Source of the DNA: Deltaproteobacteria bacterium
GTDB taxonomy: Bacteria > Desulfobacterota > Desulfobacteria > Desulfobacterales > GCA-2748835
Assembly: GCA_002748835.1 (NCBI GenBank)
Contig: PDTL01000014.1
Span: 23,838 to 87,837 of the forward strand
Length of the DNA stretch: 64,000 bases
Direction of reading: 5' to 3'
Positions 1-64,000 of this stretch are shown piece after piece (within the stretch, counting starts at the first letter, position 1; the number at the start of each line of letters is the position of its first letter). The notes under the pieces are model-generated. The model was not told the DNA's origin. It did no database searches and worked only from the letters and a program-made list of their open reading frames with translations. The position numbers and the translations under genes are program-made.

Positions 1-181
1 CTGGGGATGATTGCTTTTTCCGTCGGTTATGCAGGTATTCGGACAGGTAGCCGAGCTCCACCAGCAGGCCGATCAGTGCCAGGGAAAAGGCCGGGTGGGC
101 ATCTGGATAGTAAAACCGCATGAGCAGGACGCCGAAAAACATGGCGATGATGATGCGGAAGATGAGCAGCTGCCGGTTCAT
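1..181 (-). CDS. hypothetical small membrane protein (N-terminal part only; gene runs off window start)
   Basis: Not in the ORF track because there is no stop in the window. A reverse-strand ATG at 181-179 opens MNRQLLIFRIIIAMFFGVLLMRFYYPDAHPAFSLALIGLLVELGYLSEY..., which contains hydrophobic helices and stays open to position 1. No family recognised. Confidence 0.3.
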   Translation of the reverse strand, partial: MNRQLLIFRIIIAMFFGVLLMRFYYPDAHPAFSLALIGLLVELGYLSEYLHNRRKKQSSP

Positions 182-545
182 GTCCGTTGTTTCCTGTATG
201 AAGGTATCCGGGCGATATTCAGTCGTCAGGGGGTATACGGAGGTAACCACTTGTTTTTACCTGGCCTGAATCGCATCCTTACACATAAATTCATTTTATA
301 GCATTTTTTTGCCTGAATTGGAATAAGCGCCAAACCAAAATCAGGTGTGATCGATGGTGACCCCTGAGCGACACGCCTTGCCTCAGACGCATTGGATATC
401 GCTGTTTGAACTTAAAACAGTGTCAAAATGAAAGGACGTTTCGATTGGAAGCGAGTAATACCCGCAGCCTGCCCCGTGGCTTTTGTATAAAAAAGGCTTG
501 CATGAAACGGCCGGTTTTGGTAGGAACTACTTCTCGTGTGATTCT

Positions 546-622
546 GGTGGGTGTAGCTCAGTTGGTAGAGCACCAGGTTGTGGCCCTGGTGGTCGAGGGT
601 TCGAGTCCCTTCACTCACCCCA
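546..622 (+). tRNA. tRNA-His (anticodon GTG)
   Basis: Cloverleaf read by eye. An extra 5' G(-1) at 546 lies opposite C619, a hallmark of tRNA-His. Acceptor stem is GTGGGTG (547-553) with CACTCAC (612-618). D-arm is TAGCTCAGTTGGTAGAGCA. Anticodon arm is CCAGG-TTGTGGC-CCTGG. T-arm is GAGGG-TTCGAGT-CCCTT. CCA is encoded at 620-622. Confidence 0.9.
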
Positions 623-633
623 TGACACACTCC

Positions 634-710
<77 letters not shown>

Positions 711-721
711 CACAAAAAAAT

Positions 722-758
722 AAGTCTTTTCAGTGAAAGCTGAAGAGACTTTTTTTTT
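722..758 (+). terminator. rho-independent terminator after the tRNA pair
   Basis: Hairpin AAGTCTTTTCAG / CTGAAGAGACTT (12 bp, one mismatch) with loop TGAAAG, followed by a run of about 9 T. Confidence 0.65.
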
Positions 759-954
759 GCTGTAAAAGTGAAAACAGATGCGGGCTGTGTGATCGACTGG
801 ATAAAGGGGAGGCTCACATATCACCGGATACCGGCCGGGGACTTCCTGAGCATCACTTGGACAAGTTGAACCGCAGCCGGAGGTTGATGTCGTGCTACGG
901 GTGTTTGATGGAAGTGTTTTAATCCCCTAGTGTGATTGGGAACATGCCCGGCAC

Positions 955-2841
955 TCAGGCGATATCGCCACGAAGCTCGGCAACCCGGGATTTGAGTATG
1001 TCAGGGGTCGCTTGTTCAGGGGGAACCCATGCACCCACATGAAACCACACCCGGGAAAAGAAACGCCTGGGCAGACCCATCATGGCCGGTCCGTGCTTAT
1101 GACTGAAAAAACTGCCCCAGAGGCCGCTGAGTGCTGTGGGAATTACCGGTACGGGATTACGTTCGAGAATGGCGGTGACGCCGTTCTTGAACACACCGAT
1201 CTCTCCATCCGGCGTGAGACGGCCTTCAGGAAAGATGCAGACAATGTCGCCGTTGTCAAGGGCGTCTGCAATGGATTCAAATGCGCGGGTATAGATCTTG
1301 GGGTTTTTCTTTTTCCCGGCAATGGGGATGGCTTTTGCTGTTCGGAAGATAAAATTAAGCAGGGGTATTTTAAAAATTGTGTGATCCATGACGAACCGGA
1401 CCGGTTTCCGGCACAGGGAAGAAAGGATCAGCGCATCCATGTAGCTGACATGATTGCAGACAATCAGTGCCGGACCGTCTGTGGGGATCCGGTCCAGGTT
1501 CGTGTGGCGGATTCGGTAAAATAGATGGGTGATGATCCAGACCAGGCACCGCATGGTGAATTCGGGCACCAGGGTGTAGATGTAAATCGCGATGGCGATG
1601 TTCATAATGGCGAGCACGAGAAAAAAAAGGGGAATGGCAAGGCCCGCCATACCGATGCTCACAGCCCCGAACACGGCGGCCACGCTCATGAAAAGCGCGT
1701 TTAAGATGTTGTTGGCCGCGATGATCCGTGAACGGACCGTTTCCTCGCTGCGCATCTGGACAAGGGCGTAAAGGGGGACGATATAGAGTCCGCCGAAAAT
1801 ACCGATGAGGATAAAATCAATGAGGACGTGGAGACTTCCCGGTGCGGTAAGAAAACCAGAAAGCGTTGAAAGCGCCCCGGTGTGCTCAAGCGGACAGGAA
1901 AGGGCGAGATCAATCCCGAATATGCTGAGTCCGATGGAACCGATGGGCACCAGCCCATACTCGACCTTTTTTCCGGACAGCCATTCGCAGAGCAGGGAGC
2001 CGGCACCGATGCCAATGGAAAAAAGGGCCAGAAGCAGGGTGACCACGGATTCAGAGCCGCAAAGAACGGTTTTGGTAAAGTTGGGAATCTGGGTCAGATA
2101 AGAGGCGCCCAGAAACCAGAACCAGGAGATGCCCAGGATTGACAGAAAGACCACACGATCTTTGCGGGCAAAAGACAGGGTCTTTGCCGTCTGGGAGAGG
2201 GGATCCCAGTTTATGGAAAGGTCCGGTGACGCCGCCCGGGCCAGGGGAATCCAGCCGCTGGCCATCCATCCGGCCAGCGCAAAACAGACGATGCTGACTG
2301 CGATCAGCAGGCGCCCGCCGTCAAGCTGTACAAGGATGCCGGCAACCAGCGTTCCCAGAAGAATGGCAAGAAAGGTCCCCATTTCCACCAGGGCATTACC
2401 GCCGATGATTTCCTGCTCGCTGAGGTGTTGGGGGATGATGCTGTATTTCACCGGCCCGAAAAACGCTGACTGGATGCCCATGAGAAAGAGCAGCAGCATG
2501 AGGAGCGGCGTGTTGTTAAAATAGAAGGCCCCGGCACCACATACCATGATGCCGATCTCAACTAGCTTGATTTGACGGATTAATCGCGATTTCTCCATCT
2601 TGTCGGCGATCTGGCCGGCGGTTGCGGAAAAAAGAAAAAATGGGAGAATGAAAAGACCGGCAGCCATGTTGATCAGGATGTCCGACGAAACTGCGGAGGC
2701 GGTCTGGTAGGCAATGAGAAGGATCAGGGCGTTCTTGTACAGGTTGTCATTGAAGGCACCGAAAAACTGGGTCCAGAAAAACGGGGCAAAACGTTTTTTT
2801 TTCATGAGCGTGAACTGGTTGGCGTGTCCGGGTTCATGCAT
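955..2841 (-). CDS. MFS (LplT-like lysophospholipid transporter) fused to a PlsC-type acyltransferase
   Basis: 628-aa ORF. The N-terminal ~400 aa are multi-TM with an LplT-like start (FFWTQFFGAFNDNLYKNAL). The C-terminal domain carries the acyltransferase motifs NHVSYMD (HX4D) and FPEGRLT. An AGGAGA RBS lies 6 nt upstream of the ATG at 2841. Confidence 0.8.
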   Translation of the reverse strand: MHEPGHANQFTLMKKKRFAPFFWTQFFGAFNDNLYKNALILLIAYQTASAVSSDILINMAAGLFILPFFLFSATAGQIADKMEKSRLIRQIKLVEIGIMVCGAGAFYFNNTPLLMLLLFLMGIQSAFFGPVKYSIIPQHLSEQEIIGGNALVEMGTFLAILLGTLVAGILVQLDGGRLLIAVSIVCFALAGWMASGWIPLARAASPDLSINWDPLSQTAKTLSFARKDRVVFLSILGISWFWFLGASYLTQIPNFTKTVLCGSESVVTLLLALFSIGIGAGSLLCEWLSGKKVEYGLVPIGSIGLSIFGIDLALSCPLEHTGALSTLSGFLTAPGSLHVLIDFILIGIFGGLYIVPLYALVQMRSEETVRSRIIAANNILNALFMSVAAVFGAVSIGMAGLAIPLFFLVLAIMNIAIAIYIYTLVPEFTMRCLVWIITHLFYRIRHTNLDRIPTDGPALIVCNHVSYMDALILSSLCRKPVRFVMDHTIFKIPLLNFIFRTAKAIPIAGKKKNPKIYTRAFESIADALDNGDIVCIFPEGRLTPDGEIGVFKNGVTAILERNPVPVIPTALSGLWGSFFSHKHGPAMMGLPRRFFSRVWFHVGAWVPPEQATPDILKSRVAELRGDIA

Positions 2842-2988
2842 GGCTTTTCTCCTATGTGAAACGGTCTGTCTGCGTTTTCATTTACAGCTCGGTGTTAACT
2901 GAAAAAAAGTCTGTCCAAAAGGGGCTGGTACAAAAATGCCATCAGCCGGACAGGATGACCCATAAACGGTGGCGGACCGTATTTTTAT

Positions 2989-3016
2989 TTGACAATCCAG
3001 TTAGAAAAGCATAAAT
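2989..3016 (+). promoter_or_regulatory. possible sigma-70 promoter
   Basis: TTGACA (2989-2994), a 16-nt spacer, then ATAAAT (3011-3016). It sits about 150 nt upstream of the 3168 start. Pattern match only. Confidence 0.3.
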
Positions 3017-3167
3017 GAGAAATCATTTTAATATCATAATAAGCGTTGCTGTAAATAGCATTTTTCTTCGTCCTGACATCGTACTCCCCAGGCCGGGCAC
3101 ATACAGTACCCGGTTTTTATCATAGGATGTTCTGCATCAATAAATGCAGGTTTTTCAGGAGGCATCA

Positions 3168-3869
3168 ATGTTTGACTGCAGAGATCGGATTGCTGGTTCA
3201 ATCGCAGGCGCCATGATTGCTGTGATGCTTCTCGTGGTCGCTGGACCGGTGTCTGGAGAAAAAACGGTCCCGGCAGACACCAACGACTGGTTTGTGGTTC
3301 CGGACTATGACACGTATAAGCCCGAAGTGATTGCGGTTCTGCCCATGGATAACTTCTCTCTGGAACCCGAGCACGAAAAAGCGCTGTTTGATGCAGTGTA
3401 TGACCGGCTCATGGCAAAAGGATACCGGAAAATCGATGTCCATCGCGTGGAACGTGTCATGAACGACCTGGGGATTCAGGTGGCTGGCCAGTTGTCCGGT
3501 ATTTCCGCGAAACGGCTGGGAAAAGCCTTGAACTGCGATGCGGTGATCAAGGGGCAGATCGATCAGGCTGCCGGCATCCACAAAGGCGTGTATGATGCTG
3601 TGGTGGTTTCCTGCTCTCTGACCCTTCAGAACTGTCATACCGGGCGCACGCTGTGGCAGACCCAGCAGTGGCGGGCCGCGCACCGGCAGTGGCAGGTGGA
3701 CCCGGTGAACCTGTTTCTTAATCTGGCCGCCCACAGTATGGGCTCCCGCAAGCAGCGGATCGCCTGGCTGGTGGAGGAAATGCTGAAAACATTGCCTGCG
3801 GGAACAGTGCAGACCGTATCCGACAATTTGCTGGATCAGGCCCTTGAGATTGAGGCGAATGAAGAATAA
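3168..3869 (+). CDS. exported protein with LpoB/DUF799/CsgG-like alpha-beta module (function unknown)
   Basis: I prefer the ATG at 3168, which is preceded by CAGGAGG, over the track start at 3144. There is an N-terminal hydrophobic signal/anchor (IAGSIAGAMIAVMLLVVAGPVSG). The core pattern VLPMDN...LMAKGY...LNCDAVIKGQI...SLTLQNCHTGRTLW resembles small envelope lipoproteins of the LpoB/DUF799 type. This assignment is by eye. Confidence 0.55.
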   Translation: MFDCRDRIAGSIAGAMIAVMLLVVAGPVSGEKTVPADTNDWFVVPDYDTYKPEVIAVLPMDNFSLEPEHEKALFDAVYDRLMAKGYRKIDVHRVERVMNDLGIQVAGQLSGISAKRLGKALNCDAVIKGQIDQAAGIHKGVYDAVVVSCSLTLQNCHTGRTLWQTQQWRAAHRQWQVDPVNLFLNLAAHSMGSRKQRIAWLVEEMLKTLPAGTVQTVSDNLLDQALEIEANEE

Positions 3870-3930
3870 ATATAAATAAATTAGGCTAGTTATGGTCTGC
3901 ATTCCAAACCTGTAATGCCGAAGGAGTGAA

Positions 3931-5094
3931 ATGATGAAACCGCAGCCGAAAGGTGTGAGTACCGGAAATTGGTTCGTTATGGTGTTTGTCGTCTGCTGTC
4001 TGATGGTACCGTCGCCTGTGATGGCTGCCAAATCACCTGACAAGGTCCGGACAAAAGTCAAACATAAGCCCATAAAATATTTCGTTTCCGGAAGCCGTAT
4101 TGAGATAAAGGCCAAAGTCAGGGATCCTTCTGGTGTTTCTCTGGTTCGGTGTTATTTCAAGGGGACTGCGGAAGCCGATTATGTGTTTGTGGAGCTGACT
4201 TCGGATAACGGCAAGCAGTACCAGGGGCTGCTTCCGGCACCAGGCGAAAACACTGAAATGATCGATTACCTTTTTCTGGTGGTGAATGGCAACCGGCAGG
4301 TGGTCCGGACCCAGTCCTATCAGGTGGAAAAAAAGGACAAGAAATACACACCGGGATGGCAGCAGGCTAAAACCGATCAGGCGGTTCAGGTATACAGCGA
4401 ACTGCCCAATCCCCCGTCAATGCCGCCAGGATTTTCCGATTCCGTGACCATGGACGTGGTCGAATCCGCGTTCCGGTTCGGTTTTGTGGTCGCAGGGATC
4501 TACACCCTTGACAAGATTGGGGAAACCGGCGGGTCTGGTGCACTTGCGGGCAGTGCAGCTTCTGGCGGTACTACTGCAGCGGCTGCTGGAACCATCACCG
4601 CTACAGCCGGTCTTTCCACCGCTGCAGTTGTCGGGCTTACTGCCGGAGCCATCGCCGCCGGAGCCGGTGCCGCCGGTGCCGCAGGCGGGGGAAGCGATGA
4701 TGATCACGGCGGCCGTGTTGATGACTCTGATCTTCAGGGAGCCTCCGGTGAAGTCCGTGTGAATCTCCAATGGTCCAACTGTGACGATCTGGACCTGCAT
4801 GTGAAGGATCCGTGTGGAGTGACGATTTATTACAGGAGCAGAATCCACGCGTGTGATGGAAAAACAGGGGCCCTGGATGTGGATGCGAATTCCCGTTCAT
4901 GTAGCGATAGTCCGGCTGAAAATATTTACTGGGAAGATGCACCCAGGGGCACCTACACGGTTCATGTTAACCATTACAGGGGAACCCATAACACCGCGTA
5001 CCAGGTGACGGTAATTACCGGAAGCGATAGAAAGGAGTTTTCCGGCACCATCTCGCCGGATCAATTTCTGGATATCACAACCTTCACATACTGA
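3931..5094 (+). CDS. secreted protein with Gly/Ala-rich linker and Cys-rich DUF2135-like C-terminal domain
   Basis: AAGGAG RBS. Signal peptide WFVMVFVVCCLMVPSPVMAAK. A low-complexity G/A/T stretch spans about 4540-4690. The C-terminus LQWSNCDDLDLHVKDPCGVTIYY...ENIYWEDAPRGTYTVHVNHY matches the DLDLHV..P.G...Y...G.Y.V.V.Y pattern that I associate with DUF2135 (YfaP-type). Confidence 0.65.
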   Translation: MMKPQPKGVSTGNWFVMVFVVCCLMVPSPVMAAKSPDKVRTKVKHKPIKYFVSGSRIEIKAKVRDPSGVSLVRCYFKGTAEADYVFVELTSDNGKQYQGLLPAPGENTEMIDYLFLVVNGNRQVVRTQSYQVEKKDKKYTPGWQQAKTDQAVQVYSELPNPPSMPPGFSDSVTMDVVESAFRFGFVVAGIYTLDKIGETGGSGALAGSAASGGTTAAAAGTITATAGLSTAAVVGLTAGAIAAGAGAAGAAGGGSDDDHGGRVDDSDLQGASGEVRVNLQWSNCDDLDLHVKDPCGVTIYYRSRIHACDGKTGALDVDANSRSCSDSPAENIYWEDAPRGTYTVHVNHYRGTHNTAYQVTVITGSDRKEFSGTISPDQFLDITTFTY

Positions 5095-5151
5095 AAACAC
5101 ACCAGTGCGGGCGAATTGTACCGCCTGTCAATAACCGTATTCACGTTTTTC

Positions 5152-5186
5152 CGGCCCGGCACTCCGCTGCCGGGCCGTTTGAGTTT
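5152..5186 (+). terminator. stem-loop / probable terminator
   Basis: Perfect 10-bp stem CGGCCCGGCA (5152-5161) with TGCCGGGCCG (5168-5177), followed by TTTGAGTTT. It separates the 3931 gene from the exporter operon. Confidence 0.45.
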
Positions 5187-6599
5187 ATGTTTATGAGGTT
5201 TCATGTGCCGTGTGCGCGGGTTATCCTTCTGCTGGTCTTGTCACAGATCGCCAGTGCTGCATCGTTGCGTCCGGAATCAGCCCTCCCCCTGGAATTATCT
5301 CTGCAAGACGCCTGTCACATCTCCCTGGTGAAAAACAAGACCCTGAAATCCGCGATGAACAGTGTGACGCGTGCACGCATGCAACGTGAGGACCGGCAGG
5401 CGGATTTTTACTGGCACATCCGGCCGGATGGCGAACTGGGGACAGCCGATGGCGACGCCTATGCCGGCATGGGAGTGCTTGCAGAGCGGAAACTGGGCTG
5501 GGGGCCGGAGGTCCATATCAAACCGTATGCGGACCGATCTCCCACCCATTATGAGAGCGGCATTTCCGCAGGTCTCCAGGTACCGCTGCTCAGGGGCCGG
5601 GGACGACCCATTGTGATGGACGGAGTCATCACTGCAGAATTCAGCGAAACCCTGACGGGTTTAAGCCTTCAGCGAGCGCGAAGCAGCGTCCTTCTGGGGG
5701 TGATCGAGACCTACTACAAGGCGCGGCTTCAGGAATCCCTTCTGGAATTGTATGACACCCATTACCGTTTTATTGAAGCCCAGGTTGAAAAAGTGATTTT
5801 AAAGGAATCCATGGGGCTTGCCACGTCCATGGATGTGTATCGGGCCCATCAGCGGCTCAACGATGATGCGGACCGTATCGCGGAAGTAAAAAATCGGCTG
5901 GCTGGGTATGTGGACCAACTCAAAGAGCTGCTGTCCATGGATCTGGACTGCCCTGTCTGTCTGACCCCGGTGCCTGAATGTTCGTTTATCCTTCCGGAAG
6001 CAGCTGCGGCAGTGAAAACCGCCCTGGCAAATCGAATAGACGTCATCATCGCCGAGCGCTCTGTGAAAGAAGCGGCGCGTCAGGCTCGCTTGGCCCGCCA
6101 TACGCTGCTGCCCCAGCTGGATATGAACGTGAACTATCGCCAGTACGGCACAGGGGAGAGCATGAGCGAGGCGTCCCAACTGGACGAACACGCCTGGCGC
6201 ATTTCACTGGGAAGCACCACGGATTTTTTCCGGCGGGCTGAACGATCTGCCTATCGGCAGGAGTTGATCAACCTTCGGAATGCGGAATTATCCAGGGAGA
6301 CCGTCCGGCAGCAGGTAATCAAAGAGGTCAATGCCCGGCTGGAGTCGATAAAAAAAAACCAGGAACAGATGGTGCTGCGTCGGCAGGCGGAATCCGTTGC
6401 TGCGGGGAAAAAGGAATTGTCCCAGATCAAGTATATGCAGGGACTGTCGGATAACGCCGATACCATGGATGCGGAAGTGGAATCTCTTCAGGCACAGGAG
6501 AGCAGGATGACGGCCGAGGTCGATTATGCACTGGGTATCTATCAACTCCAGGCTGCCATGGGGATTCTGGAATCGTTTGTCATGGGTGAGGCGCCGTGA
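5187..6599 (+). CDS. TolC-family outer membrane efflux protein
   Basis: 470 aa with a signal peptide (ILLLVLSQIASAAS). It has two repeated helical halves with typical OEP-type heptad content. Its stop overlaps the next start (GTGA at 6596-6599). Confidence 0.75.
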   Translation: MFMRFHVPCARVILLLVLSQIASAASLRPESALPLELSLQDACHISLVKNKTLKSAMNSVTRARMQREDRQADFYWHIRPDGELGTADGDAYAGMGVLAERKLGWGPEVHIKPYADRSPTHYESGISAGLQVPLLRGRGRPIVMDGVITAEFSETLTGLSLQRARSSVLLGVIETYYKARLQESLLELYDTHYRFIEAQVEKVILKESMGLATSMDVYRAHQRLNDDADRIAEVKNRLAGYVDQLKELLSMDLDCPVCLTPVPECSFILPEAAAAVKTALANRIDVIIAERSVKEAARQARLARHTLLPQLDMNVNYRQYGTGESMSEASQLDEHAWRISLGSTTDFFRRAERSAYRQELINLRNAELSRETVRQQVIKEVNARLESIKKNQEQMVLRRQAESVAAGKKELSQIKYMQGLSDNADTMDAEVESLQAQESRMTAEVDYALGIYQLQAAMGILESFVMGEAP

Positions 6600-8059
6600 A
6601 AAAGTTGACCGGTTCACAGAAATGGCGGCTTGCTGGCCTCTGCGTGATTTCAGTCATTCTCCTGGCCATGGCAGTACGCATTCAGACGTGGATGAACGCC
6701 CGTCAAATGAACGACCTGCTGACGTGTCGGGCTGAACCGGCGTCGTTTTCCGTTCAGGTGGATACCATTGGTGTTCTGGATACCTCCCGTTCCCACATGG
6801 TGGCGTCATCGCTCCGGGGTGAGGAAGCGAAAATTATTTATCTGATCGAAGACGGCGCCCATGTGTCAAAAGGGGATCTGCTGATCCGGTTTGACAATAC
6901 GCCGTATGCGGAAAAAACCCGTCGCCTTGAAGGGGATGTGCGGACCCTCACGGCAGCGGTCCGTGCCAAGGAACAGGTACTGGCCTGGGAGCGGAACCAG
7001 GTTGAGAAATCCCTGAACACGGCAGCGTACAACATGAAGGTCGCGGTGCTGGAGCTTCGGAAGCTCAAAGAAGGAGACGGCCCCCTTCAAATTGCGACTC
7101 TGACCGAAGCCGTTAACGGGGCGGCAGGAGATCTTGAAAAGTATCGTGTTTATTTGGCGAAATTGATACAGCTTCAGGAACGGGGGTATGAAAACCTGGC
7201 AGAAGTGGCCCAGGCACGAAAAAAAATCGCCGAGTTCACAGAGAAGCTTGCCACAGCTGAAAAAAAGAAACAAAGTTATGAAAACCATGTGTTCCCGACC
7301 CTTGTGGAAGCCGCCAATGCCAGGGTGGAACGGGCGGACATGGAACAGGTGGCGCTGAAGACCGGCGGGACGTTCAAGATTGCCAAAGCCATGTCGGATC
7401 TTGAAGAGAGTCGGCAGCGGCTGATCACCGCACAGACTGCCCTTGCAGAAGCCGAAGCGGAACTCTCCCAGACCGAGTTGTACGCACCGTTTGCAGGCAT
7501 TGTTATCCTGTATGAAACCTACCGGGACGGGGAAAAACGCAAACCTCGGGTGGGGGATCGCGCCATCCGGAATCAGCCCATCTTGTATCTGCCGGATGTC
7601 ACCGCCATGGTAGTGAAAACCCAGATCCGGGAAATCGACCTGAAGAAAGTGTCTCTGGGAATGCCGGCAACCGTACGGGTGGATGCCTACCCGGACCAGA
7701 TGTTCAAGGGTACTGTCGGATTTGTGGGTGCACTTGCCACAGACCGCCCCATGAATGGTTTGGGCGGCAAGTATTTTCAGCTGTCCGTCATGCTTCCGGA
7801 TGCGGGCGATGATCTCCGTCCGGGCATGACCGCCCGGGTGACCCTGCATGCCGGAGAAATCTCCGCAGCCCGTGCCCTGCCCGTGGAAGCGGTTTTTGTT
7901 TCCGGCGGAAGAACGGTGGTCTTCCGGCAGACAGACCAGGGCTGGGAATCTGTGGCGGTGCAGACCGGTGCGGATAACGGGGACTGGGTCGAAATCCTGT
8001 CCGGGATATCCCTCGGGGATGTGATCTCCCGGGTACGCCCGGAAAAGAGGCTGCACTGA
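6596..8059 (+). CDS. HlyD/MacA-family periplasmic adaptor (membrane fusion protein)
   Basis: It has an N-terminal TM, a lipoyl-like half motif (GDLLIRFD ... LYAPFAGIV), a long coiled-coil insert and a beta-barrel C-terminus. There is a 1-nt overlap (ATGA type) with the ATPase start at 8059. Confidence 0.85.
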   Translation: MKKLTGSQKWRLAGLCVISVILLAMAVRIQTWMNARQMNDLLTCRAEPASFSVQVDTIGVLDTSRSHMVASSLRGEEAKIIYLIEDGAHVSKGDLLIRFDNTPYAEKTRRLEGDVRTLTAAVRAKEQVLAWERNQVEKSLNTAAYNMKVAVLELRKLKEGDGPLQIATLTEAVNGAAGDLEKYRVYLAKLIQLQERGYENLAEVAQARKKIAEFTEKLATAEKKKQSYENHVFPTLVEAANARVERADMEQVALKTGGTFKIAKAMSDLEESRQRLITAQTALAEAEAELSQTELYAPFAGIVILYETYRDGEKRKPRVGDRAIRNQPILYLPDVTAMVVKTQIREIDLKKVSLGMPATVRVDAYPDQMFKGTVGFVGALATDRPMNGLGGKYFQLSVMLPDAGDDLRPGMTARVTLHAGEISAARALPVEAVFVSGGRTVVFRQTDQGWESVAVQTGADNGDWVEILSGISLGDVISRVRPEKRLH

Positions 8060-8721
8060 TGCGTATCTGCCTTGAATCCATCAGTAAATCCTATCGTGTG
8101 GGCGGCCGCGACCTGGCCGTGCTCCGGGAGGTCGATTTCCGGGTGAAAACCGGAGAATTTGTTTCCATCTGCGGTCCTTCAGGCTCCGGAAAATCAACCC
8201 TCCTGCATATTATCGGACTCTTGGAAAAACCCGGCAGCGGTGCCTATCTGTTTGACGGCAAACCTGTCCAGGAAATGGACGATAACAGCCGGTCGCGGCT
8301 TCGGGCAGAAGCCATCGGTTTTGTGTTTCAGGCGTTTAATCTGGTGCCGACCCTGACTGTGCTGGAAAATGTGATGCTGCCGTTTCTCTACAACGACATG
8401 GATGCGGCATCGGCAAAAACGCGGAGTTGTCATGCGATTTCCCGGGTGGGGCTGACCTCCCGGATCAACCACCGGCCGAACATGCTGTCCGGCGGGGAAA
8501 TGCAGCGTGTCGCCATTGCCCGGGCCATTGCCACGCGGCCCCGCCTGATCCTGGCAGATGAACCCACAGGGAACCTTGATTCTGCCACGGGCAGCCGGAT
8601 TCTGGATATTTTTCAAGCCCTTCATGCCGAAGGATCGACATTGCTGCTCATCACCCATGATGCGGCCGTGGCAGCTCGCGCGTCCAGACGGGTCTTCATG
8701 GAGGACGGGATCCTTGTCTGA
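8059..8721 (+). CDS. ABC transporter ATP-binding protein (MacB/LolD family)
   Basis: Walker [11 protein letters not shown]-loop, signature [14 protein letters not shown], Walker [13 protein letters not shown] and H-loop ITHD. Confidence 0.92.
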
Positions 8722-9970
8722 TGTTTTGCGCCGTTCCGGTCACGGCATTGTTTCAGCCACCCGCAGCCTGACCCAGCACCGGCTCCGGTCCGGCCTGAGC
8801 ATTCTGGGGGTGATTTGCGGGGTCTCTGCCGTGGTGTCCATGCTGGCTGTGGGAGAAGGCGCAAAAGCCCGGGTCATGGAGCGGATCGATCGGCTGGGTG
8901 CGCGGAATATCTATATTTCAGATGCCGTATACACCGAAGCGCAGCGTGCGGAAGCCGGCATGCGGGCATCCAGGGGCCTGACCCTTGAGGATCTTGAGCA
9001 GATTCGGAACCACACCTCCCTGGTGAGCTCCGCCTCCGGGGTGATCCAGATCCAGAGCCGGGTTGCCGCAGAGAGCAGCGCTGAAGCGTCCGATGTTCTG
9101 GCCTGCAGCGCCAACTACAGGGCAGTGTACGGATGGAAACTTGCGGCCGGCCGGTTTCTCACGGATTTAGACAGCCGGGAGCAACGTCTGGTCTGCGTGC
9201 TGGGCCGCTCGGTGTCGGATGACCTGGGAGCGGAGGGACGCGTGGGCGCATTGCTGCGCATCGGCGGGCATCTGTTTACGGTCAAGGGCATCCTCGACAA
9301 CGTGGCAGACGCAGGGGAGGATTCGGCTGCGCTGGCCATGCGGGATGTGAACCAGATGATCCTGATCCCCCTTGAAAGTGCCGGTGCGCTGAACAGCGGA
9401 TCCACCCAGATCGACAACACCTCACGACTGTCTGAGATCCTTGTCAGGGTGGTTGCCGTGTCCCGGGTTCCGGAGGCTGCGGCACTGATTTCACGACTTC
9501 TGGAAAAACAGCATTTTGGTGCGGCAGACTACCGCATCCTGGTCCCCATGGAGCTGCTCAACGAGGCGCGCCAGACCCAGCGGACCTTTCATCTGATTCT
9601 GGCGGCCATTGCCGGAATTTCTCTGGTGGTCGGCGGCATCGGCATCATGAATATCATGTTGGCAACGGTTACGGAACGGACCCGGGAAATCGGGATCCGC
9701 CGGGCCGTGGGAGCGACGCGGAACGATATCGCTTATCAGTTTTTAAGCGAATCTCTGGTGCTGACCCTTACCGGCGGATGCGTCGGCCTTGCTGCCGGAA
9801 GCGCTGCTGCACGGATCATCACCCGGCTTGCCGGGTGGCCCACGGTGATTACGCTGTGGTCGGTGCTGCTCCCGTTTTTGCTGGCCATGGGCGTGGGCGT
9901 TGTGTTCGGTCTGTACCCGGCAATCAAGGCGGCACGCATGGATCCGATTTCAGCGCTTAGGTTTGGATGA
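8714..9970 (+). CDS. MacB-type ABC permease (FtsX/MacB_PCD family)
   Basis: The frame is that of track ORF 8558..9970, but the first ~50 codons overlap the ATPase gene. A TTG at 8714 lies 7 nt after GGAGGA and gives the typical N-terminus (..ATRSLTQHRLRSGLSILGVICGV). The layout is TM1, a large periplasmic domain, then 3 TMs of FtsX type. The start is uncertain by a few codons. Confidence 0.85.
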   Translation: MSDVLRRSGHGIVSATRSLTQHRLRSGLSILGVICGVSAVVSMLAVGEGAKARVMERIDRLGARNIYISDAVYTEAQRAEAGMRASRGLTLEDLEQIRNHTSLVSSASGVIQIQSRVAAESSAEASDVLACSANYRAVYGWKLAAGRFLTDLDSREQRLVCVLGRSVSDDLGAEGRVGALLRIGGHLFTVKGILDNVADAGEDSAALAMRDVNQMILIPLESAGALNSGSTQIDNTSRLSEILVRVVAVSRVPEAAALISRLLEKQHFGAADYRILVPMELLNEARQTQRTFHLILAAIAGISLVVGGIGIMNIMLATVTERTREIGIRRAVGATRNDIAYQFLSESLVLTLTGGCVGLAAGSAAARIITRLAGWPTVITLWSVLLPFLLAMGVGVVFGLYPAIKAARMDPISALRFG

Positions 9971-10128
9971 AGGCTCTGTTAATCTGTATGGATAAAAGAG
10001 GGTTAGGGTAGTGGGATGAAAAAAAACAGCGCGGAGTCGGTTTAATAGTTGCAAATACGGATGAAAGTACGGTATTGATAACGCATAGCAACCAAAAGAT
10101 TGGCATCAGCTACAGGAAGTTGATCTGA

Positions 10129-10347
10129 ATGCGACGCACTCGTAACCTGATACGCAGTGGGCGGACATTTGTCAGCAGAGCTTGCATTTTTTTATTCCCG
10201 TTCACGCGACAAAAGGGCGCAGTCAGTCTGGAATATGCCTTTACACTGGCCCTTGCATCAATCTTTATGATCGGCGTATTCTATCTGTTTGTACAAATGT
10301 CCCGGGATATGCTCCGGGCATTTATCGAGATGGTCAAGTATTTATAA
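10129..10347 (+). CDS. flp: Flp-type pilin 1
   Basis: 72 aa. Prepilin motif KG/AVSLEYAF (G then E at +5 and Y at +6), followed by the hydrophobic helix TLALASIFMIGVFYLFV. A 30-aa leader is inferred. Confidence 0.55.
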   Translation: MRRTRNLIRSGRTFVSRACIFLFPFTRQKGAVSLEYAFTLALASIFMIGVFYLFVQMSRDMLRAFIEMVKYL

Positions 10348-10370
10348 AAACACCAACAGCGGAGGAAATT

Positions 10371-10637
10371 ATGAAAGTTGACATCAACGAACTGATGATT
10401 CGGGGTTATGTGGCTGCCGAAGACCGCCTGGACAGAGCGATTGAGCATGTGGCGACGAAGATTAAAGAGGAAAAAGGTGCCACGGCTGTGGAATATGCAC
10501 TTCTCACTGGCGTGATCGTCATCGGTGTCATATCCGCGTTTGCGTTTCTGCTTCCCAAGGATGAGGGAGACGAGGGGAACATGTTCACACAGACGTTTAA
10601 GATGATTATCCAGAAAGTCCAGGATTTTGTGCAGTAA
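10371..10637 (+). CDS. flp: Flp-type pilin 2
   Basis: GGAGGA RBS 5 nt before the ATG at 10371, which is an internal Met of track ORF 10182..10637. Classic Flp motif KG/ATAVEYALLTGVIVIGVI. The leader is unusually long (36 aa) and the C-terminal tail is acidic. Confidence 0.8.
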   Translation: MKVDINELMIRGYVAAEDRLDRAIEHVATKIKEEKGATAVEYALLTGVIVIGVISAFAFLLPKDEGDEGNMFTQTFKMIIQKVQDFVQ

Positions 10638-11081
10638 GTGTCGGAGGTGAATCGCATACATGCCCAGGTGCCTGTGTTGCAGCGTCACAAACCCGGAGTG
10701 ATAGACGATCACGGAGGGGTCACGGTTGAACTGGCGTTTACCCTGTTTCCGATTTTTCTCCTGTTTCTGGCGTTTGTTCAGGTCTCCGGTTTTTTGATCC
10801 TGCATGAAAAGGTGACGCTGGCCGCCAGCCTGGCATCGCGCAGTTACGGTATTCATATGAATGCCGGACAGGCGTATGAGAAGGCCGTTAGTGTTGTTTC
10901 CGGTGTTACCATGAAACAGTCCGGCAGCAGCGGCAGGGTCGAGACCCTGATTGAAAAAAAACAGCCGTTGTTTGAAGGATTCCGCCGAATCGCGTTTCCG
11001 GGACGCGCGGGTAAGCAGATGTCCGTATTCAAGGCGGTCTCGGCCTTTCAGGAAGACCAGAACCCCGGAGGAGACAACTGA
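10638..11081 (+). CDS. TadE-like pseudopilin
   Basis: N-terminal GGVTVELAFTLFPIFLLFLAF matches the TadE/TadF-type processed-pilin-like motif. The exact start (GTG 10638 or downstream GTG/TTG) is uncertain. The stop overlaps the next ATG (TGATG at 11079-11083). Confidence 0.6.
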   Translation: MSEVNRIHAQVPVLQRHKPGVIDDHGGVTVELAFTLFPIFLLFLAFVQVSGFLILHEKVTLAASLASRSYGIHMNAGQAYEKAVSVVSGVTMKQSGSSGRVETLIEKKQPLFEGFRRIAFPGRAGKQMSVFKAVSAFQEDQNPGGDN

Positions 11082-11965
11082 TGGCCGTATGCCCGGATCA
11101 CCGGCCCCTCCCCGGGATAATGGATGATGAAACGGGCGGTGCGGTACTGGTGGTGGTCTTTCTCATACCGGTTATGATTCTCATGATTCTGCTTATGTCG
11201 GATATGGGAAAAGTGGTTTTTTCCAAGATTCGGCTTCAGGCAGTGACGGATACGGCCATTCTGTCTGGTGCTGCGGTACAGGCAGCCGGCCTGAACGAAG
11301 TAGCGGATCTGAACAATGAATTACTAAAAGAAGCCCGGAAGTGCAAGGCGATACTTCAGAGTGGCATCTGGTACGGTTTCGGCCATGCGACCCGTGCGCG
11401 CACGTTTTTTACTGCCGGAAGCCCCAGAACCCCGCAGGGCGTACTCATGTACATCCGGAAGTATCAGCTGGATGCACTTGACGATTATGCGGCAGCTGCG
11501 ATTCGCGCTGTCCGGGAAGTGGTTCGGACCAATTTACCCGATGCAGTGATCAATTGGGGCATGTCCCGGTTTTCACAACCGCTCGCGCGGCTTCGGGAAA
11601 GCCGGCATGAGCAGGTTCGGTATCGCTATTATACGTCTCCATGTGACGGCTGCCCGCCCATACCGACGCTGCTATGGTTCACGCCGGACGCACCCATGTT
11701 CTCAGGCAGACATGACGGGCGGGTTTATTTTATGGCACTACGTGTGGGCGAAGCGAGTGGCCAGATCCGTATCTGCAGTTCTATGGCCAAATCCGGTCCC
11801 CCGACAAAAATTCGACTGGCAGTCGAACAACCGGTCGAGGATCTGTTTCTGGCAAAATTGTTGCGTGTACCGGAGCCGATCATCCGGTCTGTGGCTGAAG
11901 CAAAACCTGCGGGCGGTCATATCCGCGACCGGAAACCCTATTACAAGGCCGTGTTGATTAATTAG
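11081..11965 (+). CDS. TadG-like pilus assembly protein
   Basis: GGAGGAG RBS. N-terminus ETGGAVLVVVFLIPVMILMILLMSDMGKVV resembles the TadG N-terminal membrane segment. Size (294 aa) and position are consistent. Confidence 0.55.
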   Translation: MAVCPDHRPLPGIMDDETGGAVLVVVFLIPVMILMILLMSDMGKVVFSKIRLQAVTDTAILSGAAVQAAGLNEVADLNNELLKEARKCKAILQSGIWYGFGHATRARTFFTAGSPRTPQGVLMYIRKYQLDALDDYAAAAIRAVREVVRTNLPDAVINWGMSRFSQPLARLRESRHEQVRYRYYTSPCDGCPPIPTLLWFTPDAPMFSGRHDGRVYFMALRVGEASGQIRICSSMAKSGPPTKIRLAVEQPVEDLFLAKLLRVPEPIIRSVAEAKPAGGHIRDRKPYYKAVLIN

Positions 11966-12035
11966 GCATCTTCAGAATCTGTTTTGTCAGACCTGTGGGT
12001 TTTGCTGACGGTTTGATGCAGGATGGAACCTTTAG

Positions 12036-12416
12036 ATGAATGCGTCGCGAAAAAAAATGTTTCAGGATGAAACAGGTGCTGTGATGGTGGAATTTTGCCT
12101 CATTGCTCCGGTCTTTTTTGTGCTTATCGGTCTGATGCTGGTCATGCACGATTTCCTTTCCAGTTGCAGCGATGCCCAGATCGACCTGAAGAATCGGATG
12201 CGAAAGTCCATGCACAGTGCCCGGAAAGGTCCGTTCCGAAAAATGCCTCAGGCCGTGGCAGAGGTCCGGATCGAGATACCCGGGAACCTCAGGAAATTTG
12301 CCGGGCATGATCGGATGACAGCCCGTTACACCCTGGATGGATACGGCGGCTGCTACCAGGGGCTGGGTATCAGCATATATGCAAAGAGACGACGGATACG
12401 CAAAATAGCGTTTTGA
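12036..12416 (+). CDS. TadE-like pseudopilin
   Basis: N-terminus ETG/AVMVEFCLIAPVFFVLIGLML has G with E at +5 and F at +6, followed by a hydrophobic helix. Confidence 0.6.
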   Translation: MNASRKKMFQDETGAVMVEFCLIAPVFFVLIGLMLVMHDFLSSCSDAQIDLKNRMRKSMHSARKGPFRKMPQAVAEVRIEIPGNLRKFAGHDRMTARYTLDGYGGCYQGLGISIYAKRRRIRKIAF

Positions 12417-12458
12417 TTCATTGATTCATTTTTACAACGATCTTATGGAGTTGTCGGC

Positions 12459-13328
12459 ATGCAGAACCGGAAGGCGGTATTGATCTCGCTTGTATGTGCA
12501 CTGGTGGCCATGGTGATGGTCGTCTCCTATGTTTCACAGAAAGAGCGGCGCATCCTGCGCATGGCATCTCCGGTAAAGGTGGTGCTGGCAGCCAGGGATA
12601 TCCCGGAAGGGACAAGGCTTGACCGGTCCTGGCTCAAGGTGGCCAAGATCCCCAAAAAGTTCGTCCAGCCGGGTACGTCGGGAGATGTGGAAGACTGGCT
12701 GGGGAAAACCGTTGTCATTCCTGTCCTGAAAGATACCCAGGTGATGGAGCCCATGTTCTCGAGTTCCCGACAGGGGCGGTTTTCCGTCAAGGTGCCGCCA
12801 GATCAGCGGGCGTTCAGTGTGGCTGTGTCTGAGGTGTCGGCCGTGTCCGGGCTGATCGGACCGGGGGATTTTGTGGATGTCATGGTCACTGTGGAAGAAG
12901 GGGATATTGTGAACGGTCAGGCCGTGAGTCGGGACATCAAAACCCGGACCATTCTGCAGAACGCACTGGTTCTTGCCGTGAACCGGATTTATTCGGACAT
13001 GCGGTTCCGCCAGGCCTCCGACCTGAAGCAACAGTCCCGGGGAAGCCTGCTGGCATCCCCCACAGACGATGAACCGGCCATGGAAAAGTTGGACAACATC
13101 CGAACGGTGACCTTGTCACTGAGCCCCCAGGATGCGCAGAAAATGAGTCTGGCCCAGGAAATCGGATCGATTTCCCTGATGTTGAGATCAAGCTGGGATG
13201 AGAGCGGCGGCGCGGCACCCATTCCATCGATCAATGCACGGGAGTTTCTGGGCATCAAAAAAATGGTAATTCCGCGTTCGAGACCGGCGTGGGTAGAGAT
13301 CCGCGGTGCGGAGGAAGTGTACCGCTAA
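12459..13328 (+). CDS. cpaB: Flp pilus assembly protein CpaB/RcpC
   Basis: N-terminal TM (VLISLVCALVAMVMVV). SAF-like segment VKVVLAARDIPEGTRLDRSWLKVAKIPKKFV. RcpC-type beta-clip C-terminal region. Confidence 0.85.
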   Translation: MQNRKAVLISLVCALVAMVMVVSYVSQKERRILRMASPVKVVLAARDIPEGTRLDRSWLKVAKIPKKFVQPGTSGDVEDWLGKTVVIPVLKDTQVMEPMFSSSRQGRFSVKVPPDQRAFSVAVSEVSAVSGLIGPGDFVDVMVTVEEGDIVNGQAVSRDIKTRTILQNALVLAVNRIYSDMRFRQASDLKQQSRGSLLASPTDDEPAMEKLDNIRTVTLSLSPQDAQKMSLAQEIGSISLMLRSSWDESGGAAPIPSINAREFLGIKKMVIPRSRPAWVEIRGAEEVYR

Positions 13329-13344
13329 GTGCAAGGAGACAGAC

Positions 13345-14775
13345 ATGAAACTGCGACCCAATGACAGATGTCCGGCCCGGATGTCTCTGATACTTGTGAT
13401 GTTCATGATGGTTACCGGCTCGACTTGGGCCGCAACCCCGGTGAATGTGACCCAGGGCCAGAGCAAAACCCTTTCTGTGGGATTTACCATTGCAAAGGTG
13501 GCCACCGGAGACCCGTCCGTGTGCGGTGTGCTGAAAACCGCAGATCGGGAGTTGCTGGTCAATGCCAAACAGGCGGGCCGGACCAATGTAATTGTCTGGG
13601 GTGCTGACGGCTCCACGCGAGAATATGCGATTACCGTCACCGGATCCGGACTGACGATTACCGCAGGCGAACTGAAATCCCTGCTCTCCACGGTAGAGGG
13701 AGTGAGCGTGCGGCTGGTGGGTAGCCGGGTCCTGGTGGAAGGAGAAGTCTTCACCAAAAAAGACCTTGAAAGGGTCCGCCGGGTGACCCAGGGGTTGTCC
13801 AATGTCATCAACATGGTGGAACTCAGCCCCCTCATGAAGACCATTGTAAAAGACGAGATCGAAGGGGTGCTCAAGGACGAAGGCTTTTCCAACCTGCGGC
13901 TGAAGTTTGGAAAGAACAATTTTATCCTCACCGGCCAGGTGGGGAGTCAGGCAGAGATGGAACGGGCGCTTAAGCTGGCCGGGGCCTATGCCGCGGATAT
14001 CGTGAACGCCATTGAAGTGGATGACCGGATCGTGGAAACAAAGGCCGAGCTTATCGAGATGAGCCTGCAGGTTATGGAGATCGAAACCAGCGCGCTGAAG
14101 AATATGGGCATCCATTGGAACCCCGGCGGTTCCCTGGGAGGCTCCGGGAGTTATTCCGGCCAGTCGGGAAGCAAACCCTCCTTGAGCGGTTCCCTGACCG
14201 GGACCATATCTAGCCTGTTTCCGAAGATGAAACGGATTCAGGACACGGGCGCAGGAAGGTCTCTCATGGAACAGAGCCTCATCACCCAGAGTGGGGGAAC
14301 TGCAGACTTTTTTGCCGGCAGCGAAGTCCCGATACCGGTGGCCCAGGATGGCGGGAACATGAGTGTGGAATACAAGAAGGTAGGGGTGACCCTGGAATTC
14401 TCTCCGGTGATCGATCCTTTCGGTCGGGTGACCAGTCCGATTAAAATTGAAGCCAGTTCCGTGTCCGGCGAAGGGCCGGGAGGGGCGCCCGTCATCAGTA
14501 CATCCAAACTCAATACCATTGTCGGCCTTGAAAACGGGGAATCTGTAGCGCTGGCCGGCCTGGTGGGTCAAAAGGAAATGCGGCTGCTTTCCAAGTCCCC
14601 GCCCGGCGGTGGCAGCGCCCTGTTTCAGGCAAACAAGGAAACACTGAAAAGCGCGGACACACGTGAGGTGGTGATTTTCGTCACCCCGCGGATTCTGAGC
14701 CGTGCCGGAGACGGGGTGGACCGGATTCAACGGCGGGTGAAGGAAGGGTTCAAAGCCCAGGACCGTCAGGAGTAA
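13345..14775 (+). CDS. cpaC: CpaC/RcpA secretin
   Basis: I prefer the ATG at 13345, after GGAGAC, over the track start at 13306. It has a signal peptide and a pilus N-terminal domain (VNVTQGQSKTLSVG..VATGDPSV..NAKQAGRTNVIVWG). The secretin C-domain is SKLNTIVGLENGESVALAGLV...EVVIFVTPRIL. Confidence 0.9.
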   Translation: MKLRPNDRCPARMSLILVMFMMVTGSTWAATPVNVTQGQSKTLSVGFTIAKVATGDPSVCGVLKTADRELLVNAKQAGRTNVIVWGADGSTREYAITVTGSGLTITAGELKSLLSTVEGVSVRLVGSRVLVEGEVFTKKDLERVRRVTQGLSNVINMVELSPLMKTIVKDEIEGVLKDEGFSNLRLKFGKNNFILTGQVGSQAEMERALKLAGAYAADIVNAIEVDDRIVETKAELIEMSLQVMEIETSALKNMGIHWNPGGSLGGSGSYSGQSGSKPSLSGSLTGTISSLFPKMKRIQDTGAGRSLMEQSLITQSGGTADFFAGSEVPIPVAQDGGNMSVEYKKVGVTLEFSPVIDPFGRVTSPIKIEASSVSGEGPGGAPVISTSKLNTIVGLENGESVALAGLVGQKEMRLLSKSPPGGGSALFQANKETLKSADTREVVIFVTPRILSRAGDGVDRIQRRVKEGFKAQDRQE

Positions 14776-14822
14776 ACGGGGTGACACGTTAAGGTAAGAC
14801 AGATTGCAGGCAGGTTTGTCAG

Positions 14823-16886
14823 ATGGGCAGTGGTCAGGTCATTACGGTATATGGATCCAAGGGCGGCACAGGCAGAACCTTTGTGTCTGTCAACCTTGCG
14901 GTGGACCTGTTTATCACCACACGGCAGCCGGTTCTGCTGCTTGATTTTGTGCGACCGGTTTCTGTGGGTGTGAAGGCGATGCTGAACGCCTCTGGTATCC
15001 GTTTTGCGGATGCCATTCTGACCACAGCTCCGCAGCTGAAACCGGTGGTGCTTTCGTCGTATTTTACCCCCCATGACTCCGGCATTCAGCTCCTTGCCCT
15101 GACATCGGGAGAACGGCCGCTGGAAAACAGCGGGTATACCGGTGACACCGTACAGGGGCTGATCGGAAAACTCAAAGAACAGTTTGCGTTTCTGGTCATT
15201 GATGCAGGCAGCCGCTGGGATGAAGGGACCATTGCGCTGGTTGCCGCCTCGGATCGCGTGTTGATGGTGGTATCGCCAGAACTGGAGACGCTTGATCAGG
15301 CACGGGCGGATGTGGGTCGCCTGAGGCTCCAGAATTTTCCTGTGGGCGGCATCGGCGTGGTCCTGAACAAGGTGGGACTCAAGGGCGGGGCGGATGTGCC
15401 GGCAGCTGAGCGGGCACTGAAGCTGCCATCCATGGCGGCCATACCCTATCATGAAGATGTGCTCTCCCTGCAGTGGGCTGGACCGTTCCCCTCCCATCAC
15501 AAGCGGCACGCGGTGAACCGGGGACTTCAAGGGGTGACCACCGCCCTGCTGCAGTCTTTTGGAAACACCCCTCCCGTAGCCCGGGCATCGGCTGCTGCGT
15601 CAGCGGAGACCCATCCTGCGGATCAGCTGAAGCTGACCATTCACCGGAAACTGCTCTCGACCATTGATTTTAAAAAGCTTGATACGGAAGTTGAAAACGA
15701 TCCGGTGAAAAAAGAGGAGCTGGAGCGTGAGGTTCGCCGGGTGGCCGTGGCCCTGATTGACGAGCTTGCTCCCCACCTGGTCAGGGAGGAAAGGAACACC
15801 CTGCTGCGGCAGGTGATCCAGGAAACCCTGGGCCTGGGTCCGCTGGAGGATTTGCTCGCGGACACGGACATCACCGAGATCATGGTCAACCGGTGGGACC
15901 AGATCTACATTGAACGATCCGGACGCCTGATCGAAACCGGGCTCCAGTTTTTTTCAGACGCGCATCTGGTGAACATCATTGGCCGCATTGTCGGTCCCCT
16001 TGGACGTAAAATCGATATCAGCACGCCCATGGTCGATGCCCGGCTCCCAGACGGTTCCCGTGTAAATGCCGTGATCCCGCCCCTTGCCATCAACGGTGCC
16101 TCGCTGACCATCCGTAAATTTGCCCAGGAGCGGCTGAACATGGAGGCTCTCGAAGCCTTCGGATCCCTGAACCGCCAGGTGGCCGAATTTCTCATGGCGG
16201 CGGTGTGCGCCCGTCTGAACATTGTGGTGTCCGGCGGTACGGGCAGCGGTAAGACCACGCTGCTCAACATCCTGTCCGGCTATATCCCGGAAGGTGAACG
16301 GATTATTACGATTGAGGACTCTGCGGAACTCAAATTGCATCAGCCCCATGTGGTGCCCCTGGAATGCCGGCCCCCGAACATTGAGGGAAAGGGTGAGATC
16401 ACGATCCGGGATCTGCTCCGCAACGCCCTTCGCATGCGGCCAGACCGGATTGTGGTGGGCGAGTGCCGGGGCGGGGAAGCCCTTGACATGCTACAGGCCA
16501 TGAACACAGGGCATGACGGGTCCATGACCACCATCCATGCCAACACTACCCAGGAAGCCCTTGCGCGGATCGAGACCCTGGTCATGTATACGGGATTCGA
16601 ACTTCCGTCACGGGGCATCAAGGAACAGATCGCCGGTGCCGTGGATCTGATTATCCAGGTCAAACGATTCAAGGACGGGAGCCGGAAGCTGATCCAGGTG
16701 AGTGAGCTCCGGGGCATCTCGGAAGACCGGATCCGCATTGATGACGTGTTCCTGTTCAACCAGATCGATGAGGTGGACGGCACCCCCAGGGGCATGCATG
16801 TGGCCACCGGTTTTGTGCCGGAATCAGTACAGCGGTTCCAGGAAAAAGGGATTCATCTGCCCAGGGAACTGTTCTGGGCCAACTGA
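14823..16886 (+). CDS. cpaF: fusion of TadZ/CpaE-like ParA/MinD domain with CpaF/TadA secretion ATPase
   Basis: Residues ~1-250 look ParA/MinD-like: [21 protein letters not shown] is a deviant Walker A with Arg in place of the usual Lys, and LVIDAG follows. Residues ~270-687 are a full CpaF: Walker [15 protein letters not shown], Asp/Glu boxes ITIEDSAEL, Walker [13 protein letters not shown] and His box [13 protein letters not shown]. It is one uninterrupted ORF. Confidence 0.9.
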
Positions 16887-16986
16887 TATGCCGGTTTGAA
16901 CAACCAGCCCGTCCTGCGGTACTGGTGTCGAGCGGAGGGCACTGTCTTTTTTTTTACGATCTTATTGCCCGTAAGATCAGGGAGCG

Positions 16987-18210
16987 TTGCAAGTGAACTG
17001 GATATATTTTGCCATTGTGTTTGTGCTGATCTGGGTGGTGGTTTATCTCCTTGTCAAAGAGCGGACCGGCCTGTTCTCTCAGAAGCTGGATCAGGAAACA
17101 GAAAAAATAACCGCCATGCTTGATGCCCTGTTCATGGTAGCGCGGCCATCCTTGATCCGGAAGGCGGTTGTCTGCTGTTGTCTCGTCGGCGTCTTCACGG
17201 GGATCGTGATGCCCGGTCTGATTGCCGATATTGACGTGAAAGCGACCGTCAGCAAAGCAATTTCGCTGAATCAGTCAGGGGACCACGAGGCGGTGCTCGC
17301 GTTACTGGATGGCAGCGAAAAACGTGTTTCTCCGCTGCTTCAGAACGAACTCGGCGTCGCCTACGCGGGCACCGGAAATTACGGGCTGGCAGAGCAGGCG
17401 TTCAAAAATGCACTGGATACAGTACCGGAATATGTGCCGGCGCGGGTGAACCTGGCCGGGGTCTACATGAAGCTGGGACGGCTGGAAACGGCGGGTTTTG
17501 AACTGGCACGGGCACGGGAATATGATGAAATCCCGCTGTCCGAAACCGCAGTGATTGGCAAACCCCGGCAAGAAGACCGGTGGATCATCTCCGCTGTACT
17601 GGCGCTAATACTCGGGGTGATCGGTTACCGGATACCCGGATGGGGATTGGCTTGGCTGAAGAATCGGCGCCTCAGCAGATTCGAGGACCAGCTGGCTGAC
17701 GGGCTGGTCATGGTCTCTAACGGGCTCAAGGCCGGATTGAACCTGACCCAGGCATTTGAAAATGTCAGCCGGGAAGGTGACCCGCCACTGGCCCAGGAGT
17801 TCTCGCTGGTGCTCAAGGAAACCCGGCTGGGCTATGATCTGGATGATGCTCTGATAAGGCTCTCTGCGAGAATGCCCACGGATGATACTAAACTGCTGGT
17901 GAACTCCATCCTGATTCTGCGGGAAAGCGGGGGAAATCTGGCATCCATTTTTGATACCCTGGTTCACACGATCAATGAACGGAAACGGGTGCTGAAAAAA
18001 ATCAAGACCATGACGGCCGAAGGAGAGACCCAGGCCTATATGCTGGCGGTCCTCCCCCTGGCACTCGGATTTCTGCTCTCGCGTCTCACGCCGGATGTAT
18101 TTGCACTCATGTACACCACGTTTTTTGGATGGTGCCTGATCGCACTCATGGTCCTCATGGAGGGGATCGGTTTGATCTGGATGCTGAAAACGGTGAAAGT
18201 GAAGATCTGA
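16987..18210 (+). CDS. tadB: TPR-containing TadB-like platform protein (single T2SS-F domain)
   Basis: N-terminal TM, then TPR-like repeats (ELGVAYAGTGNYGLAEQAFKNALDTVPEYVPARVNLAGVYMKLGRLETA). A T2SSF domain follows (GLKAGLNLTQAFENVS...DDALIRLSARMPTDD...ESGGNLASIFDTL...KTMTAEGETQAYMLAVLPL). The start is TTG 16987 or GTG 16993. Confidence 0.85.
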   Translation: MQVNWIYFAIVFVLIWVVVYLLVKERTGLFSQKLDQETEKITAMLDALFMVARPSLIRKAVVCCCLVGVFTGIVMPGLIADIDVKATVSKAISLNQSGDHEAVLALLDGSEKRVSPLLQNELGVAYAGTGNYGLAEQAFKNALDTVPEYVPARVNLAGVYMKLGRLETAGFELARAREYDEIPLSETAVIGKPRQEDRWIISAVLALILGVIGYRIPGWGLAWLKNRRLSRFEDQLADGLVMVSNGLKAGLNLTQAFENVSREGDPPLAQEFSLVLKETRLGYDLDDALIRLSARMPTDDTKLLVNSILILRESGGNLASIFDTLVHTINERKRVLKKIKTMTAEGETQAYMLAVLPLALGFLLSRLTPDVFALMYTTFFGWCLIALMVLMEGIGLIWMLKTVKVKI

Positions 18211-19241
18211 TGGCCGTTGGGCGGTTGTCCGTTCTGGGTCTGCTGATCGGACTGCTGGCGTCTGATACGGCGGCCGGGTTCACCTGGCTGGGATATGAAA
18301 AAAACGCTGATTTCACTGCACCGGAATGTGTCCGGATTGATTACCGGATGCGCATCCGGGTTGAGGATGATGCTGATGCCGCGGCCCTTCGCCGGATGCC
18401 GCTTCCGCAAACGACGGGATACCGGAAAATCCTGGGGGCATTCGCACGGATTGATACCCGGCACACAGCGGACAGCGCAACGGTTGCAGACGGCTGCATT
18501 TGTATGACAACCGTCCGGCCCGGAGATGGGGTGGTTTACGGCTATACCCTTGTTCATGACGGCATTGGAAACGCGGGTGGTGCCGCAGACCGGCTGGTGA
18601 TTCCAGATCCCTCAGCCCCCTGCCGGGTGGTGTATACGGTGCAGTTCCCGTCCAGCGGTTTGTATCGATGGATCGAAGGCTCTGGCTGCAGCGCTGTGCA
18701 TACGGCGTCCGGAGATTGTTTCAGGTATGTGCGTGATGGGGGCGTTTGCCATCTTCCCGATCAGATTCGGGTGAGCTCCTGGGCATCCTGGGCCTGTGTG
18801 CGTAGGCAGTACGACGCCGCCTGGCCGGCAGACCCTCAGGGACTGATGGATCCTGCGGACCTGACCGGTGGTTCCCCTCCGGATCCGGAACGGCTCGCCT
18901 CCCAGCTTGCTGAACAGGTCGTCTATGAAATGGAACCGCGTGCCGGTCATCTGCATCAGCCGTCGAAACCGGCATCGGTGATGTCCCGGGGCCGGGGTGA
19001 CTGCAAGGATCTGGCCCTGCTGGTGGTGACGCTTTTAAGAAAATACGGCTTTAAGGCCGGATGTGTGCTGGCCGGAAACGACGGGTGCAGCACATTTCCA
19101 GACCCGCTGGTCTTCACCCATGCCTATGCGGCGGTGAAAACCGAAGGCGGTAAGTGCCTGTACCTGGATCCGGCCCGGAAATTGACATCGGTGGTGCCGG
19201 CAGAAGATTGGCTCCTGCCGCTTTCCCTGTGTGAGTATTGA
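18210..19241 (+). CDS. exported transglutaminase-like (Cys-His-Asp) domain protein
   Basis: The ATG at 18210 overlaps the tadB-like stop (TGATG) and is an internal Met of track ORF 18129. Signal-like N-terminus LSVLGLLIGLLASDTAAG. TGase-core pattern GRGDCKDLALLVVTLLRKYGFKA...FTHAYAAV...LYLDPA. Confidence 0.75.
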   Translation: MAVGRLSVLGLLIGLLASDTAAGFTWLGYEKNADFTAPECVRIDYRMRIRVEDDADAAALRRMPLPQTTGYRKILGAFARIDTRHTADSATVADGCICMTTVRPGDGVVYGYTLVHDGIGNAGGAADRLVIPDPSAPCRVVYTVQFPSSGLYRWIEGSGCSAVHTASGDCFRYVRDGGVCHLPDQIRVSSWASWACVRRQYDAAWPADPQGLMDPADLTGGSPPDPERLASQLAEQVVYEMEPRAGHLHQPSKPASVMSRGRGDCKDLALLVVTLLRKYGFKAGCVLAGNDGCSTFPDPLVFTHAYAAVKTEGGKCLYLDPARKLTSVVPAEDWLLPLSLCEY

Positions 19242-19273
19242 CCTTTGCTTACAGTTTATAGAGGAGTTACGCC

Positions 19274-22200
19274 ATGAAAACGCCAAAATGGTTGCATCTG
19301 GTGATTCTTGCCTTTTTTCTGTTCCAGACCCTGATGCCTGTACCGGCAATGGCCGCAAAAAAGTCAACGGAAAAAATCGTTCCGATTCCAGGTGGTTATG
19401 CCGTTGATTCGGCCGATTTTATGGATGGGATTGCATCGCTTGACCGGGACTTGATCCGAAGTTACTTGGCTTATATGGGCAAATCTGCGACCATTCGAGC
19501 CGGGATGCGCAAGCGGAGTGAGGAATTCAGTGAACTGCTGAAAGCCGGCGCCCCGCTGGTGCGTGTTCAGATCGCCGATCCCACCTATGCCTCACTTGCC
19601 AACGAAGCAGAACGCAGTCTTGCCTATGTGACCGATGCGCTTTCCCGTACAGAGCAAGATCATAACAAAAAAACAGAATCCCTTGAAAAGACGGTTCGCG
19701 CAGGTTTTTCCGGCAGCCGGCTTCCGGACGGCCTTCTCGGTAAGACCCGGCTGCTTGAAGACCTGTACCGACAGCAGGACACCCTGGTTCAGATGAAACT
19801 GAACATGGCGGCTAAGCTAACCGGTATCTATGACAATATTCGGGTTAACGGGAAGGTGTTTCCCCAGCCAGAAGCCGTGAAAACATGGCTGGCAGCCGTG
19901 GATGGCCTGATGATCGCCCTGGAGGCTCAGACCCTGGTTTTGAAACAGGAGACCGAGGCGTTTGAAGCGGAAAAACGGACGTATAACGAGGCTGCGCTGG
20001 CAGCGCTTTCCCTGGAACGGGAACGGACCCTTGCGCTGAAAGCGGAAAATGATCGCCAGATTGATTATCTGACATCCGTGGGGACGCCTTATACACGGGA
20101 TCAGGCTGCGCTGCTTTCCGGTGTTCAGGATGTCCTGGACTACCGGCTCAATGAAATAGAGGCACGGGAACGGGCGGTTGAGCAAGACGTATCCGGAACC
20201 GGTAACTTCCTGTATCTGCCCGAATCCCTCGATGCGGTCGCCGCCATCCGGCCGCTTGTGAACCGCTACCGGAACATCGCTTCGGGCTGGATTGAACTGA
20301 CCGGCGCCCGGATAGGTGACGCAGACCACCTGATCCGGGCCTTGGATGATGCCATTGCCGCCATGACCGATGAGTCGTCTCAGTTGTCCGCATGGCTGTC
20401 TACGGCATCCGGTGTTTACAGCCCTGAAGGAACGGCTGCCCTGAAACAGGGGCTTGAGACACGGTATGACGGGTTTCTGAATATCCTTATTGCAAACAGG
20501 GATGCTCTTAAGAAAGCCCGGAACGACCTCTCCAGCATCTCCTTTTCAGATCCGGATGCGCTCACCCGTGATGCGGCAGCCACCGCCCGCATTGTCCGGT
20601 TTAATCAGCTTGTTGAAGCAGCGATTGGCGGACTGGACGGGATCTCCGTGACGAGTTTTGTCATGGATGTGCGAACCACAGCCGACCTGGAATCTCTTGC
20701 AACAGCCATCGGACCTGGATCCCTTGAATCGGTGTTTAACGCCAGCGAGCAGCGTGCCCGCGCGATTTCGCAAGTAGCTGATCTGCTTGAGGCGCTTGAA
20801 ACGGGACTTACGGCTGATCGAGATCAGTCCGCACTGCTTCGAATGCTGGCATTGGATCTTGTATCTGAAGGAAAACGGATCTATCAGCAGAAATCCAGAG
20901 CCGTATCCCGGGCGTTGACGCACGCACCTTCGGGCAGCGGGAAGGTATATCGGTCATTTCTGGAAGGGACACAGCTTCATCTGTCCGGCCGATATGAAGA
21001 ATTGAAGGCCTATGATGCGGCCATACCTGCAGGTTTTTCTTCCCGCCTGACCGAGGCTGCCTGCCCCCTTTGCCTGGATACCCGGGTCTGGAATGACACG
21101 GCGCAGATCGGGACCCTGTTTCAGGAGCGGTTTGAAGAACTGGCAAAACTCGAACAGCTGGATCCGCTGCTGTCAGCCGCCTATCTCACTGAAACCGATC
21201 CCTACCGGGTGGCGGAACATCTGTTTGCGCTGTCTCTTGCCGTTGACAGCCCGCCTCTCATGACCCTGAAAGAAGACAGTATCGATGTCACCTTCGTGAT
21301 CGGTGATAAAGCAACTGCTATTTTAAACGTGGGAAAGACAAACAGCGTATCCGCCTCACGCCTGATCCCGGAAACAGATCCCTGGATTCAGGGGCCGTAT
21401 ATCGGATGGTCCTTTAACCCCAAAACCGCTTGGGGCTCGGAGAAAAAAAGGGTTGCTGACACGGGGGCAATGATCATTTCCGCCAGGAAAGGCTTTGCCA
21501 ACACCGCCAGTGAGATCCTTGAAGGTGCAAAGGTGATCGGCGGAAAGATCACGACGCGGCTTTCCGAATACCGGAAAAAAGCCGGTGAAGTGATTGAAAA
21601 AACAGGTGCAGGTCTTGTTAAGGCAAAAAATGCACTCTGGGATACAACCCAAAAGGCGGCAGCTGTCAGCTGGGATGTGATTAAAAATATCGGTACTCAG
21701 GCGTTTCTGGATGAACATGTGGATGCCCATGGAAATAAAACCTACAGTGTGGGGTGGATGAAACTGGTCGGTTACGGCCTTGGCGGCGCAGCCTGTGTTG
21801 TCACGGGTGGTTTGGCCTGCATTCCGCTGGCCGTTTCCGCGGGTGCTGCCGGGCTCAAGGGCGTCTTTGACACCATGGCCATGAAAAAATATAATATTAT
21901 TTCCGAAAACACCCAGTGGTATCTGAATACAGCAGTCGATATCGCGGATTTGATCGGCAGCGGTATTTTGAACATCAAAAGTGCCGGCAAGGCCTGGCAG
22001 GGTATGAGCAAAATGCATAAAGCCCTTGTGTTTTTAGGTCTGGACCCTGATAACGTCAAACATTTGGGGGAGCTGTTTTCCGTAAAAGCCTATAAAGGAC
22101 TGAAAACGATCTGGAAATATGTGGCAGAGGGCCGGTTTTCAGCCATCCGTTCTGTTTTGGAAAAATTCCGAATCCCTGTAAAAATGGCAGAGCGGTTTCT

Positions 22201-22918
22201 TAACGGTCTGAATGCGGGGAAGACCCTGTATGATGCGTACATGATGGTGACGGGACTTCCTGCGAAGCTTGCTGATTACTACACGTATGTGATCTCCCCC
22301 GCCGGATCCTTGCTCATGAATGGCGTCAAAAAATTGGCCTCCCTGGACCCGATGACCCTGCTGAAATACGGGCTGTTTTTAGGTCCGGGCTGGTCACCGC
22401 TTACGAACGGGACACCCCTGAATTGGTCCATGACCCCGCAGGATGCCCTGGATGCCTTGGGCCGGGCGATCGGATGGGCATACACGTCGGGTGATGCTGC
22501 TGTCAAATGGATTGCCGACCTGGTGATGGTCCATGAAGCACTGGCCTTAAATCCCATGTCGCCTGCAGCTCAGTCCTATCTGGAAAGCCTGATCGCGGCG
22601 TTTATCTCCCGATCCACGCTGGATACACTGAGCGGACTTCCGGATACGGTGTTCAGCGGCCTTTCTGCCGCAGATGATTATATCGACCTGTTGAGCCGAT
22701 ATGGGGAATTTATGCTAGCGGCGCCCTGGGCGATTGCCGATGATTACGCTGGAGGGGATGTTGTCCATTCAGAGACGGGCACGCGCCTGACCGGTGGTTC
22801 GGCAACCGATACCGGGACCGCCGCGAAGACAGCGACGCCTCCGAAACATCGCGCACCCACGACCTACAGGAAACCTGTACCCGTTAAACCGGGTAAGATG
22901 CGAAAACTGCCGTGGTAA
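19274..22918 (+). CDS. large (1214 aa) secreted/membrane-associated protein of unknown function
   Basis: Signal peptide LHLVILAFFLFQTLMPVPAMAAKK. The first ~700 aa are Leu/Ala/Glu/Arg-rich and look helical. A Gly/Ala-rich hydrophobic hairpin VGYGLGGAACVVTGGLACIPLAVSAGAAGL spans about 21765-21860. The C-terminal tail is basic and Pro/Lys-rich. I see no catalytic motif. Confidence 0.7.
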   Translation: MKTPKWLHLVILAFFLFQTLMPVPAMAAKKSTEKIVPIPGGYAVDSADFMDGIASLDRDLIRSYLAYMGKSATIRAGMRKRSEEFSELLKAGAPLVRVQIADPTYASLANEAERSLAYVTDALSRTEQDHNKKTESLEKTVRAGFSGSRLPDGLLGKTRLLEDLYRQQDTLVQMKLNMAAKLTGIYDNIRVNGKVFPQPEAVKTWLAAVDGLMIALEAQTLVLKQETEAFEAEKRTYNEAALAALSLERERTLALKAENDRQIDYLTSVGTPYTRDQAALLSGVQDVLDYRLNEIEARERAVEQDVSGTGNFLYLPESLDAVAAIRPLVNRYRNIASGWIELTGARIGDADHLIRALDDAIAAMTDESSQLSAWLSTASGVYSPEGTAALKQGLETRYDGFLNILIANRDALKKARNDLSSISFSDPDALTRDAAATARIVRFNQLVEAAIGGLDGISVTSFVMDVRTTADLESLATAIGPGSLESVFNASEQRARAISQVADLLEALETGLTADRDQSALLRMLALDLVSEGKRIYQQKSRAVSRALTHAPSGSGKVYRSFLEGTQLHLSGRYEELKAYDAAIPAGFSSRLTEAACPLCLDTRVWNDTAQIGTLFQERFEELAKLEQLDPLLSAAYLTETDPYRVAEHLFALSLAVDSPPLMTLKEDSIDVTFVIGDKATAILNVGKTNSVSASRLIPETDPWIQGPYIGWSFNPKTAWGSEKKRVADTGAMIISARKGFANTASEILEGAKVIGGKITTRLSEYRKKAGEVIEKTGAGLVKAKNALWDTTQKAAAVSWDVIKNIGTQAFLDEHVDAHGNKTYSVGWMKLVGYGLGGAACVVTGGLACIPLAVSAGAAGLKGVFDTMAMKKYNIISENTQWYLNTAVDIADLIGSGILNIKSAGKAWQGMSKMHKALVFLGLDPDNVKHLGELFSVKAYKGLKTIWKYVAEGRFSAIRSVLEKFRIPVKMAERFLNGLNAGKTLYDAYMMVTGLPAKLADYYTYVISPAGSLLMNGVKKLASLDPMTLLKYGLFLGPGWSPLTNGTPLNWSMTPQDALDALGRAIGWAYTSGDAAVKWIADLVMVHEALALNPMSPAAQSYLESLIAAFISRSTLDTLSGLPDTVFSGLSAADDYIDLLSRYGEFMLAAPWAIADDYAGGDVVHSETGTRLTGGSATDTGTAAKTATPPKHRAPTTYRKPVPVKPGKMRKLPW

Positions 22919-22941
22919 ACACCACAGGAAAGGAGCCACAA

Positions 22942-23466
22942 ATGACGGCAAAAAAAACGATGGTTCTGCTTTTGGGGATGCTGGTGTTGAACGCCTGCGT
23001 CCAGAATCGGCCCCGCCCGGCAGCAACGCAACCGCCAGCAAAAACAGGCGGAGAAACGGTTGCCATTAACCTGGATCATGCCTCGCTTCGTACGGAAATC
23101 ATAGGGGCAAACGGGTATGCCCTCGCACTTTTTTACAACAATCAGTACCGGCCCTCTGCTGAGCTCGAGGCGATTTTTGACGCGCTTTCAGTCAAATACA
23201 AAGACGCTGCCGTGTACGGAAAATTTTTCTGGTATCTGGATTGGAACGGGGAACAGTACGGACTGGACATGCTACCCACGGTCATTCTCTTTAACAATGG
23301 AGAAGAGATCGATCGGATCCGGGGAATGGACACGGACAAGAACCGGATCCAAAAGGACATGGATCTCTGGCTGAGGAAAAATGTCGTGAATCCGCAAGGG
23401 GACGGGTTCTCGGGTGCGTTCACCTATCGGTTCAACAATACCTATACCCTGTCGATTTCAAACTGA
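22942..23466 (+). CDS. thioredoxin-fold lipoprotein lacking the CxxC motif
   Basis: ATG at 22942 after AGGAGCC. Lipobox LVLNAC. The Trx-like layout is ALALFYNNQYRPSAELEAIFDAL...LPTVILFNNGEEIDRIRG, with NNQY where WCGPC would sit. Confidence 0.55.
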   Translation: MTAKKTMVLLLGMLVLNACVQNRPRPAATQPPAKTGGETVAINLDHASLRTEIIGANGYALALFYNNQYRPSAELEAIFDALSVKYKDAAVYGKFFWYLDWNGEQYGLDMLPTVILFNNGEEIDRIRGMDTDKNRIQKDMDLWLRKNVVNPQGDGFSGAFTYRFNNTYTLSISN

Positions 23467-23482
23467 TACAAGGACCTGGTGC

Positions 23483-25189
23483 ATGGCAACAGCCCGCGAC
23501 ATACTGAACGCTGACATCCGGCGAATTGCCGGAATGAACGGTATTGATCCCCTGCCGGAAGCCGGCAGCATCGAGGGGCTGTTGTCCGACCACCTGATCG
23601 AATCCGGGCGTGCAGCGGCAGATGCCGTGAATGTCATGCTGGAAGAGGCCACCGGCGTGCCGGCACTGGATCCGTCCCGCGTGTCGTTTTCCGATGCGTT
23701 CATCTCTCTGGCAACGGCCCTGATCCCGCGGGATTTGCTGGTGGCTCTTGGGGTTTTCCCGGTGCGGCTGAATAAACACCGGCTTCATCTGGTCATGGCG
23801 GTTCCCGGTGATTCAGAGGCGATACACCGGATTGAGGCGTGGACCGGTTCTCTCGTGGTCCCGTATGTCTGTCATTCACGGGGAATCATCAGTGCCATTG
23901 AGCGGATTCTGCCGGCAGCCGATGCAGTAGGAGAGATACCTGATGATCTGGACGCGCTGACCCTGGCGGCTGCCGGAACCGTTTCCGCAAAGGTGTCGGA
24001 CCAGGTGGAGACGCTGCGGGTGCTCACGGATGTGCCGCTGATCCGATTGGTGCAGGGGCTGTTAGCGGCTGCCGTTGAACGGGGTGCCAGTGATATCCAT
24101 ATTGAACCGGGACGGGAAGGGTGCCGTATCCGGATCCGGAAAGACGGTGTCCTTAACCGGTTCCATACCACGCCTGCCGTTTTGCGGGAGCCCATCATGA
24201 ACCGCCTGAAGCTGATGGCGGATATGGATGTGACAGACCGGCGAACGCCCCAGGACGGGAGTATTTCCTTTGGTGTGATTCCCGGCCGGGAGATCGACCT
24301 GAGGGTCTCTTCCCTGCCCACGGTGAACGGCGAAAAAGTGGTGCTCCGGATTCTGGACCGCGCGGATGTTGGGTTTGACCTGGAAGCTCTCGGCATGGAA
24401 GTTCCAGATCTGAAACGACTGAACCGCTCGATCTCTCAGCCCAGCGGCCTGGTCCTGGTGACAGGACCTACGGGCAGCGGGAAAACCACCACCTTGTATG
24501 CGATCCTGAATCATTTGAATCAAACGTCTGTGAATATCGTAACTGCGGAAGACCCTGTGGAATACCGCCTGGAGGGGGTTACCCAGGTGAACTGTTCCGA
24601 GGAAAGCGGGGTTTCCTTTGCCGATGCCCTGCGGTCGTTTCTCCGGCAGGATCCGGATATTATCATGGTGGGCGAAATCCGGGATCTGGAAACCGCCGAG
24701 TTTGCTGTCAAGGCCGCCATGACCGGCCATCTTGTTTTTTCGACCCTTCACACCATGGATGCGGTGGGAGCGGTTCAGCGCCTGGTCAATATGGGGGTAC
24801 CGCCGTACCTGATCGTCTCTGCCAAAGTTACGGTGGTGGCCCAACGGCTCCTTCGCCGGATCTGCGAAAACTGCCGGGTTGTGGATGAAGGCAGGGCAGA
24901 GGCGCTGAGCGTTCTTTCCATTGACAATCCAGCGTCGCTTTCCCTGTTTCGGGGCAGTGGATGCGATGACTGCAACGGAACCGGATACAGCGGGCGGCTC
25001 GGCGTCTATGAACTGTTTGCGGTGTCTGAAGCGGTGTCTGAATTGATTTTAAAGGATGCATCATCCGAAGCCTTGCGGAAAGTGGCGAAATCCGAAGGGA
25101 TGATTACCCTTCGGGAAGCCGCGCTTTTGAAACTCAAAGACGGCCGTACGACACTGGATGAAGTGCTACGGGTGACCATGGACATGTAG
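23483..25189 (+). CDS. GspE/PilB-family secretion ATPase with N-terminal T2SSE_N-like domain and tetracysteine motif
   Basis: ATG at 23483, an internal Met of track ORF 23414. Walker A VTGPTGSGKTTTLYA, Asp box TAEDPVEY, Walker B DPDIIMVGEIRD and His box TGHLVFSTLHT. Cys4 cluster CENC...CDDCNGTGYSGR. Confidence 0.9.
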   Translation: MATARDILNADIRRIAGMNGIDPLPEAGSIEGLLSDHLIESGRAAADAVNVMLEEATGVPALDPSRVSFSDAFISLATALIPRDLLVALGVFPVRLNKHRLHLVMAVPGDSEAIHRIEAWTGSLVVPYVCHSRGIISAIERILPAADAVGEIPDDLDALTLAAAGTVSAKVSDQVETLRVLTDVPLIRLVQGLLAAAVERGASDIHIEPGREGCRIRIRKDGVLNRFHTTPAVLREPIMNRLKLMADMDVTDRRTPQDGSISFGVIPGREIDLRVSSLPTVNGEKVVLRILDRADVGFDLEALGMEVPDLKRLNRSISQPSGLVLVTGPTGSGKTTTLYAILNHLNQTSVNIVTAEDPVEYRLEGVTQVNCSEESGVSFADALRSFLRQDPDIIMVGEIRDLETAEFAVKAAMTGHLVFSTLHTMDAVGAVQRLVNMGVPPYLIVSAKVTVVAQRLLRRICENCRVVDEGRAEALSVLSIDNPASLSLFRGSGCDDCNGTGYSGRLGVYELFAVSEAVSELILKDASSEALRKVAKSEGMITLREAALLKLKDGRTTLDEVLRVTMDM

Positions 25190-25208
25190 CGGGAAGGATA
25201 AACGAAAC

Positions 25209-26087
25209 GTGGAAAATCTCATTGTCTTTGGCGGCGTGGCAGCGTTTGCACTGGCTGTGGCCGTATGCGTCTATCATCTGTTTCCGTCCGGAACCGATGA
25301 GGCCATTCGCGGCCACATGGAGGGACCGGGGACTTCTGCAGGCGAGACGGCGCAGTTTGTGGCAAAGTTCCGTCTGTTTATCGAGTTGCTGAATCCGGTG
25401 GTCTCCATTCTGCCGATACAGGGATACCGAAAACGGATTCAAAAATACGCCATTTCTGCGGGCGTGGAACGGGAATTGAGCGCAGAAGATTTTATCGGTC
25501 TGCAGCTCACCATTACCCTGCTCCTTCCCTTGCTTCTGTACACAGCCTTTAAGAATCCCCTGTATTCCAGCATCGGGGCTGCTGTGGGCCTGATTTTTCC
25601 TTATTACTGGCTTTGGGACAAGATGAATACCCGCCAGAAAGCCATTCGTTCGACGATCCCCGACATTCTCGATACCCTGTCCCTTGCCGTGGCAGCCGGG
25701 CTTGATTTCAATGCCGCTATCCGGAAAATCTGCGACATTTATGCGGATGACGGCAACCCCTTTACCGAAGAGCTGCACCTGATGCTGCAGAACATTACCC
25801 TAGGACGCTCCCGGGAAGAGGCGCTCCGGGAAATGGCTGCTCGAATTGATATGACACCGGTCTACTCGTTTGTCTCCATTCTGATTCAGGCGGAAAAAAT
25901 GGGGAGCAGTATTGCCGATACCCTGAAGTCCCAGGCAGAGCGCTACCGTGAAGATCGGTTTCTGGAGGCGGAACGGGCCGGGGCGGTGGCAGCCCAGAAA
26001 CTTTTGGTGCCCATGATTATTTTTATTTTTCCCTTGCTGTTTGTTGTTATTTTTGGGCCGTATGTACTTCAGTTTATTTATAAGTAA
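25209..26087 (+). CDS. tadC: TadC-like platform protein (single T2SS-F domain)
   Basis: GTG start. T2SSF pattern DILDTLSLAVAAGLDFNAAIRKI...ALREMAARIDMTPVYSFVSILIQAEKMGSSIADTL. It has a C-terminal TM pair. Confidence 0.85.
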   Translation: MENLIVFGGVAAFALAVAVCVYHLFPSGTDEAIRGHMEGPGTSAGETAQFVAKFRLFIELLNPVVSILPIQGYRKRIQKYAISAGVERELSAEDFIGLQLTITLLLPLLLYTAFKNPLYSSIGAAVGLIFPYYWLWDKMNTRQKAIRSTIPDILDTLSLAVAAGLDFNAAIRKICDIYADDGNPFTEELHLMLQNITLGRSREEALREMAARIDMTPVYSFVSILIQAEKMGSSIADTLKSQAERYREDRFLEAERAGAVAAQKLLVPMIIFIFPLLFVVIFGPYVLQFIYK

Positions 26088-26122
26088 GCATACGGTTCAC
26101 ACAGGTCAGATGATAGCGGGTT

Positions 26123-27511
26123 ATGCACTGGATACTTGAAATTACAGATGAAAATCAACCGGCCCAGGTGATGGAACTGGCCCCGGGTGAGTACCGCATC
26201 GGCCGGGCAACGGTGTCTGAGGTGCATCTGGATGACCGGTCCGTGTCCAAACTCCATGCAACTCTGCATGTTTCAACGGACGGCGTGCTCACGGTTCGGG
26301 ATGAGAAAAGCGCCAACGGCACCCGGGTGGATGGCAAACCGGTGATTGAAAAGCGACTTGCCGGCAGGGCGGAAATTCAGATCGCCGGATTCCGGTTGAT
26401 GCTGTCGCCGCCGGATATCGTTCTTGGAAAACCGAAAAAAGGCTTCCTGCCTGATGCACGGATGATCTTTATTGCGGTGATGGTGCTGTTTCTGTCTGTG
26501 GTCATACTGACGTCTCACCTGCAGATGAAAGGGACGCTCAAGGCGTTTCGCGAAAAAGGCTCGCTCTCCCACGGCGCCACGCTGGTGACCTGGCTGGGAG
26601 AAATGAACCGGTATTTTTTGTCCGGGAAGCATCATGACCAGCTGACCCTGGATCCGGTGGCATCGGAAACCGGTGTGTTGCAGGCCTTTATCGTGGGTAG
26701 TACCGGCCGAATCCTGAAACCCCTGGAGTATTTCGGCAATTATCTGGAGATGGCGGATCTCGACGCCATCCTGACATCGGGTACCCTGACCATTCGATCT
26801 CAGGGGCCAGATGAGACGCTGATGATCTATCCCATTATCGGTCCATCATATCCCTATGGCGCGGCGGTTATCCGTTTCCGGACCTCGGACTGGGGACGGG
26901 ATCTGCCGGCTCCGGGCAGTGGACAGTTGATGCTGTTTCTGATTTCAGGAGGGCTGATCAGTCTGGTGACGGGTCTCTGGCTGTATCGCCAATTGTTGTC
27001 TCCTGTGCGGCTGCTGACTGCAGATCTGGACCGCGCACTTACGGAAAACGACACCCGGCTCCAGACACCACCGCCCACAGACGACCATCTACCCCTCTGG
27101 GAAGCGGTCAGCCGTCTTCTGGTCAGAGTGGCCTATCAGAAAAAAACGGAATCCGCGATCCCTGCAGGTTCACACCGTCCAGCCGCGCCCCCACTATCTG
27201 CGCCTGAATGCCGTTTATCGACCCATCCCTACCCGGCCTGCCGTGTGGCAACAGACAGTTACCTAATCAAGGCGTGGAATCCGGCCTTTAAAGAACGATT
27301 TTCATCTGAAAAAGAACTGACAGCCGACACCCACCTTATTGAGGTGATTCAACACCCGGAGCTGGTCAATATGGCATTTGATCTGCTCCAGTCAGAAAAT
27401 CCAAAACCCGCAATCGCCGGCACCTGCAAGCTGAGCCTGTATCCGTCGGCAGATGATTCCGGCACGTCAGTGGTGCTCTCGTTTCAGGAGATAGAAGATG
27501 CAAACAGGTAA
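26123..27511 (+). CDS. FHA-domain membrane protein (FHA - TM - extracytoplasmic region - TM - C-terminal domain)
   Basis: FHA core YRIGRATVSEVHLDDRSVSKLHATL...RDEKSANGTRVDG. TM segments MIFIAVMVLFLSVVILT and LMLFLISGGLISLVTGLWLY. The 3' end overlaps the next gene by 14 nt. Confidence 0.8.
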   Translation: MHWILEITDENQPAQVMELAPGEYRIGRATVSEVHLDDRSVSKLHATLHVSTDGVLTVRDEKSANGTRVDGKPVIEKRLAGRAEIQIAGFRLMLSPPDIVLGKPKKGFLPDARMIFIAVMVLFLSVVILTSHLQMKGTLKAFREKGSLSHGATLVTWLGEMNRYFLSGKHHDQLTLDPVASETGVLQAFIVGSTGRILKPLEYFGNYLEMADLDAILTSGTLTIRSQGPDETLMIYPIIGPSYPYGAAVIRFRTSDWGRDLPAPGSGQLMLFLISGGLISLVTGLWLYRQLLSPVRLLTADLDRALTENDTRLQTPPPTDDHLPLWEAVSRLLVRVAYQKKTESAIPAGSHRPAAPPLSAPECRLSTHPYPACRVATDSYLIKAWNPAFKERFSSEKELTADTHLIEVIQHPELVNMAFDLLQSENPKPAIAGTCKLSLYPSADDSGTSVVLSFQEIEDANR

Positions 27512-28400
27512 TTCCGCCGCAGGCAAACATGCTTCAGTGGCGCTGGTGATGACCGCCGGTAGCGCCAAAGGGCGTTCCTTTGCGCTGAATGAAGGTGGGG
27601 TGTACCGGATTGGCCGGTCACCGGAATCTGAAATCGCCCTGGATCCCCAGGATAAAAGTGTGTCCCGGCTGCATGCGCGTGTGCAGGTGAAATCCGGGAG
27701 GATTTTGTTTGCAAACGCCAGCCAGACCAACCCGGCTGTGGTGAACGGCAAGCTTGCGCTGAAAACGCTGGAACTGAGAAACGGCGATACCCTTCGCATT
27801 GGCGCTTCCGTTTTTCAGCTTCACACCGCTCGCACGGCAGGAGGGCCAGATAAAAAAACAATAAAGACAGGTGAGGAAAAACGACCGGTGCTGCTCTACG
27901 CAGTGGCGGGCGTGGTTGTGCTGATTGCGGTGCTGGCCGGTGTCAAACGATTTATATCTGATCGTGGCGGCGGGAGTGGAGATGACACACTGACTATCAG
28001 CAGCAACGCGTCGGATCCGCTGCTTGAAGGTGACGGGCTTCCCATGGCTTCCCTTTCGAATGCGCCGGGAAAGGGCGGCAATACACAGGCGGATTCGCTG
28101 TTTCACCAGGGGCTTTTTTTCTATGACGCCGGAAAACTCAAAAATGCCATTGACCGTTTTGAGGCGGCGCTGAAGGCGCAGCCTGATCACACCCTTTCCG
28201 AGCAGTGGCTGATGAAGACAGAATCGGAGCTGGCTGCCAGTGTGGATGTGCATTATCAGAAAGCCCTGCAGCACATGAAGTATATGCGTTACGGTGAAGC
28301 TGTCACCGAGTTTACCATCGTGGTTCAGCTGTCCCAGGATCCGGCAGATGAAAAATTTATGAACGCAAAAGAACAGCTGCTCAAGTTGAAAGGAAAGTAG
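27498..28400 (+). CDS. FHA-domain membrane protein with C-terminal TPR-like region
   Basis: FHA core YRIGRSPESEIALDPQDKSVSRLHARV...ASQTNPAVVNG. TM VLLYAVAGVVVLIAVLAGV. TPR-like segment ADSLFHQGLFFYDAGKLKNAIDRFEAALKAQPDH. Confidence 0.8.
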   Translation: MQTGNSAAGKHASVALVMTAGSAKGRSFALNEGGVYRIGRSPESEIALDPQDKSVSRLHARVQVKSGRILFANASQTNPAVVNGKLALKTLELRNGDTLRIGASVFQLHTARTAGGPDKKTIKTGEEKRPVLLYAVAGVVVLIAVLAGVKRFISDRGGGSGDDTLTISSNASDPLLEGDGLPMASLSNAPGKGGNTQADSLFHQGLFFYDAGKLKNAIDRFEAALKAQPDHTLSEQWLMKTESELAASVDVHYQKALQHMKYMRYGEAVTEFTIVVQLSQDPADEKFMNAKEQLLKLKGK

Positions 28401-28404
28401 AGAG

Positions 28405-29901
28405 TTGATCACGCTTTCAATATCGTTTGCAGATGGCAGTCAGGAAACACGGGAAGCGCTGCCGGAAAACACGGTGATGATCGGTCGGGCCGATGACTGT
28501 GATGTTCAGCTGGCCGGAGGCCGGGTGTCTCGGAATCATGCCCGGATTTACAACGAAGACGGTCGATGGATGGTTGAGGATCTCAAATCGACGAACGGGC
28601 TTTCCGTCAATGATATTCAATCGACCCGATATGCACTCAATAACGGGGACGTGATCCGCATCGCGGAGAACCGGATCCGGGTGACCCTGCCTGTGGAAAC
28701 CGGCGGCGCAGAAGATAGCGGTGTTGATCCGGATGCCACCTGTATTGAACCGGTCATGGGAGACCCGGAACCGGATGCCACCTTTGTGGTGAGCCGTGAG
28801 GCGATGATGGGGTCTGTTACCGGAAAGGGCGCTGCCACAGGCAACGTGGCCGCCTTTGTTCGGGAAAAACCGATTCTGGCACTGGTTGGCGCATTGCTTT
28901 TGGTGATCCTTATCAGCATAGTCGTGTTGCTCAGCGGAAATGAAAACCCTGCACCGGAGACACCCAAATTGGCAGTTGTGCCTGAGGATGCGGACACCGC
29001 CAAGGCTGCGTTGGAGCAGAAACGAAAAATCGGGGCCTATCTTCAGCGAGGGGAAATGCTGCTTGCTGCCGGTGAAGTGGAAAATGCCCTGATCCGGTTT
29101 GACGCCATCCTGGAGCTGGATCCGGGACATCGGGCGGCAGCGACACTTGCCGCCCGGTGCCGGCGTGAGATCGATGCAAGAGACGCAGCGCGCAGGCAGG
29201 CGGAAGAAAAGGCGTCCCTGGCAGCGGAAAAGCTGAATAAGGGTCTGGAACTGGCCCGGTATTATCACAGTCACCGGGAATGGGATCAGTGCATTGCCAT
29301 GCTCGATTCCTTGGCTGGCCAGATTGCAGAAGGGTCTGCTGAGGCCAAAGAAGTGTCGGCCTTGCGCCAGACCGCATCTGATGCGCTGAAAAAGGCAGCC
29401 GCTGCCCGGAAAAAACAATCTGAAGTGACGGGCGCCATCCAGCGCCAGGTGAACAAAGGATCCGGTTACTATAAAAAACGGAACTATTACAAGGCGCTTC
29501 TTGCCTGGCGTAAAGGGGTGAAGATTTCTCCGAACCATCCCCTTGCGCTTGAAATAAAAGATCAGATGATTCCAAAAGCCGTTTCGGCCCTGAATCAACG
29601 GGTGGCTGGTGATTACCAGCGGGCGGTTCAGTATAAGAACCGCGGGGATGACGGAGAAGCTCTGATCTATTTTGACCGTGTGGTCAATCGGTGGCCTGAA
29701 TACAAGGATGCGGCACGTCAGCGCAACGCAATCGAAAAATGGCTGGAAGATGAGGCGAAGCGTCTGTACCAGGAAGGGAAAGTTTACGAAGGCATCGGAC
29801 AGATGGACAAAGCAATTCGCAAATGGGAGGCTGTGCTGGAAAAGATGCCGCTGAAATCGAATGCCTATTATAAAAAAGCCGCTGCCAAGCTGGGGCGCTA
29901 A
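28405..29901 (+). CDS. FHA-domain membrane protein with extended TPR region
   Basis: TTG start. FHA core MIGRADDCDVQLAGGRVSRNHARI...DLKSTNGLSVND. TM ILALVGALLLVILISIVVLL. Several TPR-like repeats extend to the C-terminus. Confidence 0.8.
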   Translation: MITLSISFADGSQETREALPENTVMIGRADDCDVQLAGGRVSRNHARIYNEDGRWMVEDLKSTNGLSVNDIQSTRYALNNGDVIRIAENRIRVTLPVETGGAEDSGVDPDATCIEPVMGDPEPDATFVVSREAMMGSVTGKGAATGNVAAFVREKPILALVGALLLVILISIVVLLSGNENPAPETPKLAVVPEDADTAKAALEQKRKIGAYLQRGEMLLAAGEVENALIRFDAILELDPGHRAAATLAARCRREIDARDAARRQAEEKASLAAEKLNKGLELARYYHSHREWDQCIAMLDSLAGQIAEGSAEAKEVSALRQTASDALKKAAAARKKQSEVTGAIQRQVNKGSGYYKKRNYYKALLAWRKGVKISPNHPLALEIKDQMIPKAVSALNQRVAGDYQRAVQYKNRGDDGEALIYFDRVVNRWPEYKDAARQRNAIEKWLEDEAKRLYQEGKVYEGIGQMDKAIRKWEAVLEKMPLKSNAYYKKAAAKLGR

Positions 29902-29908
29902 CGATGGG

Positions 29909-31663
29909 ATGTCAGGGGGGCAGATGACAACCGATACCGTGTCCGTATTATCCAATCTTATCGGTGACAAATATCATGTGGGAGAGGTGATCGCCCGGGG
30001 CGGGATGGGCGAAGTTTACACCGGCACCCATGTGGCGTTGAACCGGAAGGTGGCCATCAAGATTATCCGTACCCATCTTTCCTCAGACGCCCAGATCCGG
30101 GAGCGGTTTCTCCGGGAAGCCCGGCTCACGGCCCAGCTGACCCATCCGAATATCATCGAAATCTTTGATTTTGGCGGCAATGAGGCCTTTGACTACATCA
30201 TCATGCCCTATATTGACGGGATCACCCTGAAAGATCGTCTGACTGGAACCGGACCCGTGCCGGCGGACGAAACCCTGAAACTGGTCCGGCCCGTGGTCGA
30301 TGCCCTGGCCCTGGCCCATGACAGGGGGGTGGTGCATCGGGACGTGAAACCGAGCAATATCCTGGTAACCTCAGGCGGGATTCCCATTCTGACGGATTTT
30401 GGCATCTCAAAGAATCTGAACGATTCTGACATGACCCTGTCGGACACCATGCTGGGCGCTCCCCGATATATGAGCCCCGAACAGATTCGCGGCGAGCGGG
30501 TGGACGGGCGCAGTGATCTTTATGCCATCGGGATCATTCTGTATGAAATGCTTTGCGGATCTCATCCGTTCAAGGGGGATCAGGTGGCTGCCATCTGCTA
30601 TCAGCAGATGCATGAGGTGCCGTCGCCTCCGGATACGGTGAACCCCGCGATACCGGAGTGGTTATCCGGACTTGTCATGCAGCTGGTGGAAAAAAAACCG
30701 GAAGACCGGTTTCTGGATGCCCATGCACTGCTCAAGGCCATGGATGCAAAAGGCGATGTCGCAGCGATCCGTTCTCTCGGGTCAGCGCAAGACATCATGG
30801 CCGGTGACAGGACGATCGTGGGGGACGCAACCCGTGTCGGAGATGCGACGGTGGTCGGCCCTGAACCGGCAGCCGTTTCCCTGAGCGATGCCACACAGAT
30901 TGGTGAAGCGACCGAAATCGGTGGTCCGGTTGTCCATGCGTCGGCAGGCATACCGGCGGCCGGACCCAACCGGAAACGCTGGTATGCCATTGCCGGTGCC
31001 GTGATGGGACTGCTAATCATCATCGGTATCGCCGGAAAGCTGCTCAGGTCTCCTGATGCAGAAAAATCTGTGGAAACGCCCATAAAAGCTGAAGCACCGG
31101 TATCATCCGAGGTCGACACAGGCGGTGTGGTATCGCCTGGCTCCGAAGATCGTGCGGAATTGGAACCGCTGACTGAACCGGTGACCCGGAAAGATCTGAT
31201 TCAGGCCATTCAACAGCTGCCTGTGACAGGCGCACAGGCCAGCGGCATTCATATCGACTTGAGCCAGCCATCCTTCCGGGTGGGCGACCCCATTGCCTAC
31301 CGCCTGAAATTTGACAGGCCCGGTTACGGGGCCGCAGTGCTCCTGACGACGTCCGGGGAGCTCATCTGTCTGTACCCGAGCGGCAGCCAGTCAGGCGCTT
31401 TGGTGGAACCCGACCGTGTGTACCCGGTTCCCCATACATCCCTGGGCATTGATCTTGAAGTGGTGGGGCCGGAAGGCAAAGAACGGGTTGTTGCGTTTCA
31501 CAGCACTGTGCCGGTGATCGAACCGGCTGTGAGTGCGGACGCTCCCTTTACAGAGATCACGGATGCAACCCCGAAGCTGGTCAAGGCCTTGCATGATGCA
31601 GTGAAGAAATCCGGGACTGGCATGAGCATTGCGGTCACAGACTATTTTGTCTTTACCCCCTGA
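29909..31663 (+). CDS. Hanks-type Ser/Thr protein kinase with TM and DUF4384-like ectodomain
   Basis: Kinase motifs GRGGMGEVY, VAIK, HRDVKPSNIL, DFGISK and APRYMSPEQ. TM WYAIAGAVMGLLIIIGIAG. The C-terminus FRVGDPIAYRLKFDRPGYGAAVLLTTSGELICLYPS...GKERVVAFHS resembles DUF4384. The start is ATG 29909 or 29924; the track start at 29861 overlaps the upstream gene. Confidence 0.9.
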   Translation: MSGGQMTTDTVSVLSNLIGDKYHVGEVIARGGMGEVYTGTHVALNRKVAIKIIRTHLSSDAQIRERFLREARLTAQLTHPNIIEIFDFGGNEAFDYIIMPYIDGITLKDRLTGTGPVPADETLKLVRPVVDALALAHDRGVVHRDVKPSNILVTSGGIPILTDFGISKNLNDSDMTLSDTMLGAPRYMSPEQIRGERVDGRSDLYAIGIILYEMLCGSHPFKGDQVAAICYQQMHEVPSPPDTVNPAIPEWLSGLVMQLVEKKPEDRFLDAHALLKAMDAKGDVAAIRSLGSAQDIMAGDRTIVGDATRVGDATVVGPEPAAVSLSDATQIGEATEIGGPVVHASAGIPAAGPNRKRWYAIAGAVMGLLIIIGIAGKLLRSPDAEKSVETPIKAEAPVSSEVDTGGVVSPGSEDRAELEPLTEPVTRKDLIQAIQQLPVTGAQASGIHIDLSQPSFRVGDPIAYRLKFDRPGYGAAVLLTTSGELICLYPSGSQSGALVEPDRVYPVPHTSLGIDLEVVGPEGKERVVAFHSTVPVIEPAVSADAPFTEITDATPKLVKALHDAVKKSGTGMSIAVTDYFVFTP

Positions 31664-31738
31664 TCGTCCGGATTTTAATGAATTTTCTGTGAAATGTGCT
31701 ATACTGTTTTATCACTCATGAACAGGGAGAAACCAATC

Positions 31739-33820
31739 ATGAAAATACATGTCAAACCATGGATGTATGCGGCCCTTGCTGCCATCTGTACGGTCATCGT
31801 GGGGGCGGGCGCGGCGGCAGCTGATGAAAACGTCCTGATTTTGGTCAACCCCCAGGCCGGATCCGGCAGCGGGGTGAGCGTCCAGGTGGTGAACGGGGCT
31901 GATGGCGGCGTGGATACCATGGCCATTGAAAACGAACTGGCCCGGGGTCTGATGGAGAACGGGTATACGGCGACACTGGGCAGCGAGCTCATGTCCGGCC
32001 GGGATCTGAGTGAGAAGGAAGTCGAAAAGGCACGCACCGGGAACATGCAGCTGCTTAAAAAAGCTGCGGCCCTTCACGATGCCGGCGTATTTTGCGTGGC
32101 GAAGGTTTCTTCCCGCATGTCCACGGAATCGGTTCTGGGTATGGAGATGACACGGGCAGACCTTACGCTCTCCTACCGGATCTACGACACCATCACTGGA
32201 AAAAATATTGCCCGGAATGTACTGAAATTTTCAAACGCCGACCGGTCTCCGGGTGCGACCTTGAATGCCCTATATGCGAAGATGGCAGACGGATTTGCCG
32301 CAGATGTGGCTGGAAAAGTGGCTAAGGATGTTTCTTCCAGCCGCCGGAAAGCCATGGCAAAAGCCAAAAAATCGTACAGGAAAAAAGTGGTGGTAGCGGC
32401 AAAACCCAAGTCAAGACCCAAACCCGCGGCTGCGCCGTCACCGGCCATAACGGAAAACCTGAAAATTGTCATTGTGAATCCCCCCCTGGGGCGCGGCTTT
32501 ACGATTAAGGAAAAAAGGAAGACCATCTCCCTTGAAGGGATGGTCGTGGATCCCAGCGGTGCCGGCGTGTCCCATGTCATGGTCAACAACACTGCCGCCA
32601 ATCTCGCTTCAGACGGGCGCTTTACCTACCCGCTGACCCTGAGTGCCGGCGCTAATACCATCGATATTCTGGCCGTGAACCGGCAGGGAAAAACCGCGCG
32701 CAAACAGATCACCCTGAACAGGGCGTTAGACACCCTGCCACCGGTGATCCGAATCACTCAGCCGGTGATTACCCGTGGGTTTAAAACCGTTGTTAAACCC
32801 AAGGCCTCTTATTTGAAAGTCAGCGGCACGGTGACCGACGACAGTGAAATTCTTTTTGTGAAAATCAATGGGTCACCTGTGGTTCTGGGTTCTGGAGGCG
32901 CATTTTCCACCAATCTGCCGCTGGATTCTGCAGCGCGCTCGGAAATCAGGGTGGCGTCGTCAGATGTGCACGGGAATGTGAGCCATAAAGAGATTCCCAT
33001 CACTCGGGGTGTGGCAGCTACATCCTCACCCGCACCCGCTTACCCGTCCGCTGCCGGATTCCGGCCGGTGCTCTGGGGACTTTCGGTGGGGGTGTCTGAT
33101 TATAAATCCGGAATGATTGATCTCGAATATGCGGATGATGACGCCAAGCTGATTGCGGATTTTTTCAGTCGCAAAGGAAAAGGGATTTTTCACAAGGTCC
33201 AGTTTAAGACTCTGCTGAATACCGATGTTACCCGGGACAGCATCATTGATGCCATGACCACCCACCTGGGAAAAGCCGGACCCGATGATGTGGTGATGAT
33301 TTTTGTGGCCGGCCACGGGATCAAGCACCGGCAAACCGGTTCTTATTATTTTGTGCCGTCAGACGCGGACGGTGACTCCCTCATCTCCAGAGGGCTGCGC
33401 ATGTCCGATTTTGAGGAGTCGATCAAAATTCTCTCCCAGAACGTGAACAAGGTGATCGTTGCCATGGATACCTGCCACTCGGGTGCCATGCAGATCGGCC
33501 TCCGGGGTGCGGAATCCGAAAGCCTTGCCGAGAAGCTGAAAGCCGCATCCGGCCTCTATATTCTCGCAGCATCAAAGAGCGGTGAAAGCTCCATGGAAGG
33601 AAAAGACTTTCGGATTGACGGAGACAAGGGGCACGGCGTATTCACGTATGCCCTGATCAACGGTATGCGCGGTGCTGCGAATTTTGACCAGGATACCTAT
33701 GTCTCTTTGAACGAGGTTTTTCATTATGTGGCAAAAGAAGTACCGGTGCTGACCAACGGACGGCAGCACCCGTATCAGAAAGTGGATGGGAATGATCTCC
33801 CCCTGGTGCGTTTGAAATAG
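31739..33820 (+). CDS. exported caspase-like (peptidase C14) protein with N-terminal LpoB/CsgG-like module and Ig-like middle region
   Basis: ATG at 31739, 8 nt after AGGGAGA. Signal peptide WMYAALAAICTVIVGAGAAAA. C14 pattern LSVGVSDYKS...YADDDAKLIADFF...VMIFVAGHGI (His) ...VIVAMDTCHSGAM (Cys). Confidence 0.85.
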   Translation: MKIHVKPWMYAALAAICTVIVGAGAAAADENVLILVNPQAGSGSGVSVQVVNGADGGVDTMAIENELARGLMENGYTATLGSELMSGRDLSEKEVEKARTGNMQLLKKAAALHDAGVFCVAKVSSRMSTESVLGMEMTRADLTLSYRIYDTITGKNIARNVLKFSNADRSPGATLNALYAKMADGFAADVAGKVAKDVSSSRRKAMAKAKKSYRKKVVVAAKPKSRPKPAAAPSPAITENLKIVIVNPPLGRGFTIKEKRKTISLEGMVVDPSGAGVSHVMVNNTAANLASDGRFTYPLTLSAGANTIDILAVNRQGKTARKQITLNRALDTLPPVIRITQPVITRGFKTVVKPKASYLKVSGTVTDDSEILFVKINGSPVVLGSGGAFSTNLPLDSAARSEIRVASSDVHGNVSHKEIPITRGVAATSSPAPAYPSAAGFRPVLWGLSVGVSDYKSGMIDLEYADDDAKLIADFFSRKGKGIFHKVQFKTLLNTDVTRDSIIDAMTTHLGKAGPDDVVMIFVAGHGIKHRQTGSYYFVPSDADGDSLISRGLRMSDFEESIKILSQNVNKVIVAMDTCHSGAMQIGLRGAESESLAEKLKAASGLYILAASKSGESSMEGKDFRIDGDKGHGVFTYALINGMRGAANFDQDTYVSLNEVFHYVAKEVPVLTNGRQHPYQKVDGNDLPLVRLK

Positions 33821-33870
33821 GCTTATCGACTGTTCATTGAAACATGGAAAGATGCGGAAAGGAGTGGCGC

Positions 33871-34584
33871 ATGCGCCTTGAGAAAAAAGAAGAAAGACTA
33901 AAACAGCGTCTCAGCTGGATGCTGTTGTTCCTTATTTTCGTGCTGACCACAGGATGCGTTGCCAGCAGTCAGCCGTCAGCACCGCCGCTGCCGCCGGCCA
34001 ATGATACGCAGGTGAATATGCGGGATCTTCCCTATCCGAACGGAAAACGGGCGCTTGTTGCCATTGCCGGTTTTGAGAACAAGAGTACCTATTCTGCTGA
34101 CCGACTCTGGGATACATCGTCCCGGCTTCTCGCCTCCGCATTGATACAGGCCAACTATTTCCGGGTGGTGGAATGGGAAAAAATGAAGCAGCTCTTTGAC
34201 TGGGACACACTCTCCAACGCCAGCCTTGTGAAATCGCCGGACGATCTGAAACGGGCTCAGCGGATTCTTTTGTGTGAATATTTTGTCACCGGCACCATCA
34301 CGTTCTTCAATATCAAGCAGCATGCCCAGGTGAGCGCCATGTCCAAATCCAAAGTACTGGATACCACGGTCCGTGTCGATTTGCTGCTGCAGGACGCACG
34401 CACCGGAGAATATCTGAGCGCATCCAACGGTGAGCACACGGTGCGCCAGTCGTACACAGCAGGCATGTCCGGCGGTCAGACCGGCAGCTGGGACAGCCAC
34501 TCCGGTGATGAAGCCCTGTCACAGGCCATTAACAAAGCCCTGTATAACCTGGTGTTGAATTTTCATTCCAGGCGACGTGGATAA
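33871..34584 (+). CDS. CsgG-family lipoprotein
   Basis: ATG at 33871 after AAGGAG. Lipobox VLTTGC. CsgG-like core VAIAGFENKSTYSADRLWDTSSRLLASALIQANYFRVVEWEKM...YFVTGTITFFN...VRVDLLLQDARTGEY. Confidence 0.75.
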   Translation: MRLEKKEERLKQRLSWMLLFLIFVLTTGCVASSQPSAPPLPPANDTQVNMRDLPYPNGKRALVAIAGFENKSTYSADRLWDTSSRLLASALIQANYFRVVEWEKMKQLFDWDTLSNASLVKSPDDLKRAQRILLCEYFVTGTITFFNIKQHAQVSAMSKSKVLDTTVRVDLLLQDARTGEYLSASNGEHTVRQSYTAGMSGGQTGSWDSHSGDEALSQAINKALYNLVLNFHSRRRG

Positions 34585-34912
34585 AGGCTTCATCTCCGTA
34601 TGCTGCCCCCTGGGAGTTCGTCTCGCTGCCGATTCGGCGGATGTCGGCGCAACGGGGGTATCGTCATATCGGTTCTTGCTGTCTGATTTCGATCCTGGTA
34701 AGGGTTTATTGCTGCGCAACATTTCCATCTACTAATGGCAGGAGGATTGGCAAGTGGAAACGGGGTGGAATGGTGCATGATTTTTAAATTTTTGATTTTT
34801 TTGTACCAAAAGAGTGACATCATCGGTTGGCATGTCTATAGTAACTCAGGTATGCAGTGAATACGCATATGCACAAAATAATTGTCTGGAACACATCCGT
34901 GGTTTGGATAGG

Positions 34913-34953
34913 CGTGGTGTCCGGCAGCGTCAATATCTGACTGAGACACCACG
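34913..34953. promoter_or_regulatory. perfect 9-bp inverted repeat upstream of the 34991 gene
   Basis: CGTGGTGTC (34913-34921) and GACACCACG (34945-34953) are separated by 23 nt, ending 38 nt before the ATG. It could be an operator or a 5'-UTR hairpin. Function unknown. Confidence 0.3.
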
Positions 34954-34990
34954 ATGTGTGTTTCAAACGTGGACGTGAGAGGAGAGACTG

Positions 34991-37195
34991 ATGTTTTCTA
35001 ACGACCTGTATGCGTCAATGGACCATTCCCTGATGCCTGAGGGAAGTCTCGGCAGGGAAGCCTGCGATTATCTGCTGGACACGGTTCAGCGCTCCATTCT
35101 ATTCTGGGATGTGATCCGCCAGCGCGGCACCAATTATATCGCGCACATCAACGATGATCAGCCGCCGGTGTTGGTGTTTGATTATGACACGATTCTCGAT
35201 GCCAGGGAATTTGACCGGCCGACCAATTATTCGCTGGTGAAAATCAAGAACCGGCGACTATCGCAGGCGGCTGGGGATAAACAAGGGGATGCGGACGACT
35301 TGCAGGAAACGGAATCTCCCTACAAGCGTCCCCTTGTTATTATCGACCCGCGTGCCGGACACGGCCCGGGAATCGGCGGCTCTAAGGAACTGTCTGAAAT
35401 CGGTATGGCCCTGAACCAAGGCCATCCGGTCTATTTTGTGATGTTTTTTACGTATCCCATGCCGGGTCAGACCCTGGCTGACGTTAAAAATGCTGAAATC
35501 CGTTTCCTGGAAGAGGTCCGCAGACGGCATCCCAAGGCAGCGAAACCGGTGGTCATCGGTAACTGTCAGGGCGGCTGGGCGTCTGCGATTTTGAGTGCGG
35601 ACCGGCCGGATTTGGTTGGTCCCCTGGTGCTGAACGGAGCGCCGCTTTCCTACTGGTCTGGCGTGGACGGGAAAAATCCCATGCGGTATAAAGGCGGGCT
35701 CCTGGGGGGGGTCTGGCTCAACTCCCTGATGAGTGACATGTCAAACGGCATGTTTGACGGTGCTAACCTGGTATGGAACATGGAAATGCTCAACCCCGCA
35801 AACACCTACTGGAAAAAAGAATACAATCTGTATGCGAAAGTCGATACGGAAAAAGACCGGTACCTGAATTTCGAACGGTGGTGGGGTGGTTTTTTCTGGA
35901 TGACCAAGGAGGAAATTCACCGGATCGTGGATGGCCTGTTTATCGGGAACCAGTTGGTGCGGGGCACCTTTGAGATGGCGGATGGTTCCCGCATTGATCT
36001 GAAAAATATTGAGGGGCCGGTGGTGGTTTTTGCCTCTGAAGGCGATAATATCACGCCCCCCCAGCAGGCGTTGAACTGGATTCCCCAGGTATATGATTCG
36101 GTAGATGAAATTCGGCGGCAGAAGCAGGTGGTGGTCTATATCGTGCATCCCAAGATCGGCCATCTGGGGATTTTTGTCGCGTCGTCTATTGCCCAGAAAG
36201 AAACCAAAGAGATTATTGGCAGTGTGGAAATGCTGGAATACCTGTCCCCGGGTCTGTATGAACTGATCATTGATGAAGAACCGAATAAAAACGGGAACAA
36301 TGATTACAAGGTGCGTTTCGAGCCCCGTGAAATGGAAGATATTCTGGCCCTTGACGATGGGTTTGACGATGAAGAGCCCTTTGGCCATGTGCAGGCATTG
36401 AGCGAGCTCATGGACCGCTATTACAATGCCTATCTCAGCCCCTTTGTCCAGAGCTTGTCTTCTGAATATACACGGGAGATATTCCGGCTGCTGCACCCCC
36501 TGCGGGTCCAGCGCTACGGGTTTTCCGATCTGAACCCGGGAATGGTCGGCGTAAAGACGCTTGCCCCGTATGTTGTTGAAAACAGAAAAGAAGCACCTTC
36601 TACAAATATGTTTCGGAAAATGGAATCTGCGGTTGCTGAGAGTGTGGAAAACATGTGGAACCTGTACCGTGACCTGCGTGACATGGGGCAGGAGATCATG
36701 TTCCAGGGGATTTACCACAATCCCGTTGTACACCACCTGTTCCCGGATCCCGGTACCACACCGGAGCGAGAAGCGGAAAAAGCAAAAGCAAAGGCACAGC
36801 AGGCAATCTCACAGAAAGCAGACCGGGCTGCGTTGGTCGCTAAACTCGAATCCGGCGACTACGGAGAAGCGCTTATCCGAATGCTGCTTGCCGTCATTGG
36901 GGCAGATGGCTCCATTGATGAAAAAGAGATGAAGCATGCTGAAACGATTATCCGCGAGCGCCGGAGGCTTCAGAAAATGAAACCGTCGGAATTGAAGGCC
37001 ATTGTAGTGGAACAGTCGCGCATTCTGCAGACTGATTTTGATGGGGCTATCAAGGCGCTGCCCAAAATGATGTCACGAAAGGTGGACCGCAAGCGGGCGT
37101 TTGCCTTAGCTGAAAGCGTCTCTACGGCAGATGGCGAGCTCCATGAAAATGAGGCCAGGGTGCTCGATCAGATCAAGGCTGCACTGGCGCTTTAA
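34991..37195 (+). CDS. DUF3141-like alpha/beta hydrolase (PHA-synthase-like GxCxGG box) fused to TerB-like C-terminal domain
   Basis: 734 aa. GAGGAGAG RBS. Lipase-box-like VVIGNCQGGWA. The overall N-terminal pattern (YLLDTVQRSILFWDVIRQRGTNY...PPVLVFDY) is what I recall for DUF3141. The C-terminal ~130 aa (EALIRMLLAVIGADGSIDEKEM...STADGELHENEARVLDQI) are TerB-like. Confidence 0.65.
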   Translation: MFSNDLYASMDHSLMPEGSLGREACDYLLDTVQRSILFWDVIRQRGTNYIAHINDDQPPVLVFDYDTILDAREFDRPTNYSLVKIKNRRLSQAAGDKQGDADDLQETESPYKRPLVIIDPRAGHGPGIGGSKELSEIGMALNQGHPVYFVMFFTYPMPGQTLADVKNAEIRFLEEVRRRHPKAAKPVVIGNCQGGWASAILSADRPDLVGPLVLNGAPLSYWSGVDGKNPMRYKGGLLGGVWLNSLMSDMSNGMFDGANLVWNMEMLNPANTYWKKEYNLYAKVDTEKDRYLNFERWWGGFFWMTKEEIHRIVDGLFIGNQLVRGTFEMADGSRIDLKNIEGPVVVFASEGDNITPPQQALNWIPQVYDSVDEIRRQKQVVVYIVHPKIGHLGIFVASSIAQKETKEIIGSVEMLEYLSPGLYELIIDEEPNKNGNNDYKVRFEPREMEDILALDDGFDDEEPFGHVQALSELMDRYYNAYLSPFVQSLSSEYTREIFRLLHPLRVQRYGFSDLNPGMVGVKTLAPYVVENRKEAPSTNMFRKMESAVAESVENMWNLYRDLRDMGQEIMFQGIYHNPVVHHLFPDPGTTPEREAEKAKAKAQQAISQKADRAALVAKLESGDYGEALIRMLLAVIGADGSIDEKEMKHAETIIRERRRLQKMKPSELKAIVVEQSRILQTDFDGAIKALPKMMSRKVDRKRAFALAESVSTADGELHENEARVLDQIKAALAL

Positions 37196-37224
37196 GCGTC
37201 TCTACTCCCTGAATAGACTTATAG

Positions 37225-37270
37225 GGGCCGCCGGAAACCTTAAAGCGCGTTCCGGCGGCCATTTTTATTT
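37225..37270 (+). terminator. rho-independent terminator
   Basis: Perfect 11-bp stem GGCCGCCGGAA (37225-37235) with TTCCGGCGGCC (37249-37259), followed by ATTTTTATTT. Confidence 0.7.
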
Positions 37271-37390
37271 CAATAATGATACTGCTTTGATTTCGGGGTC
37301 AGGATTCTGATTGATGGACCCGTTTTTCGTTCAACTCCGAGCGGCTGAATCGCTATGGGAAATAAAGCGGAAGGGCGCAAGGGGTGTTAT

Positions 37391-37684
37391 CTAAGAGACA
37401 GGGAACGTTGTATCCATCGCCGAAATCTGGCGGAGAATACCGCTCTTGCGAAGGGTTTGTATGTTTTTGAATCGCGCTTTTGTGTTTTTTGTCGTATCAA
37501 TCTCGACAATCTCGATTACTGCCGTGATATGCTCTTTACGAAAGGGCAGTAGAATATCCACAAAACACCAGTCTCCCATGGGAAAATGCCCGTTTTTGAA
37601 AATGAGTCCATGGGGGGTGATTTTGATAACCGGAAACCATGTACCATTTATCTGTACCATGACCGGCTCTTTTGTGGATTTCAT
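37391..37684 (-). CDS. small beta-rich hypothetical protein (possibly PilZ-like barrel)
   Basis: 97-aa ORF, 160 nt downstream of the crotonase gene on the same strand. No diagnostic RxxxR/DxSxxG motif is visible. Coding status is uncertain. Confidence 0.35.
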   Translation of the reverse strand: MKSTKEPVMVQINGTWFPVIKITPHGLIFKNGHFPMGDWCFVDILLPFRKEHITAVIEIVEIDTTKNTKARFKNIQTLRKSGILRQISAMDTTFPVS

Positions 37685-37843
37685 ATGATTAACGTCCCTG
37701 TCATCTGTGAGCCCCGGTATTGATAACCCCTGATGCTGCGCCTTTGGGCGAAGGTGTCATCCCGCCTGCCATTGGATGTGAATTGTCCGGGCCGACAAAA
37801 AAGGAGGCCGCCGTAAAATCACAGCATCAGGAGATACGCTGAG

Positions 37844-38635
37844 TTATGCGTTCAAGGAACCGGTAAAGGCTGCTTTCCGTTTTTCAAGAAACGCGGAGGT
37901 GCCTTCTTTTGCGTCCGGACTGGCCATGCACAGTGCAAAGGCGTCTTTTTCGATTTTGCATCCAGTGGCGAGATCCACATCCATGCCGGCGTTGATGGCC
38001 TGTTTGGCTGCTCGTATGGCGACTTTGCCTTTGGCTGCGATACTGGCCGCGACTTTTTTCACCTCATCCATGAGAGCCTCCGGTGCACAGACACGGTTGA
38101 CCATGCCGAGATTCCGGGCTTCTTCCGGGTCCAGCATGCGACCGGTGAAGATCAGTTCCTTGGCCATGCTTTTCCCGATCTGACGCGGGAGGCGCTGGGT
38201 GCCGCCGAATCCGGGAATCAGGCCCAAGGTTTCTTCAGGCAAGCCGAATTTCGCGGATTCGGAAGCATAGATAAAGTCGCAGGCAAGGGCCATTTCATTA
38301 CCGCCGCCCAGGGCAAATCCGTTAACCGCAGCAATTACAGGAATCGGCAGGTCCTGAAGTTTATCCATGACCGCCTGACCGGCATCGGCAAAAATTTTAC
38401 CCTGCAGCGGGTTGAAGGTAGCCAGCTCACTGATGTCAGCGCCAGCGATAAAGGCTTTGTCGCCGGCACCGGTGAGAATAAGGACCCGGATTTCTTCATC
38501 GGCTGCAATACCTTCCAACGCCTGGCCAAATTCTGCGAGCAGTTCGGCGTTCAGCGCATTGAGCGCCTTCGGTCGATTAAAGGTGATTGTGGCAATTCCG
38601 TCTTCTACTGCAACTAAAATATTCTGATAATCCAT
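37844..38635 (-). CDS. enoyl-CoA hydratase (crotonase family)
   Basis: Crotonase signatures ITFNRPKALNAL, FIAGADI, VIAAVNGFALGGGNEMALACD and GLIPGFGGTQRL. Confidence 0.9.
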   Translation of the reverse strand: MDYQNILVAVEDGIATITFNRPKALNALNAELLAEFGQALEGIAADEEIRVLILTGAGDKAFIAGADISELATFNPLQGKIFADAGQAVMDKLQDLPIPVIAAVNGFALGGGNEMALACDFIYASESAKFGLPEETLGLIPGFGGTQRLPRQIGKSMAKELIFTGRMLDPEEARNLGMVNRVCAPEALMDEVKKVAASIAAKGKVAIRAAKQAINAGMDVDLATGCKIEKDAFALCMASPDAKEGTSAFLEKRKAAFTGSLNA

Positions 38636-38667
38636 GGTGTCGTCTCCTGACAGCGTGATTCAATAGG

Positions 38668-39207
38668 TTAATGTTTGTCATTGTCCACTGTGAAGAATTC
38701 GTTCGGATCCGTATACTTGCGCGCAAGTTCCTGATACGCTTTGGTTGAGTAGGGGATAATATCCGGCGTTTCATCAAACGTACGCTTGACTTTCCCAGGA
38801 ATCCCCACCACCAGTGAAAAGGGCGGTATCTTCGTGTTCTCAAGGACGATGGCCCCGGAAGCGACGATACTTCCCCTGCCGATGATCGCACCGTTCAAAA
38901 CACTAGCACCTATGCCGATCAAGCATTCGTCTTCAATGGTGCACCCATGTATCATGCAGTGGTGGCCCACGGTAACGTTATTACCGACGGTCAGCGGAAA
39001 CTGGCTATCCACATGCCCCATGGTGAAATCCTGGATATTGGTGTCGTCACCGATTTGAATCCTGTTCATATCTCCCCGGAGCACGGTGTTGAACCAGACC
39101 GAGGAATGCTTTCCGATCACGATATCTCCGATCAACGATGCGGTGGGGGCGATAAACGACGTTGCGTCGATGATGGGTTGCTTATCAGAGAGTTTGTATA
39201 CGGGCAT
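38668..39207 (-). CDS. gamma-carbonic-anhydrase-like / hexapeptide-repeat (PaaY/YrdA-type) protein
   Basis: Left-handed beta-helix hexapeptide repeats, for example SVWFNTVLRGD.NRIQIGDDTNIQD...VTVGHHCMIHGCTIEDECLIGIGASVLNGAIIG. Confidence 0.85.
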   Translation of the reverse strand: MPVYKLSDKQPIIDATSFIAPTASLIGDIVIGKHSSVWFNTVLRGDMNRIQIGDDTNIQDFTMGHVDSQFPLTVGNNVTVGHHCMIHGCTIEDECLIGIGASVLNGAIIGRGSIVASGAIVLENTKIPPFSLVVGIPGKVKRTFDETPDIIPYSTKAYQELARKYTDPNEFFTVDNDKH

Positions 39208-39301
39208 GGTCTGTCTCTCGTTGTGTCAGGCGTAATACGCGATCCGGATACCGTGGTGATCGTTCATGCGACCTGATGATTGATTTTTTTTCGGTATTTC
39301 T

Positions 39302-39347
39302 ATCGGGATCGGGATCAATACGTGCGATCCCGATCCCGATTTTTTTA
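39302..39347. repeat. perfect 15-bp inverted repeat (stem-loop) inside the beta-oxidation operon
   Basis: ATCGGGATCGGGATC (39302-39316) and GATCCCGATCCCGAT (39326-39340), with a T-run at 39341-39347 on the plus strand. It lies between the CoA-transferase B stop and the gamma-CA-like start. Confidence 0.5.
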
Positions 39348-39360
39348 ATATACCAGAGAA

Positions 39361-40170
39361 TTAGGGCAGAAAAATGCCTTCCGGATCAATGACCTTGTAA
39401 AGGAGTTCAATCTCTTCGTGCGTGGGCAGCTCGGTCTCGCCGCTGACCCGGGAAATATTGAGATCAAAGCTGCAGTTTTCTTTTACCATTTCCGGCGTTG
39501 TGCCGGGGTGGTAGGTGTCAAGGTACATCTCTCCTTCCTCATCAAACCGGAACACACCCATGTTCGAGATAACCGCCGAGGGTCCACCTCGGAACGCGCG
39601 GTTGTACACCTCTTTTTTGTGAACCATTTCACCGGACGGCCACTTGGGAATCCGCCACCCCGGAGAGGTGATGAAATCGACCCGCTCCTTGAACCGGCGT
39701 TTTTCCTGGGGCATGATGAAAACGGTTTTGCGGGCTAACGCATTGATATCCGAGTTTCCACCGCTACCAGTGAGACGTTTTTGCGGCACTAAACCGTATT
39801 CGCCCATGCCGGTGGTGTTCACGTTGCCGTATTTATCGACTTCCGCACCGCCCAGAAACGCGAGATCCACAACCCCCCGCTGAAGCTGGTTGAACACGTC
39901 CGTCAGACCGGATGCAATGGAGGCCTGGTAACTGCACCTGGCATCGCCCACGGATGTGGGCAGGGAAATGGGGCGGCCGTCAACACTGCCAGCTTCGTAA
40001 ATACAGACCGCATTGGGCGAGTTGTTATGCTGGGCCAGCATAATGGCCAGCATGGGCAGGCCGGTACCGGCAAAAACAATGTCGCCATCTTTTACTTCGC
40101 GTGCAGCTGCAACAGCGAGCAGATCAATGGGCTTGAATTCACCTTCTTTGACGTAATTTTTTGTTGTCAT
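39361..40170 (-). CDS. family I CoA-transferase, subunit B (GctB/AtoA-like)
   Basis: 269 aa. The start overlaps the subunit A stop by 4 nt. Motifs LAFLGGAEVDKYGNVN and SGGNSD are typical of beta subunits of 3-oxoacid/glutaconate CoA-transferases. Confidence 0.85.
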   Translation of the reverse strand: MTTKNYVKEGEFKPIDLLAVAAAREVKDGDIVFAGTGLPMLAIMLAQHNNSPNAVCIYEAGSVDGRPISLPTSVGDARCSYQASIASGLTDVFNQLQRGVVDLAFLGGAEVDKYGNVNTTGMGEYGLVPQKRLTGSGGNSDINALARKTVFIMPQEKRRFKERVDFITSPGWRIPKWPSGEMVHKKEVYNRAFRGGPSAVISNMGVFRFDEEGEMYLDTYHPGTTPEMVKENCSFDLNISRVSGETELPTHEEIELLYKVIDPEGIFLP

Positions 40171-41144
40171 GATCGCGTCCCCCTTTTCACCTTAGTGGAA
40201 TAACCGAATGCCGGATTTGCCCGGAGGATTTCGAGTTTTTCAACCCCTACCTTCTCCAGATACGCGTCAAAATCTTCCACACCGGTTATCCATTCTTCAA
40301 TCCACGCATCCAGGCCTTCCTGGGTCCGGGTTGCGTTGAAAAAATTGCGGATAAAGTCACCGTCTGTTTCGTACAGGCCATAGCATCCGGTGGGATGTCC
40401 GGCCCAAGAGCGATCAACGATGTAGGTGATTTGGTGGCCGGGCACCAGGTTCCGGGTCGGTTCCCGGCGAATATACTCTTCGGTGACCACCTGTTCAGCG
40501 ATGATGATGACCTTGTCAGCGGCCTTGATGGCTTCTGCGTCTGAATAATGCTGACCCTCAACCCGGACCGTGCCTTCTTCGCCCACCATCTGGACATGGG
40601 CGATACACCAGTCCGGATTACAGGCCGGCACGTGAAGCAGCTGACTGCCATAAAACGGTTCGTCGACGATTTCATATTTTTTTTTGGGAATCTTCGGATG
40701 CGAGCCATCCCGGAGACCCAGCTTACCCAGATGATCGTATTCAGGATTGAGCATATCTGTTCCCAGGCTGGCATAGGTGGGCATATAAGGAAGGCCCATG
40801 GCACCGGCCTGCATGCGGGCCAGAATCTGAACATGGGAATAGTCTTCGATCACCACCTCCCCGGCTTCAGCTCTCCGTGCCACGTTAGCACCAATCTTAC
40901 CATAAAGCTCATGTCCGGCCCAGCAGGATTCCCAGTATTTCACGCATCCAGCACCGATGAGTAAATCGCTGTGGGTGCCGCCATTGACTTCCACCAGATG
41001 AAGATCCTTTTTTTTCTGGCGGATAAGCTCATAGATGGCTGCCATGGGACGACGCCAGATGGTGAACCCGCTGAATGTCAGCATGTCACCATCGTTTATC
41101 TGGCTGATGGCCTCTGATAGTCCGATCCTCTGTGGTTTACCCAT
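40167..41144 (-). CDS. family I CoA-transferase, subunit A (GctA/AtoD-like)
   Basis: 325 aa. N-terminus LSEAISQINDGDMLTFSGF and the overall alpha-subunit pattern. It is paired with subunit B. Confidence 0.85.
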   Translation of the reverse strand: MGKPQRIGLSEAISQINDGDMLTFSGFTIWRRPMAAIYELIRQKKKDLHLVEVNGGTHSDLLIGAGCVKYWESCWAGHELYGKIGANVARRAEAGEVVIEDYSHVQILARMQAGAMGLPYMPTYASLGTDMLNPEYDHLGKLGLRDGSHPKIPKKKYEIVDEPFYGSQLLHVPACNPDWCIAHVQMVGEEGTVRVEGQHYSDAEAIKAADKVIIIAEQVVTEEYIRREPTRNLVPGHQITYIVDRSWAGHPTGCYGLYETDGDFIRNFFNATRTQEGLDAWIEEWITGVEDFDAYLEKVGVEKLEILRANPAFGYSTKVKRGTRS

Positions 41145-41298
41145 TCTACTCTCCTTTCAAATGAACCCGTTGATGCCTGGGAACGGTCATGGTTCAACGG
41201 CTGAACCTGTCATGACGGCAGGCCTGCGGATATATTACAGCCGTCTCGGGACATCCCCGGGGGAAGCTATTTTCCCCCGGGCACGGTGAATAACGGAC

Positions 41299-42450
41299 CT
41301 ATTTTTTCTTCTTGTCTTTCAAAAGGTCGTTTGAGATCACGATGCGCTGTACCTGGTTGGTCCCTTCGTAGATGGTGGTGATGCGGGCATCTCGGTAAAA
41401 ACGTTCCACCGGATACTCTTTGGTATACCCGTAACCGCCGTGAATCTGAATGGCCTGTCCGGTCACGCGCTGGGCCATCTCGGATGCATAACACTTGGCC
41501 ATGGAAGCCTGTGCTGTGCAGGTTTCGCCCCGTTCCTTGGTGGCTGCGGCGTTCAGCACCAGCAGACGGGCTGCTTCCACATCCATGGCCATGTCCGCGA
41601 GCATCCAGCGGATTCCCTGGAATTCTGAGATGGGTTTACCGAATTGCTCACGCTGTTTCGCATATTTTTTTGCTTCGTCAAGGGCTGCCATACCAATGCC
41701 CAGGGACAGGGACGCAATACCAATTCGGCCGGCATCCAGACCAGACATGGCAACGATGAACCCTTCGCCTTCTTTTCCTAACATGCGGGAAGCGGGCACA
41801 CGGCAGTTGGTGAAGTTGAGGTCTACGGTATCAGACGCGCATTGGCCCATCTTTTCTTCTATGCGCCCAACTTCAAAGCCCGGCATATCCGGCGTAATGA
41901 GGAAGGCTGTGATGCCTCTGCTGCCAGTGGGCTGGGTGCGTGCCAGCAGGAGAATCAATCCGCCGTTCTTACCGCTGGTGATGAATCGTTTGGTTCCATT
42001 GATGATGTAGTCGTCCCCGTCTTTTTCCGCTGTGCAAGACATGGACTGAGGGTCGGATCCGGCTTCGGGCTCACTAAGGGCAAAGGCACCGATGAATTTT
42101 CCGGCTGCCATGGGGCGGAGGAACTCTTCCTTCTGTTCTTCGGTGCCGAATCTTTCGAGACTGCCGCAGCAGATGGAGTTATGCACGGACATGATAACCG
42201 CCGTTGACGCACACGCATAGGCGATTTCGGTCAGGGCCAGGGCGTAAGCGACCGTTCCCATGTCTTCTCCGCCGTATTTTTCGGATACCAGCATGCCGAG
42301 CAGACCCAGTTCACCCATCTGCTTTAGGCTGTCTGCAGGATATTCATGCGTACGATCCCGTTCTGCTGCTTTTTCCGCGAGATCTTTTGTGGCAAATTCC
42401 CTTGCCATCTTTTGAATCATTAGTTGTTCTTTAGTCAGTTGAAAACCCAT
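41299..42450 (-). CDS. acyl-CoA dehydrogenase (short-chain/butyryl-CoA type)
   Basis: I prefer the ATG at 42450 (MGFQLTKEQ...), preceded by GAGAGGAG, over the track start at 42483. ACAD motifs GAFALSEPEAGSD, RFITSG and QIHGGYGYTKEYPVERFYRDARITTIYEGT. Confidence 0.9.
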   Translation of the reverse strand: MGFQLTKEQLMIQKMAREFATKDLAEKAAERDRTHEYPADSLKQMGELGLLGMLVSEKYGGEDMGTVAYALALTEIAYACASTAVIMSVHNSICCGSLERFGTEEQKEEFLRPMAAGKFIGAFALSEPEAGSDPQSMSCTAEKDGDDYIINGTKRFITSGKNGGLILLLARTQPTGSRGITAFLITPDMPGFEVGRIEEKMGQCASDTVDLNFTNCRVPASRMLGKEGEGFIVAMSGLDAGRIGIASLSLGIGMAALDEAKKYAKQREQFGKPISEFQGIRWMLADMAMDVEAARLLVLNAAATKERGETCTAQASMAKCYASEMAQRVTGQAIQIHGGYGYTKEYPVERFYRDARITTIYEGTNQVQRIVISNDLLKDKKKK

Positions 42451-42515
42451 GTGATACTCCTCTCTGTAATGGGCTTTGGACACGGTTCCGCGTCCGGAGC
42501 GATTTACGACACCGC

Positions 42516-43370
42516 TTATTTGCTGTAATCGTAGATCCCTTTACCGGTTTTGCGGCCCAGCCAACCGGCGTTCACATACTGCTTGAGCAGGGGTGAGGGG
42601 CGGTACTTGGGATCGCCGTAGCCGTCGAGCATGACGTTGAGGATCGCCAGGATCGTATCCAGACCGATAAGGTCTGCGAGCGCCAGCGGGCCCATGGGGT
42701 GGTTCATGCCGAGTTTCATGATGTTGTCGATGCCTTCTGCTGTGGCGACACCTTCATAGAGTTCCCAAAGGGCCTCGTTGATCATGACCTGGAGTACACG
42801 GTTGGAGACAAAACCCGGAACGTCTTTGCACTCAACAGGGGTCTTGCCCATTTTCACGGAAGTTTCTTCAATGACTTTATAGACGTCGTCAGTGGTGGCA
42901 ACACCGCGGATAACCTCGACCAGTTTCATGACCGGTACCGGGTTCATGAAATGCATACCGATGACCTGACCCGGACGGTTGGTGCAGGCCGCGATCTGGG
43001 TGATGGGCAGAGACGAGGTGTTGGTTGCCAGAATTGCGTGGGCCGGTGCAATTTTGTCCAGCTCTGAAAAGACCTTTGCCTTGATATCCATGTTCTCGAC
43101 AATGGCTTCGACAATCAGGTCGCAGTCCTTTGCGTCTTCAAGACTGGTCGATTTCTGGATCCGGCCAAGGATGGCGGCTTTTTCGTCTTCGGTCATTTTG
43201 CCTTTAGAGACACTGCGGGACAGATTCTTGTCCATGACCGCCATACCTTTATCAACGAGTTCCATGTTGATATCGTACTGAACGGTTTCAAAACCAGCCT
43301 GGGCAGATACCTGTGCAATGCCGCCGCCCATCTGTCCCGCACCAATCACCATAATTTTTTTGATTTCCAT
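42516..43370 (-). CDS. hbd: 3-hydroxybutyryl-CoA dehydrogenase
   Basis: NAD-binding motif [18 protein letters not shown] signature TNTSSL.IT...[16 protein letters not shown]-terminal LGRKTGKG. Confidence 0.9.
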
Positions 43371-43465
43371 TTGACGTCTCCTTAGTGTTGAGTTTTTAAG
43401 TGTAAGTAAATACGGGTGAGTTCATGTCGAGTGCCGGTGCTTTCGCACCGACACCTCATTTTAAG

Positions 43466-44827
43466 CTAAGGTTCCACGTGAATGAGCATGGCATCGCCCT
43501 GGGCATGGCCGGAGCAGATACCGCAGACACCGAAACCGCCGCCTTCACGGCGCAGTTCATAGGCCAGCGTCATCACGATTCGGGCGCCGGTGGCGCCAAT
43601 GGGATGGCCATAGGCAATGGCGCTGCCGTTCACGTTTACTTTTTCAAACATTTCTTCTTTGCTCATGCCGAGAATGGTCCGTGAGCTGACCAGAGCAACG
43701 GCAGCAAATGCTTCGTTGATTTCAATTCGCTTCATGTCCTTATACGTGAGATTGTTTTGATCCAGTACCTTTTTGATGGAAAGACCTGGAACCGTTGCAA
43801 TGTCTTTGGTGGGCTGGGACACTTCGGCATAGTCGACAATGGTAAACAGTGGCTTCACGCCCAGTGCTTCTGCTTTTTCACGGCTCATGAGCAGGCAGAC
43901 ATCGCCGCCGTCGTTGACGCCCGGTGCATTCCCGGCAGTGACACTGCCCGGTTTGCCGGTGACGGTGCTCTTGTGACCGAATACCGGCGGAAGCTTGGCA
44001 AGACCTTCCATGGTTGAAGAGGGACGCGGACCTTCGTCTTTGGTCATGACTTCAACCTTTTTGCCCTTGCGATATTCGACTGGAAAGATTTCATCGTCGA
44101 GTTTACCCGCTTCCATGGCTGCGACGGCAGCTAACTGGGAGTGGAGTGCCCATTCGTCGTTGTCTTCGCGTGTAAATCCGAATTCATCGCTGGTTTCAGA
44201 ACCGTGGATGGCCATGTGACGGTTGTAAAAGGCATCCCACAAGCCGTCGTAGACCATGAGGTCTTTGATTTCACCACTGGGCAGTCCCATCCGCTGACCA
44301 AATCGCATATTGGGAATGGAATAGGGGCAGTTACTCATACTTTCCTGTCCGCCGGCAATGCAGATATCGGCACGGCCCAGTTGAATCATCTGAGCAGCCA
44401 GGTCGATGGTTTTAATACCAGACGAGCAGACCTTGTTAATGGTGATGGAGGGAACTGACTCGGGAAGCCCGGCAAGCAAGGTCGCCTGACGACCGGGAAT
44501 CTGGCCGCAACCCGCCGGAACTACCTGGCCCATGAAGACGTAATCGACATCTTCTGGCTTGACCTTTCCTTCCACACGGCGAAGCACTTCCTTAATCGCA
44601 AGGGCACCCAGCTCCGGAGCGTCATACTGCTTGAGCAAACCGCCCATCACACCGTAAGGCGTGCGGCAGGCTTCGACGACAACCACATCACGATGACTTT
44701 TAAAACGGTTACCAAAATTTTTACCCATTCCCTGGAAGTCCGGCTTTCGTTCACCGAATCCGGCAATCTTGGCATCCTTGTAATAATCTGCGCGCTTGAC
44801 ATCAATTTTTTGAACAACGTCTGACAT
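43466..44827 (-). CDS. acetyl-CoA C-acetyltransferase (thiolase) with ~45-aa N-terminal extension
   Basis: Active-site contexts VCSSGIKT (Cys), NGSAIAYGHPIGATG (His) and GICSGHAQG (Cys). A strong AAGGAGA RBS before the ATG at 44827 supports the extended N-terminus. Confidence 0.9.
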   Translation of the reverse strand: MSDVVQKIDVKRADYYKDAKIAGFGERKPDFQGMGKNFGNRFKSHRDVVVVEACRTPYGVMGGLLKQYDAPELGALAIKEVLRRVEGKVKPEDVDYVFMGQVVPAGCGQIPGRQATLLAGLPESVPSITINKVCSSGIKTIDLAAQMIQLGRADICIAGGQESMSNCPYSIPNMRFGQRMGLPSGEIKDLMVYDGLWDAFYNRHMAIHGSETSDEFGFTREDNDEWALHSQLAAVAAMEAGKLDDEIFPVEYRKGKKVEVMTKDEGPRPSSTMEGLAKLPPVFGHKSTVTGKPGSVTAGNAPGVNDGGDVCLLMSREKAEALGVKPLFTIVDYAEVSQPTKDIATVPGLSIKKVLDQNNLTYKDMKRIEINEAFAAVALVSSRTILGMSKEEMFEKVNVNGSAIAYGHPIGATGARIVMTLAYELRREGGGFGVCGICSGHAQGDAMLIHVEP

Positions 44828-45076
44828 GAGCGTCTCCTTTTTGGTGTTCTATGTGTGGCATCGCAAAATCAATTAACCGGTTAGCGGAAACGGGGTTGCA
44901 GGGAGCACCCTTCAGTTTGCAGGAGAAGAGGCGTCCCTGCGGCAACCCCACAACACAGACGGTCCTTACGGGTTCGATCTTTTCAGGTTCAGATCACCAT
45001 GGCTAAATGATCTGAATTTAAAGGGGCGGGATTCTCCCCCGAAAGCTTCGCCGTGTGTATCCTCCTCCACAAAATT

Positions 45077-45092
45077 AGCATGTACCGTGCCA
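45077..45092 (-). promoter_or_regulatory. sigma-54 (-24/-12) promoter of the beta-oxidation operon
   Basis: The reverse strand reads TTGGCACGGTACATGCTAAT, that is TGGCAC-N5-ATGCT with GG and GC correctly spaced. It lies about 250 nt upstream of the thiolase ATG, and an EBP gene is adjacent. Confidence 0.65.
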
Positions 45093-45350
45093 ATGCATCT
45101 TTTTTGTGTGTGAGTCAACGGGGCGGCACACGCTATAATTGATTTGAATTGTTTTGATTGTTGCTTACCGGGAGGGCCGAATGTGGCGTTTTTTATCCAG
45201 TTTGAATTGTGGTGATTTCGCCACGATGATTTGGAAGAGAATCATATAAAGTTTTGTAATCATATTATTAAGTATTGAGTGGGCGGGAGGGGAATTTCGG
45301 GGTAAGATATATCCGTTAATCGGGGGGATGGCAACAACGGAGAAGTCAAT

Positions 45351-47678
45351 TTATTCTATCAACTTGTATTTTTTCATCTTGGCAAACAGGGTCTTGCGGT
45401 GAATATTCATCATGGCAGCCGCCCGCTCCCGGTGCCAGTGGCAGGTTTGAAGCACATTGATGATGGTTTGTTTTTCAAAGGCCTCCACCGTAAGTTTTAA
45501 ATCTGTTATTGATTTCGGATCCGAGCCTGCAGGGCGTTCTATACCCGATCCGACAGCGGTTGTAAAATCGGTACTTAGATTCAGCTCGTTAATGGATATA
45601 TAGCGTCTGAGGGTATTTTGGAGTTCCCGGACATTGCCGGGCCAGTCGTAATTGCTCAGGGTTTCCATGACCTTTCCGTTGATGGGCGGGAGTTTTCCGT
45701 CTTCTGAAAATTTTTTGAGAAAATGTTCGATCAGAAGGGGCAGGTCTTCTTTACGTTCCCTGAGGGGTTTTAAATATATGGGGATAATGTGGAGCCGGTA
45801 AAAGAAATCTTCCCGCATGAGGTTTCTTTTTACATGATCCATCAGGTTTCTGTTGGTGGCGGCGATGATACGCAGGTTCGGTTTTTTCACCGCATTGCTG
45901 CCTACCGGGGTGAAACCGCCGCCATCAATTGCCCGGAGGAGCTTGACCTGCATGTTAAGAGCAATTTCTCCGATTTCATCGAGAAACAGGGTGCCGCCAT
46001 CCGCTTTATCTAAAAATCCTTGATGGTTGCGGTCAGCACCGGTAAAGGCGCCTTTCTTGTGCCCGAAAAATTCACTTTCAATGATATTTTCATTGATGGC
46101 GCCGCAGTTGACCGGGACAAAATTCTGGTTCGACCGCTTGCTTGCATCATGGATGGCTTTTGCCACCAGCTCTTTTCCTGTGCCAGACTCACCGTAAATG
46201 ATAACATGGGCATCGCTGCTCGCTGACTTCATGATCAGCTCGTAGACCGACTGCATGGCCTGGCTTTTCCCGACGATATCACCAAACCGGTACCGATCTT
46301 TCATGGCGGATTTCAGGCGGATGTTTTCCTGGAGCAGGTCTTTTTCCCTTTCCATGAGCGCTTCTTCTGCAAGCTTTTCTTCGGTCACATCCCGAAGAAT
46401 TCCCTGAACCCGTGATACCGATCCGTCGGAGCGGATCACCGGAGAAATGATTGCATCATACCAGCGGGCATCCTTGGCGCATTTCACTTTCTTTTTCACC
46501 GAATGGCCTGCAAGCAATGTCTCTTTGTTACACCAGGAACAGGGCGCATTCAGGTTGTAGATCACCTTGTGACAGCGTTGACCGTTGCAGACCCCGCCGA
46601 TGAATTCAATGAACTTACTGTTCATGAATTCAATTTCGTAGTTCATATTCCGGATATAAATCATGCCGTCAAAGTTTTCGAAAATCGTTCGCAACTGGGA
46701 TTCCCGCTGTTTGAGCCGGTCTTCTGCCAGTTTGGCGTTGGTGATATCCATGAACGAGGCAATGCTGATCTGGGTGCCTTTTACCATCCCCGCCTTCATC
46801 AGCATGGTTCGGATTTTCTTGCTTTTGGTCACCATCCGGCATTCATACACATCCGGTGCGCGCCCCGGTTCAGTCCGCCGCCAGTTGTGATATCGGGTCA
46901 TTCGGGCCTGATCATCTTCGTGGATGACGTCCCACCATTTCATCCGGTCGATGAGTTCGTCATGGGTGTATCCGCTGTAGGTTTCAAAGGTGGAGTTCGC
47001 AAAGGAGATGAGTCCGTCGTTTTCAATCAGAATGGTCCCGGTTCCGGTATTTTCCAGAACCCCCCTGTACCGGGCTTCGGTTTCTTTGAGCATCTCCTTT
47101 ATATTTGCACCCTCCTGATTGGATCGGATATTGATGACCCCGCAGGCAATATCCCCGGCCAGTTCGGTGAGCAGCTCGACCTTGTCTGCTTCAAATGCGT
47201 GTGCATCATGCGCGTAGATGGAAATGGCGCCAAACACGGTGCTCTCGTTTTTCAAAGGAAAAGCGACGACAGAACCGAACCCCCGCATAATGGCTTCATA
47301 CTGCCAGGAAGAGAAATTTCCTTTTGCATCAATATCCGGAATATTGAACACGGTTCCGGTGGAAATGGCGCTGCCAACAGGGGTGGGGTTTTCTCCGCGT
47401 TCTGACCAGGACAGGTCGATGGCTTTCAGGTAGTTGTCTTCGTATCCGAATGTCGCAACAGGGGTAATACCGATTTTATGATCGTCGTCTGTAAATCCGA
47501 TCCAAACAAAGGGAAAATTTCCTGCTTCAACGATGATACGGCAGATTTCAACAAGCAGTTTTTCTTCGCTTTTTTCATGAATAAAGGCTTTCTTGCACCG
47601 GCTGAGGATTTTGATGAAGCGCCGCATCTTCCCCAACTCTTTCATGAGATGGCTGTCGCTTGTTGTTTCGATTCCCAT
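45351..47678 (-). CDS. sigma-54-dependent transcriptional activator (GAF-PAS-PAS-AAA+-Fis HTH)
   Basis: AAA+ motifs YGESGTGKELVA, GAFTGA (GAFTGA loop), LFLDEIGE and RVIAATN-like IIAATN. C-terminal HTH RERAAAMMNIHRKTLFAKMKKY. The N-terminus has a GAF-like domain and two PAS-like blocks. Confidence 0.92.
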   Translation of the reverse strand: MGIETTSDSHLMKELGKMRRFIKILSRCKKAFIHEKSEEKLLVEICRIIVEAGNFPFVWIGFTDDDHKIGITPVATFGYEDNYLKAIDLSWSERGENPTPVGSAISTGTVFNIPDIDAKGNFSSWQYEAIMRGFGSVVAFPLKNESTVFGAISIYAHDAHAFEADKVELLTELAGDIACGVINIRSNQEGANIKEMLKETEARYRGVLENTGTGTILIENDGLISFANSTFETYSGYTHDELIDRMKWWDVIHEDDQARMTRYHNWRRTEPGRAPDVYECRMVTKSKKIRTMLMKAGMVKGTQISIASFMDITNAKLAEDRLKQRESQLRTIFENFDGMIYIRNMNYEIEFMNSKFIEFIGGVCNGQRCHKVIYNLNAPCSWCNKETLLAGHSVKKKVKCAKDARWYDAIISPVIRSDGSVSRVQGILRDVTEEKLAEEALMEREKDLLQENIRLKSAMKDRYRFGDIVGKSQAMQSVYELIMKSASSDAHVIIYGESGTGKELVAKAIHDASKRSNQNFVPVNCGAINENIIESEFFGHKKGAFTGADRNHQGFLDKADGGTLFLDEIGEIALNMQVKLLRAIDGGGFTPVGSNAVKKPNLRIIAATNRNLMDHVKRNLMREDFFYRLHIIPIYLKPLRERKEDLPLLIEHFLKKFSEDGKLPPINGKVMETLSNYDWPGNVRELQNTLRRYISINELNLSTDFTTAVGSGIERPAGSDPKSITDLKLTVEAFEKQTIINVLQTCHWHRERAAAMMNIHRKTLFAKMKKYKLIE

Positions 47679-48131
47679 AATTCGTTTTCCCAGTCGTTGT
47701 ACCGTTTGTCGTTACCGGATCGACACGGAATGTGCAAGGGGGGCACGTCGTCTCTGACAGTTTGGCACGTATATTCTGTTTAATAACATGCGTATCGAAC
47801 CCTGTCCAATGGAATTGTTTCATATACATGTGTAGCAAGTGTGAATGCTGTTTATGACATGTGAACAAATCGACACATGAAGCTGTTGAGTATGTATAAA
47901 ATGAAGTCCGTATTTAGGATCATTCTTCTCGAAAAGGTGTTACCTAATAACCCCATTCTGTTTCGATTTTATTCCATGGTTAAAATATTTTTTTATTTTA
48001 ATTGGTTGAAAGAGCGCAACAGGGGAATCCGTGGCAGTTTGTTCACAGAGAAAGGTCGTTTATTCGTGAAGATGACGATTTTGTATTTGATAACGTTTTA
48101 TATCCAGTTGGTTATATTTTATTTTTTCTCT

Positions 48132-48146
48132 TGGCCCGGGTATTGC
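48132..48146 (+). promoter_or_regulatory. sigma-54 (-24/-12) promoter upstream of the SatP-like gene
   Basis: TTGGCCCGGGTATTGCTAAT, that is TGGCCC-N5-TTGCT with correct GG/GC spacing, about 120 nt upstream of the ATG at 48268. It is nearly identical to the element at 45077-45092. Confidence 0.65.
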
Positions 48147-48267
48147 TAATTACTCCTGTACCGATAGAAAGTGCGGTTTATTGTTTCGCAGACCAGATGC
48201 TGCCTGAGGGGAATGTGGCGGGGCTGGTTGATGATTACTTTTTTAAACGGACAAAGGGAGGTATTAC

Positions 48268-48867
48268 ATGTCAGGTCATGCAGAACATTCGTTTGCAACA
48301 CCAGGTCCCGCAGGTTTGGGTGCGCTTGCTGTCGCATGTTTCGGATTCGGTGCCGTGTTTCTTGGACAGGTCAAATTAGAGGGATTGCCGTTGCTGGCCG
48401 CATGGCTTGTCGGCGGGGGAATTGTTCAGTATACGGTCGCAGTTATCGAACTCAAGGATCACAACCTTACCGGCGGAAATGTATTTCTTTTCTTTTCAGC
48501 CTTTTTCATGTTCGGTGCATCGCTGAGTGTGTTTGCGAAATTCATGCTCGTCAAGTTCGGTATGACGCCGCATGCGGTGGTCGAAGGATGGTGCTGGCTG
48601 GCGGGGGCGCTCTTTTTGACCGGTGCTACACCTGCATACCTGAAATCAACCAAGCTGTTGTTTACCATTGTCGTGCTTCTTGATATCGCACTCTGGCTCA
48701 TCTGTCTGCTGGATCTCGGAAAAATCAACCCGGCAACCTATAAGCCGGTCGTTGCGTATCTGCTGATCGCTTCCGGTGCCATTGCCAGTTATATTGTGGC
48801 GGCGATTATGACGAACGAGGCCTTTGGCCGAAGTGTCTTGCCCTTACCGGGACCGTTTGCAAAATAG
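48268..48867 (+). CDS. GPR1/FUN34/YaaH (SatP) family acetate/succinate channel
   Basis: 199 aa, 6 TM. N-terminus FATPGPAGLGALAVACFGFG corresponds to the family NPAPLGL motif. AGGGAGG RBS. Confidence 0.8.
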   Translation: MSGHAEHSFATPGPAGLGALAVACFGFGAVFLGQVKLEGLPLLAAWLVGGGIVQYTVAVIELKDHNLTGGNVFLFFSAFFMFGASLSVFAKFMLVKFGMTPHAVVEGWCWLAGALFLTGATPAYLKSTKLLFTIVVLLDIALWLICLLDLGKINPATYKPVVAYLLIASGAIASYIVAAIMTNEAFGRSVLPLPGPFAK

Positions 48868-48893
48868 TCGGTCAATAAAAAGACGGAAATGTA

Positions 48894-48929
48894 AGCCTCC
48901 GGCAGCCTGCTGCCGGAGGCTTTTTTTTC
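48894..48929 (+). terminator. rho-independent terminator
   Basis: Perfect 12-bp stem AGCCTCCGGCAG / CTGCCGGAGGCT with loop CCTG, followed by 8 T. Confidence 0.8.
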
Positions 48930-49114
48930 TTCTATTCATGGGGTTGTATTTTTTTTGTCTTCAGGGCACATTCCCCCGAAACTAGCCACTGACGGTGGTG
49001 AAGTATCGTGCATGCCGAGGATGCCAGGCTGGCTGAAGGAAAGGACATCATCCCAGCGGCAAGAAAACTGATGAAGAACGCTTTAACTAAACGCGGCTGC
49101 ACAGGTCATGGCGG

Positions 49115-50470
49115 CTAAAGAAGGGGCGCTGCCTGACTGCGCGCCTCTGGATTCAGACAGCGTCCCTCGGAACCGTTTTTCCCGGGAATCAGCTCAAATA
49201 TCTGCCGGGGGAACAAGCCTTTTTCATTCCTGTGTGACACATAAATGATCGCTGTACGACTTTCTTTTCCGATCTTGTTGACCAATGCGGTCAGGATGGC
49301 GACATGGGCGTCATTCAGGCCATGGGTGGGTTCATCTAAAATCAGCAAGGGGGGATGCTTGATCATGGCGCGTGCAATGAGGACCATGCACTGCTGGTCT
49401 TCGGACAGATCCGAAAACCAGGTATGTCTGAAATCCGTCAGCCCGATCAGGTCGATCCACTGGCCGGCCAGATGCTTTTGCAGGCTCGAGGGTTTTTTGT
49501 ACAACCCGATGGAATCATAGAGGCCTGCAGTGATCATGCTCTCCACCGTATGTCTGCCACCAAACAGCACGGTCATGGCAGGGGTCACATAGCCGATCTT
49601 CTTTTTGATATCCCAGACACTTTCGCCGCTCCCTTTTTTCCGGCCGAAGAGCATCAGGTTCTGACCATACGCCTTGGGATTGTCTCCGGTTATCAGGGTC
49701 AGAAGTGTGGTTTTTCCGGACCCGTTCGGCCCCACAAGTTGCCAAAAATCTCCCGGACGAATCTCCCAGGAAATGTGGTTTACGATCGCCTTTTCGCCGT
49801 AGAGAACAGAAACGTCCTGAAACGAAATGAGCGGATCTGTTACTGGTTCCGGGTCGCCTAATGCCGGCGGAATCATCCGGTTTGAAAAAACGGGCGGTGC
49901 CTCCGAATCGTGTTGCAGATAAGCTGCGATGGTGCCTGAAAAAGCGATGGTGCCATCTTTGATCTGCAACACGTGGTGGATGAAAGGGAGGATACTCTCT
50001 TTTCTCCGGAAGATTTGAATCAGGGTGATTTTTTCCGAAAGCAGGTGCAGCTGGTCACGCAGGCTTGATTGCGAGGCCGCGTCCAGCATGTCAAACGGGT
50101 TATCGAGGATCAGAAAATCCGGATGCCGGGAAAGGAGATGATTCAGCAGCGCTTTCTTCTGTTCACCACTGGAAAAGGTCTGGATACTGCGCTGTTCCTG
50201 ATGTGAAAGCGTATAATCATCATGGATGGCCTCTTCTTTGATAAAATGGTTCAGTGTGGCGGTTGAAAAAAGTGCCCCGGTTTTTCCGGCAAGATCCTGA
50301 AAGGGTGGACCTGCTGTTCCCTTGAGCAGGCGTTTCATGAAATCAGCTTCCATGGAAAGCCCGGATCCGTCGATGGCCCAGTGTGTCATTTTTTTCATAG
50401 GTTCGTTCATGTGTCGCAGTATGCCATTTTTTTGATCCGAGAAACAGTGAATTTTATAGCTGTTGTTCAC
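49115..50470 (-). CDS. modF: ModF-like tandem ABC ATPase (degenerate first nucleotide-binding domain)
   Basis: The second half closely follows the ModF pattern ([53 protein letters not shown]...LILDEPTHGLND). The first half keeps the signature (FSSGEQKKALL) and Walker B (FLILDNPFDMLD). Its Walker A position reads IDGSGLSMEAD, with no GKS/T. Confidence 0.75.
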   Translation of the reverse strand: MNNSYKIHCFSDQKNGILRHMNEPMKKMTHWAIDGSGLSMEADFMKRLLKGTAGPPFQDLAGKTGALFSTATLNHFIKEEAIHDDYTLSHQEQRSIQTFSSGEQKKALLNHLLSRHPDFLILDNPFDMLDAASQSSLRDQLHLLSEKITLIQIFRRKESILPFIHHVLQIKDGTIAFSGTIAAYLQHDSEAPPVFSNRMIPPALGDPEPVTDPLISFQDVSVLYGEKAIVNHISWEIRPGDFWQLVGPNGSGKTTLLTLITGDNPKAYGQNLMLFGRKKGSGESVWDIKKKIGYVTPAMTVLFGGRHTVESMITAGLYDSIGLYKKPSSLQKHLAGQWIDLIGLTDFRHTWFSDLSEDQQCMVLIARAMIKHPPLLILDEPTHGLNDAHVAILTALVNKIGKESRTAIIYVSHRNEKGLFPRQIFELIPGKNGSEGRCLNPEARSQAAPLL

Positions 50471-50570
50471 TTCAGCATCAGATCGGCTTGACTGACGTGT
50501 TTGGATGGTTAGTTTCCGTTTTCAGCAACTCGGGTCGCCTTTTACGCAGGAAAGGCCTTGGAGGAAACAA

Positions 50571-53162
50571 ATGCGATTTGACAAATTGACGGTAAAATCC
50601 CAGGAATTGGTTCAGGATGCCCATTCTCTGGCATCTGAAAAACATCATCAGCAGATCGAACCGGAACACCTGTTTGACCGGATGCTCGCCGATCCCGACG
50701 GAATTGTCCGTTCCATTCTGGTGAAAATCGGTGTATCTCCAGATTTCCTGGCCGCAGAAGCAGCGGGCTTGGTTGGGCGTCTGCCATCGGTCACCGGATC
50801 TGGTCTGGCAGATATCCATATTTCAGCAAAAACCCGCAGTCTTCTGGATGCTGCATTCAAAGAAGCCGACACCATGCATGATGCCTATGTGAGTATTGAG
50901 CACCTGTTTTTGGCCATGACATCGGATACCGCGTATGCGGTGGGCAGGCTGCTCAAACAGCAGGGGATAAAGCGGCAGACCGTGCTCGCGGTTCTCATGG
51001 AGATCCGGGGAAACCAGCGGGTCACAGATCAGAATCCTGAAGACAAGTATCAGGCGCTTGAAAAATACGCCCGGGATCTTACGGAGCTGGCCCGAAAGGG
51101 AACGCTTGATCCGGTGATCGGCCGGGACGAGGAAATTCGCCGGGTGGTGCAGGTACTCTCCCGTCGTCAGAAAAACAACCCGGTGCTGATCGGTGAACCG
51201 GGGGTCGGTAAGACGGCCATCGTCGAAGGCCTGGCCCTTCGTATTGCCGAAGGGGATGTGGCGGAAACCCTGAAAGATCGTAAAATCGCCTCACTCGACA
51301 TGGGGGCCCTCATTGCCGGTGCAAAATACCGGGGTGAGTTCGAAGATCGGTTGAAAGCCGTGCTGAAAGAGGTGGAACGGGCCGAAGGTGACGTCATCCT
51401 TTTTATCGATGAACTCCACACGCTCGTAGGCGCCGGTGCGGCAGAAGGAGCCATGGACGCCTCGAACATGCTGAAACCGGCCCTGGCGCGCGGAACACTT
51501 CGGTGCGTGGGTGCTACCACCTTAAAGGAATACCGGAAATACATTGAAAAGGATGCCGCCCTGGAACGGCGTTTCCAGCCGGTGTTCTGCGACCAACCGT
51601 CGGTGACCGATGCCATTGCCATTCTCCGGGGGCTCAAGGAAAAATACGAGGTACACCACGGGGTAAAAATAACCGATTCCGCCCTGGTGGCGGCAGCCAC
51701 TCTTTCGGACCGCTACATCACGGACCGGTTTCTGCCGGACAAGGCCATTGACCTGATGGATGAATGTGCCTCCAAACTGCGTATTGAAATCGACTCCATG
51801 CCCACGGAAATCGACGAAGTTCAGCGAAAAATCCTCAGGCTGGAGGTTGAACGGGAGGCGCTGAAAAAAGAGTCGGACCACCGGTCTGTGGAACGGCTGG
51901 AAAAGATCAAGGCCGAACTATCTGCTCTCGGGGAAGACCTGCATGAGATGAAGGCCCATTGGCAGAATGAAAAGGGAATGATTGCCGAGATCCGTTCGGT
52001 GAAAGCGGAGCTGGAACAGCTGGGTGTTGAAGAACAGTTGGCAGAACGTGACGGAAATCTTGCCCGGGTGGCCGAACTCCGGTATGGAACGGCGAACGCC
52101 CTGAAGCAGAAACTGGACGCGGCCAATGCACGCCTTGCCGACCTTCAGGCCAGCCGGAAGATGTTAAAAGAACAAGTGGATGCGGAAGACATCGCCGAAG
52201 TGGTCAGCCGCTGGACGGGGATACCGGTTTCCCGAATGCTTGAAGGCGAAATGGAAAAACTGGTTCACATGGAAGACCGGCTCCAGCAGCGGGTGATTGG
52301 CCAGGAAAAAGCGGTAACAGCGGTATCGAATGCCGTTCGCCGGTCCCGGTCCGGGCTTCAGGATCCGAATCGCCCCATGGGGTCGTTTATTTTCATGGGG
52401 CCCACCGGTGTGGGAAAAACCGAACTGGCCAAATCATTAGCGGATTTTTTGTTTGACAGCGAGCAGGCCATGGTGCGCGTTGATATGTCCGAATTCATGG
52501 AAAAACATGCTGTTTCCCGGCTCATCGGTGCACCGCCGGGATATGTGGGATACGAGGAAGGGGGATACCTGACCGAGGCTGTGCGTCGGCGGCCGTATGC
52601 GGTGATCCTGTTTGACGAGATCGAAAAAGCGCATCCCGACGTGTTCAACGTGCTGCTCCAGATTCTGGATGACGGCCGGCTCACGGACGGTCAGGGAAAA
52701 ACCGTGGATTTCAAGAACACGCTGATCATCATGACTTCCAATGTGGGCAGTCAGATCATACAGGACTTTGGTGCAGACAAACGATCGGAGATGGAAGCTG
52801 CCGTGAAACAGGTGCTGCGAGCTCAGTTTAAACCAGAATTCTTGAACCGCATTGACGAGACCCTCATCTTCAGGAACCTGAACGCGGATGAGATCGGCCG
52901 GATTGTCGATATCCAGCTGTCCCGGCTTGAAACGCGTCTGGAAGCGCGGGGCCTTTCTCTTGAGCTTGACGATGCAGTCCGCCGTCTGCTCGCTGAAAAA
53001 GGATATGATCCGGTCTATGGCGCCCGGCCCTTGAAACGGGCCATCCAGCAGTTCATTGAAAATCCGCTTGCCATGGAAATGCTCAAAGGCAGATTTCCCG
53101 AAGGAACGCAGATTCTCGGCGTGCTTGCAGAAGACGGGGAGATCGATTTTCGGGTAAGGTGA
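50571..53162 (+). CDS. clpB: ATP-dependent chaperone ClpB
   Basis: ATG at 50571 after GGAGGAAACAA; the track start at 50505 is upstream. Clp_N repeats. NBD1 has [13 protein letters not shown] and ILFIDELH. There is a long coiled-coil M-domain. NBD2 has [12 protein letters not shown] and [10 protein letters not shown]. Confidence 0.95.
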
Positions 53163-53496
53163 ATGGCATCGGTTATCTGAGATCTGAGAAACACAAAAAA
53201 AGGAGTGGATCCGCATTTACAAAAAGAGATGTTTACAGTATCGTTTATTGGTGTTATCGGGCAGCGGGGCTGGAACCGCTCCGATGCTGTGACGGAAGCA
53301 TTGAGTTGATTGGCGTATGATCTGTTGTTGTTTTGTACCCCCCCAGTGTATGACCCGTTATTGGCTCTGGCAGTCTGCAGGCAATCCCTGCATGACTGCT
53401 GGAGCTTTGTCGTTTCAGGATGTCGTGTTCACATGCCGCGCCCTGCGGCGGTTTCCCGGGCGTTGTCGTCCCGCATGATGCGATTCAGGAGGACCC

Positions 53497-54795
53497 ATGC
53501 AGATTGTAACATCCCATCGCAGTACCGATTTTGATGCCCTGGCTTCCATGATTGCCGCGACCGTCCTTTACCCGGACACCATACCCGTGCTCCCCAACTC
53601 GGTGAATCCCAATGTGAAGGCATTCCTCTCCATTCACAAAGATATTTTTGATACCTATGCACCCAATGAAATCGCACTTGACGCTGTGGACCGGTTGATT
53701 GTGGTGGATACCAGTAACTGGGATCGACTTGACGGGATGAAACCGCTGAAAAATAAAACGGATTTGGATATCATTTTGTGGGATCATCATGTGGAAGGAG
53801 ATATCAAGGCGGGTTGGGTCTGCCGGGAAGAGACCGGGTCCTGCATCACCCTGATGGTCCGGGAGATGAAAGCCCGGCGAAAGGTGATTTCTCCTGTTCA
53901 GGCGACTTTGTTTCTCATGGGATTGTATGAAGACACGGGGAACCTGTCGTTTCTGAATACAAAGGCAGCAGATGCCATGGCCGCAGCCTGGTTGCTCGAG
54001 CGGAAAGCGGATCTCAACGTGCTGTCTTCTTTTATCCGTCAGGCATACGGGGAAAAACAGAAGGGGATCCTGTTTGATGTGCTAAAAGATGCCCAGCGGC
54101 AGAAGGTGAGCGGGTTTTCCATCAGCATCACATGTGTGGAAATCGCCGGGCATGTGGGAAACCTGTCTGTAGTAGTGAATATGTTCCGGGAAATCATGAA
54201 TGTGGACGCGGCATTCTGCATTTTTGTGGACATCAGCCGGGGGCGTTCCATCGTCATCGGACGCGGCAGCTCGGATGCGCTGAATATCGGGACCATCATG
54301 CGGGGCATGGGCGGCGGCGGTCACCCGGGTGCCGGGTCTGCCATGCTCAAAGGGGTGAAACCTGAGGCCATTGAAGAGATGATCGTGGATCTCATCAAGG
54401 GAAATCAGCAGTCGTCGGTACGGATCAGCGACCTCATGAGTTTTCCGGTCTTCACTGTGCGTTCGGATACGCCCATGAACGAAGTGGCCCTGGTCCTTCG
54501 GGAAAAAGGCTGCACCGGTCTACCAGTGGTGGATGACGATAAACTGGTGGGCGTGATTTCCCGAAGGGATTTCCGGAAGGCGCGGAAAAAAAGTCAGCAC
54601 ACAGCCCCGGTCCGGGCGTTCATGAGCCATGACCCGGTTTCCATCATGCCGGATCAGAGCCCCATGGAAGCGGCCCGGATCATGATCAAACACGATATCG
54701 GGAGATTGCCGGTCCTGGATGAAAACGGCCGTATTATCGGCATCGTGTCACGCTCCGATACCATGACTTATTTCTATGATTTGCTGCCGGATTAA
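53497..54795 (+). CDS. DHH/DHHA1-family phosphoesterase with tandem CBS domains
   Basis: AGGAGGA RBS. Motifs H.STDFDALAS (DHH motif I-like), VVDT, WDHH and GGGGHPGAGSA (DHHA1 GGGH). Two C-terminal CBS repeats (TGLPVVDDDKLVGVISRRD and IGRLPVLDENGRIIGIVSRSD). Confidence 0.8.
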   Translation: MQIVTSHRSTDFDALASMIAATVLYPDTIPVLPNSVNPNVKAFLSIHKDIFDTYAPNEIALDAVDRLIVVDTSNWDRLDGMKPLKNKTDLDIILWDHHVEGDIKAGWVCREETGSCITLMVREMKARRKVISPVQATLFLMGLYEDTGNLSFLNTKAADAMAAAWLLERKADLNVLSSFIRQAYGEKQKGILFDVLKDAQRQKVSGFSISITCVEIAGHVGNLSVVVNMFREIMNVDAAFCIFVDISRGRSIVIGRGSSDALNIGTIMRGMGGGGHPGAGSAMLKGVKPEAIEEMIVDLIKGNQQSSVRISDLMSFPVFTVRSDTPMNEVALVLREKGCTGLPVVDDDKLVGVISRRDFRKARKKSQHTAPVRAFMSHDPVSIMPDQSPMEAARIMIKHDIGRLPVLDENGRIIGIVSRSDTMTYFYDLLPD

Positions 54796-54838
54796 CAGCG
54801 TTAACTCTGGGTGGCTCTCACAAAAGGCCCGAAATCTG

Positions 54839-55465
54839 TTAAAACGCTTCATCCAGGGCCGCCAGATCCATGTTTCGGGCAAAGGCTTTCAGCACACTTC
54901 CGGATTCGATCCCGCTGCCTTCAATGTTCAGGGTCACTTTGTCCCCCACCTGAAGGGTCAGGTTACCGCTTTTTTCTGAAGCATCAAAGGAGAGTGTTCC
55001 TGTATATCCCTGAATCCGGGTCGATGTCATGTTGGGGCCGCCGGTATCCCCGCCGCCGAACGCTGCAAACAGGGCACCCATTTTGGCCATGCTGCCCACG
55101 GAGCCGCCAATACCGCCCGTGACAAGGGACAGCTTTACAATCGCATTATTCTTACCCGTATATTCCGCTTCTGCGCCCGCATTGCCGACGACCGAAGCGG
55201 CCTGGCCCATGCCCTGGGCGTTCTTGGCTGTCAGTTTGAATCCGGCCGGTGCGTCGGGGATAAAGTTGATCAGACTTCCCGCATTCAATTCATTTACTTT
55301 GGAAACCGCATAATTGAGTTCTTCGATGGCTTTGTTGAAGTCGCCTTTTTCAATGAGTCGTTTGGCCGTGTTCAGGCTGTCAAGCGCCTCTTCTTTAGCT
55401 TCATTTGCAAACCCCACCGTAGCCGCCAGCATGATCATTGCGCAGAATAGACATATCTTTTTCAT
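54839..55465 (-). CDS. secreted hypothetical protein
   Basis: ATG at 55465 after GGAGGAAG (MKKICLFCAMIMLAATVGFA signal peptide). Gly/Ala-rich beta-type sequence. No family recognised. Confidence 0.55.
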   Translation of the reverse strand: MKKICLFCAMIMLAATVGFANEAKEEALDSLNTAKRLIEKGDFNKAIEELNYAVSKVNELNAGSLINFIPDAPAGFKLTAKNAQGMGQAASVVGNAGAEAEYTGKNNAIVKLSLVTGGIGGSVGSMAKMGALFAAFGGGDTGGPNMTSTRIQGYTGTLSFDASEKSGNLTLQVGDKVTLNIEGSGIESGSVLKAFARNMDLAALDEAF

Positions 55466-55590
55466 AAAACTTCCTCCAGGATGCGTATCAATCAATAAAT
55501 CTGGTTAACCTAAAAACAGGGACACTGTAATCCGCAATTCTTGAAAATTCAATTTTAAATCGCACCAGCCCCACTATTTTCGATCTATCG

Positions 55591-56136
55591 TCACGTCATC
55601 GGGTGACCGTTTGCTGGCAGAGCCCTTAATGGTGCTGCAGGCGTTCCAAGCAGTGTTTGAATTCGGGAAATAACCCCTTCAACAGATGGCTCGGTAAAGA
55701 TAGGGGCGGTTTGCGGCCTTAGTTCCTGAAGCGCAGTTGAAAGGGCGGCAGATGGGGCAAGGAGAATAACAGATCGACCGGCTTTAAGGGCCATGACCAC
55801 TTCTGAGACCGTGCCCGGCCCTCCGGCACAGGCCACAATCACATGACTGGATAAAACATTGATCACGTTTCGGGCTTGACCCATTCCGGTGAGAACAGGG
55901 ATTCGAATGTGCGGACTGGTGAGGTCTGCGGTGGTATCCGGGAGGATACCGATGGTCAGTCCGCCCGCCTCGTAGGCACCTTTGGCGGATGCTGCCATGA
56001 TGCCGGCGTTACGGCCGCCATTGAGCAGAATCCAGCCATGTTCCGCAATTTTTTTTCCGAGGATGCGGGCGGTTTCCAAGTGGGCGTCACTGACCCTTCC
56101 GCCACCCATGACGCCGATGATCGGCTGATGGTTCAT
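55591..56136 (-). CDS. TIGR00725/LOG-like (SLOG-fold) protein
   Basis: IGVMGGG...LLNGGRNAGIMAASAKGA..AGGLTIGILP...ACAGGPGTVSEV is the LOG/TIGR00725 Rossmann-like pattern. Confidence 0.7.
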   Translation of the reverse strand: MNHQPIIGVMGGGRVSDAHLETARILGKKIAEHGWILLNGGRNAGIMAASAKGAYEAGGLTIGILPDTTADLTSPHIRIPVLTGMGQARNVINVLSSHVIVACAGGPGTVSEVVMALKAGRSVILLAPSAALSTALQELRPQTAPIFTEPSVEGVISRIQTLLGTPAAPLRALPANGHPMT

Positions 56137-56283
56137 GCGCGACTCCAGTGTGTTAAATTACAACTATATCGTAAACGTCAAGGTGCGTAAACCCGTATTG
56201 AAAAAAAAGCGTGCATGGGCTATAGAAAAGGTTCATATGTTCCGTGACCGTTGCGCTGTCTTGACTGAACGTCTGTAAAAGGA

Positions 56284-56976
56284 GTGCTTTTCGTGTCTCA
56301 GCAAGAAACCACAAAAATTCTCATCGTAGATGACCATCCGCTGTTCCGGGAAGGACTGAAGACCATTGTGGAACTGGACAAACGGTTCCAGGTCGTCGGG
56401 GAGGCCGGTACCGGTCGGCAGGGGATCCACATGGCAGCGGAGCTTAAACCGGATATCGCGGTTGTCGATATTTCCCTGCCCGATATCAACGGGATCAATG
56501 TGACCAGTGAAGTTCGAAAAAAAGCGCCGGGAACACGAATTATGATCGTCAGCATGCATTCGAAAATTGATTATATTGCCGAAGCGTTTCAGGCCGGTGC
56601 CACTGGATATGTTGTCAAAGATTCTGCTTCGGAACGGCTGATTCAGGGCCTGGAAGCGGTGCTCAAAGGGGAGTATTTTCTGGACAGCTCGGTTTCTCGT
56701 CAGGTGGTGGAAAAGCTGATGAAGTTTCCGATAAAGGAAGCAAAAATCGCGGACACGGAATACGGCGCACTCACTCCCCGCGAGCAGGAAATCATGCGTC
56801 TTCTCGCAGAGGGATCGACTCCCAAGGAGATTGCGGATAAGCTTTGCATCAGTCCGAAAACAGTGGAAAATCATCGTTCAAATATCATGAAAAAACTCGA
56901 TATCCATTCGACCATGGAGCTGGTTCGGTATGCCGCCAAACTCGGTCTCATTGATGTTGATCTCTGGAAGGAATAA
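56284..56976 (+). CDS. NarL/LuxR-family response regulator
   Basis: REC domain ILIVDDHPLFREGL..PDIAVVDISLPDING (phospho-Asp context). C-terminal LuxR HTH LTPREQEIMRLLAEGSTPKEIADKLCISPKTVENHRSNIMKKL. The start is GTG 56284 or 56293. Confidence 0.9.
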   Translation: MLFVSQQETTKILIVDDHPLFREGLKTIVELDKRFQVVGEAGTGRQGIHMAAELKPDIAVVDISLPDINGINVTSEVRKKAPGTRIMIVSMHSKIDYIAEAFQAGATGYVVKDSASERLIQGLEAVLKGEYFLDSSVSRQVVEKLMKFPIKEAKIADTEYGALTPREQEIMRLLAEGSTPKEIADKLCISPKTVENHRSNIMKKLDIHSTMELVRYAAKLGLIDVDLWKE

Positions 56977-56984
56977 GGGGTTAT

Positions 56985-57854
56985 ATGACAATTGAATTCT
57001 CACGACTGGCCGTCTGGTTCGCAGCCGCAAAGTCGGCCTTTTTTGCCGGGGAGAAAATTCTTGAAGTCTATGGAAAAGCAGATTTCGGGGTTGCTGAAAA
57101 AACGGACCAGACCCCGGTCACGGATGCAGACCGGAAAGCACATGCTGTGATTGCTGACATGCTCGCAGAGACCGGCATCCCTCTGCTGAGTGAAGAAGGC
57201 CGGGATATCCCCTTTGAGGAACGCAGAAAATGGAAGCACATGTGGCTGGTGGATCCCCTGGACGGGACCAAGGAATTTATCAAACGGAATGGAGAGTTTA
57301 CCGTCAACATCGCGCTGATAGAAAATGGTAACCCGGTGTTCGGAGTGGTCCATGTACCGGTAAAGAATCGGCTTTATCTGGGTGCAGCCGAATGGGGTGC
57401 ATGTGTGAGTTCGCCAACAGAGAAGATGTTCCGCGACCCGTTGACCTGGTGGGAATCCATACAGATGTCGGAAAAATTGATCCCGCAGGTGTATAGCGAA
57501 TCAGACCGGGCGAAAAAAAAACCGTATGTACTGGTGGCCAGCCGGTCCCACCTCACACCAGAGGTGGAGGCGTTTGCTGAAACCTGCAGGCAGCGGTATC
57601 CGGCGGTCTCGTTTGTGTCTGCTGGCAGCTCTCTGAAGTTCTGCCTCCTGGCAGAAGGATCGGCCCATATTTATCCGCGCTTGGGGCCGACCATGGAATG
57701 GGATACGGCAGCGGGTCAGGCCGTGGCACAGGCTGCCGGTGCAACGGTTGTGGAATGGGTGTCCCGGGAACCGCTTCTGTACAATAAACCCTCCCTCAAA
57801 AATCCCTGGTTTGTGGTGTCGCCTTCAGCCGATACCCGTGGAGGTCTCAGCTAA
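56985..57854 (+). CDS. cysQ: 3'(2'),5'-bisphosphate nucleotidase CysQ
   Basis: Inositol-monophosphatase-family motifs SEE, WLVDPLDGTKEF and WDTAAGQAV. The size and context next to APS kinase fit CysQ. Confidence 0.85.
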   Translation: MTIEFSRLAVWFAAAKSAFFAGEKILEVYGKADFGVAEKTDQTPVTDADRKAHAVIADMLAETGIPLLSEEGRDIPFEERRKWKHMWLVDPLDGTKEFIKRNGEFTVNIALIENGNPVFGVVHVPVKNRLYLGAAEWGACVSSPTEKMFRDPLTWWESIQMSEKLIPQVYSESDRAKKKPYVLVASRSHLTPEVEAFAETCRQRYPAVSFVSAGSSLKFCLLAEGSAHIYPRLGPTMEWDTAAGQAVAQAAGATVVEWVSREPLLYNKPSLKNPWFVVSPSADTRGGLS

Positions 57855-59557
57855 TGATTACCGCAGCACACACCGATCCCCACGGCGGTGAATTCATCAA
57901 TCTGGTTGTTTCTGAAGAACGGGCGGCTATTTTAAAGGATATTGCGTTTAACCTGCCGGATATTGCTCTGAATGAACGCCAACTCTGCGATTTTGAAATG
58001 CTGGCCACCGGGGCGTTCTCTCCTTTAACAGGATTTATGACTCAGGCAGATTATGAGCCGGTTGTTGACCGCATGCAGCTGGCTGACGGCACCTTATGGC
58101 CGGTTCCCATCTGTCTGGATGTGAATCGTACCACAGCAAAACAGCTGGAGGCCGGGCAGTCTGTGGCACTTCGGGATCCGGAGGGATTCCTTTTAGGTAT
58201 ACTTCACATTGCGGATATCTGGCCCGTAGACAGGGAAAAGGAAGCGCTGCGGGTGGCCGGAACCTCAGATACCGGTCATCCGGCTGTTCATTATCTCATG
58301 CATGCATCCGGTGATTTCTATGTCGGCGGCAGGCTGGAAGTGATCAGTCTGCCCATTCATCCGACATTTAAATCCATCCGTCAGACGCCACTCGAGGTGC
58401 GTGAAATTTTCAGAAAGCTGGGGTGGAAACGGGTGGTCGGGTTTCAGACCCGCCAACCCATTCACCGCCCCCAGTTTGAAATGACACTAAATGCCATGAA
58501 GGATGCCCGGGCCAACCTGCTGCTGTTGCCCAACGCGGGTCCCACATTCCCGGGAGATTTTGATTATTACACCCGGGTCCGTTGTTATCGGAGCATGGCT
58601 CATTATTATCCACCAGAAGCGTTTGTCATGAATCTTCTTCCCCAGGCATCCCGGATGCTGGGCCCCCGGGATGCCGTGTTGCACCTGATTATCGGTAAGA
58701 ATTTCGGCTGCACCCACTTTATCATCGGTAAAGGCCACGCATCACCGGATGGCGGGGCGTATTATGCGGATGGAGACGCCGCACAGGTGGCCACAGCGTT
58801 TTCCGAAACCATTGGTGTTACGACCCTAGCGTTTGAAGAACTGGTCTATCTTCCCTTTGAGGACGCGTACAAACCGCGGAATGAAGTTTCAAAAACCACT
58901 GATATCATATCCTTTTCAGGAAACGACATCCGCAAACGCATCCGTGAAGGCCGAAGCATACCTGAATGGGCCACGTTTAAAGAAGTCGTGGATCAGCTGC
59001 AGGTCACGTATCCGCCACCCAGAAAACAGGGGTTCACCATATTCCTTACCGGTCTTTCCGGTGCGGGGAAATCTACAGTGGCGCGCATTCTGTATGCCAG
59101 ATTTCTGGAGATGGGCGAACGCCCTGTGACGCTTTTAGATGGTGATATCGTACGCCGCAACTTATCGTCAGAACTCAACTTTTCAAAAGAACACAGGGAT
59201 ATCAACGTCCGAAGAATCGGGTTTGTTGCCAGTGAAATTACAAAAAACAGAGGGGTCGCCATCTGCGCTCCCATTGCGCCCTATGCAAAAACGCGTGCCG
59301 AAATCCGGAATAATATCGAAACGTATGGCGGCTTCATCGAAGTACATGTGGCAACACCGCTTGATATTTGTGAAAAGCGGGATCGTAAAGGGATGTACGC
59401 AAAAGCACGGGCCGGGTTGATCAAAGGATTTACCGGTGTGGATGATCCGTATGAAGTTCCGGAAAAATCTGAGCTGAGGATTGACACAACAAGTTTGACG
59501 CCGGATGAGGCGGTGCATGAGATTCTCTTGTATCTGGGACAGCGGAAGTTTATTTGA
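57854..59557 (+). CDS. cysC: APS kinase (CysC) with N-terminal ATP-sulfurylase-like domain whose catalytic motifs are degenerate
   Basis: The C-terminal APS kinase is intact (FLTGLSGAGKST, LDGD..R, REHRDINVRR). The N-terminal ~390 aa align to ATP sulfurylase. However, they read QTRQPIHRPQ where the canonical motif is QTRNP.HRAH, and IIGKGHAS where it is VGRDHAG. The ATG overlaps the cysQ stop. Confidence 0.88.
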   Translation: MITAAHTDPHGGEFINLVVSEERAAILKDIAFNLPDIALNERQLCDFEMLATGAFSPLTGFMTQADYEPVVDRMQLADGTLWPVPICLDVNRTTAKQLEAGQSVALRDPEGFLLGILHIADIWPVDREKEALRVAGTSDTGHPAVHYLMHASGDFYVGGRLEVISLPIHPTFKSIRQTPLEVREIFRKLGWKRVVGFQTRQPIHRPQFEMTLNAMKDARANLLLLPNAGPTFPGDFDYYTRVRCYRSMAHYYPPEAFVMNLLPQASRMLGPRDAVLHLIIGKNFGCTHFIIGKGHASPDGGAYYADGDAAQVATAFSETIGVTTLAFEELVYLPFEDAYKPRNEVSKTTDIISFSGNDIRKRIREGRSIPEWATFKEVVDQLQVTYPPPRKQGFTIFLTGLSGAGKSTVARILYARFLEMGERPVTLLDGDIVRRNLSSELNFSKEHRDINVRRIGFVASEITKNRGVAICAPIAPYAKTRAEIRNNIETYGGFIEVHVATPLDICEKRDRKGMYAKARAGLIKGFTGVDDPYEVPEKSELRIDTTSLTPDEAVHEILLYLGQRKFI

Positions 59558-59774
59558 AGTCTTAAACTGAGGATCTTTTCAAAAATAATAGCCCCAAATT
59601 CTTGGTGTGATCAGGTAGACCCATTCTTCATGGGAATTCTGCTTGTTCTATTGATAGTGCACCCATCTCGGTATCTGTCACAGTTAGGCCATTCCATACA
59701 CCCACTTTCATCACCACAGATGTCACCGCATGATGTTTCGATCCGATTTTTTTTATATTGTGCGGGGTTAAGGC

Positions 59775-59804
59775 TTGACAAAATGGAGTATCCTTCTCTA
59801 TGAA
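59775..59804 (+). promoter_or_regulatory. possible sigma-70 promoter for the glycan-export locus
   Basis: TTGACA (59775-59780), an 18-nt spacer, then TATGAAT. It is followed by a ~140-nt leader before the TTG start at 59950. Pattern match only. Confidence 0.3.
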
Positions 59805-59949
59805 TGAGTAGCGTTTCTACTCGTAAAGTGTTCCGGACCTAAGGGCGAAGCTGTATCTGGAAAGTTCGTTTTTGAGCCCCTGCGAATCCATTTTGTGTGG
59901 GTACGAAGCCGGAGACGTGAGCCTTTGCCTATCTTCCTAAGGAGGCATT

Positions 59950-60507
59950 TTGCAACACCTCTTTTCCGGATTGATCTCATCCAAAACACGGATCAAGCTC
60001 CTTGTTCGTTTTTTTTTCAACCCTGCGGCTCAGTCCTATCTCCGGGGGCTTGCCAATGAGTTCGGCCTTTCCACCAACGCAGTCCGGGAAGAATTGAACC
60101 AGCTCAGCAAGGCCAAGCTGCTGATTTCGAAACGGAGCGGAAGGCAGATCCTGTATTCTGCCAATGAGAAACACCCCCTGTTTCCGGAACTCAAGGCTAT
60201 GGTGACCAAGGTCATTGGCCTGGATCAGGTGATCGACGGCATCATCCGACGCCTGGGGCAAATCGAATCCGCTTATTTGATGGACGACTACGTTGAGGGC
60301 AAGGACACCGGTATCATCGACCTGCTTCTTGTGGGCGACATTGATGACTATCATTTGAATGATTTGTGTCGGAAGACGGAGCGGTACATCAATCGGAGGA
60401 TCCGGTCCCTGGTCGTCACGCATGACGAATTTACAAAGCTCGAGCCGATTCTGGCTCAAAGACCGATGCTGCTGGTGTGGGAGGCGACATCTGAAGTAAA
60501 GGATTAA
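59950..60507 (+). CDS. winged-helix (ArsR-like) transcriptional regulator
   Basis: TTG start 6 nt after AAGGAGG. N-terminal wHTH pattern KTRIKLLVRFFFNP...YLRGLANEFGLSTNAVREELNQLSKAKLL. The C-terminal half is uncharacterised. Confidence 0.55.
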   Translation: MQHLFSGLISSKTRIKLLVRFFFNPAAQSYLRGLANEFGLSTNAVREELNQLSKAKLLISKRSGRQILYSANEKHPLFPELKAMVTKVIGLDQVIDGIIRRLGQIESAYLMDDYVEGKDTGIIDLLLVGDIDDYHLNDLCRKTERYINRRIRSLVVTHDEFTKLEPILAQRPMLLVWEATSEVKD

Positions 60508-60517
60508 TTGTTTTAAC

Positions 60518-61351
60518 ATGAGATCTAAAAAATCAACTGTCATCACAATCGAGGCTGGTAGAATGGAGCGCCGGTACTGGGTCGATTTGTGGAATTACAG
60601 AGAACTTTTTTATTTTTTTTCATGGCGGGACATCCGGGTTCGGTACAAACAAACTGTGATTGGTTTAGCGTGGGCTCTTATCAGACCCCTGATGACCATG
60701 ATCGTTTTCACCATCGTATTCGGAAAACTGGCCAAGCTTCCATCGAACGGCACGCCCTATCCTATCTTGGTTTTTTCAGCACTGTTGCCCTGGAATTTCT
60801 TTTCATCCGCCTTTTCAGAGGCCGGAAACAGCTTGATTAACAATGCAAACATGATTTCCAAGGTTTATTTCCCACGCTTGATCATTCCAGCCAGCAGTGT
60901 CATTGTTAATTTTGTGGATTTCCTAGTCTCATTTTTTATTTTAACCTGTCTCATGGCATGGTATTCTTTCGTCCCGAGTCCCCGTATATGCTATCTTCCC
61001 CTGTTTATTTCTGTCGCTTTTGCCGCTTCTCTCGGAGCTGGATTATGGATATCGTCTCTGAACGTGCGCTATAGAGATTTTCGTTATATTATCCCATTGA
61101 CGGTACAGTTGGGTCTTTATATCTCTCCCGTGGGTTTCAGCAGTTCCATCATACCGAAAAAGTGGTTGCTGCTGTACTACCTGAATCCCATGGTCGGCGT
61201 GATTGATGGATTCAGGTGGGCCATTCTCGGTGGCAGCTACACCCTTTACTGGCCTGGGTTCTTGATTTCGTTGCCTTTGGTTCTCTTTATCCTTGTTTCC
61301 AGTATTGCATTTTTCCGAAAAACAGAAAAAACATTTGCAGATGTGATTTAA
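60518..61351 (+). CDS. ABC-2 type polysaccharide export permease (Wzm/TagG-like)
   Basis: 277 aa, 6 TM. N-terminus YRELFYFFSWRDIRVRYKQTVIGLAWALIRPL and the later KVYFPR motif are typical of Wzm/KpsM-type permeases. Confidence 0.85.
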   Translation: MRSKKSTVITIEAGRMERRYWVDLWNYRELFYFFSWRDIRVRYKQTVIGLAWALIRPLMTMIVFTIVFGKLAKLPSNGTPYPILVFSALLPWNFFSSAFSEAGNSLINNANMISKVYFPRLIIPASSVIVNFVDFLVSFFILTCLMAWYSFVPSPRICYLPLFISVAFAASLGAGLWISSLNVRYRDFRYIIPLTVQLGLYISPVGFSSSIIPKKWLLLYYLNPMVGVIDGFRWAILGGSYTLYWPGFLISLPLVLFILVSSIAFFRKTEKTFADVI

Positions 61352-61357
61352 ATCGCC

Positions 61358-62641
61358 ATGACTCCCATAATCAACGTAGAAAATCTATCTAAAAAATATA
61401 TGATTAACCATGAAGAAACGAGTAGTTATCATTCTCTTAGAGAAGTGATCATGGAAAAAATGCACAAGTCTGGCAAGCGGCTTCTACATCCCTTTGCTGC
61501 CCGTTTTCACAGTCCAGTTAAAACCGAGGCTTTCTGGGCGTTGAAGGATGTTAATCTCAAAGTTTTCCAAGGGGATAAAATCGGAATCATTGGTCGAAAT
61601 GGTGCCGGGAAATCAACATTGCTGAAAATCCTCAGCCGGATTACTGAGCCCACGCGCGGGCGCGTCACAATGAGGGGACGGGTGGCAAGCCTGCTGGAAG
61701 TTGGAACCGGATTCCACCCTGAGCTCACAGGCCGGGAGAACATCTTTCTTAACGGCGCCATTCTGGGCATGAGCCGTATCGAAATCAAGCGGAAGTTCGA
61801 TGAAATTGTCACCTTTGCTGGGATGGAAAAGTTTCTCGATACGCCTGTTAAGCGATATTCATCGGGGATGTATGTTCGCCTTGCATTTGCCGTCGCCGCC
61901 CACTTGGAGCCGGAGATATTGATCGTCGATGAAGTTCTGGCCGTGGGTGATATCCAGTTTCAAGATAAATGCATCGGTAAAATGCAAGAGACTGCGGAAG
62001 CGGACCGAACAATCATATTCGTTAGTCATAATCTCGGGGCAATAGAAGCCCTGTGCTCAAGGGTATGCGTACTGGACAGCGGCGTATCTCTCTTTGATGG
62101 CGATGTCGAAAACGGCATACGGACTTACACCTCAGCCCTGATGGCCCAGCACGCCAGTTGGTCATTTGAAAATCGTACTGATCGCCAGGGATCCGGAATC
62201 ATAAGGATTATCTCCTTTGAGATTTTGGACCCTGCGGGAAACGCTGTGGATGTGGTCATGACTGGCAAGGATTATACCTTCCGTTTCAGATATGTGTCGT
62301 TTGTCGAGCAAGTTCGTGATCTGGACTTCAGCTTTACCGTCAGGGACATGAAAAATGTAAATCTCTTTAGAAACAACACGGGCGAGCGAGGTTTCTCGGC
62401 TGCGAAGCGCATTCCCTGCATGGGGTTTATCGACTGCAAGATCCCCCGTCTACCGCTTACGGCGGGCCGGTATGGCTTCGGTTTCAGGCTTCTTGTCAAC
62501 GGGTATGAGGCCGATTATATCACGGGGCCTTTTGCGGCATATTTCGATGTGGCAGGAGGTGACTATTACGGAACCGGTCTCGTTCCAGATCACGCTCCCT
62601 TTGTGATCGACCACGACTGGGTGTTGTCATCGGATTTGTAA
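61358..62641 (+). CDS. polysaccharide ABC exporter ATP-binding protein (Wzt/TagH-like) with C-terminal substrate-binding-type domain
   Basis: Walker A GRNGAGKSTLLK, signature YSSGMYVRLAFA and Walker B ILIVDEVLAVGD. An extra ~160-aa beta-rich C-terminal domain occupies the position of the Wzt glycan-binding domain. Confidence 0.88.
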   Translation: MTPIINVENLSKKYMINHEETSSYHSLREVIMEKMHKSGKRLLHPFAARFHSPVKTEAFWALKDVNLKVFQGDKIGIIGRNGAGKSTLLKILSRITEPTRGRVTMRGRVASLLEVGTGFHPELTGRENIFLNGAILGMSRIEIKRKFDEIVTFAGMEKFLDTPVKRYSSGMYVRLAFAVAAHLEPEILIVDEVLAVGDIQFQDKCIGKMQETAEADRTIIFVSHNLGAIEALCSRVCVLDSGVSLFDGDVENGIRTYTSALMAQHASWSFENRTDRQGSGIIRIISFEILDPAGNAVDVVMTGKDYTFRFRYVSFVEQVRDLDFSFTVRDMKNVNLFRNNTGERGFSAAKRIPCMGFIDCKIPRLPLTAGRYGFGFRLLVNGYEADYITGPFAAYFDVAGGDYYGTGLVPDHAPFVIDHDWVLSSDL

Positions 62642-62691
62642 ACGGCAGAGAATCATTGATACCTAAACCATTCACACGGTATGAGGTGATC

Positions 62692-64000
62692 GTGAAAAGG
62701 TCTCAGAACGTCAAGCGGGTATTGAAAAGTTTTCACATGCGTAAATTGTTTTCGATCCTCATCAGGCCATTGATTTATCATGCCAGATCCTTTTCAAAGA
62801 GAGATCGCAGCGCGGGTATTCTCAGGCGAATCTTTGCCCTTCTACCCCAGACGATGCAAGAGACTGTTCGCGGGTACTTGCGGGAAACCATCCCGGACCC
62901 AGGCAATGGGATCGATGTGGGGCCTTGGCCTCGGATGTTGTTTCCATTGTCTCCCACATGGGAGGAAATTATTTTCGCCCCTTTTCACGATCCAGCCATT
63001 GCCACCTGCTTGCCTGTATCCTTTTCTGAAATCAAAGCACAAAGATGCACTTTACAGCATTTCTGGTGTTGGACCAATCTGTTATGGGAAACGTGTCCTT
63101 CGGGCGGAGAGGCTGCCTGTCTCCGCCTCGAAACCGATCTTTCACTTCCTCAATATGATAAGATGGTGTTTTGTCTGTCCATGATTCCAGAAACCGCAGT
63201 GCGGTTCGAGTTTGAAGTGGACGGAAAGATTGTGCCCCATGAAGGTGATTTCTGGGGGACGGGTACCCGTATGGAGATCTGCATACCTGTGCCCCAGGGG
63301 CACATTACCGCAGTCTTGATGAAAATCAAGACCGTCTATGAATTGGCGCAGATGATTTCGTTAAGTTGGTTCGGCTTGCAGGACAGCACCCTGGTCGAAC
63401 AGTTGCGCAAATCGGTTCAACCCTATGATACGCATTGGCCGGGCTTGGTAAAACCTCTCGCGTCATGGGGGAATATTCGTTTTCAAAAGGGACTGCTATT
63501 TAGCGAAACAGATTTGGGGTGGTTAAGGGAAAAGCGCAAAAAAACGGGGTGGAACGATCATTATGGGTTCCTTGAGGACAAGGCAAGCGAGTTTCTATCC
63601 CGTTCCCCCGAAGCAGACTTGGGTGAGTTTCTGCCCACAGATGACCGGCGGTACATTCGCGAGCGCGAACATGCCAAAACTCCGTATCATTTCGAAGCGC
63701 TGGTCCTTGGTTTTGTTGGGATCGTAAACGAAGACAATCGAATGATGCGCCATGCCCTGAGGTATTTAATGTGTATGCTTCATACCCAGAACTGGGTCCA
63801 GTCTGCGGAGCATAAACTCACAGGATCAACATGGAGCATTCGGTGTTTCATGGAAGAGATGACCGTGACTAGCGTCGTCCTGCTGGCAGACTGGTACGCA
63901 TTTGCGTTGACTGAAAGAGCCAAGGAGCTTGTCCGGCAATGCATCTGGGACAAGGGGCTTGCAACGATTGACCGTGATATGATGAAATATGACTATCTAT
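62692..64000 (+). CDS. unlisted long ORF, 3' end beyond window (possible polysaccharide lyase/heparinase II/III-like; low-confidence function)
   Basis: Found by manual translation. The frame is open from GTG 62692 (GAGGTG RBS) or ATG 62737 to position 64000, at least 436 codons, and is absent from the track because it has no stop. The sequence runs ...GDFWGTGTRMEICIPV...FQKGLLFSETDLGWLREKRKKTGW...EALVLGFVGIVNEDNRMMRHALRYLMCM.... The track ORF 62780..63184 is in another frame. Confidence 0.6.
   Translation, partial: MKRSQNVKRVLKSFHMRKLFSILIRPLIYHARSFSKRDRSAGILRRIFALLPQTMQETVRGYLRETIPDPGNGIDVGPWPRMLFPLSPTWEEIIFAPFHDPAIATCLPVSFSEIKAQRCTLQHFWCWTNLLWETCPSGGEAACLRLETDLSLPQYDKMVFCLSMIPETAVRFEFEVDGKIVPHEGDFWGTGTRMEICIPVPQGHITAVLMKIKTVYELAQMISLSWFGLQDSTLVEQLRKSVQPYDTHWPGLVKPLASWGNIRFQKGLLFSETDLGWLREKRKKTGWNDHYGFLEDKASEFLSRSPEADLGEFLPTDDRRYIREREHAKTPYHFEALVLGFVGIVNEDNRMMRHALRYLMCMLHTQNWVQSAEHKLTGSTWSIRCFMEEMTVTSVVLLADWYAFALTERAKELVRQCIWDKGLATIDRDMMKYDYL

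Follow-up and report, generated by a model that had tools for sequence, protein, structure and literature searches.

The three FHA-TM proteins encoded side by side in the window (the whole 64-kb stretch of DNA analyzed, to which all positions refer) are predicted, from their occurrence with a Tad-like machine in 12 of 12 related loci, to be core parts of that machine. The receptor-type kinase encoded after them is an accessory input to the machine, not a core part. The machine itself is a previously undescribed variant of the Tad/Flp pilus machine with two motors. On balance, we lean toward the view that the triplet and the kinase constitute a phospho-switch module that gates the assembly or firing of a distinct Tad/Flp machine subclass. 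A kinase or PP2C gene directly follows the triplet in approximately half of the relatives, which points to a testable phospho-switch for this machine class.

Results

The initial annotation described three adjacent genes, each encoding an FHA domain and a TM segment. ORF coordinates, Pfam FHA matches, and hydropathy agreed with this description, and the ORFs were recovered at exactly the positions given, all on the + strand: FHA1 (26123..27511, 462 aa), FHA2 (27498..28400, 300 aa), and FHA3 (28405..29901, 498 aa, TTG start). Pfam FHA (PF00498) matched FHA1, FHA2, and FHA3 with 46.3, 47.0, and 67.7 bits, respectively (E 5.7e-12, 3.4e-12, and 1.2e-18), each exceeding the gathering cutoff of 20.7. 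Intergenic spacing from FHA1 through FHA2 and FHA3 to the kinase gene is -14, +4, and +22 nt on a single strand; the overlap of 14 nt and the gap of 4 nt are exactly those originally reported. The N-terminus of FHA3 agrees with those of its orthologs.

FHA1 consists of an N-terminal FHA domain, TM1 (residues 115-133), a periplasmic PAS/Cache-like domain, TM2 (269-287), a HAMP-like hairpin, and a cytoplasmic PAS-like domain, as indicated by Pfam, hydropathy, and an AF2 model; the two TMs and intervening loop already attributed to this protein were thus recovered. FHA2 has an FHA domain, a single TM (131-149), and a short periplasmic TPR-like tail, and FHA3 has an FHA domain, a single TM (157-175), and a periplasmic multi-TPR domain. 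The TPR-like C-terminal regions proposed for two of the proteins correspond to TPR_2 and TPR_14 above the Pfam threshold in FHA3 and to one sub-threshold TPR_2 match (E 9e-5) in FHA2. FHA2 orthologs in the 12 loci share 20-34% identity, and each has a single TM. The HMM check proposed for the domains matched all three FHA domains, Pkinase, and DUF4384 in Pfam.

A lack of phosphothreonine (pThr)-binding residues had been named as an argument against a signaling role. On alignment, the G-R...S-x-x-H core of the pThr pocket was kept in 37 of 37 FHA domains of the loci, and the pocket-loop Asn in 35 of 37, the exceptions being one FHA3 each in L089 and L092. S-x-N-G was kept in every FHA1 copy. 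The loop residues in the window are SANG in FHA1, QTNP in FHA2, which keeps G-R-S-H, and STNG in FHA3, which has the canonical G-R-S-H-S-x-N-G. The cytoplasmic FHA domains of the triplet are therefore predicted to be true phosphothreonine readers. PrgH/YscD-type FHA-fold domains are known to lack the phosphate-contact residues. We considered and rejected a T3SS PrgH/YscD-type pseudo-FHA ring protein as the identity of these proteins because the contact residues are conserved and the periplasmic parts are PAS-like or TPR.

The AF2 model of FHA1 (pLDDT 88.4) had as its best Foldseek match the WalK sensor-kinase model 9a5d_A (E 3.9e-10, 407 columns), and its PDB matches were mostly pThr-binding FHA domains. 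In FHA1, the only one of the three proteins compared in this manner, the FHA domain superposes on those of GarA, OdhI, FhaA, EmbR, and DgcB (rmsd 1.4-2.5 A) and forms the 11-strand beta-sandwich of pThr-binding FHA domains. Residues G27, R28, S42, H45, D60, S63, and N65 are invariant among approximately 40 full-length representatives of the family. Residues 110-460 share the TM, extracytoplasmic PAS, TM, HAMP, and cytoplasmic PAS layout of WalK-type sensor histidine kinases. However, FHA1 has no DHp or catalytic domains, and the N-terminal FHA domain is its sole recognizable effector-type domain. As modeled, FHA1 joins an FHA domain to a sensor module resembling that of WalK, with no kinase core.

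The Tad-like core (10182..18210, + strand; Pfam) encodes Flp pilin, TadE/G, CpaB/RcpC, a secretin, a TadZ::CpaF fusion (14823-16886), and a T2SSF protein with TPR (16987-18210), and its order is the same in L088, L089, L092, L098, L099, and L100. On the same strand, it is followed by a variable slot (18129..22918) whose two genes encode a transglutaminase-like protein (18129-19241) and, at 19274-22918, a secreted protein of 1214 aa and unassigned function; among the related loci, homologs of the slot proteins were found only in L082. A conserved 184-aa thioredoxin-fold lipoprotein without CxxC (22912..23466, + strand) comes next, and its homologs sit before the second motor ATPase in relatives. 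This ATPase (23414..25189, + strand, likely start 23483) is of the PilB/GspE type with an MshEN N-domain (Pfam T2SSE E 1.3e-126; NCBIfam PilB at 565 bits, short of the equivalog cutoff) and was present in 11 of 12 related loci. A second, TadC-like T2SSF platform protein (25209..26087, + strand; Pfam) lies directly 5' of FHA1 and was present in all 12. The initial annotation overlooked that the ATPase adjoining the FHA module is a second motor.

All components looked for in a Tad/Flp (type IVc) machine were found, namely, Flp, TadE/G, RcpC/CpaB, the RcpA secretin, TadA/CpaF, TadZ, and two T2SSF proteins, the Flp pilin match being sub-threshold (25 bits vs 32.2). No A24 (TadV) prepilin peptidase or TadD-like lipoprotein was found in ORFs of at least 150 aa in the window. 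Classical Tad machines have a single bifunctional ATPase, whereas a second PilB/GspE-type ATPase is present here. The 12 related loci are metagenomic, all from uncultured organisms. The FHA triplet occurs in the same order, 3' of the Tad-like core, in each of them, and core proteins are 41-73% identical. Since the same gene order is found in 12 divergent loci, the arrangement in the window is not due to chance. A lack of co-occurrence with tad genes in relatives, which had been put forward as a further argument against the model, was not observed; every relative found carries Tad-like genes.

The receptor-type Hanks Ser/Thr kinase (29924..31663, + strand, 579 aa) has a kinase domain, a juxtamembrane linker, a TM, and a periplasmic DUF4384. 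Its ORF opens at 29861; a start at 29924 is favored because the gene caller, a GGGGGG Shine-Dalgarno-like run, and ortholog N-termini agree. The TM and DUF4384-like ectodomain described initially were found (Pkinase E 1.1e-50; DUF4384 E 1.1e-12; single TM at 356-374 of the 579-aa form, with DUF4384 C-terminal to it), and the absence of a signal peptide supports an extracytoplasmic C-terminal domain. The structure model of DUF4384 was unusable (pLDDT 36). GGMGEV, VAIK, HRDVKPSN, DFG, and SPE are conserved in four orthologs (34-37% identity). A lack of catalytic competence, which had also been named as an argument against the model, was thus not borne out, and the enzyme is predicted from its motifs to be catalytically intact.

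A juxtamembrane Thr repeat (30806..30922, + strand) comprises five [D/E]-x-T-x-[V/I]-G motifs, which hold all five Thr of the linker; shuffles gave 0.13 expected motifs. Orthologs have related repeats (DAT[I/L/M]VD), with three copies in L095 and L097 and four in L099, and a weak version in L091. The pT+3 residue is Gly in the window repeat vs Asp in orthologs. The linker threonines are candidate autophosphorylation and FHA-docking sites.

The slot after FHA3 was informative in 11 of the 12 loci sampled. It holds the kinase in five, PP2C in one, and neither in five; no kinase or phosphatase was found within 10 kb in L084, L088, L092, L098, and L100. Wherever present, the kinase gene lies beside FHA3 in the same orientation, 20-98 nt away, and loci with a kinase occur on both sides of the deepest split in the family tree. 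In L089, a bona fide PP2C gene (PF13672, 56.5 bits) takes the place of the window kinase and shares 4 nt with the 3' end of FHA3. Kinase and phosphatase thus alternate in one slot, and the PP2C is independent evidence for a link between the triplet and Thr phosphorylation. Since 5 of 11 loci have no kinase or phosphatase in cis, the triplet can evidently work without a cis-encoded kinase. PP2C, PP2C_2, and SpoIIE gave no Pfam match in ORFs of at least 150 aa in the 64-kb window, which agrees with the original remark that a PP2C-type phosphatase is absent from it.

An orthocaspase and a CsgG-like lipoprotein, both overlooked initially, travel with the kinase. The secreted orthocaspase (31739..33820, + strand) has a signal peptide, an N-terminal domain, two Ig-like Glucodextran_B domains, and Peptidase_C14 (PF00656, E 2e-16). 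Its His/Cys dyad is intact, with AGHG and DTCH[S/A]GA conserved in four orthologs (42-44% identity). It directly follows the kinase in L091, L095, and L097; the caspase part is missing in L099, which may be an assembly problem. The CsgG-like lipoprotein (33871..34584, + strand, lipobox LTTGC; Pfam) keeps its position after the caspase in L091, L095, L097, and L099, and all four intact kinase-bearing loci have kinase, orthocaspase, and CsgG together. Genes for a GNA1162-like lipoprotein, a 387-aa unassigned protein, OEP, HlyD, and a MacB-type ABC protein lie at 3144..9970 (+ strand; Pfam) in the window and directly 3' of CsgG in L091, L095, and L099.

Discussion

The initial annotation proposed that the kinase may sense an extracytoplasmic cue through DUF4384 and act on the machine through FHA scaffolds. 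The co-occurrence of the triplet with tad genes, the pThr pocket, and the kinase motifs support the latter part of the model. However, the triplet is present in all loci and the kinase in 5 of 11, so the role of the FHA proteins goes beyond that of adaptors for this kinase. Furthermore, FHA1 has its own periplasmic PAS-like sensor, and, thus, DUF4384 need not be the sole or main extracytoplasmic input. The kinase is linked equally tightly to the orthocaspase/CsgG/GNA1162 set, which suggests a different input.

Domains, topology, residue conservation, synteny, and the alternation of kinase and phosphatase are observations; phosphotransfer, docking, the direction of control, and the nature of the signal are what we infer. 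The three FHA-TM proteins may form an integral inner-membrane module of a distinct, conserved Tad/Flp (type IVc) subclass that has two platform proteins and is driven by a TadZ::CpaF fusion and a second, PilB-like motor. Into the envelope, FHA1 would extend its periplasmic PAS-like sensor, and FHA2 and FHA3 their TPR arrays. The kinase most likely autophosphorylates the five [D/E]xTx[V/I]G threonines of its own linker, and perhaps also phosphorylates machine parts. Docking on the phosphorylated sites would gather or switch the FHA proteins and thereby gate machine assembly or firing. PP2C would reset the switch; one relative encodes it in cis, and the genome of the window presumably does so in trans. 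Precedents are PpkA/Fha/TssL in T6SS (PMC3953482), PrkC, which is activated by juxtamembrane phosphosites (bioRxiv 10.1101/2025.11.01.686061), and the FHA+TPR protein KilD, which clusters before Kil pilus polymerization (PMC12075869). Several points weigh against this reading: the five loci with no kinase or phosphatase within 10 kb, the equally strong link of the kinase to the caspase/CsgG/GNA1162 set, the weak repeat of L091, the Gly/Asp difference at pT+3, and the small number of loci (12, of which 11 informative).

The FHA-TM proteins may instead be phospho-independent ring or connector parts of the inner membrane, similar to the FHA-fold domains of PrgH/YscD in T3SS or to GltG in the gliding machine, with the kinase being a neighbor from the caspase/CsgG module. 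We consider this unlikely, even though the triplet is universal and the kinase is not, PF16697 (YscD cytoplasmic domain) scores nearly equal to FHA in Pfam, GltG is weakly matched in NCBIfam, the TPR tails in the periplasm could stand in for the missing TadD, and MXAN_4649 is entered as PrgH-like in the Kil table (PMC8460266 supplementary file 1). The retention of phosphate-contact residues in every domain, unlike the PrgH/YscD type, the recurrence of a kinase or PP2C in one translationally coupled slot, and the predominance of pThr-binding FHA domains among PDB matches argue against it. It is very unlikely that STK-DUF4384, caspase, CsgG, GNA1162, and OEP/HlyD/MacB make up a system of their own (lipoprotein, export, or cell death) that shares with the Tad-like cluster only its location or its regulation at the transcript level, the kinase substrates lying outside the machine. 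These genes change place together with respect to the Tad core (flanking it on both sides in the window, lying entirely downstream in L095, L099, and L091), and the block is missing from half of the loci. However, the linkage holds across the deepest family branches (47-49% core identity), the kinase invariably adjoins FHA3 on its strand at short distance, and the PP2C of L089 occupies the slot alone, without caspase or CsgG.

A proposal that refines the input side of the phospho-switch is that the orthocaspase binds or cleaves the DUF4384 ectodomain upon envelope contact or damage, switching the kinase and, through it, the FHA triplet. Kinase and caspase are adjacent in 4 of 4 intact kinase-bearing loci, and the caspase retains its signal peptide and dyad. 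DUF4384 is reportedly often fused to protease domains and, in Csx30, on which the caspase-like Csx29 acts, is among the types of C-terminal domain (bioRxiv 10.1101/2022.08.17.504292); it is also found in orthocaspases (PMC7475262, PMC6426788). Against these points, the basis is purely association, a cleavage motif was not found, the model of DUF4384 was unusable, and L099 is without the caspase part, subject to the possible assembly problem noted above. We regard this gating as distinctly unlikely. Similarly improbable is the broader idea of an unrecognized, deeply conserved two-motor Tad-like nanomachine of uncultured delta-type bacteria, with a built-in three-FHA transmembrane signaling module and, in one lineage, a protease-to-phosphorylation relay. 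FHA1 would then be a sensor-kinase-like receptor with a phosphothreonine reader as its sole output. The periplasmic orthocaspase would act on the DUF4384 ectodomain, the kinase would present an array of several pThr docking sites, and assembly of the three FHA proteins on this array would make the machine fire. If true, the relay could supply the contact-sensing cascade that has been postulated for Kil-type predatory systems and is still missing.

The phospho-switch that we favor has counterparts in known systems. Similar to the window, the Kil apparatus of Myxococcus xanthus (Tad-like, contact-dependent killing) has a Tad-like core with an excess of FHA proteins, including FHA+TPR proteins; KilD and MXAN_4648 (FHA+TPR) and MXAN_4649 (FHA) are encoded beside the platform protein KilH (PMC8460266 supplementary file 1). 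However, Kil has a single ATPase with an N-terminal FHA domain (KilF), genes in two clusters, and a KilD annotated as cytoplasmic. In the window, CpaF carries TadZ (CbiA/AAA_31) rather than FHA as its N-terminal fusion, and a second ATPase is present, so we rejected full Kil membership. All three FHA proteins of the window are membrane-anchored, one of them WalK-like. A kinase or phosphatase is unreported in Kil, for which an upstream signaling cascade has been proposed, still without identified components, whereas the present loci include cis-encoded kinases and, in L089, a PP2C. The Bdellovibrio bacteriovorus Tad system has an atypical TadZ-TadA (TadZA) fusion ATPase, no prepilin peptidase in its tad loci, and FHA, TPR, and PAS domain genes near tad genes (bioRxiv 10.64898/2026.07.08.737194). 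In contrast to the window, its tad genes are scattered over several loci with localization control through RomR, and its description does not include an FHA triplet, a second PilB-like motor, or a link to a Hanks kinase.

In the T6SS PpkA-PppA-Fha1 and Fha-pThr-TssL pathways, a machine that spans the envelope assembles under the control of three components: a Hanks-type receptor kinase bearing a periplasmic domain, an FHA protein that reads the phosphorylation, and a PP2C that erases it (PMC3953482; cited in PMC8460266). The window differs in having three membrane-anchored FHA proteins instead of one soluble Fha, a DUF4384 rather than a vWA ectodomain, and no cis PP2C within 64 kb. T6SS Pfam families gave no match in any scanned ORF of the window. 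The module was therefore not assigned to this pathway, and would by analogy work alike without being a member. The already-known kinds behind this locus are FHA-rich Kil/Tad-like machines and T6SS-style control by Thr phosphorylation.

FHA triplet and receptor kinase genes

Three consecutive forward-strand genes encode the FHA-TM proteins FHA1 (26123-27511, 462 aa), FHA2 (27498-28400, 300 aa), and FHA3 (28405-29901, 498 aa, with a TTG start), hereafter the triplet. Each carries an N-terminal FHA domain that scored above the gathering score in Pfam-A (E-values of 5.7e-12, 3.4e-12, and 1.2e-18, respectively). A hydropathy scan placed two TM helices in FHA1 (residues 115-133 and 269-287) and one each in FHA2, FHA3, and the kinase encoded downstream. 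TPR repeats exceeded the Pfam-A threshold in FHA3, and a single sub-threshold TPR was found in FHA2. FHA1 and FHA2 overlap by exactly 14 nt, and FHA2 and FHA3 are separated by exactly 4 nt. The kinase (ORF 29861-31663, forward strand) is of the receptor Hanks type, with a Pkinase domain (E-value 1.1e-50) and a C-terminal DUF4384 ectodomain (E-value 1.1e-12). Its most likely start is 29924 because the gene caller, a G-rich Shine-Dalgarno-like run, and the N-termini of orthologs agree. When all ORFs of at least 150 aa in the window were compared with Pfam, none matched PP2C, PP2C_2, or SpoIIE. The initial annotation had described these features from the sequence alone (three adjacent FHA-TM proteins, two with TPR-like C-terminal regions and the first with two TMs; the overlap and gap; a kinase with a TM and DUF4384; and no phosphatase in view), and the present analysis reproduced them. 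A promoter and terminator scan gave a chance-level signal; therefore, the operon is proposed from gene spacing only.

A two-motor Tad-like machine

The window comes from a metagenome-assembled genome annotated as Deltaproteobacteria bacterium. A full Tad/Flp-type set is located 5' of the triplet: Flp, TadE/G, CpaB, secretin, a TadZ::CpaF fusion, and T2SSF with TPR repeats. It is followed, in order, by genes for a transglutaminase-like protein, a 1214-aa secreted protein, a 184-aa thioredoxin-fold lipoprotein, ATPase2, and a second T2SSF. Two unlike motor ATPases are thus encoded in one Tad-like operon, namely, TadZ::CpaF (14823-16886) and the PilB/GspE-type ATPase2 (23414-25189). ATPase2 has an MshEN N-domain, in which a regex search detected no canonical c-di-GMP motif, and its nearest NCBIfam model was PilB, below the equivalog cutoff. 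No Peptidase_A24 prepilin peptidase or TadD-like pilotin was found among ORFs of at least 150 aa in positions 1-64000 of the window.

The 184-aa lipoprotein (22912-23466; lipobox LNAC) has a weak thioredoxin fold without CxxC, and its position directly 5' of the PilB-like ATPase is kept in relatives. Between T2SSF-TPR and this gene lies a variable slot (18129-22918), which holds the transglutaminase-like protein and the 1214-aa signal-peptide protein in the window and 0-4 unrelated unknowns in other loci. The 1214-aa protein had no family match. Its homolog in the related metagenomic locus L082 (1238-6230) shares the N-terminal ~900 aa and adds a lipase-like GHSLG tail. Since this tail is confined to L082, a phospholipase function of the 1214-aa protein was not supported. 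The products of the variable slot may serve as cargo, as tip proteins, or as effectors.

On its downstream side, the kinase is followed by an orthocaspase with a signal peptide, two Ig-like domains, and Peptidase_C14 (31739-33820), and by a CsgG-like lipoprotein (33871-34584). Positions 3144-9970, further upstream and before the pilus genes, encode a lipoprotein resembling GNA1162, an unknown protein of 387 aa, and an OEP/HlyD/MacB set. The same genes directly follow CsgG in L095 (18404-20246), L099 (18691-21464), and L091 (19246-21419), so that in the window one envelope set occupies both flanks of the machine. A GAF-PAS sigma-54 activator (45351-47678, reverse strand) and a DUF3141-TerB protein (34991-37195) flank a beta-oxidation block and appear to be unrelated to the FHA module.

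Conservation of the triplet

Word-indexed searches, for which FHA1, FHA3, and the alignment of the FHA1 family served as queries, returned almost only FHA-domain matches, and full-length relatives were absent for both FHA1 and FHA3. An exhaustive HMMER search with FHA1 yielded approximately 40 representatives of 454-510 aa that aligned end to end at 21-27% identity. A genome-contig scan anchored on ATPase2 retrieved generic PilB/GspE loci (38-51% identity), none of which had an FHA neighbour, and a metagenome scan with a sub-clade alignment provided 5 loci. Contig look-ups and this one metagenome scan together gave a small sample of 12 informative loci from uncultured hosts.

FHA1, FHA2, and FHA3 occurred in this fixed order, directly 3' of a T2SSF gene, in all 12 loci. 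In 11 of the 12, the second T2SSF gene was preceded by genes for the thioredoxin-like protein and for the ATPase of PilB type. The pair of unlike motors was likewise conserved in 11 of the 12, and TadE/G, CpaB, secretin, TadZ::CpaF, and T2SSF-TPR were present wherever a locus reached far enough upstream. The core proteins ATPase2 and T2SSF2 (the second T2SSF) share just 41-73% identity between loci, which indicates that the gene arrangement is old. The most divergent locus, L092, has no second ATPase and has kept the triplet. Based on the fixed order in every locus, the age of the arrangement, and its retention in L092, we concluded that the triplet belongs to the core of the machine in a distinct Tad-like subclass. 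A Tox-PAAR-like gene lies close to the module in L084 (10062-10454), and an IS630-like transposase HTH begins directly 3' of FHA3 in L098 (14095-14514).

FHA1 as a predicted sensor

In the AlphaFold model of FHA1 (mean pLDDT 88.4), the FHA domain is followed by TM1, an alpha/beta domain in the periplasm, TM2, a hairpin that resembles HAMP and contains a conserved Pro294, and, in the cytoplasm, a PAS-like domain. The FHA part of the model superposes at 1.4-2.5 A on GarA, OdhI, FhaA, EmbR, and Bdellovibrio DgcB, and the top PDB match overall was a model of the WalK sensor kinase (E-value 3.9e-10 over 407 columns). The L092 ortholog also has a Pfam PAS match. This layout, together with the WalK and PAS matches, marks FHA1 as a receptor of the sensor type that lacks a kinase core. 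About 14 representatives from the FHA1 search (P0050, P0051, P0058, P0071, P0083, P0085, and others) matched the sensor part only (query residues ~100-430); the TM-PAS-TM-HAMP-PAS module thus also exists without FHA or with other N-terminal regions.

Proposed phosphothreonine reading and its alternatives

Gly-Arg and Ser-x-x-His were kept in 37 of the 37 FHA domains of the 12 loci. The S-x-N-G loop was present in every FHA1 copy, and it varied modestly in FHA2 and FHA3, in which Ser/Thr beside Asn or an equivalent was retained. Among the approximately 40 FHA1-family representatives, G27, R28, S42, H45, D60, S63, and N65 were invariant, and these positions include the canonical phosphothreonine pocket. 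The pseudo-FHA domains of PrgH and YscD lack phosphothreonine contact residues; since these are conserved in the triplet, a reading of this type was rejected. We make no claim that pocket degeneration accompanies kinase absence, because the loops of FHA2 and FHA3 vary modestly and in a reciprocal manner. The glycine loop, VAIK, HRDxKPxN, DFG, and SPE are intact in the kinase and its orthologs (34-37% identity), and activation-loop Thr residues are present.

The slot after FHA3 holds the kinase-DUF4384 gene followed by caspase and CsgG in the window, L091, L095 (identical to L096), and L097. In L099, the kinase is split into two ORFs and is accompanied by CsgG, with the caspase part missing. 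In L089, the slot is occupied by a PP2C phosphatase (PF13672, 56.5 bits) that overlaps FHA3 by 4 nt. Unrelated or opposite-strand genes fill it in L084, L088, L092, L098, and L100, and it is uninformative in L082, where the contig ends. When the core proteins were placed in a neighbour-joining tree, loci with the kinase fell on both sides of the deepest split. Among the comparative arguments that the triplet may act through phosphothreonine, the strongest is the presence of a writer or an eraser in a common, translationally coupled slot. In L089, FHA3 (12444-14186) has two tandem FHA domains, and chemotaxis-like CheA, CheW, CheB, CheR, and a response regulator fused to SpoIIE are encoded beside it on the opposite strand (15126-21434).

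Mycobacterial PknB and FHA proteins exemplify activation and docking through juxtamembrane phosphothreonines. Hanks kinases are known to use such residues for activation and docking (bioRxiv 10.1101/2025.11.01.686061). In the present kinase, five [D/E]-x-T-x-[V/I]-G motifs (0.13 expected by shuffling) lie in a juxtamembrane linker of 85 residues. All five threonines of the linker fall within these motifs; they are Thr297, Thr303, Thr309, Thr324, and Thr330 of the 579-aa form that starts at 29924, and they are predicted to be autophosphorylated. DAT[I/L/M]VD copies number 3-4 in the linkers of L095, L097, and L099, and L091 has a weak version only. From these repeats and the known role of juxtamembrane phosphothreonines, we propose that the linker is a candidate multi-site dock for the FHA proteins.

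The best-supported interpretation has three steps. The triplet would be the machine's own envelope-spanning phosphothreonine-reading module. The receptor kinase would mark itself and perhaps machine parts as well. These marks would be erased by PP2C, whose gene lies in cis in L089 and presumably elsewhere, in trans, in the genome of the window. Docking of the FHA proteins would then gate machine assembly or activity. As input, the PAS-like domain of FHA1 and the DUF4384 ectodomain are candidates, alone or together. The kinase-FHA-machine connection proposed in the initial annotation was partly supported and has been refined here. A purely structural role of the triplet, with which the five loci with unrelated or opposite-strand genes after FHA3 are compatible, is unlikely; the complete pocket core and the adjacent kinase or phosphatase argue for phosphothreonine reading. 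We consider it very improbable that the kinase, the caspase, CsgG, GNA1162, and the OEP/HlyD/MacB set form an independent envelope module that is only located near the machine.

Proteases are frequent fusion partners of DUF4384, which is also among the C-terminal domain types of Csx30, the substrate of Csx29 (bioRxiv 10.1101/2022.08.17.504292; PMC6426788; PMC7475262). Caspase orthologs (42-44% identity) keep the signal peptide and the AGHG and DTCH[S/A]GA dyad. A secreted orthocaspase that looks active is the constant companion of the kinase, which suggests, speculatively, a protease-gated input to the kinase. Single-sequence structure prediction of the DUF4384 ectodomain was unusable (pLDDT 36).

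Comparison with known systems

The family bears on how Tad-like machines, such as Myxococcus Kil, are triggered at the right place and time. FHA proteins are known to be abundant in such machines and have already been described beside the Tad-like machine of Myxococcus: KilD and MXAN_4648 are FHA+TPR proteins, MXAN_4649 is an FHA protein, and KilF is an FHA-ATPase (PMC8460266). KilD clusters ahead of pilus polymerisation (PMC12075869), and a signalling cascade was proposed, with no kinase found. No kinase, phosphatase, or sensor linked to the FHA proteins of Kil-like machines has been reported, and we found no description in the literature of a machine of the Tad type to which a Hanks kinase or a PP2C is connected. 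The nearest parallel to the proposed kinase/PP2C/FHA switch is PpkA/PppA/Fha in T6SS (PMC3953482). In Bdellovibrio, a TadZA fusion and FHA, TPR, and PAS genes occur near tad loci (bioRxiv 10.64898/2026.07.08.737194). The lack of a prepilin peptidase and a TadD-like pilotin among the ORFs of at least 150 aa in the window resembles these loci, which borrow PilD.

The system in the window falls outside the Kil family on the FHA-ATPase and single-ATPase features. In contrast to both Kil and Bdellovibrio, it has two motors, and its family defines a two-ATPase Tad variant. The family further differs from both in its ordered, wholly membrane-anchored triplet, including a sensor-type FHA protein, in the kinase or PP2C linked in cis, and in the caspase/CsgG/GNA1162 set alongside the kinase, which gives DUF4384 and the secreted orthocaspase a concrete functional context. 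A vague signalling cascade is thereby replaced by a specific, testable, and conserved proposed wiring, in which three FHA readers lie in the machine operon and a writer or an eraser in the next slot, with a candidate multi-site docking array and a predicted sensor-type FHA protein.

Follow-up and report, generated by a model that had tools for sequence, protein, structure and literature searches.

A three-gene cluster encoding a CsgG homologue, a lipoprotein and a GNA1162 homologue, exemplified by D1G37_12595-12605 of A. baumannii and by the GNA1162 locus of N. meningitidis, is widespread and uncharacterised, and its products have been proposed to form a multimeric outer-membrane complex for the assembly of matrix or surface structures (bioRxiv 10.1101/2021.05.19.444899). 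The orthocaspases of bacteria cut their substrates behind basic residues (PMC6426788). Among the accessory domains that recur in orthocaspases is DUF4384 (PMC7475262), which a family of bacterial kinases also carries (bioRxiv 10.1101/2025.01.12.632604). The Tad-like Kil apparatus of Myxococcus has unusually many FHA proteins, as well as lipoproteins predicted to lie in the outer membrane and numerous unknown genes (PMC8460266).

The cluster of CsgG and GNA1162 homologues has no assigned mechanism in the Gram-negative bacteria in which it is widespread, and bacterial caspase homologues are mostly without known substrates. Both unknowns are joined in the window, the 64,000-nucleotide stretch of DNA analysed here, where a divergent domain of predicted CsgG fold forms one polypeptide with an exported C14 protease (protein A) encoded beside a CsgG-family lipoprotein (protein B), an adjacency shared by 26 of the 28 informative genomes. 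This offers concrete partners for both, namely proteins that might bind the divergent domain (the N-module) and substrates for the protease, with a candidate cargo family and a MacB pump usually adjacent; and it suggests that extracytoplasmic caspase-type proteolysis belongs to an envelope export or signalling device of anaerobic sulfate reducers. The combination of an exported caspase bearing a CsgG-fold N-domain with envelope partners and an ABC pump was not found in the literature searched. The features of the pair are as follows.

31739-33820, plus strand: protein A, exported caspase-like protein, 693 aa (open reading frame, ribosome-binding site and start, Pfam C14 and Ig domains, orthologue alignment)
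31739-31822, plus strand: predicted Sec signal peptide of protein A (MKIHVKPW, hydrophobic core, AAA/DE; read from the sequence)
31823-32317, plus strand: N-module, an alpha/beta domain (b1-a1-b2-a2-a3-b3-b4-b5-a4) of predicted CsgG/GNA1162/PelC/FlgT-N-like fold (AF2 model, Foldseek)
32318-32509, plus strand: Lys/Arg/Pro-rich linker of protein A, varying in length between orthologues (alignment columns about 240-300)
32510-33043, plus strand: two Ig-like domains of protein A, Glucodextran_B / Big_6-like (Pfam, orthologue alignment)
33086-33775, plus strand: Peptidase_C14 domain (Pfam; invariant H86/C139/D137/R149)
33871-34584, plus strand: protein B, CsgG/HfaB-family lipoprotein (Pfam CsgG, lipobox, AF2 model, ribosome-binding site)

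Protein A is GenBank PIE71414.1, annotated as 'hypothetical protein' in a Deltaproteobacteria metagenome-assembled genome (MAG). The reading frame as called runs from 31694 to 33820 (708 aa), and a start at 31739 is the better choice, having GGGAG 9 nt upstream and the equivalent Met as the start in all orthologues. The N-terminus then comprises a basic n-region, a hydrophobic stretch of about 20 residues and the AAA/DE site, and a site of AxA type lies just ahead of the first strand in 13 of 13 aligned orthologues. The preliminary description had placed the protease domain outside the cytoplasm on the strength of the signal peptide, and the presence of an export signal in every orthologue agrees with this: protein A is predicted from its sequence to be Sec-exported, with an extracytoplasmic protease domain. 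Shorter orthologues have a single Ig-like domain in the alignment. The Peptidase_C14 match (PF00656) covers residues 465-694 of the 708-aa frame (E 2e-16; score 60.8 bits, cut-off 21.4), and the same domain matches the NCBIfam model caspase_w_EACC1 at a score below that model's cut-off. The His/Cys dyad originally read by eye proves genuine, given the Pfam match and the invariance of both the catalytic His of AGHG (codon 33314-33316) and the catalytic Cys of DTCHSG (codon 33473-33475) in alignments with distant caspases and in seven orthologues. Also invariant among the orthologues are an Arg 10 residues past the catalytic Cys, within an otherwise variable Gly-rich loop, and an Asp two residues ahead of it. 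An Asp in the latter position is a feature of the Arg/Lys-specific metacaspases and paracaspases, and by this token protein A would probably also cleave after Arg or Lys.

The N-module, of about 165 residues, has no match in Pfam at E<=10 and its profile has none in the PDB; it is rare, with 14 relatives among 1.84e9 representative proteins. Its AF2 model (pLDDT 80.4, pTM 0.72) has Foldseek matches in the PDB to FlgT, HpaA, CT253, GNA1162, CsgG, PelC and LptE, the best chains of FlgT, GNA1162, CsgG, PelC and LptE giving E 8.8e-7 to 2e-4 and TMq 0.44-0.60. This model and that of protein B (pLDDT 84.6) both match GNA1162 4hrv, CsgG 4uv2/4uv3, PelC and FlgT (E 4e-9 to 2e-5, best chain of each). 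The top 50 matches of each consist solely of outer-membrane lipoprotein or flagellar-ring structures at probability 0.97-1.00, the structures listed being CsgG, GNA1162, PelC, FlgT, LptE, HpaA, CT253 and two similar lipoproteins; TM-scores of the two models against solved structures are moderate, at 0.4-0.6. It had been proposed that one small module occurs three times, in protein A, in protein B and in protein C, the product of a gene further upstream (see below). By predicted fold this stands for the N-module and protein B, and for protein C through the match of its family profile to GNA1162 4hrv_A by sequence (E 6.7e-5). By sequence comparison among the three it does not stand: pairwise BLASTP of the modules detected no similarity, and profile-profile comparison was not significant, the hhalign probabilities for the N-module being 1.5-10%. 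The register first discerned by eye does agree with the models and with the weak hhalign alignments, which have in common strand 1, then a helix with GY at its end, strand 3, and a hairpin of strand 4-TG-strand 5. The N-module is predicted on the basis of these models to be a strongly diverged version of the fold found in lipoproteins that form rings or plugs at the outer membrane (CsgG, GNA1162, PelC, FlgT-N, LptE).

The open reading frame of protein B opens at 33844, and its likely start is at 33871 (GGAAAGGAG 6 nt upstream). The assignment of this gene to the CsgG-family lipoproteins is upheld by a match to Pfam CsgG (PF03783) above the cut-off (E 3e-11, 43.4 bits against 20.8) and by a lipobox, LTTGC, whose Cys (codon 33955-33957) is invariant in 43 homologues. 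There are 182 close homologues, and the source annotation of close homologues is 'CsgG/HfaB family protein'. The remaining features, all upstream of protein A, are listed here.

3144-3869, plus strand: protein C, GNA1162-like periplasmic protein (Pfam PF05643; family profile against 4hrv; adjoins protein B in most related loci)
3931-5094, plus strand: exported protein U387, candidate cargo or substrate (conserved N-domain of about 190 aa, Gly/Ala-rich linker, variable C-domain)
5187-9970, plus strand: MacB-type tripartite exporter, four genes (Pfam; conserved beside B/C in related loci)
5187-6599, plus strand: TolC-like OEP (Pfam)
6596-8059, plus strand: membrane-fusion protein, MFP (Pfam)
8059-8721, plus strand: ABC ATPase (Pfam)
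8558-9970 (open reading frame), plus strand: MacB/FtsX permease, MacB_PCD and FtsX (Pfam)
10182-26087, plus strand: Tad/Flp-like apparatus (Pfam)
26123-29901, plus strand: three FHA-domain membrane proteins, two with TPR repeats (Pfam)
29861-31663, plus strand: Ser/Thr kinase, a single TM helix, DUF4384 domain outside the cytoplasm at about 31274-31513 (Pfam; topology read from the sequence)

The block comprising protein C, U387 and the pump and the block comprising the kinase, the caspase and protein B thus flank a single Tad cluster, all on one strand. Protein C matches the Pfam GNA1162-like family (PF05643) with E 6.5e-11 and 42.6 bits against a cut-off of 25.9. It has a signal peptide ending ...VAGPVSG/EK, with sites of AxA type in orthologues and no Cys in the signal region, so that the lipobox Cys expected of this family, whose members are described as putative lipoproteins, is absent. 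The N-domain of U387 is 41-49% identical across related loci (56% for a short end-truncated fragment in L008). A U387-like protein is present in every related locus with pump genes and on the short contigs L005, L017, L024, L025, L027, L042 and L044; no match was found in L015, and three distinct loci have two paralogues each. There is a weak match to DUF2135 here, and one to Lipocalin_4 in a protein at an orthologous position. The four exporter genes are encoded together here and in related loci. The Tad/Flp-like apparatus comprises Flp, TadE, TadG, RcpC, a secretin, a TadZ-TadA fusion and a TPR-T2SSF protein, together with a transglutaminase-like protein, a 1214-aa unknown, a Trx-like protein, a GspE/MshEN ATPase and a second T2SSF.

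Gene linkage was assessed in 30 species-level genomes or loci with this caspase, 28 of them informative for the downstream gene; all the source genomes are MAGs of anaerobes. In 22 of the 28, the gene immediately following the caspase encodes a member of the protein B subfamily, and in four more the place is taken by other proteins above the Pfam CsgG cut-off (L026, L037, L043, and L022, whose contig is the one of L009), so the C14/CsgG-like linkage claimed from the window is strongly conserved elsewhere. The caspase of L040 has no CsgG-like neighbour within the 1.3 kb available. Protein C, a U387-like protein and the OEP, MFP, ABC and MacB genes join the caspase and protein B in most loci that are long enough, and the caspase, its envelope partners and the ABC export pump recur in some 30 genomes of sulfate reducers (Desulfobacterales-type), the pump not in all. 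The pair can do without the pump, since caspase and CsgG-like protein occur in its absence at several loci (L009/L022, L043, L010/L032 and L026). Conversely, two cassettes lack the caspase: that of L012, from Nitrospirota, has instead a 488-aa FlgT_N protein bearing the N-module (HMM E 8e-16), and that of L013 has neither caspase nor N-module. The caspase is accordingly an accessory to the cassette, an optional add-on, and the N-module is the cassette-specific part. The cassette core consists of the CsgG-like protein B, the GNA1162-like protein C, an exported protein of variable C-terminus (in some loci two), and the MacB-type ABC pump with its TolC-like duct.

The kinase, FHA and Tad genes follow another pattern. 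A DUF4384 protein adjoins the caspase in 17 of 30 species-level loci, as a stand-alone protein in L008, L010/L032 and L041; the two cassettes without a caspase, L012 and L013, have no DUF4384, and it was not detected in at least nine caspase loci (L015-L017, L019/L023, L020, L022, L024, L043). The triad of C14 protease, CsgG-like protein and DUF4384 kinase recurs in 12 of 30 species-level genomes. The order kinase, three FHA genes, GspE, T2SSF is kept in 11 of 30 species-level loci, and in related loci too the FHA genes are preceded by GspE, T2SSF and, in some, Trx-like genes. The link of the DUF4384 kinase to FHA and Tad genes holds for about 40% of loci, and FHA/Tad genes are absent from many caspase loci. 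The suggested link of the pair's substrate to the machine encoded upstream needs modifying: the conserved partners of the pair are primarily the GNA1162-like protein, the U387-like protein and the MacB-type pump, rather than the Tad-like machine.

The reading preferred here, which is given about an even chance of being correct, is that protein A is a periplasmic orthocaspase-type cysteine protease and an accessory enzyme of a Desulfobacterales-type envelope cassette, docked through its N-module to an assembly of proteins B and C and processing either a cargo or the DUF4384 domain of the kinase. Docking beneath the outer membrane would rely on same-fold domains touching one another. The substrate may be the cassette protein of variable C-terminus (U387-like), which would be cut before export by the pump; alternatively, it may be the periplasmic part of the neighbouring kinase, its DUF4384 domain. 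In the sub-type represented by the window, the process could be coupled through the kinase and the three FHA proteins to the Tad-like machine. It is tempting to go further, and to suppose that protein B, protein C and the N-module co-assemble as a single hetero-oligomeric ring below the outer membrane, with the protease at the mouth of the MacB/TolC-type exporter, where it would mature, in sortase-like fashion, cargo with a shared N-domain and interchangeable C-termini, the firing being controlled by a Kil-like machine of Tad, FHA and Ser/Thr-kinase proteins. This elaboration is considered decidedly improbable; if true, it would constitute a previously unrecognised envelope secretion-and-processing system and give the widespread CsgG/GNA1162 cluster its first function.

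A different role for protein B was implied by the original suggestion of a periplasmic protease paired with a CsgG-type pore, in which B would form an oligomeric channel in the outer membrane, protein A would be either its periplasmic processing enzyme or the passenger itself, and processed substrate would leave through B. The Pfam score and the lipobox are in keeping with a pore, as is the fact that the best Foldseek match of the B model is the membrane form of CsgG, 4uv3 (E 3.8e-9, TM 0.50, about 17% identity), CsgG chains heading the list with GNA1162, PelC and FlgT next. So too are the retention of the caspase and CsgG-like pair in loci without a pump and, in what is a monomer model, an amphipathic b3-b4 hairpin of 39 residues, comparable in length with b3-TM1-b4 of CsgG and a candidate stand-in for TM1. 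The landmarks of CsgG reportedly include, from the work of Goyal et al. in 2014, a TM2 hairpin of some 25 residues and a constriction loop; against these landmarks, the B model has 11 residues between b5 and the C-terminal helix, at the TM2 position, and just 6 in the b1-a1 loop, at that of the constriction loop. Moreover, the family profile of B does not retrieve curli CsgG from PDB sequences, the Pfam families of CsgA/B/E/F are absent among the open reading frames scanned in 3144-37195, the cassette comes with a TolC-like exit duct of its own, and the same-fold relatives PelC, GNA1162 and FlgT are non-pores. The pore is hypothetical, and this role for B is judged unlikely. PelC is said, on the account of Marmont et al. 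in 2017, to be a dodecameric periplasmic lipoprotein ring, not itself a pore, that serves a separate outer-membrane duct, the PelB porin; by analogy, a PelC-like arrangement with the TolC-like protein as the duct is favoured.

It may be, on the other hand, that the locus serves signalling, the periplasmic caspase acting mainly on or with DUF4384 of the kinase, so that regulated proteolysis or binding sets a kinase output read by the three FHA proteins to control the Tad-like machine, while proteins B and C merely position the protease. DUF4384 does follow the caspase and not the cassette core, the kinase-FHA-GspE-T2SSF order recurs as described above, the domain was already known on orthocaspases and on a kinase family, and for the likewise FHA-rich Kil system of Myxococcus a signalling cascade has been suggested by its authors (PMC8460266). 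The caspase loci without detectable DUF4384, and the many without FHA/Tad genes, weigh against this account and make it doubtful. A role in cell death or anti-phage defence, after the manner of cytoplasmic caspase-like effectors and with the envelope gene cluster a chance setting, is disfavoured and seems very improbable: the C14 domain matches a generic PADLOC caspase model (E 7e-11) and the kinase matches PD-T4-6 kinase models, but these matches are to generic domains, and B, C and U387 have none. An export signal and an N-module of envelope type are common to all the orthologues, envelope and export genes are the neighbours in about 30 genomes, and protein A carries no fused sensor domain, whether NTPase, SAVED, TIR or another. 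Finally, the threefold module and the adjacency could be mere coincidence, arising from a small alpha/beta fold that is common anyway and from the gene order of one genome, as the non-significant sequence similarity and the modest TM-scores would allow. Yet both Foldseek lists hold one kind of structure, the adjacency holds for 26 of the 28 informative species-level genomes, and the N-module HMM finds a non-caspase protein within the cassette of another phylum; coincidence is largely refuted by this synteny, and is scarcely credible.

With the periplasmic accessory protease as the preferred reading, the locus may be set beside the known systems. Protein B resembles the curli channel CsgG of E. 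coli (4uv3, 4uv2, 4q79) in matching PF03783, in bearing a lipoprotein signal and in that CsgG is the top fold match of its model, and differs from it in the low identity, the failure of profile-to-sequence matching and the much shorter TM2-length segment and constriction loop; no curli subunit or CsgE/CsgF genes occur in this cluster. The fold class of PelC (5t0z, 5t10, 5t11, 9h80) is matched by the N-module, the B model and the protein C profile, in a setting with no Pel genes and with a duct that is TolC-like and part of an ABC pump. PorU, of type IX secretion, is a clan CD cysteine peptidase that acts outside the cytoplasm, at an outer-membrane complex, and processes exported cargo; its peptidase is of a C25-like family, as against C14. 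Protein A is comparable in being a caspase-clan cysteine peptidase, predicted to be extracytoplasmic, in an anaerobe; the secretion system of PorU is a different one, and no cargo signal of CTD type was identified here. With bacterial orthocaspases, whose accessory domains include DUF4384 and FGE-sulfatase, the locus shares a C14 domain with an HC dyad and DUF4384 as a partner (PMC7475262). In contrast to them, protein A is predicted to be exported, with a CsgG-fold N-module and Ig domains in place of WD40/NACHT-type modules, and DUF4384 is found off the protease, on the neighbouring kinase. The likeness to Myxococcus Kil, by description, is that of a Tad-type machine rich in FHA proteins, though the word 'caspase' does not occur in the main text on that system (PMC8460266). 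As in the cluster of A. baumannii type, a gene for a CsgG/HfaB-family lipoprotein lies beside one for a GNA1162-like protein, both being envelope proteins. In contrast to that cluster, the GNA1162-like protein here is without a lipobox Cys and the middle lipoprotein was not found; a third domain of the same predicted fold is fused to a C14 protease, and alongside stand a MacB-type pump, an exported protein of variable C-terminus and, often, a set of kinase, FHA and Tad-like genes.

Protein A, the exported caspase-like protein, is entered in GenBank as a "hypothetical protein" (PIE71414.1) of a Deltaproteobacteria MAG. It is considered here together with three further gene products of the window.

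Principal genes considered
31694-33820, plus strand: ORF of protein A, 708 aa
33844 (ORF start; probable start codon 33871): protein B, the next gene after A; Pfam CsgG family, E 3e-11, above cut-off
3144-3869: protein C; Pfam GNA1162-like, E 6.5e-11
3931-5094: U387, an exported protein of 387 aa with a conserved N-domain of about 190 aa, a Gly/Ala-rich hydrophobic linker and a weakly DUF2135-like C-domain

Translation of protein A is likely to begin at ATG 31739, giving a 693-aa product, because GGGAG lies 9 nt 5' of this codon and the equivalent Met is the start in every orthologue. Pfam assigns a Peptidase_C14 domain to residues 465-694 of the 708-aa ORF (E 2e-16, above cut-off), as well as two Glucodextran_B-like Ig domains, while the sole NCBIfam match is to a caspase model, below cut-off. 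The preliminary description had read a C14 His/Cys dyad in this protein, and the dyad stays intact on alignment: His (AGHG) and Cys (DTCHSG) are invariant both against distant caspase-domain proteins and against seven orthologues. Among the orthologues the Asp two residues N-terminal of the catalytic Cys is also invariant, as is an Arg 10 residues past it, within a variable Gly-rich loop. The N-terminus (MKIHVKPW, about 20 hydrophobic residues, then AAA/DE) has the pattern of a Sec signal peptide, and an AxA-type site stands directly ahead of the first mature strand in 13 of 13 relatives, which agrees with the earlier prediction that the caspase is exported. Protein B, with GGAAAGGAG 6 nt 5' of its probable start at 33871, carries an LTTGC lipobox with a Cys that 43 homologues share without exception; protein C has a signal peptide and lacks the lipobox Cys. 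A scan of 29800-35100 for promoters and terminators gave no more sites than shuffled sequence.

A word-index homologue search with full-length A returned only the identical protein and distant caspase-domain proteins, and an earlier genome scan with a single protein as query returned nothing; the caspase-domain alignment succeeded when run against one genome per species. This search yielded 30 genomes with caspase domains 55-67% identical, by name 26 of Desulfobacterales type, two given only as delta-proteobacteria, one of Thermodesulfobacteriaceae and one of Pseudomonadota. All sequences related to the window system come from MAGs, those of Desulfosarcina, Desulfococcus and Desulfatirhabdium among them. 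The sequence downstream of the caspase is present in 28 of the 30 loci, and in 22 of these the same B subfamily lies directly 3' of it. Another protein above the Pfam CsgG cut-off follows the caspase in four more (L022, on the same contig as L009, and L043, L037 and L026), and a sub-threshold CsgG-like protein, found with a B-family HMM, does so in L032; L040 is the only one of the 28 with no CsgG-like protein downstream. The suggested pairing of C14 and CsgG-like genes is thus conserved elsewhere. The contexts of six relatives of the N-module, the alpha/beta N-terminal domain of A (about 165 residues), likewise have a gene with a CsgG Pfam match, or a diverged counterpart of it, immediately 3' of the caspase (6/6).

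The pair belongs to a larger gene set, in whose commonest order a Trx-like protein, a GspE-type ATPase, T2SSF, three FHA proteins and a Ser/Thr kinase with an extracytoplasmic DUF4384 are followed by the caspase, B, C, one or two U387-related exported proteins, a TolC-like OEP, a membrane-fusion protein, an ABC ATPase and a MacB/FtsX permease. In the window the block of C, U387 and pump (3144-9970) sits across the Tad-like cluster (10182-26087) from the caspase and B; the block has moved, and therefore a single same-strand run, 3144-34584, contains the whole set. U387-like proteins share the N-domain of about 190 residues at 41-49% identity and differ in their C-terminal parts, which are DUF2135-like in the window and Lipocalin_4 elsewhere (L002:9694-10704, in a related locus). 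Almost every cassette locus with the pump has such a protein, three of these loci have two paralogues, and the layout is akin to that of cargo or effector families whose C-termini can be exchanged.

Further features of the window
547-710: tRNA-His(gtg) and tRNA-Arg(tcg), about 2.4 kb upstream of the cassette start
955-2841, minus strand: transporter/acyltransferase-like ORF between the tRNA genes and the cassette
14823-16886: TadZ-TadA fusion, one of two secretion ATPases of the Tad/Flp-like cluster (within 10182-29901)
18129-19241: transglutaminase-like protein of the same cluster, which also encodes three FHA-domain membrane proteins
19274-22918: 1214-aa ORF of the Tad-like cluster; no match in Pfam or NCBIfam, nor by BLASTP in the related loci fetched
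23414-25189: second secretion ATPase, GspE/MshEN type
34991-37195: DUF3141 (alpha/beta-hydrolase-like)-TerB fusion, 406 bp downstream of B

The DUF3141-TerB gene is conserved in no related locus and is therefore probably outside the system. In a 6.7-Mb Desulfospira MAG (L011:1-3994) the caspase/CsgG-like/GNA1162-like/MacB cassette adjoins type VI secretion genes (ClpV-like, VgrG, DUF4123) rather than Tad/FHA genes, and a kinase and a PP2C phosphatase are divergently transcribed. A 4.6-Mb Desulfobacterales MAG has a Pfam match to the magnetosome protein MamI about 7 kb upstream of the caspase (L010:2779-3060), which hints that this organism may be magnetotactic.

The B subfamily comprises about 180 loci, and four loci sampled via protein B indicate which parts of the cassette are constant. 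The caspase is present in L011 and L014 and absent from L012 and L013. At the caspase position in L012 (Nitrospirota MAG GCA_049323875.1, 10681-12147), after B, stands a 488-aa FlgT_N protein that has the N-module (HMM E 8e-16) and no protease domain; L013 has neither caspase nor N-module. The cassette core is accordingly B, C, a U387-like protein and the pump (MacB-type ABC exporter with TolC-like OEP), with the N-module as a cassette-specific domain and the protease as a passenger upon it. DUF4384 tracks the caspase: 17 of the 30 species-level loci have it beside the caspase, in some cases as a protein of its own, and both caspase-less cassettes lack it.

The preliminary description also suggested that one small module recurs three times, in the N-terminal region of A, in B and in C. 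Sequence comparison gives no sign of this: pairwise BLASTP among the three gave no match, and clean profile-profile comparisons gave probabilities of only 0.8-10% (0.8-1.9% for the B family against the C family). A B-versus-C profile match at 97.5% was rejected, the C alignment having included a diverged B-type protein (L010:12473-13105, HMM E 2.7e-8). The N-terminal region of A has no Pfam match even at E<=10 and no PDB profile match, and a word-index search with it found nothing; exhaustive HMMER, which was required to find relatives, gave 14 among 1.84 billion representative proteins. No useful match came from PDB sequence searches with full-length A, with B, or with the N-module, B and caspase profiles. 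Single-sequence C also found nothing there, and only the C-family profile matched GNA1162 (4hrv, E 6.7e-5), with PelC next, weakly.

By predicted fold the claim is supported. An AlphaFold2 model of the N-module, with its relatives as alignment (pLDDT 80.4, pTM 0.72), has the order b1-a1-b2-a2-a3-b3-b4-b5-a4, and Foldseek matched it in the PDB to FlgT (8z5n, 3w1e), HpaA, CT253, GNA1162 (4hrv, E 7.5e-6), CsgG (4uv2, 4uv3, 4q79), PelC and LptE, with probability 0.97-1.00 throughout and TM 0.4-0.6. The model of B (43-sequence alignment, pLDDT 84.6) has the identical order of elements and matched CsgG first (4uv3, E 3.8e-9), then GNA1162, CT253, PelC, FlgT and HpaA. Together with the C profile match, these predicted structures thus lead all three regions to a single group of solved lipoprotein folds associated with the outer membrane. 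The register originally proposed (strand 1, then a helix that closes with GY, strand 3, and a hairpin of strands 4 and 5) is also that of the weak hhalign alignments, and the strand 4-5 turn has an invariant Gly in each of the three families. Single regions of L037:10803-12290, L037:4514-5326 and L012:10681-12147 match several of the Pfam families CsgG, FlgO, LpoB, TolB_N, DUF3280 and FlgT, which is consistent with these forming one fold superfamily.

Chance adjacency of the caspase and B is ruled out by the synteny. A caspase acting in defence or cell death is disfavoured, given that A has an export signal, that its neighbours are envelope genes and that PADLOC matches only generic domains. 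The proposal that B is a CsgG-type pore draws on CsgG being the best fold match of its model and on the long amphipathic b3-b4 hairpin, but appears improbable: the B profile fails to find CsgG by sequence in the PDB, the cassette encodes its own outer-membrane duct, and the segments of B that correspond to TM2 and the constriction loop of CsgG are much shorter. A signalling role through the DUF4384, kinase and FHA proteins would suit the distribution of DUF4384 and has a parallel in the FHA-rich Kil Tad-like system of Myxococcus (PMC8460266), yet many loci are without these genes, and we consider it about as doubtful as the pore.

What the analysis establishes is an exported C14 protein, as judged by its signal peptide, with an intact dyad, an N-domain with a predicted fold of CsgG/GNA1162/PelC/FlgT type and conserved linkage to a CsgG-family lipoprotein, usually accompanied by a GNA1162-like protein, an exported protein of variable C-terminus and a MacB-type pump. 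Solved members of the CsgG/PelC/FlgT/LptE fold serve as rings or plugs on the inner side of the outer membrane (the CsgG nonamer, the PelC dodecamer, the FlgT ring, LptE), and for this reason it is proposed that the N-module may dock the protease to an assembly of B and C close to the TolC-like duct. Arg/Lys-specific metacaspases and paracaspases have an Asp two residues ahead of the catalytic Cys, and the invariant Asp of A suggests a similar specificity. Orthocaspases are described as cutting after basic residues (PMC6426788). The invariant Arg of the Gly-rich loop is a candidate autoprocessing site, and the Lys/Arg-rich linker behind the N-module could serve as a release site; the most plausible substrates would be U387-like proteins that have yet to be exported, or the kinase's DUF4384 sensor domain. 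We give this overall picture of a docked periplasmic protease even chances, the uncertainty lying mostly in the substrate and the docking step.

All the components come from known families; the combination and the N-module family were not found in the searched literature, nor was any work there joining CsgG-family proteins with a caspase or orthocaspase. The closest described system is the uncharacterised, reportedly widespread three-gene cluster of CsgG homologue, lipoprotein and GNA1162 homologue, which in Acinetobacter baumannii affects PNAG, Cup pili and biofilm (bioRxiv 10.1101/2021.05.19.444899). The window system has the same pair of CsgG-family and GNA1162-like proteins and, beyond it, a third copy of the fold joined to a protease, a MacB pump, a variable protein resembling cargo and, in many genomes, a set of kinase, FHA and Tad-like genes. 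In its excess of FHA proteins the window cluster recalls the Kil contact-killing Tad-like system of Myxococcus (PMC8460266).
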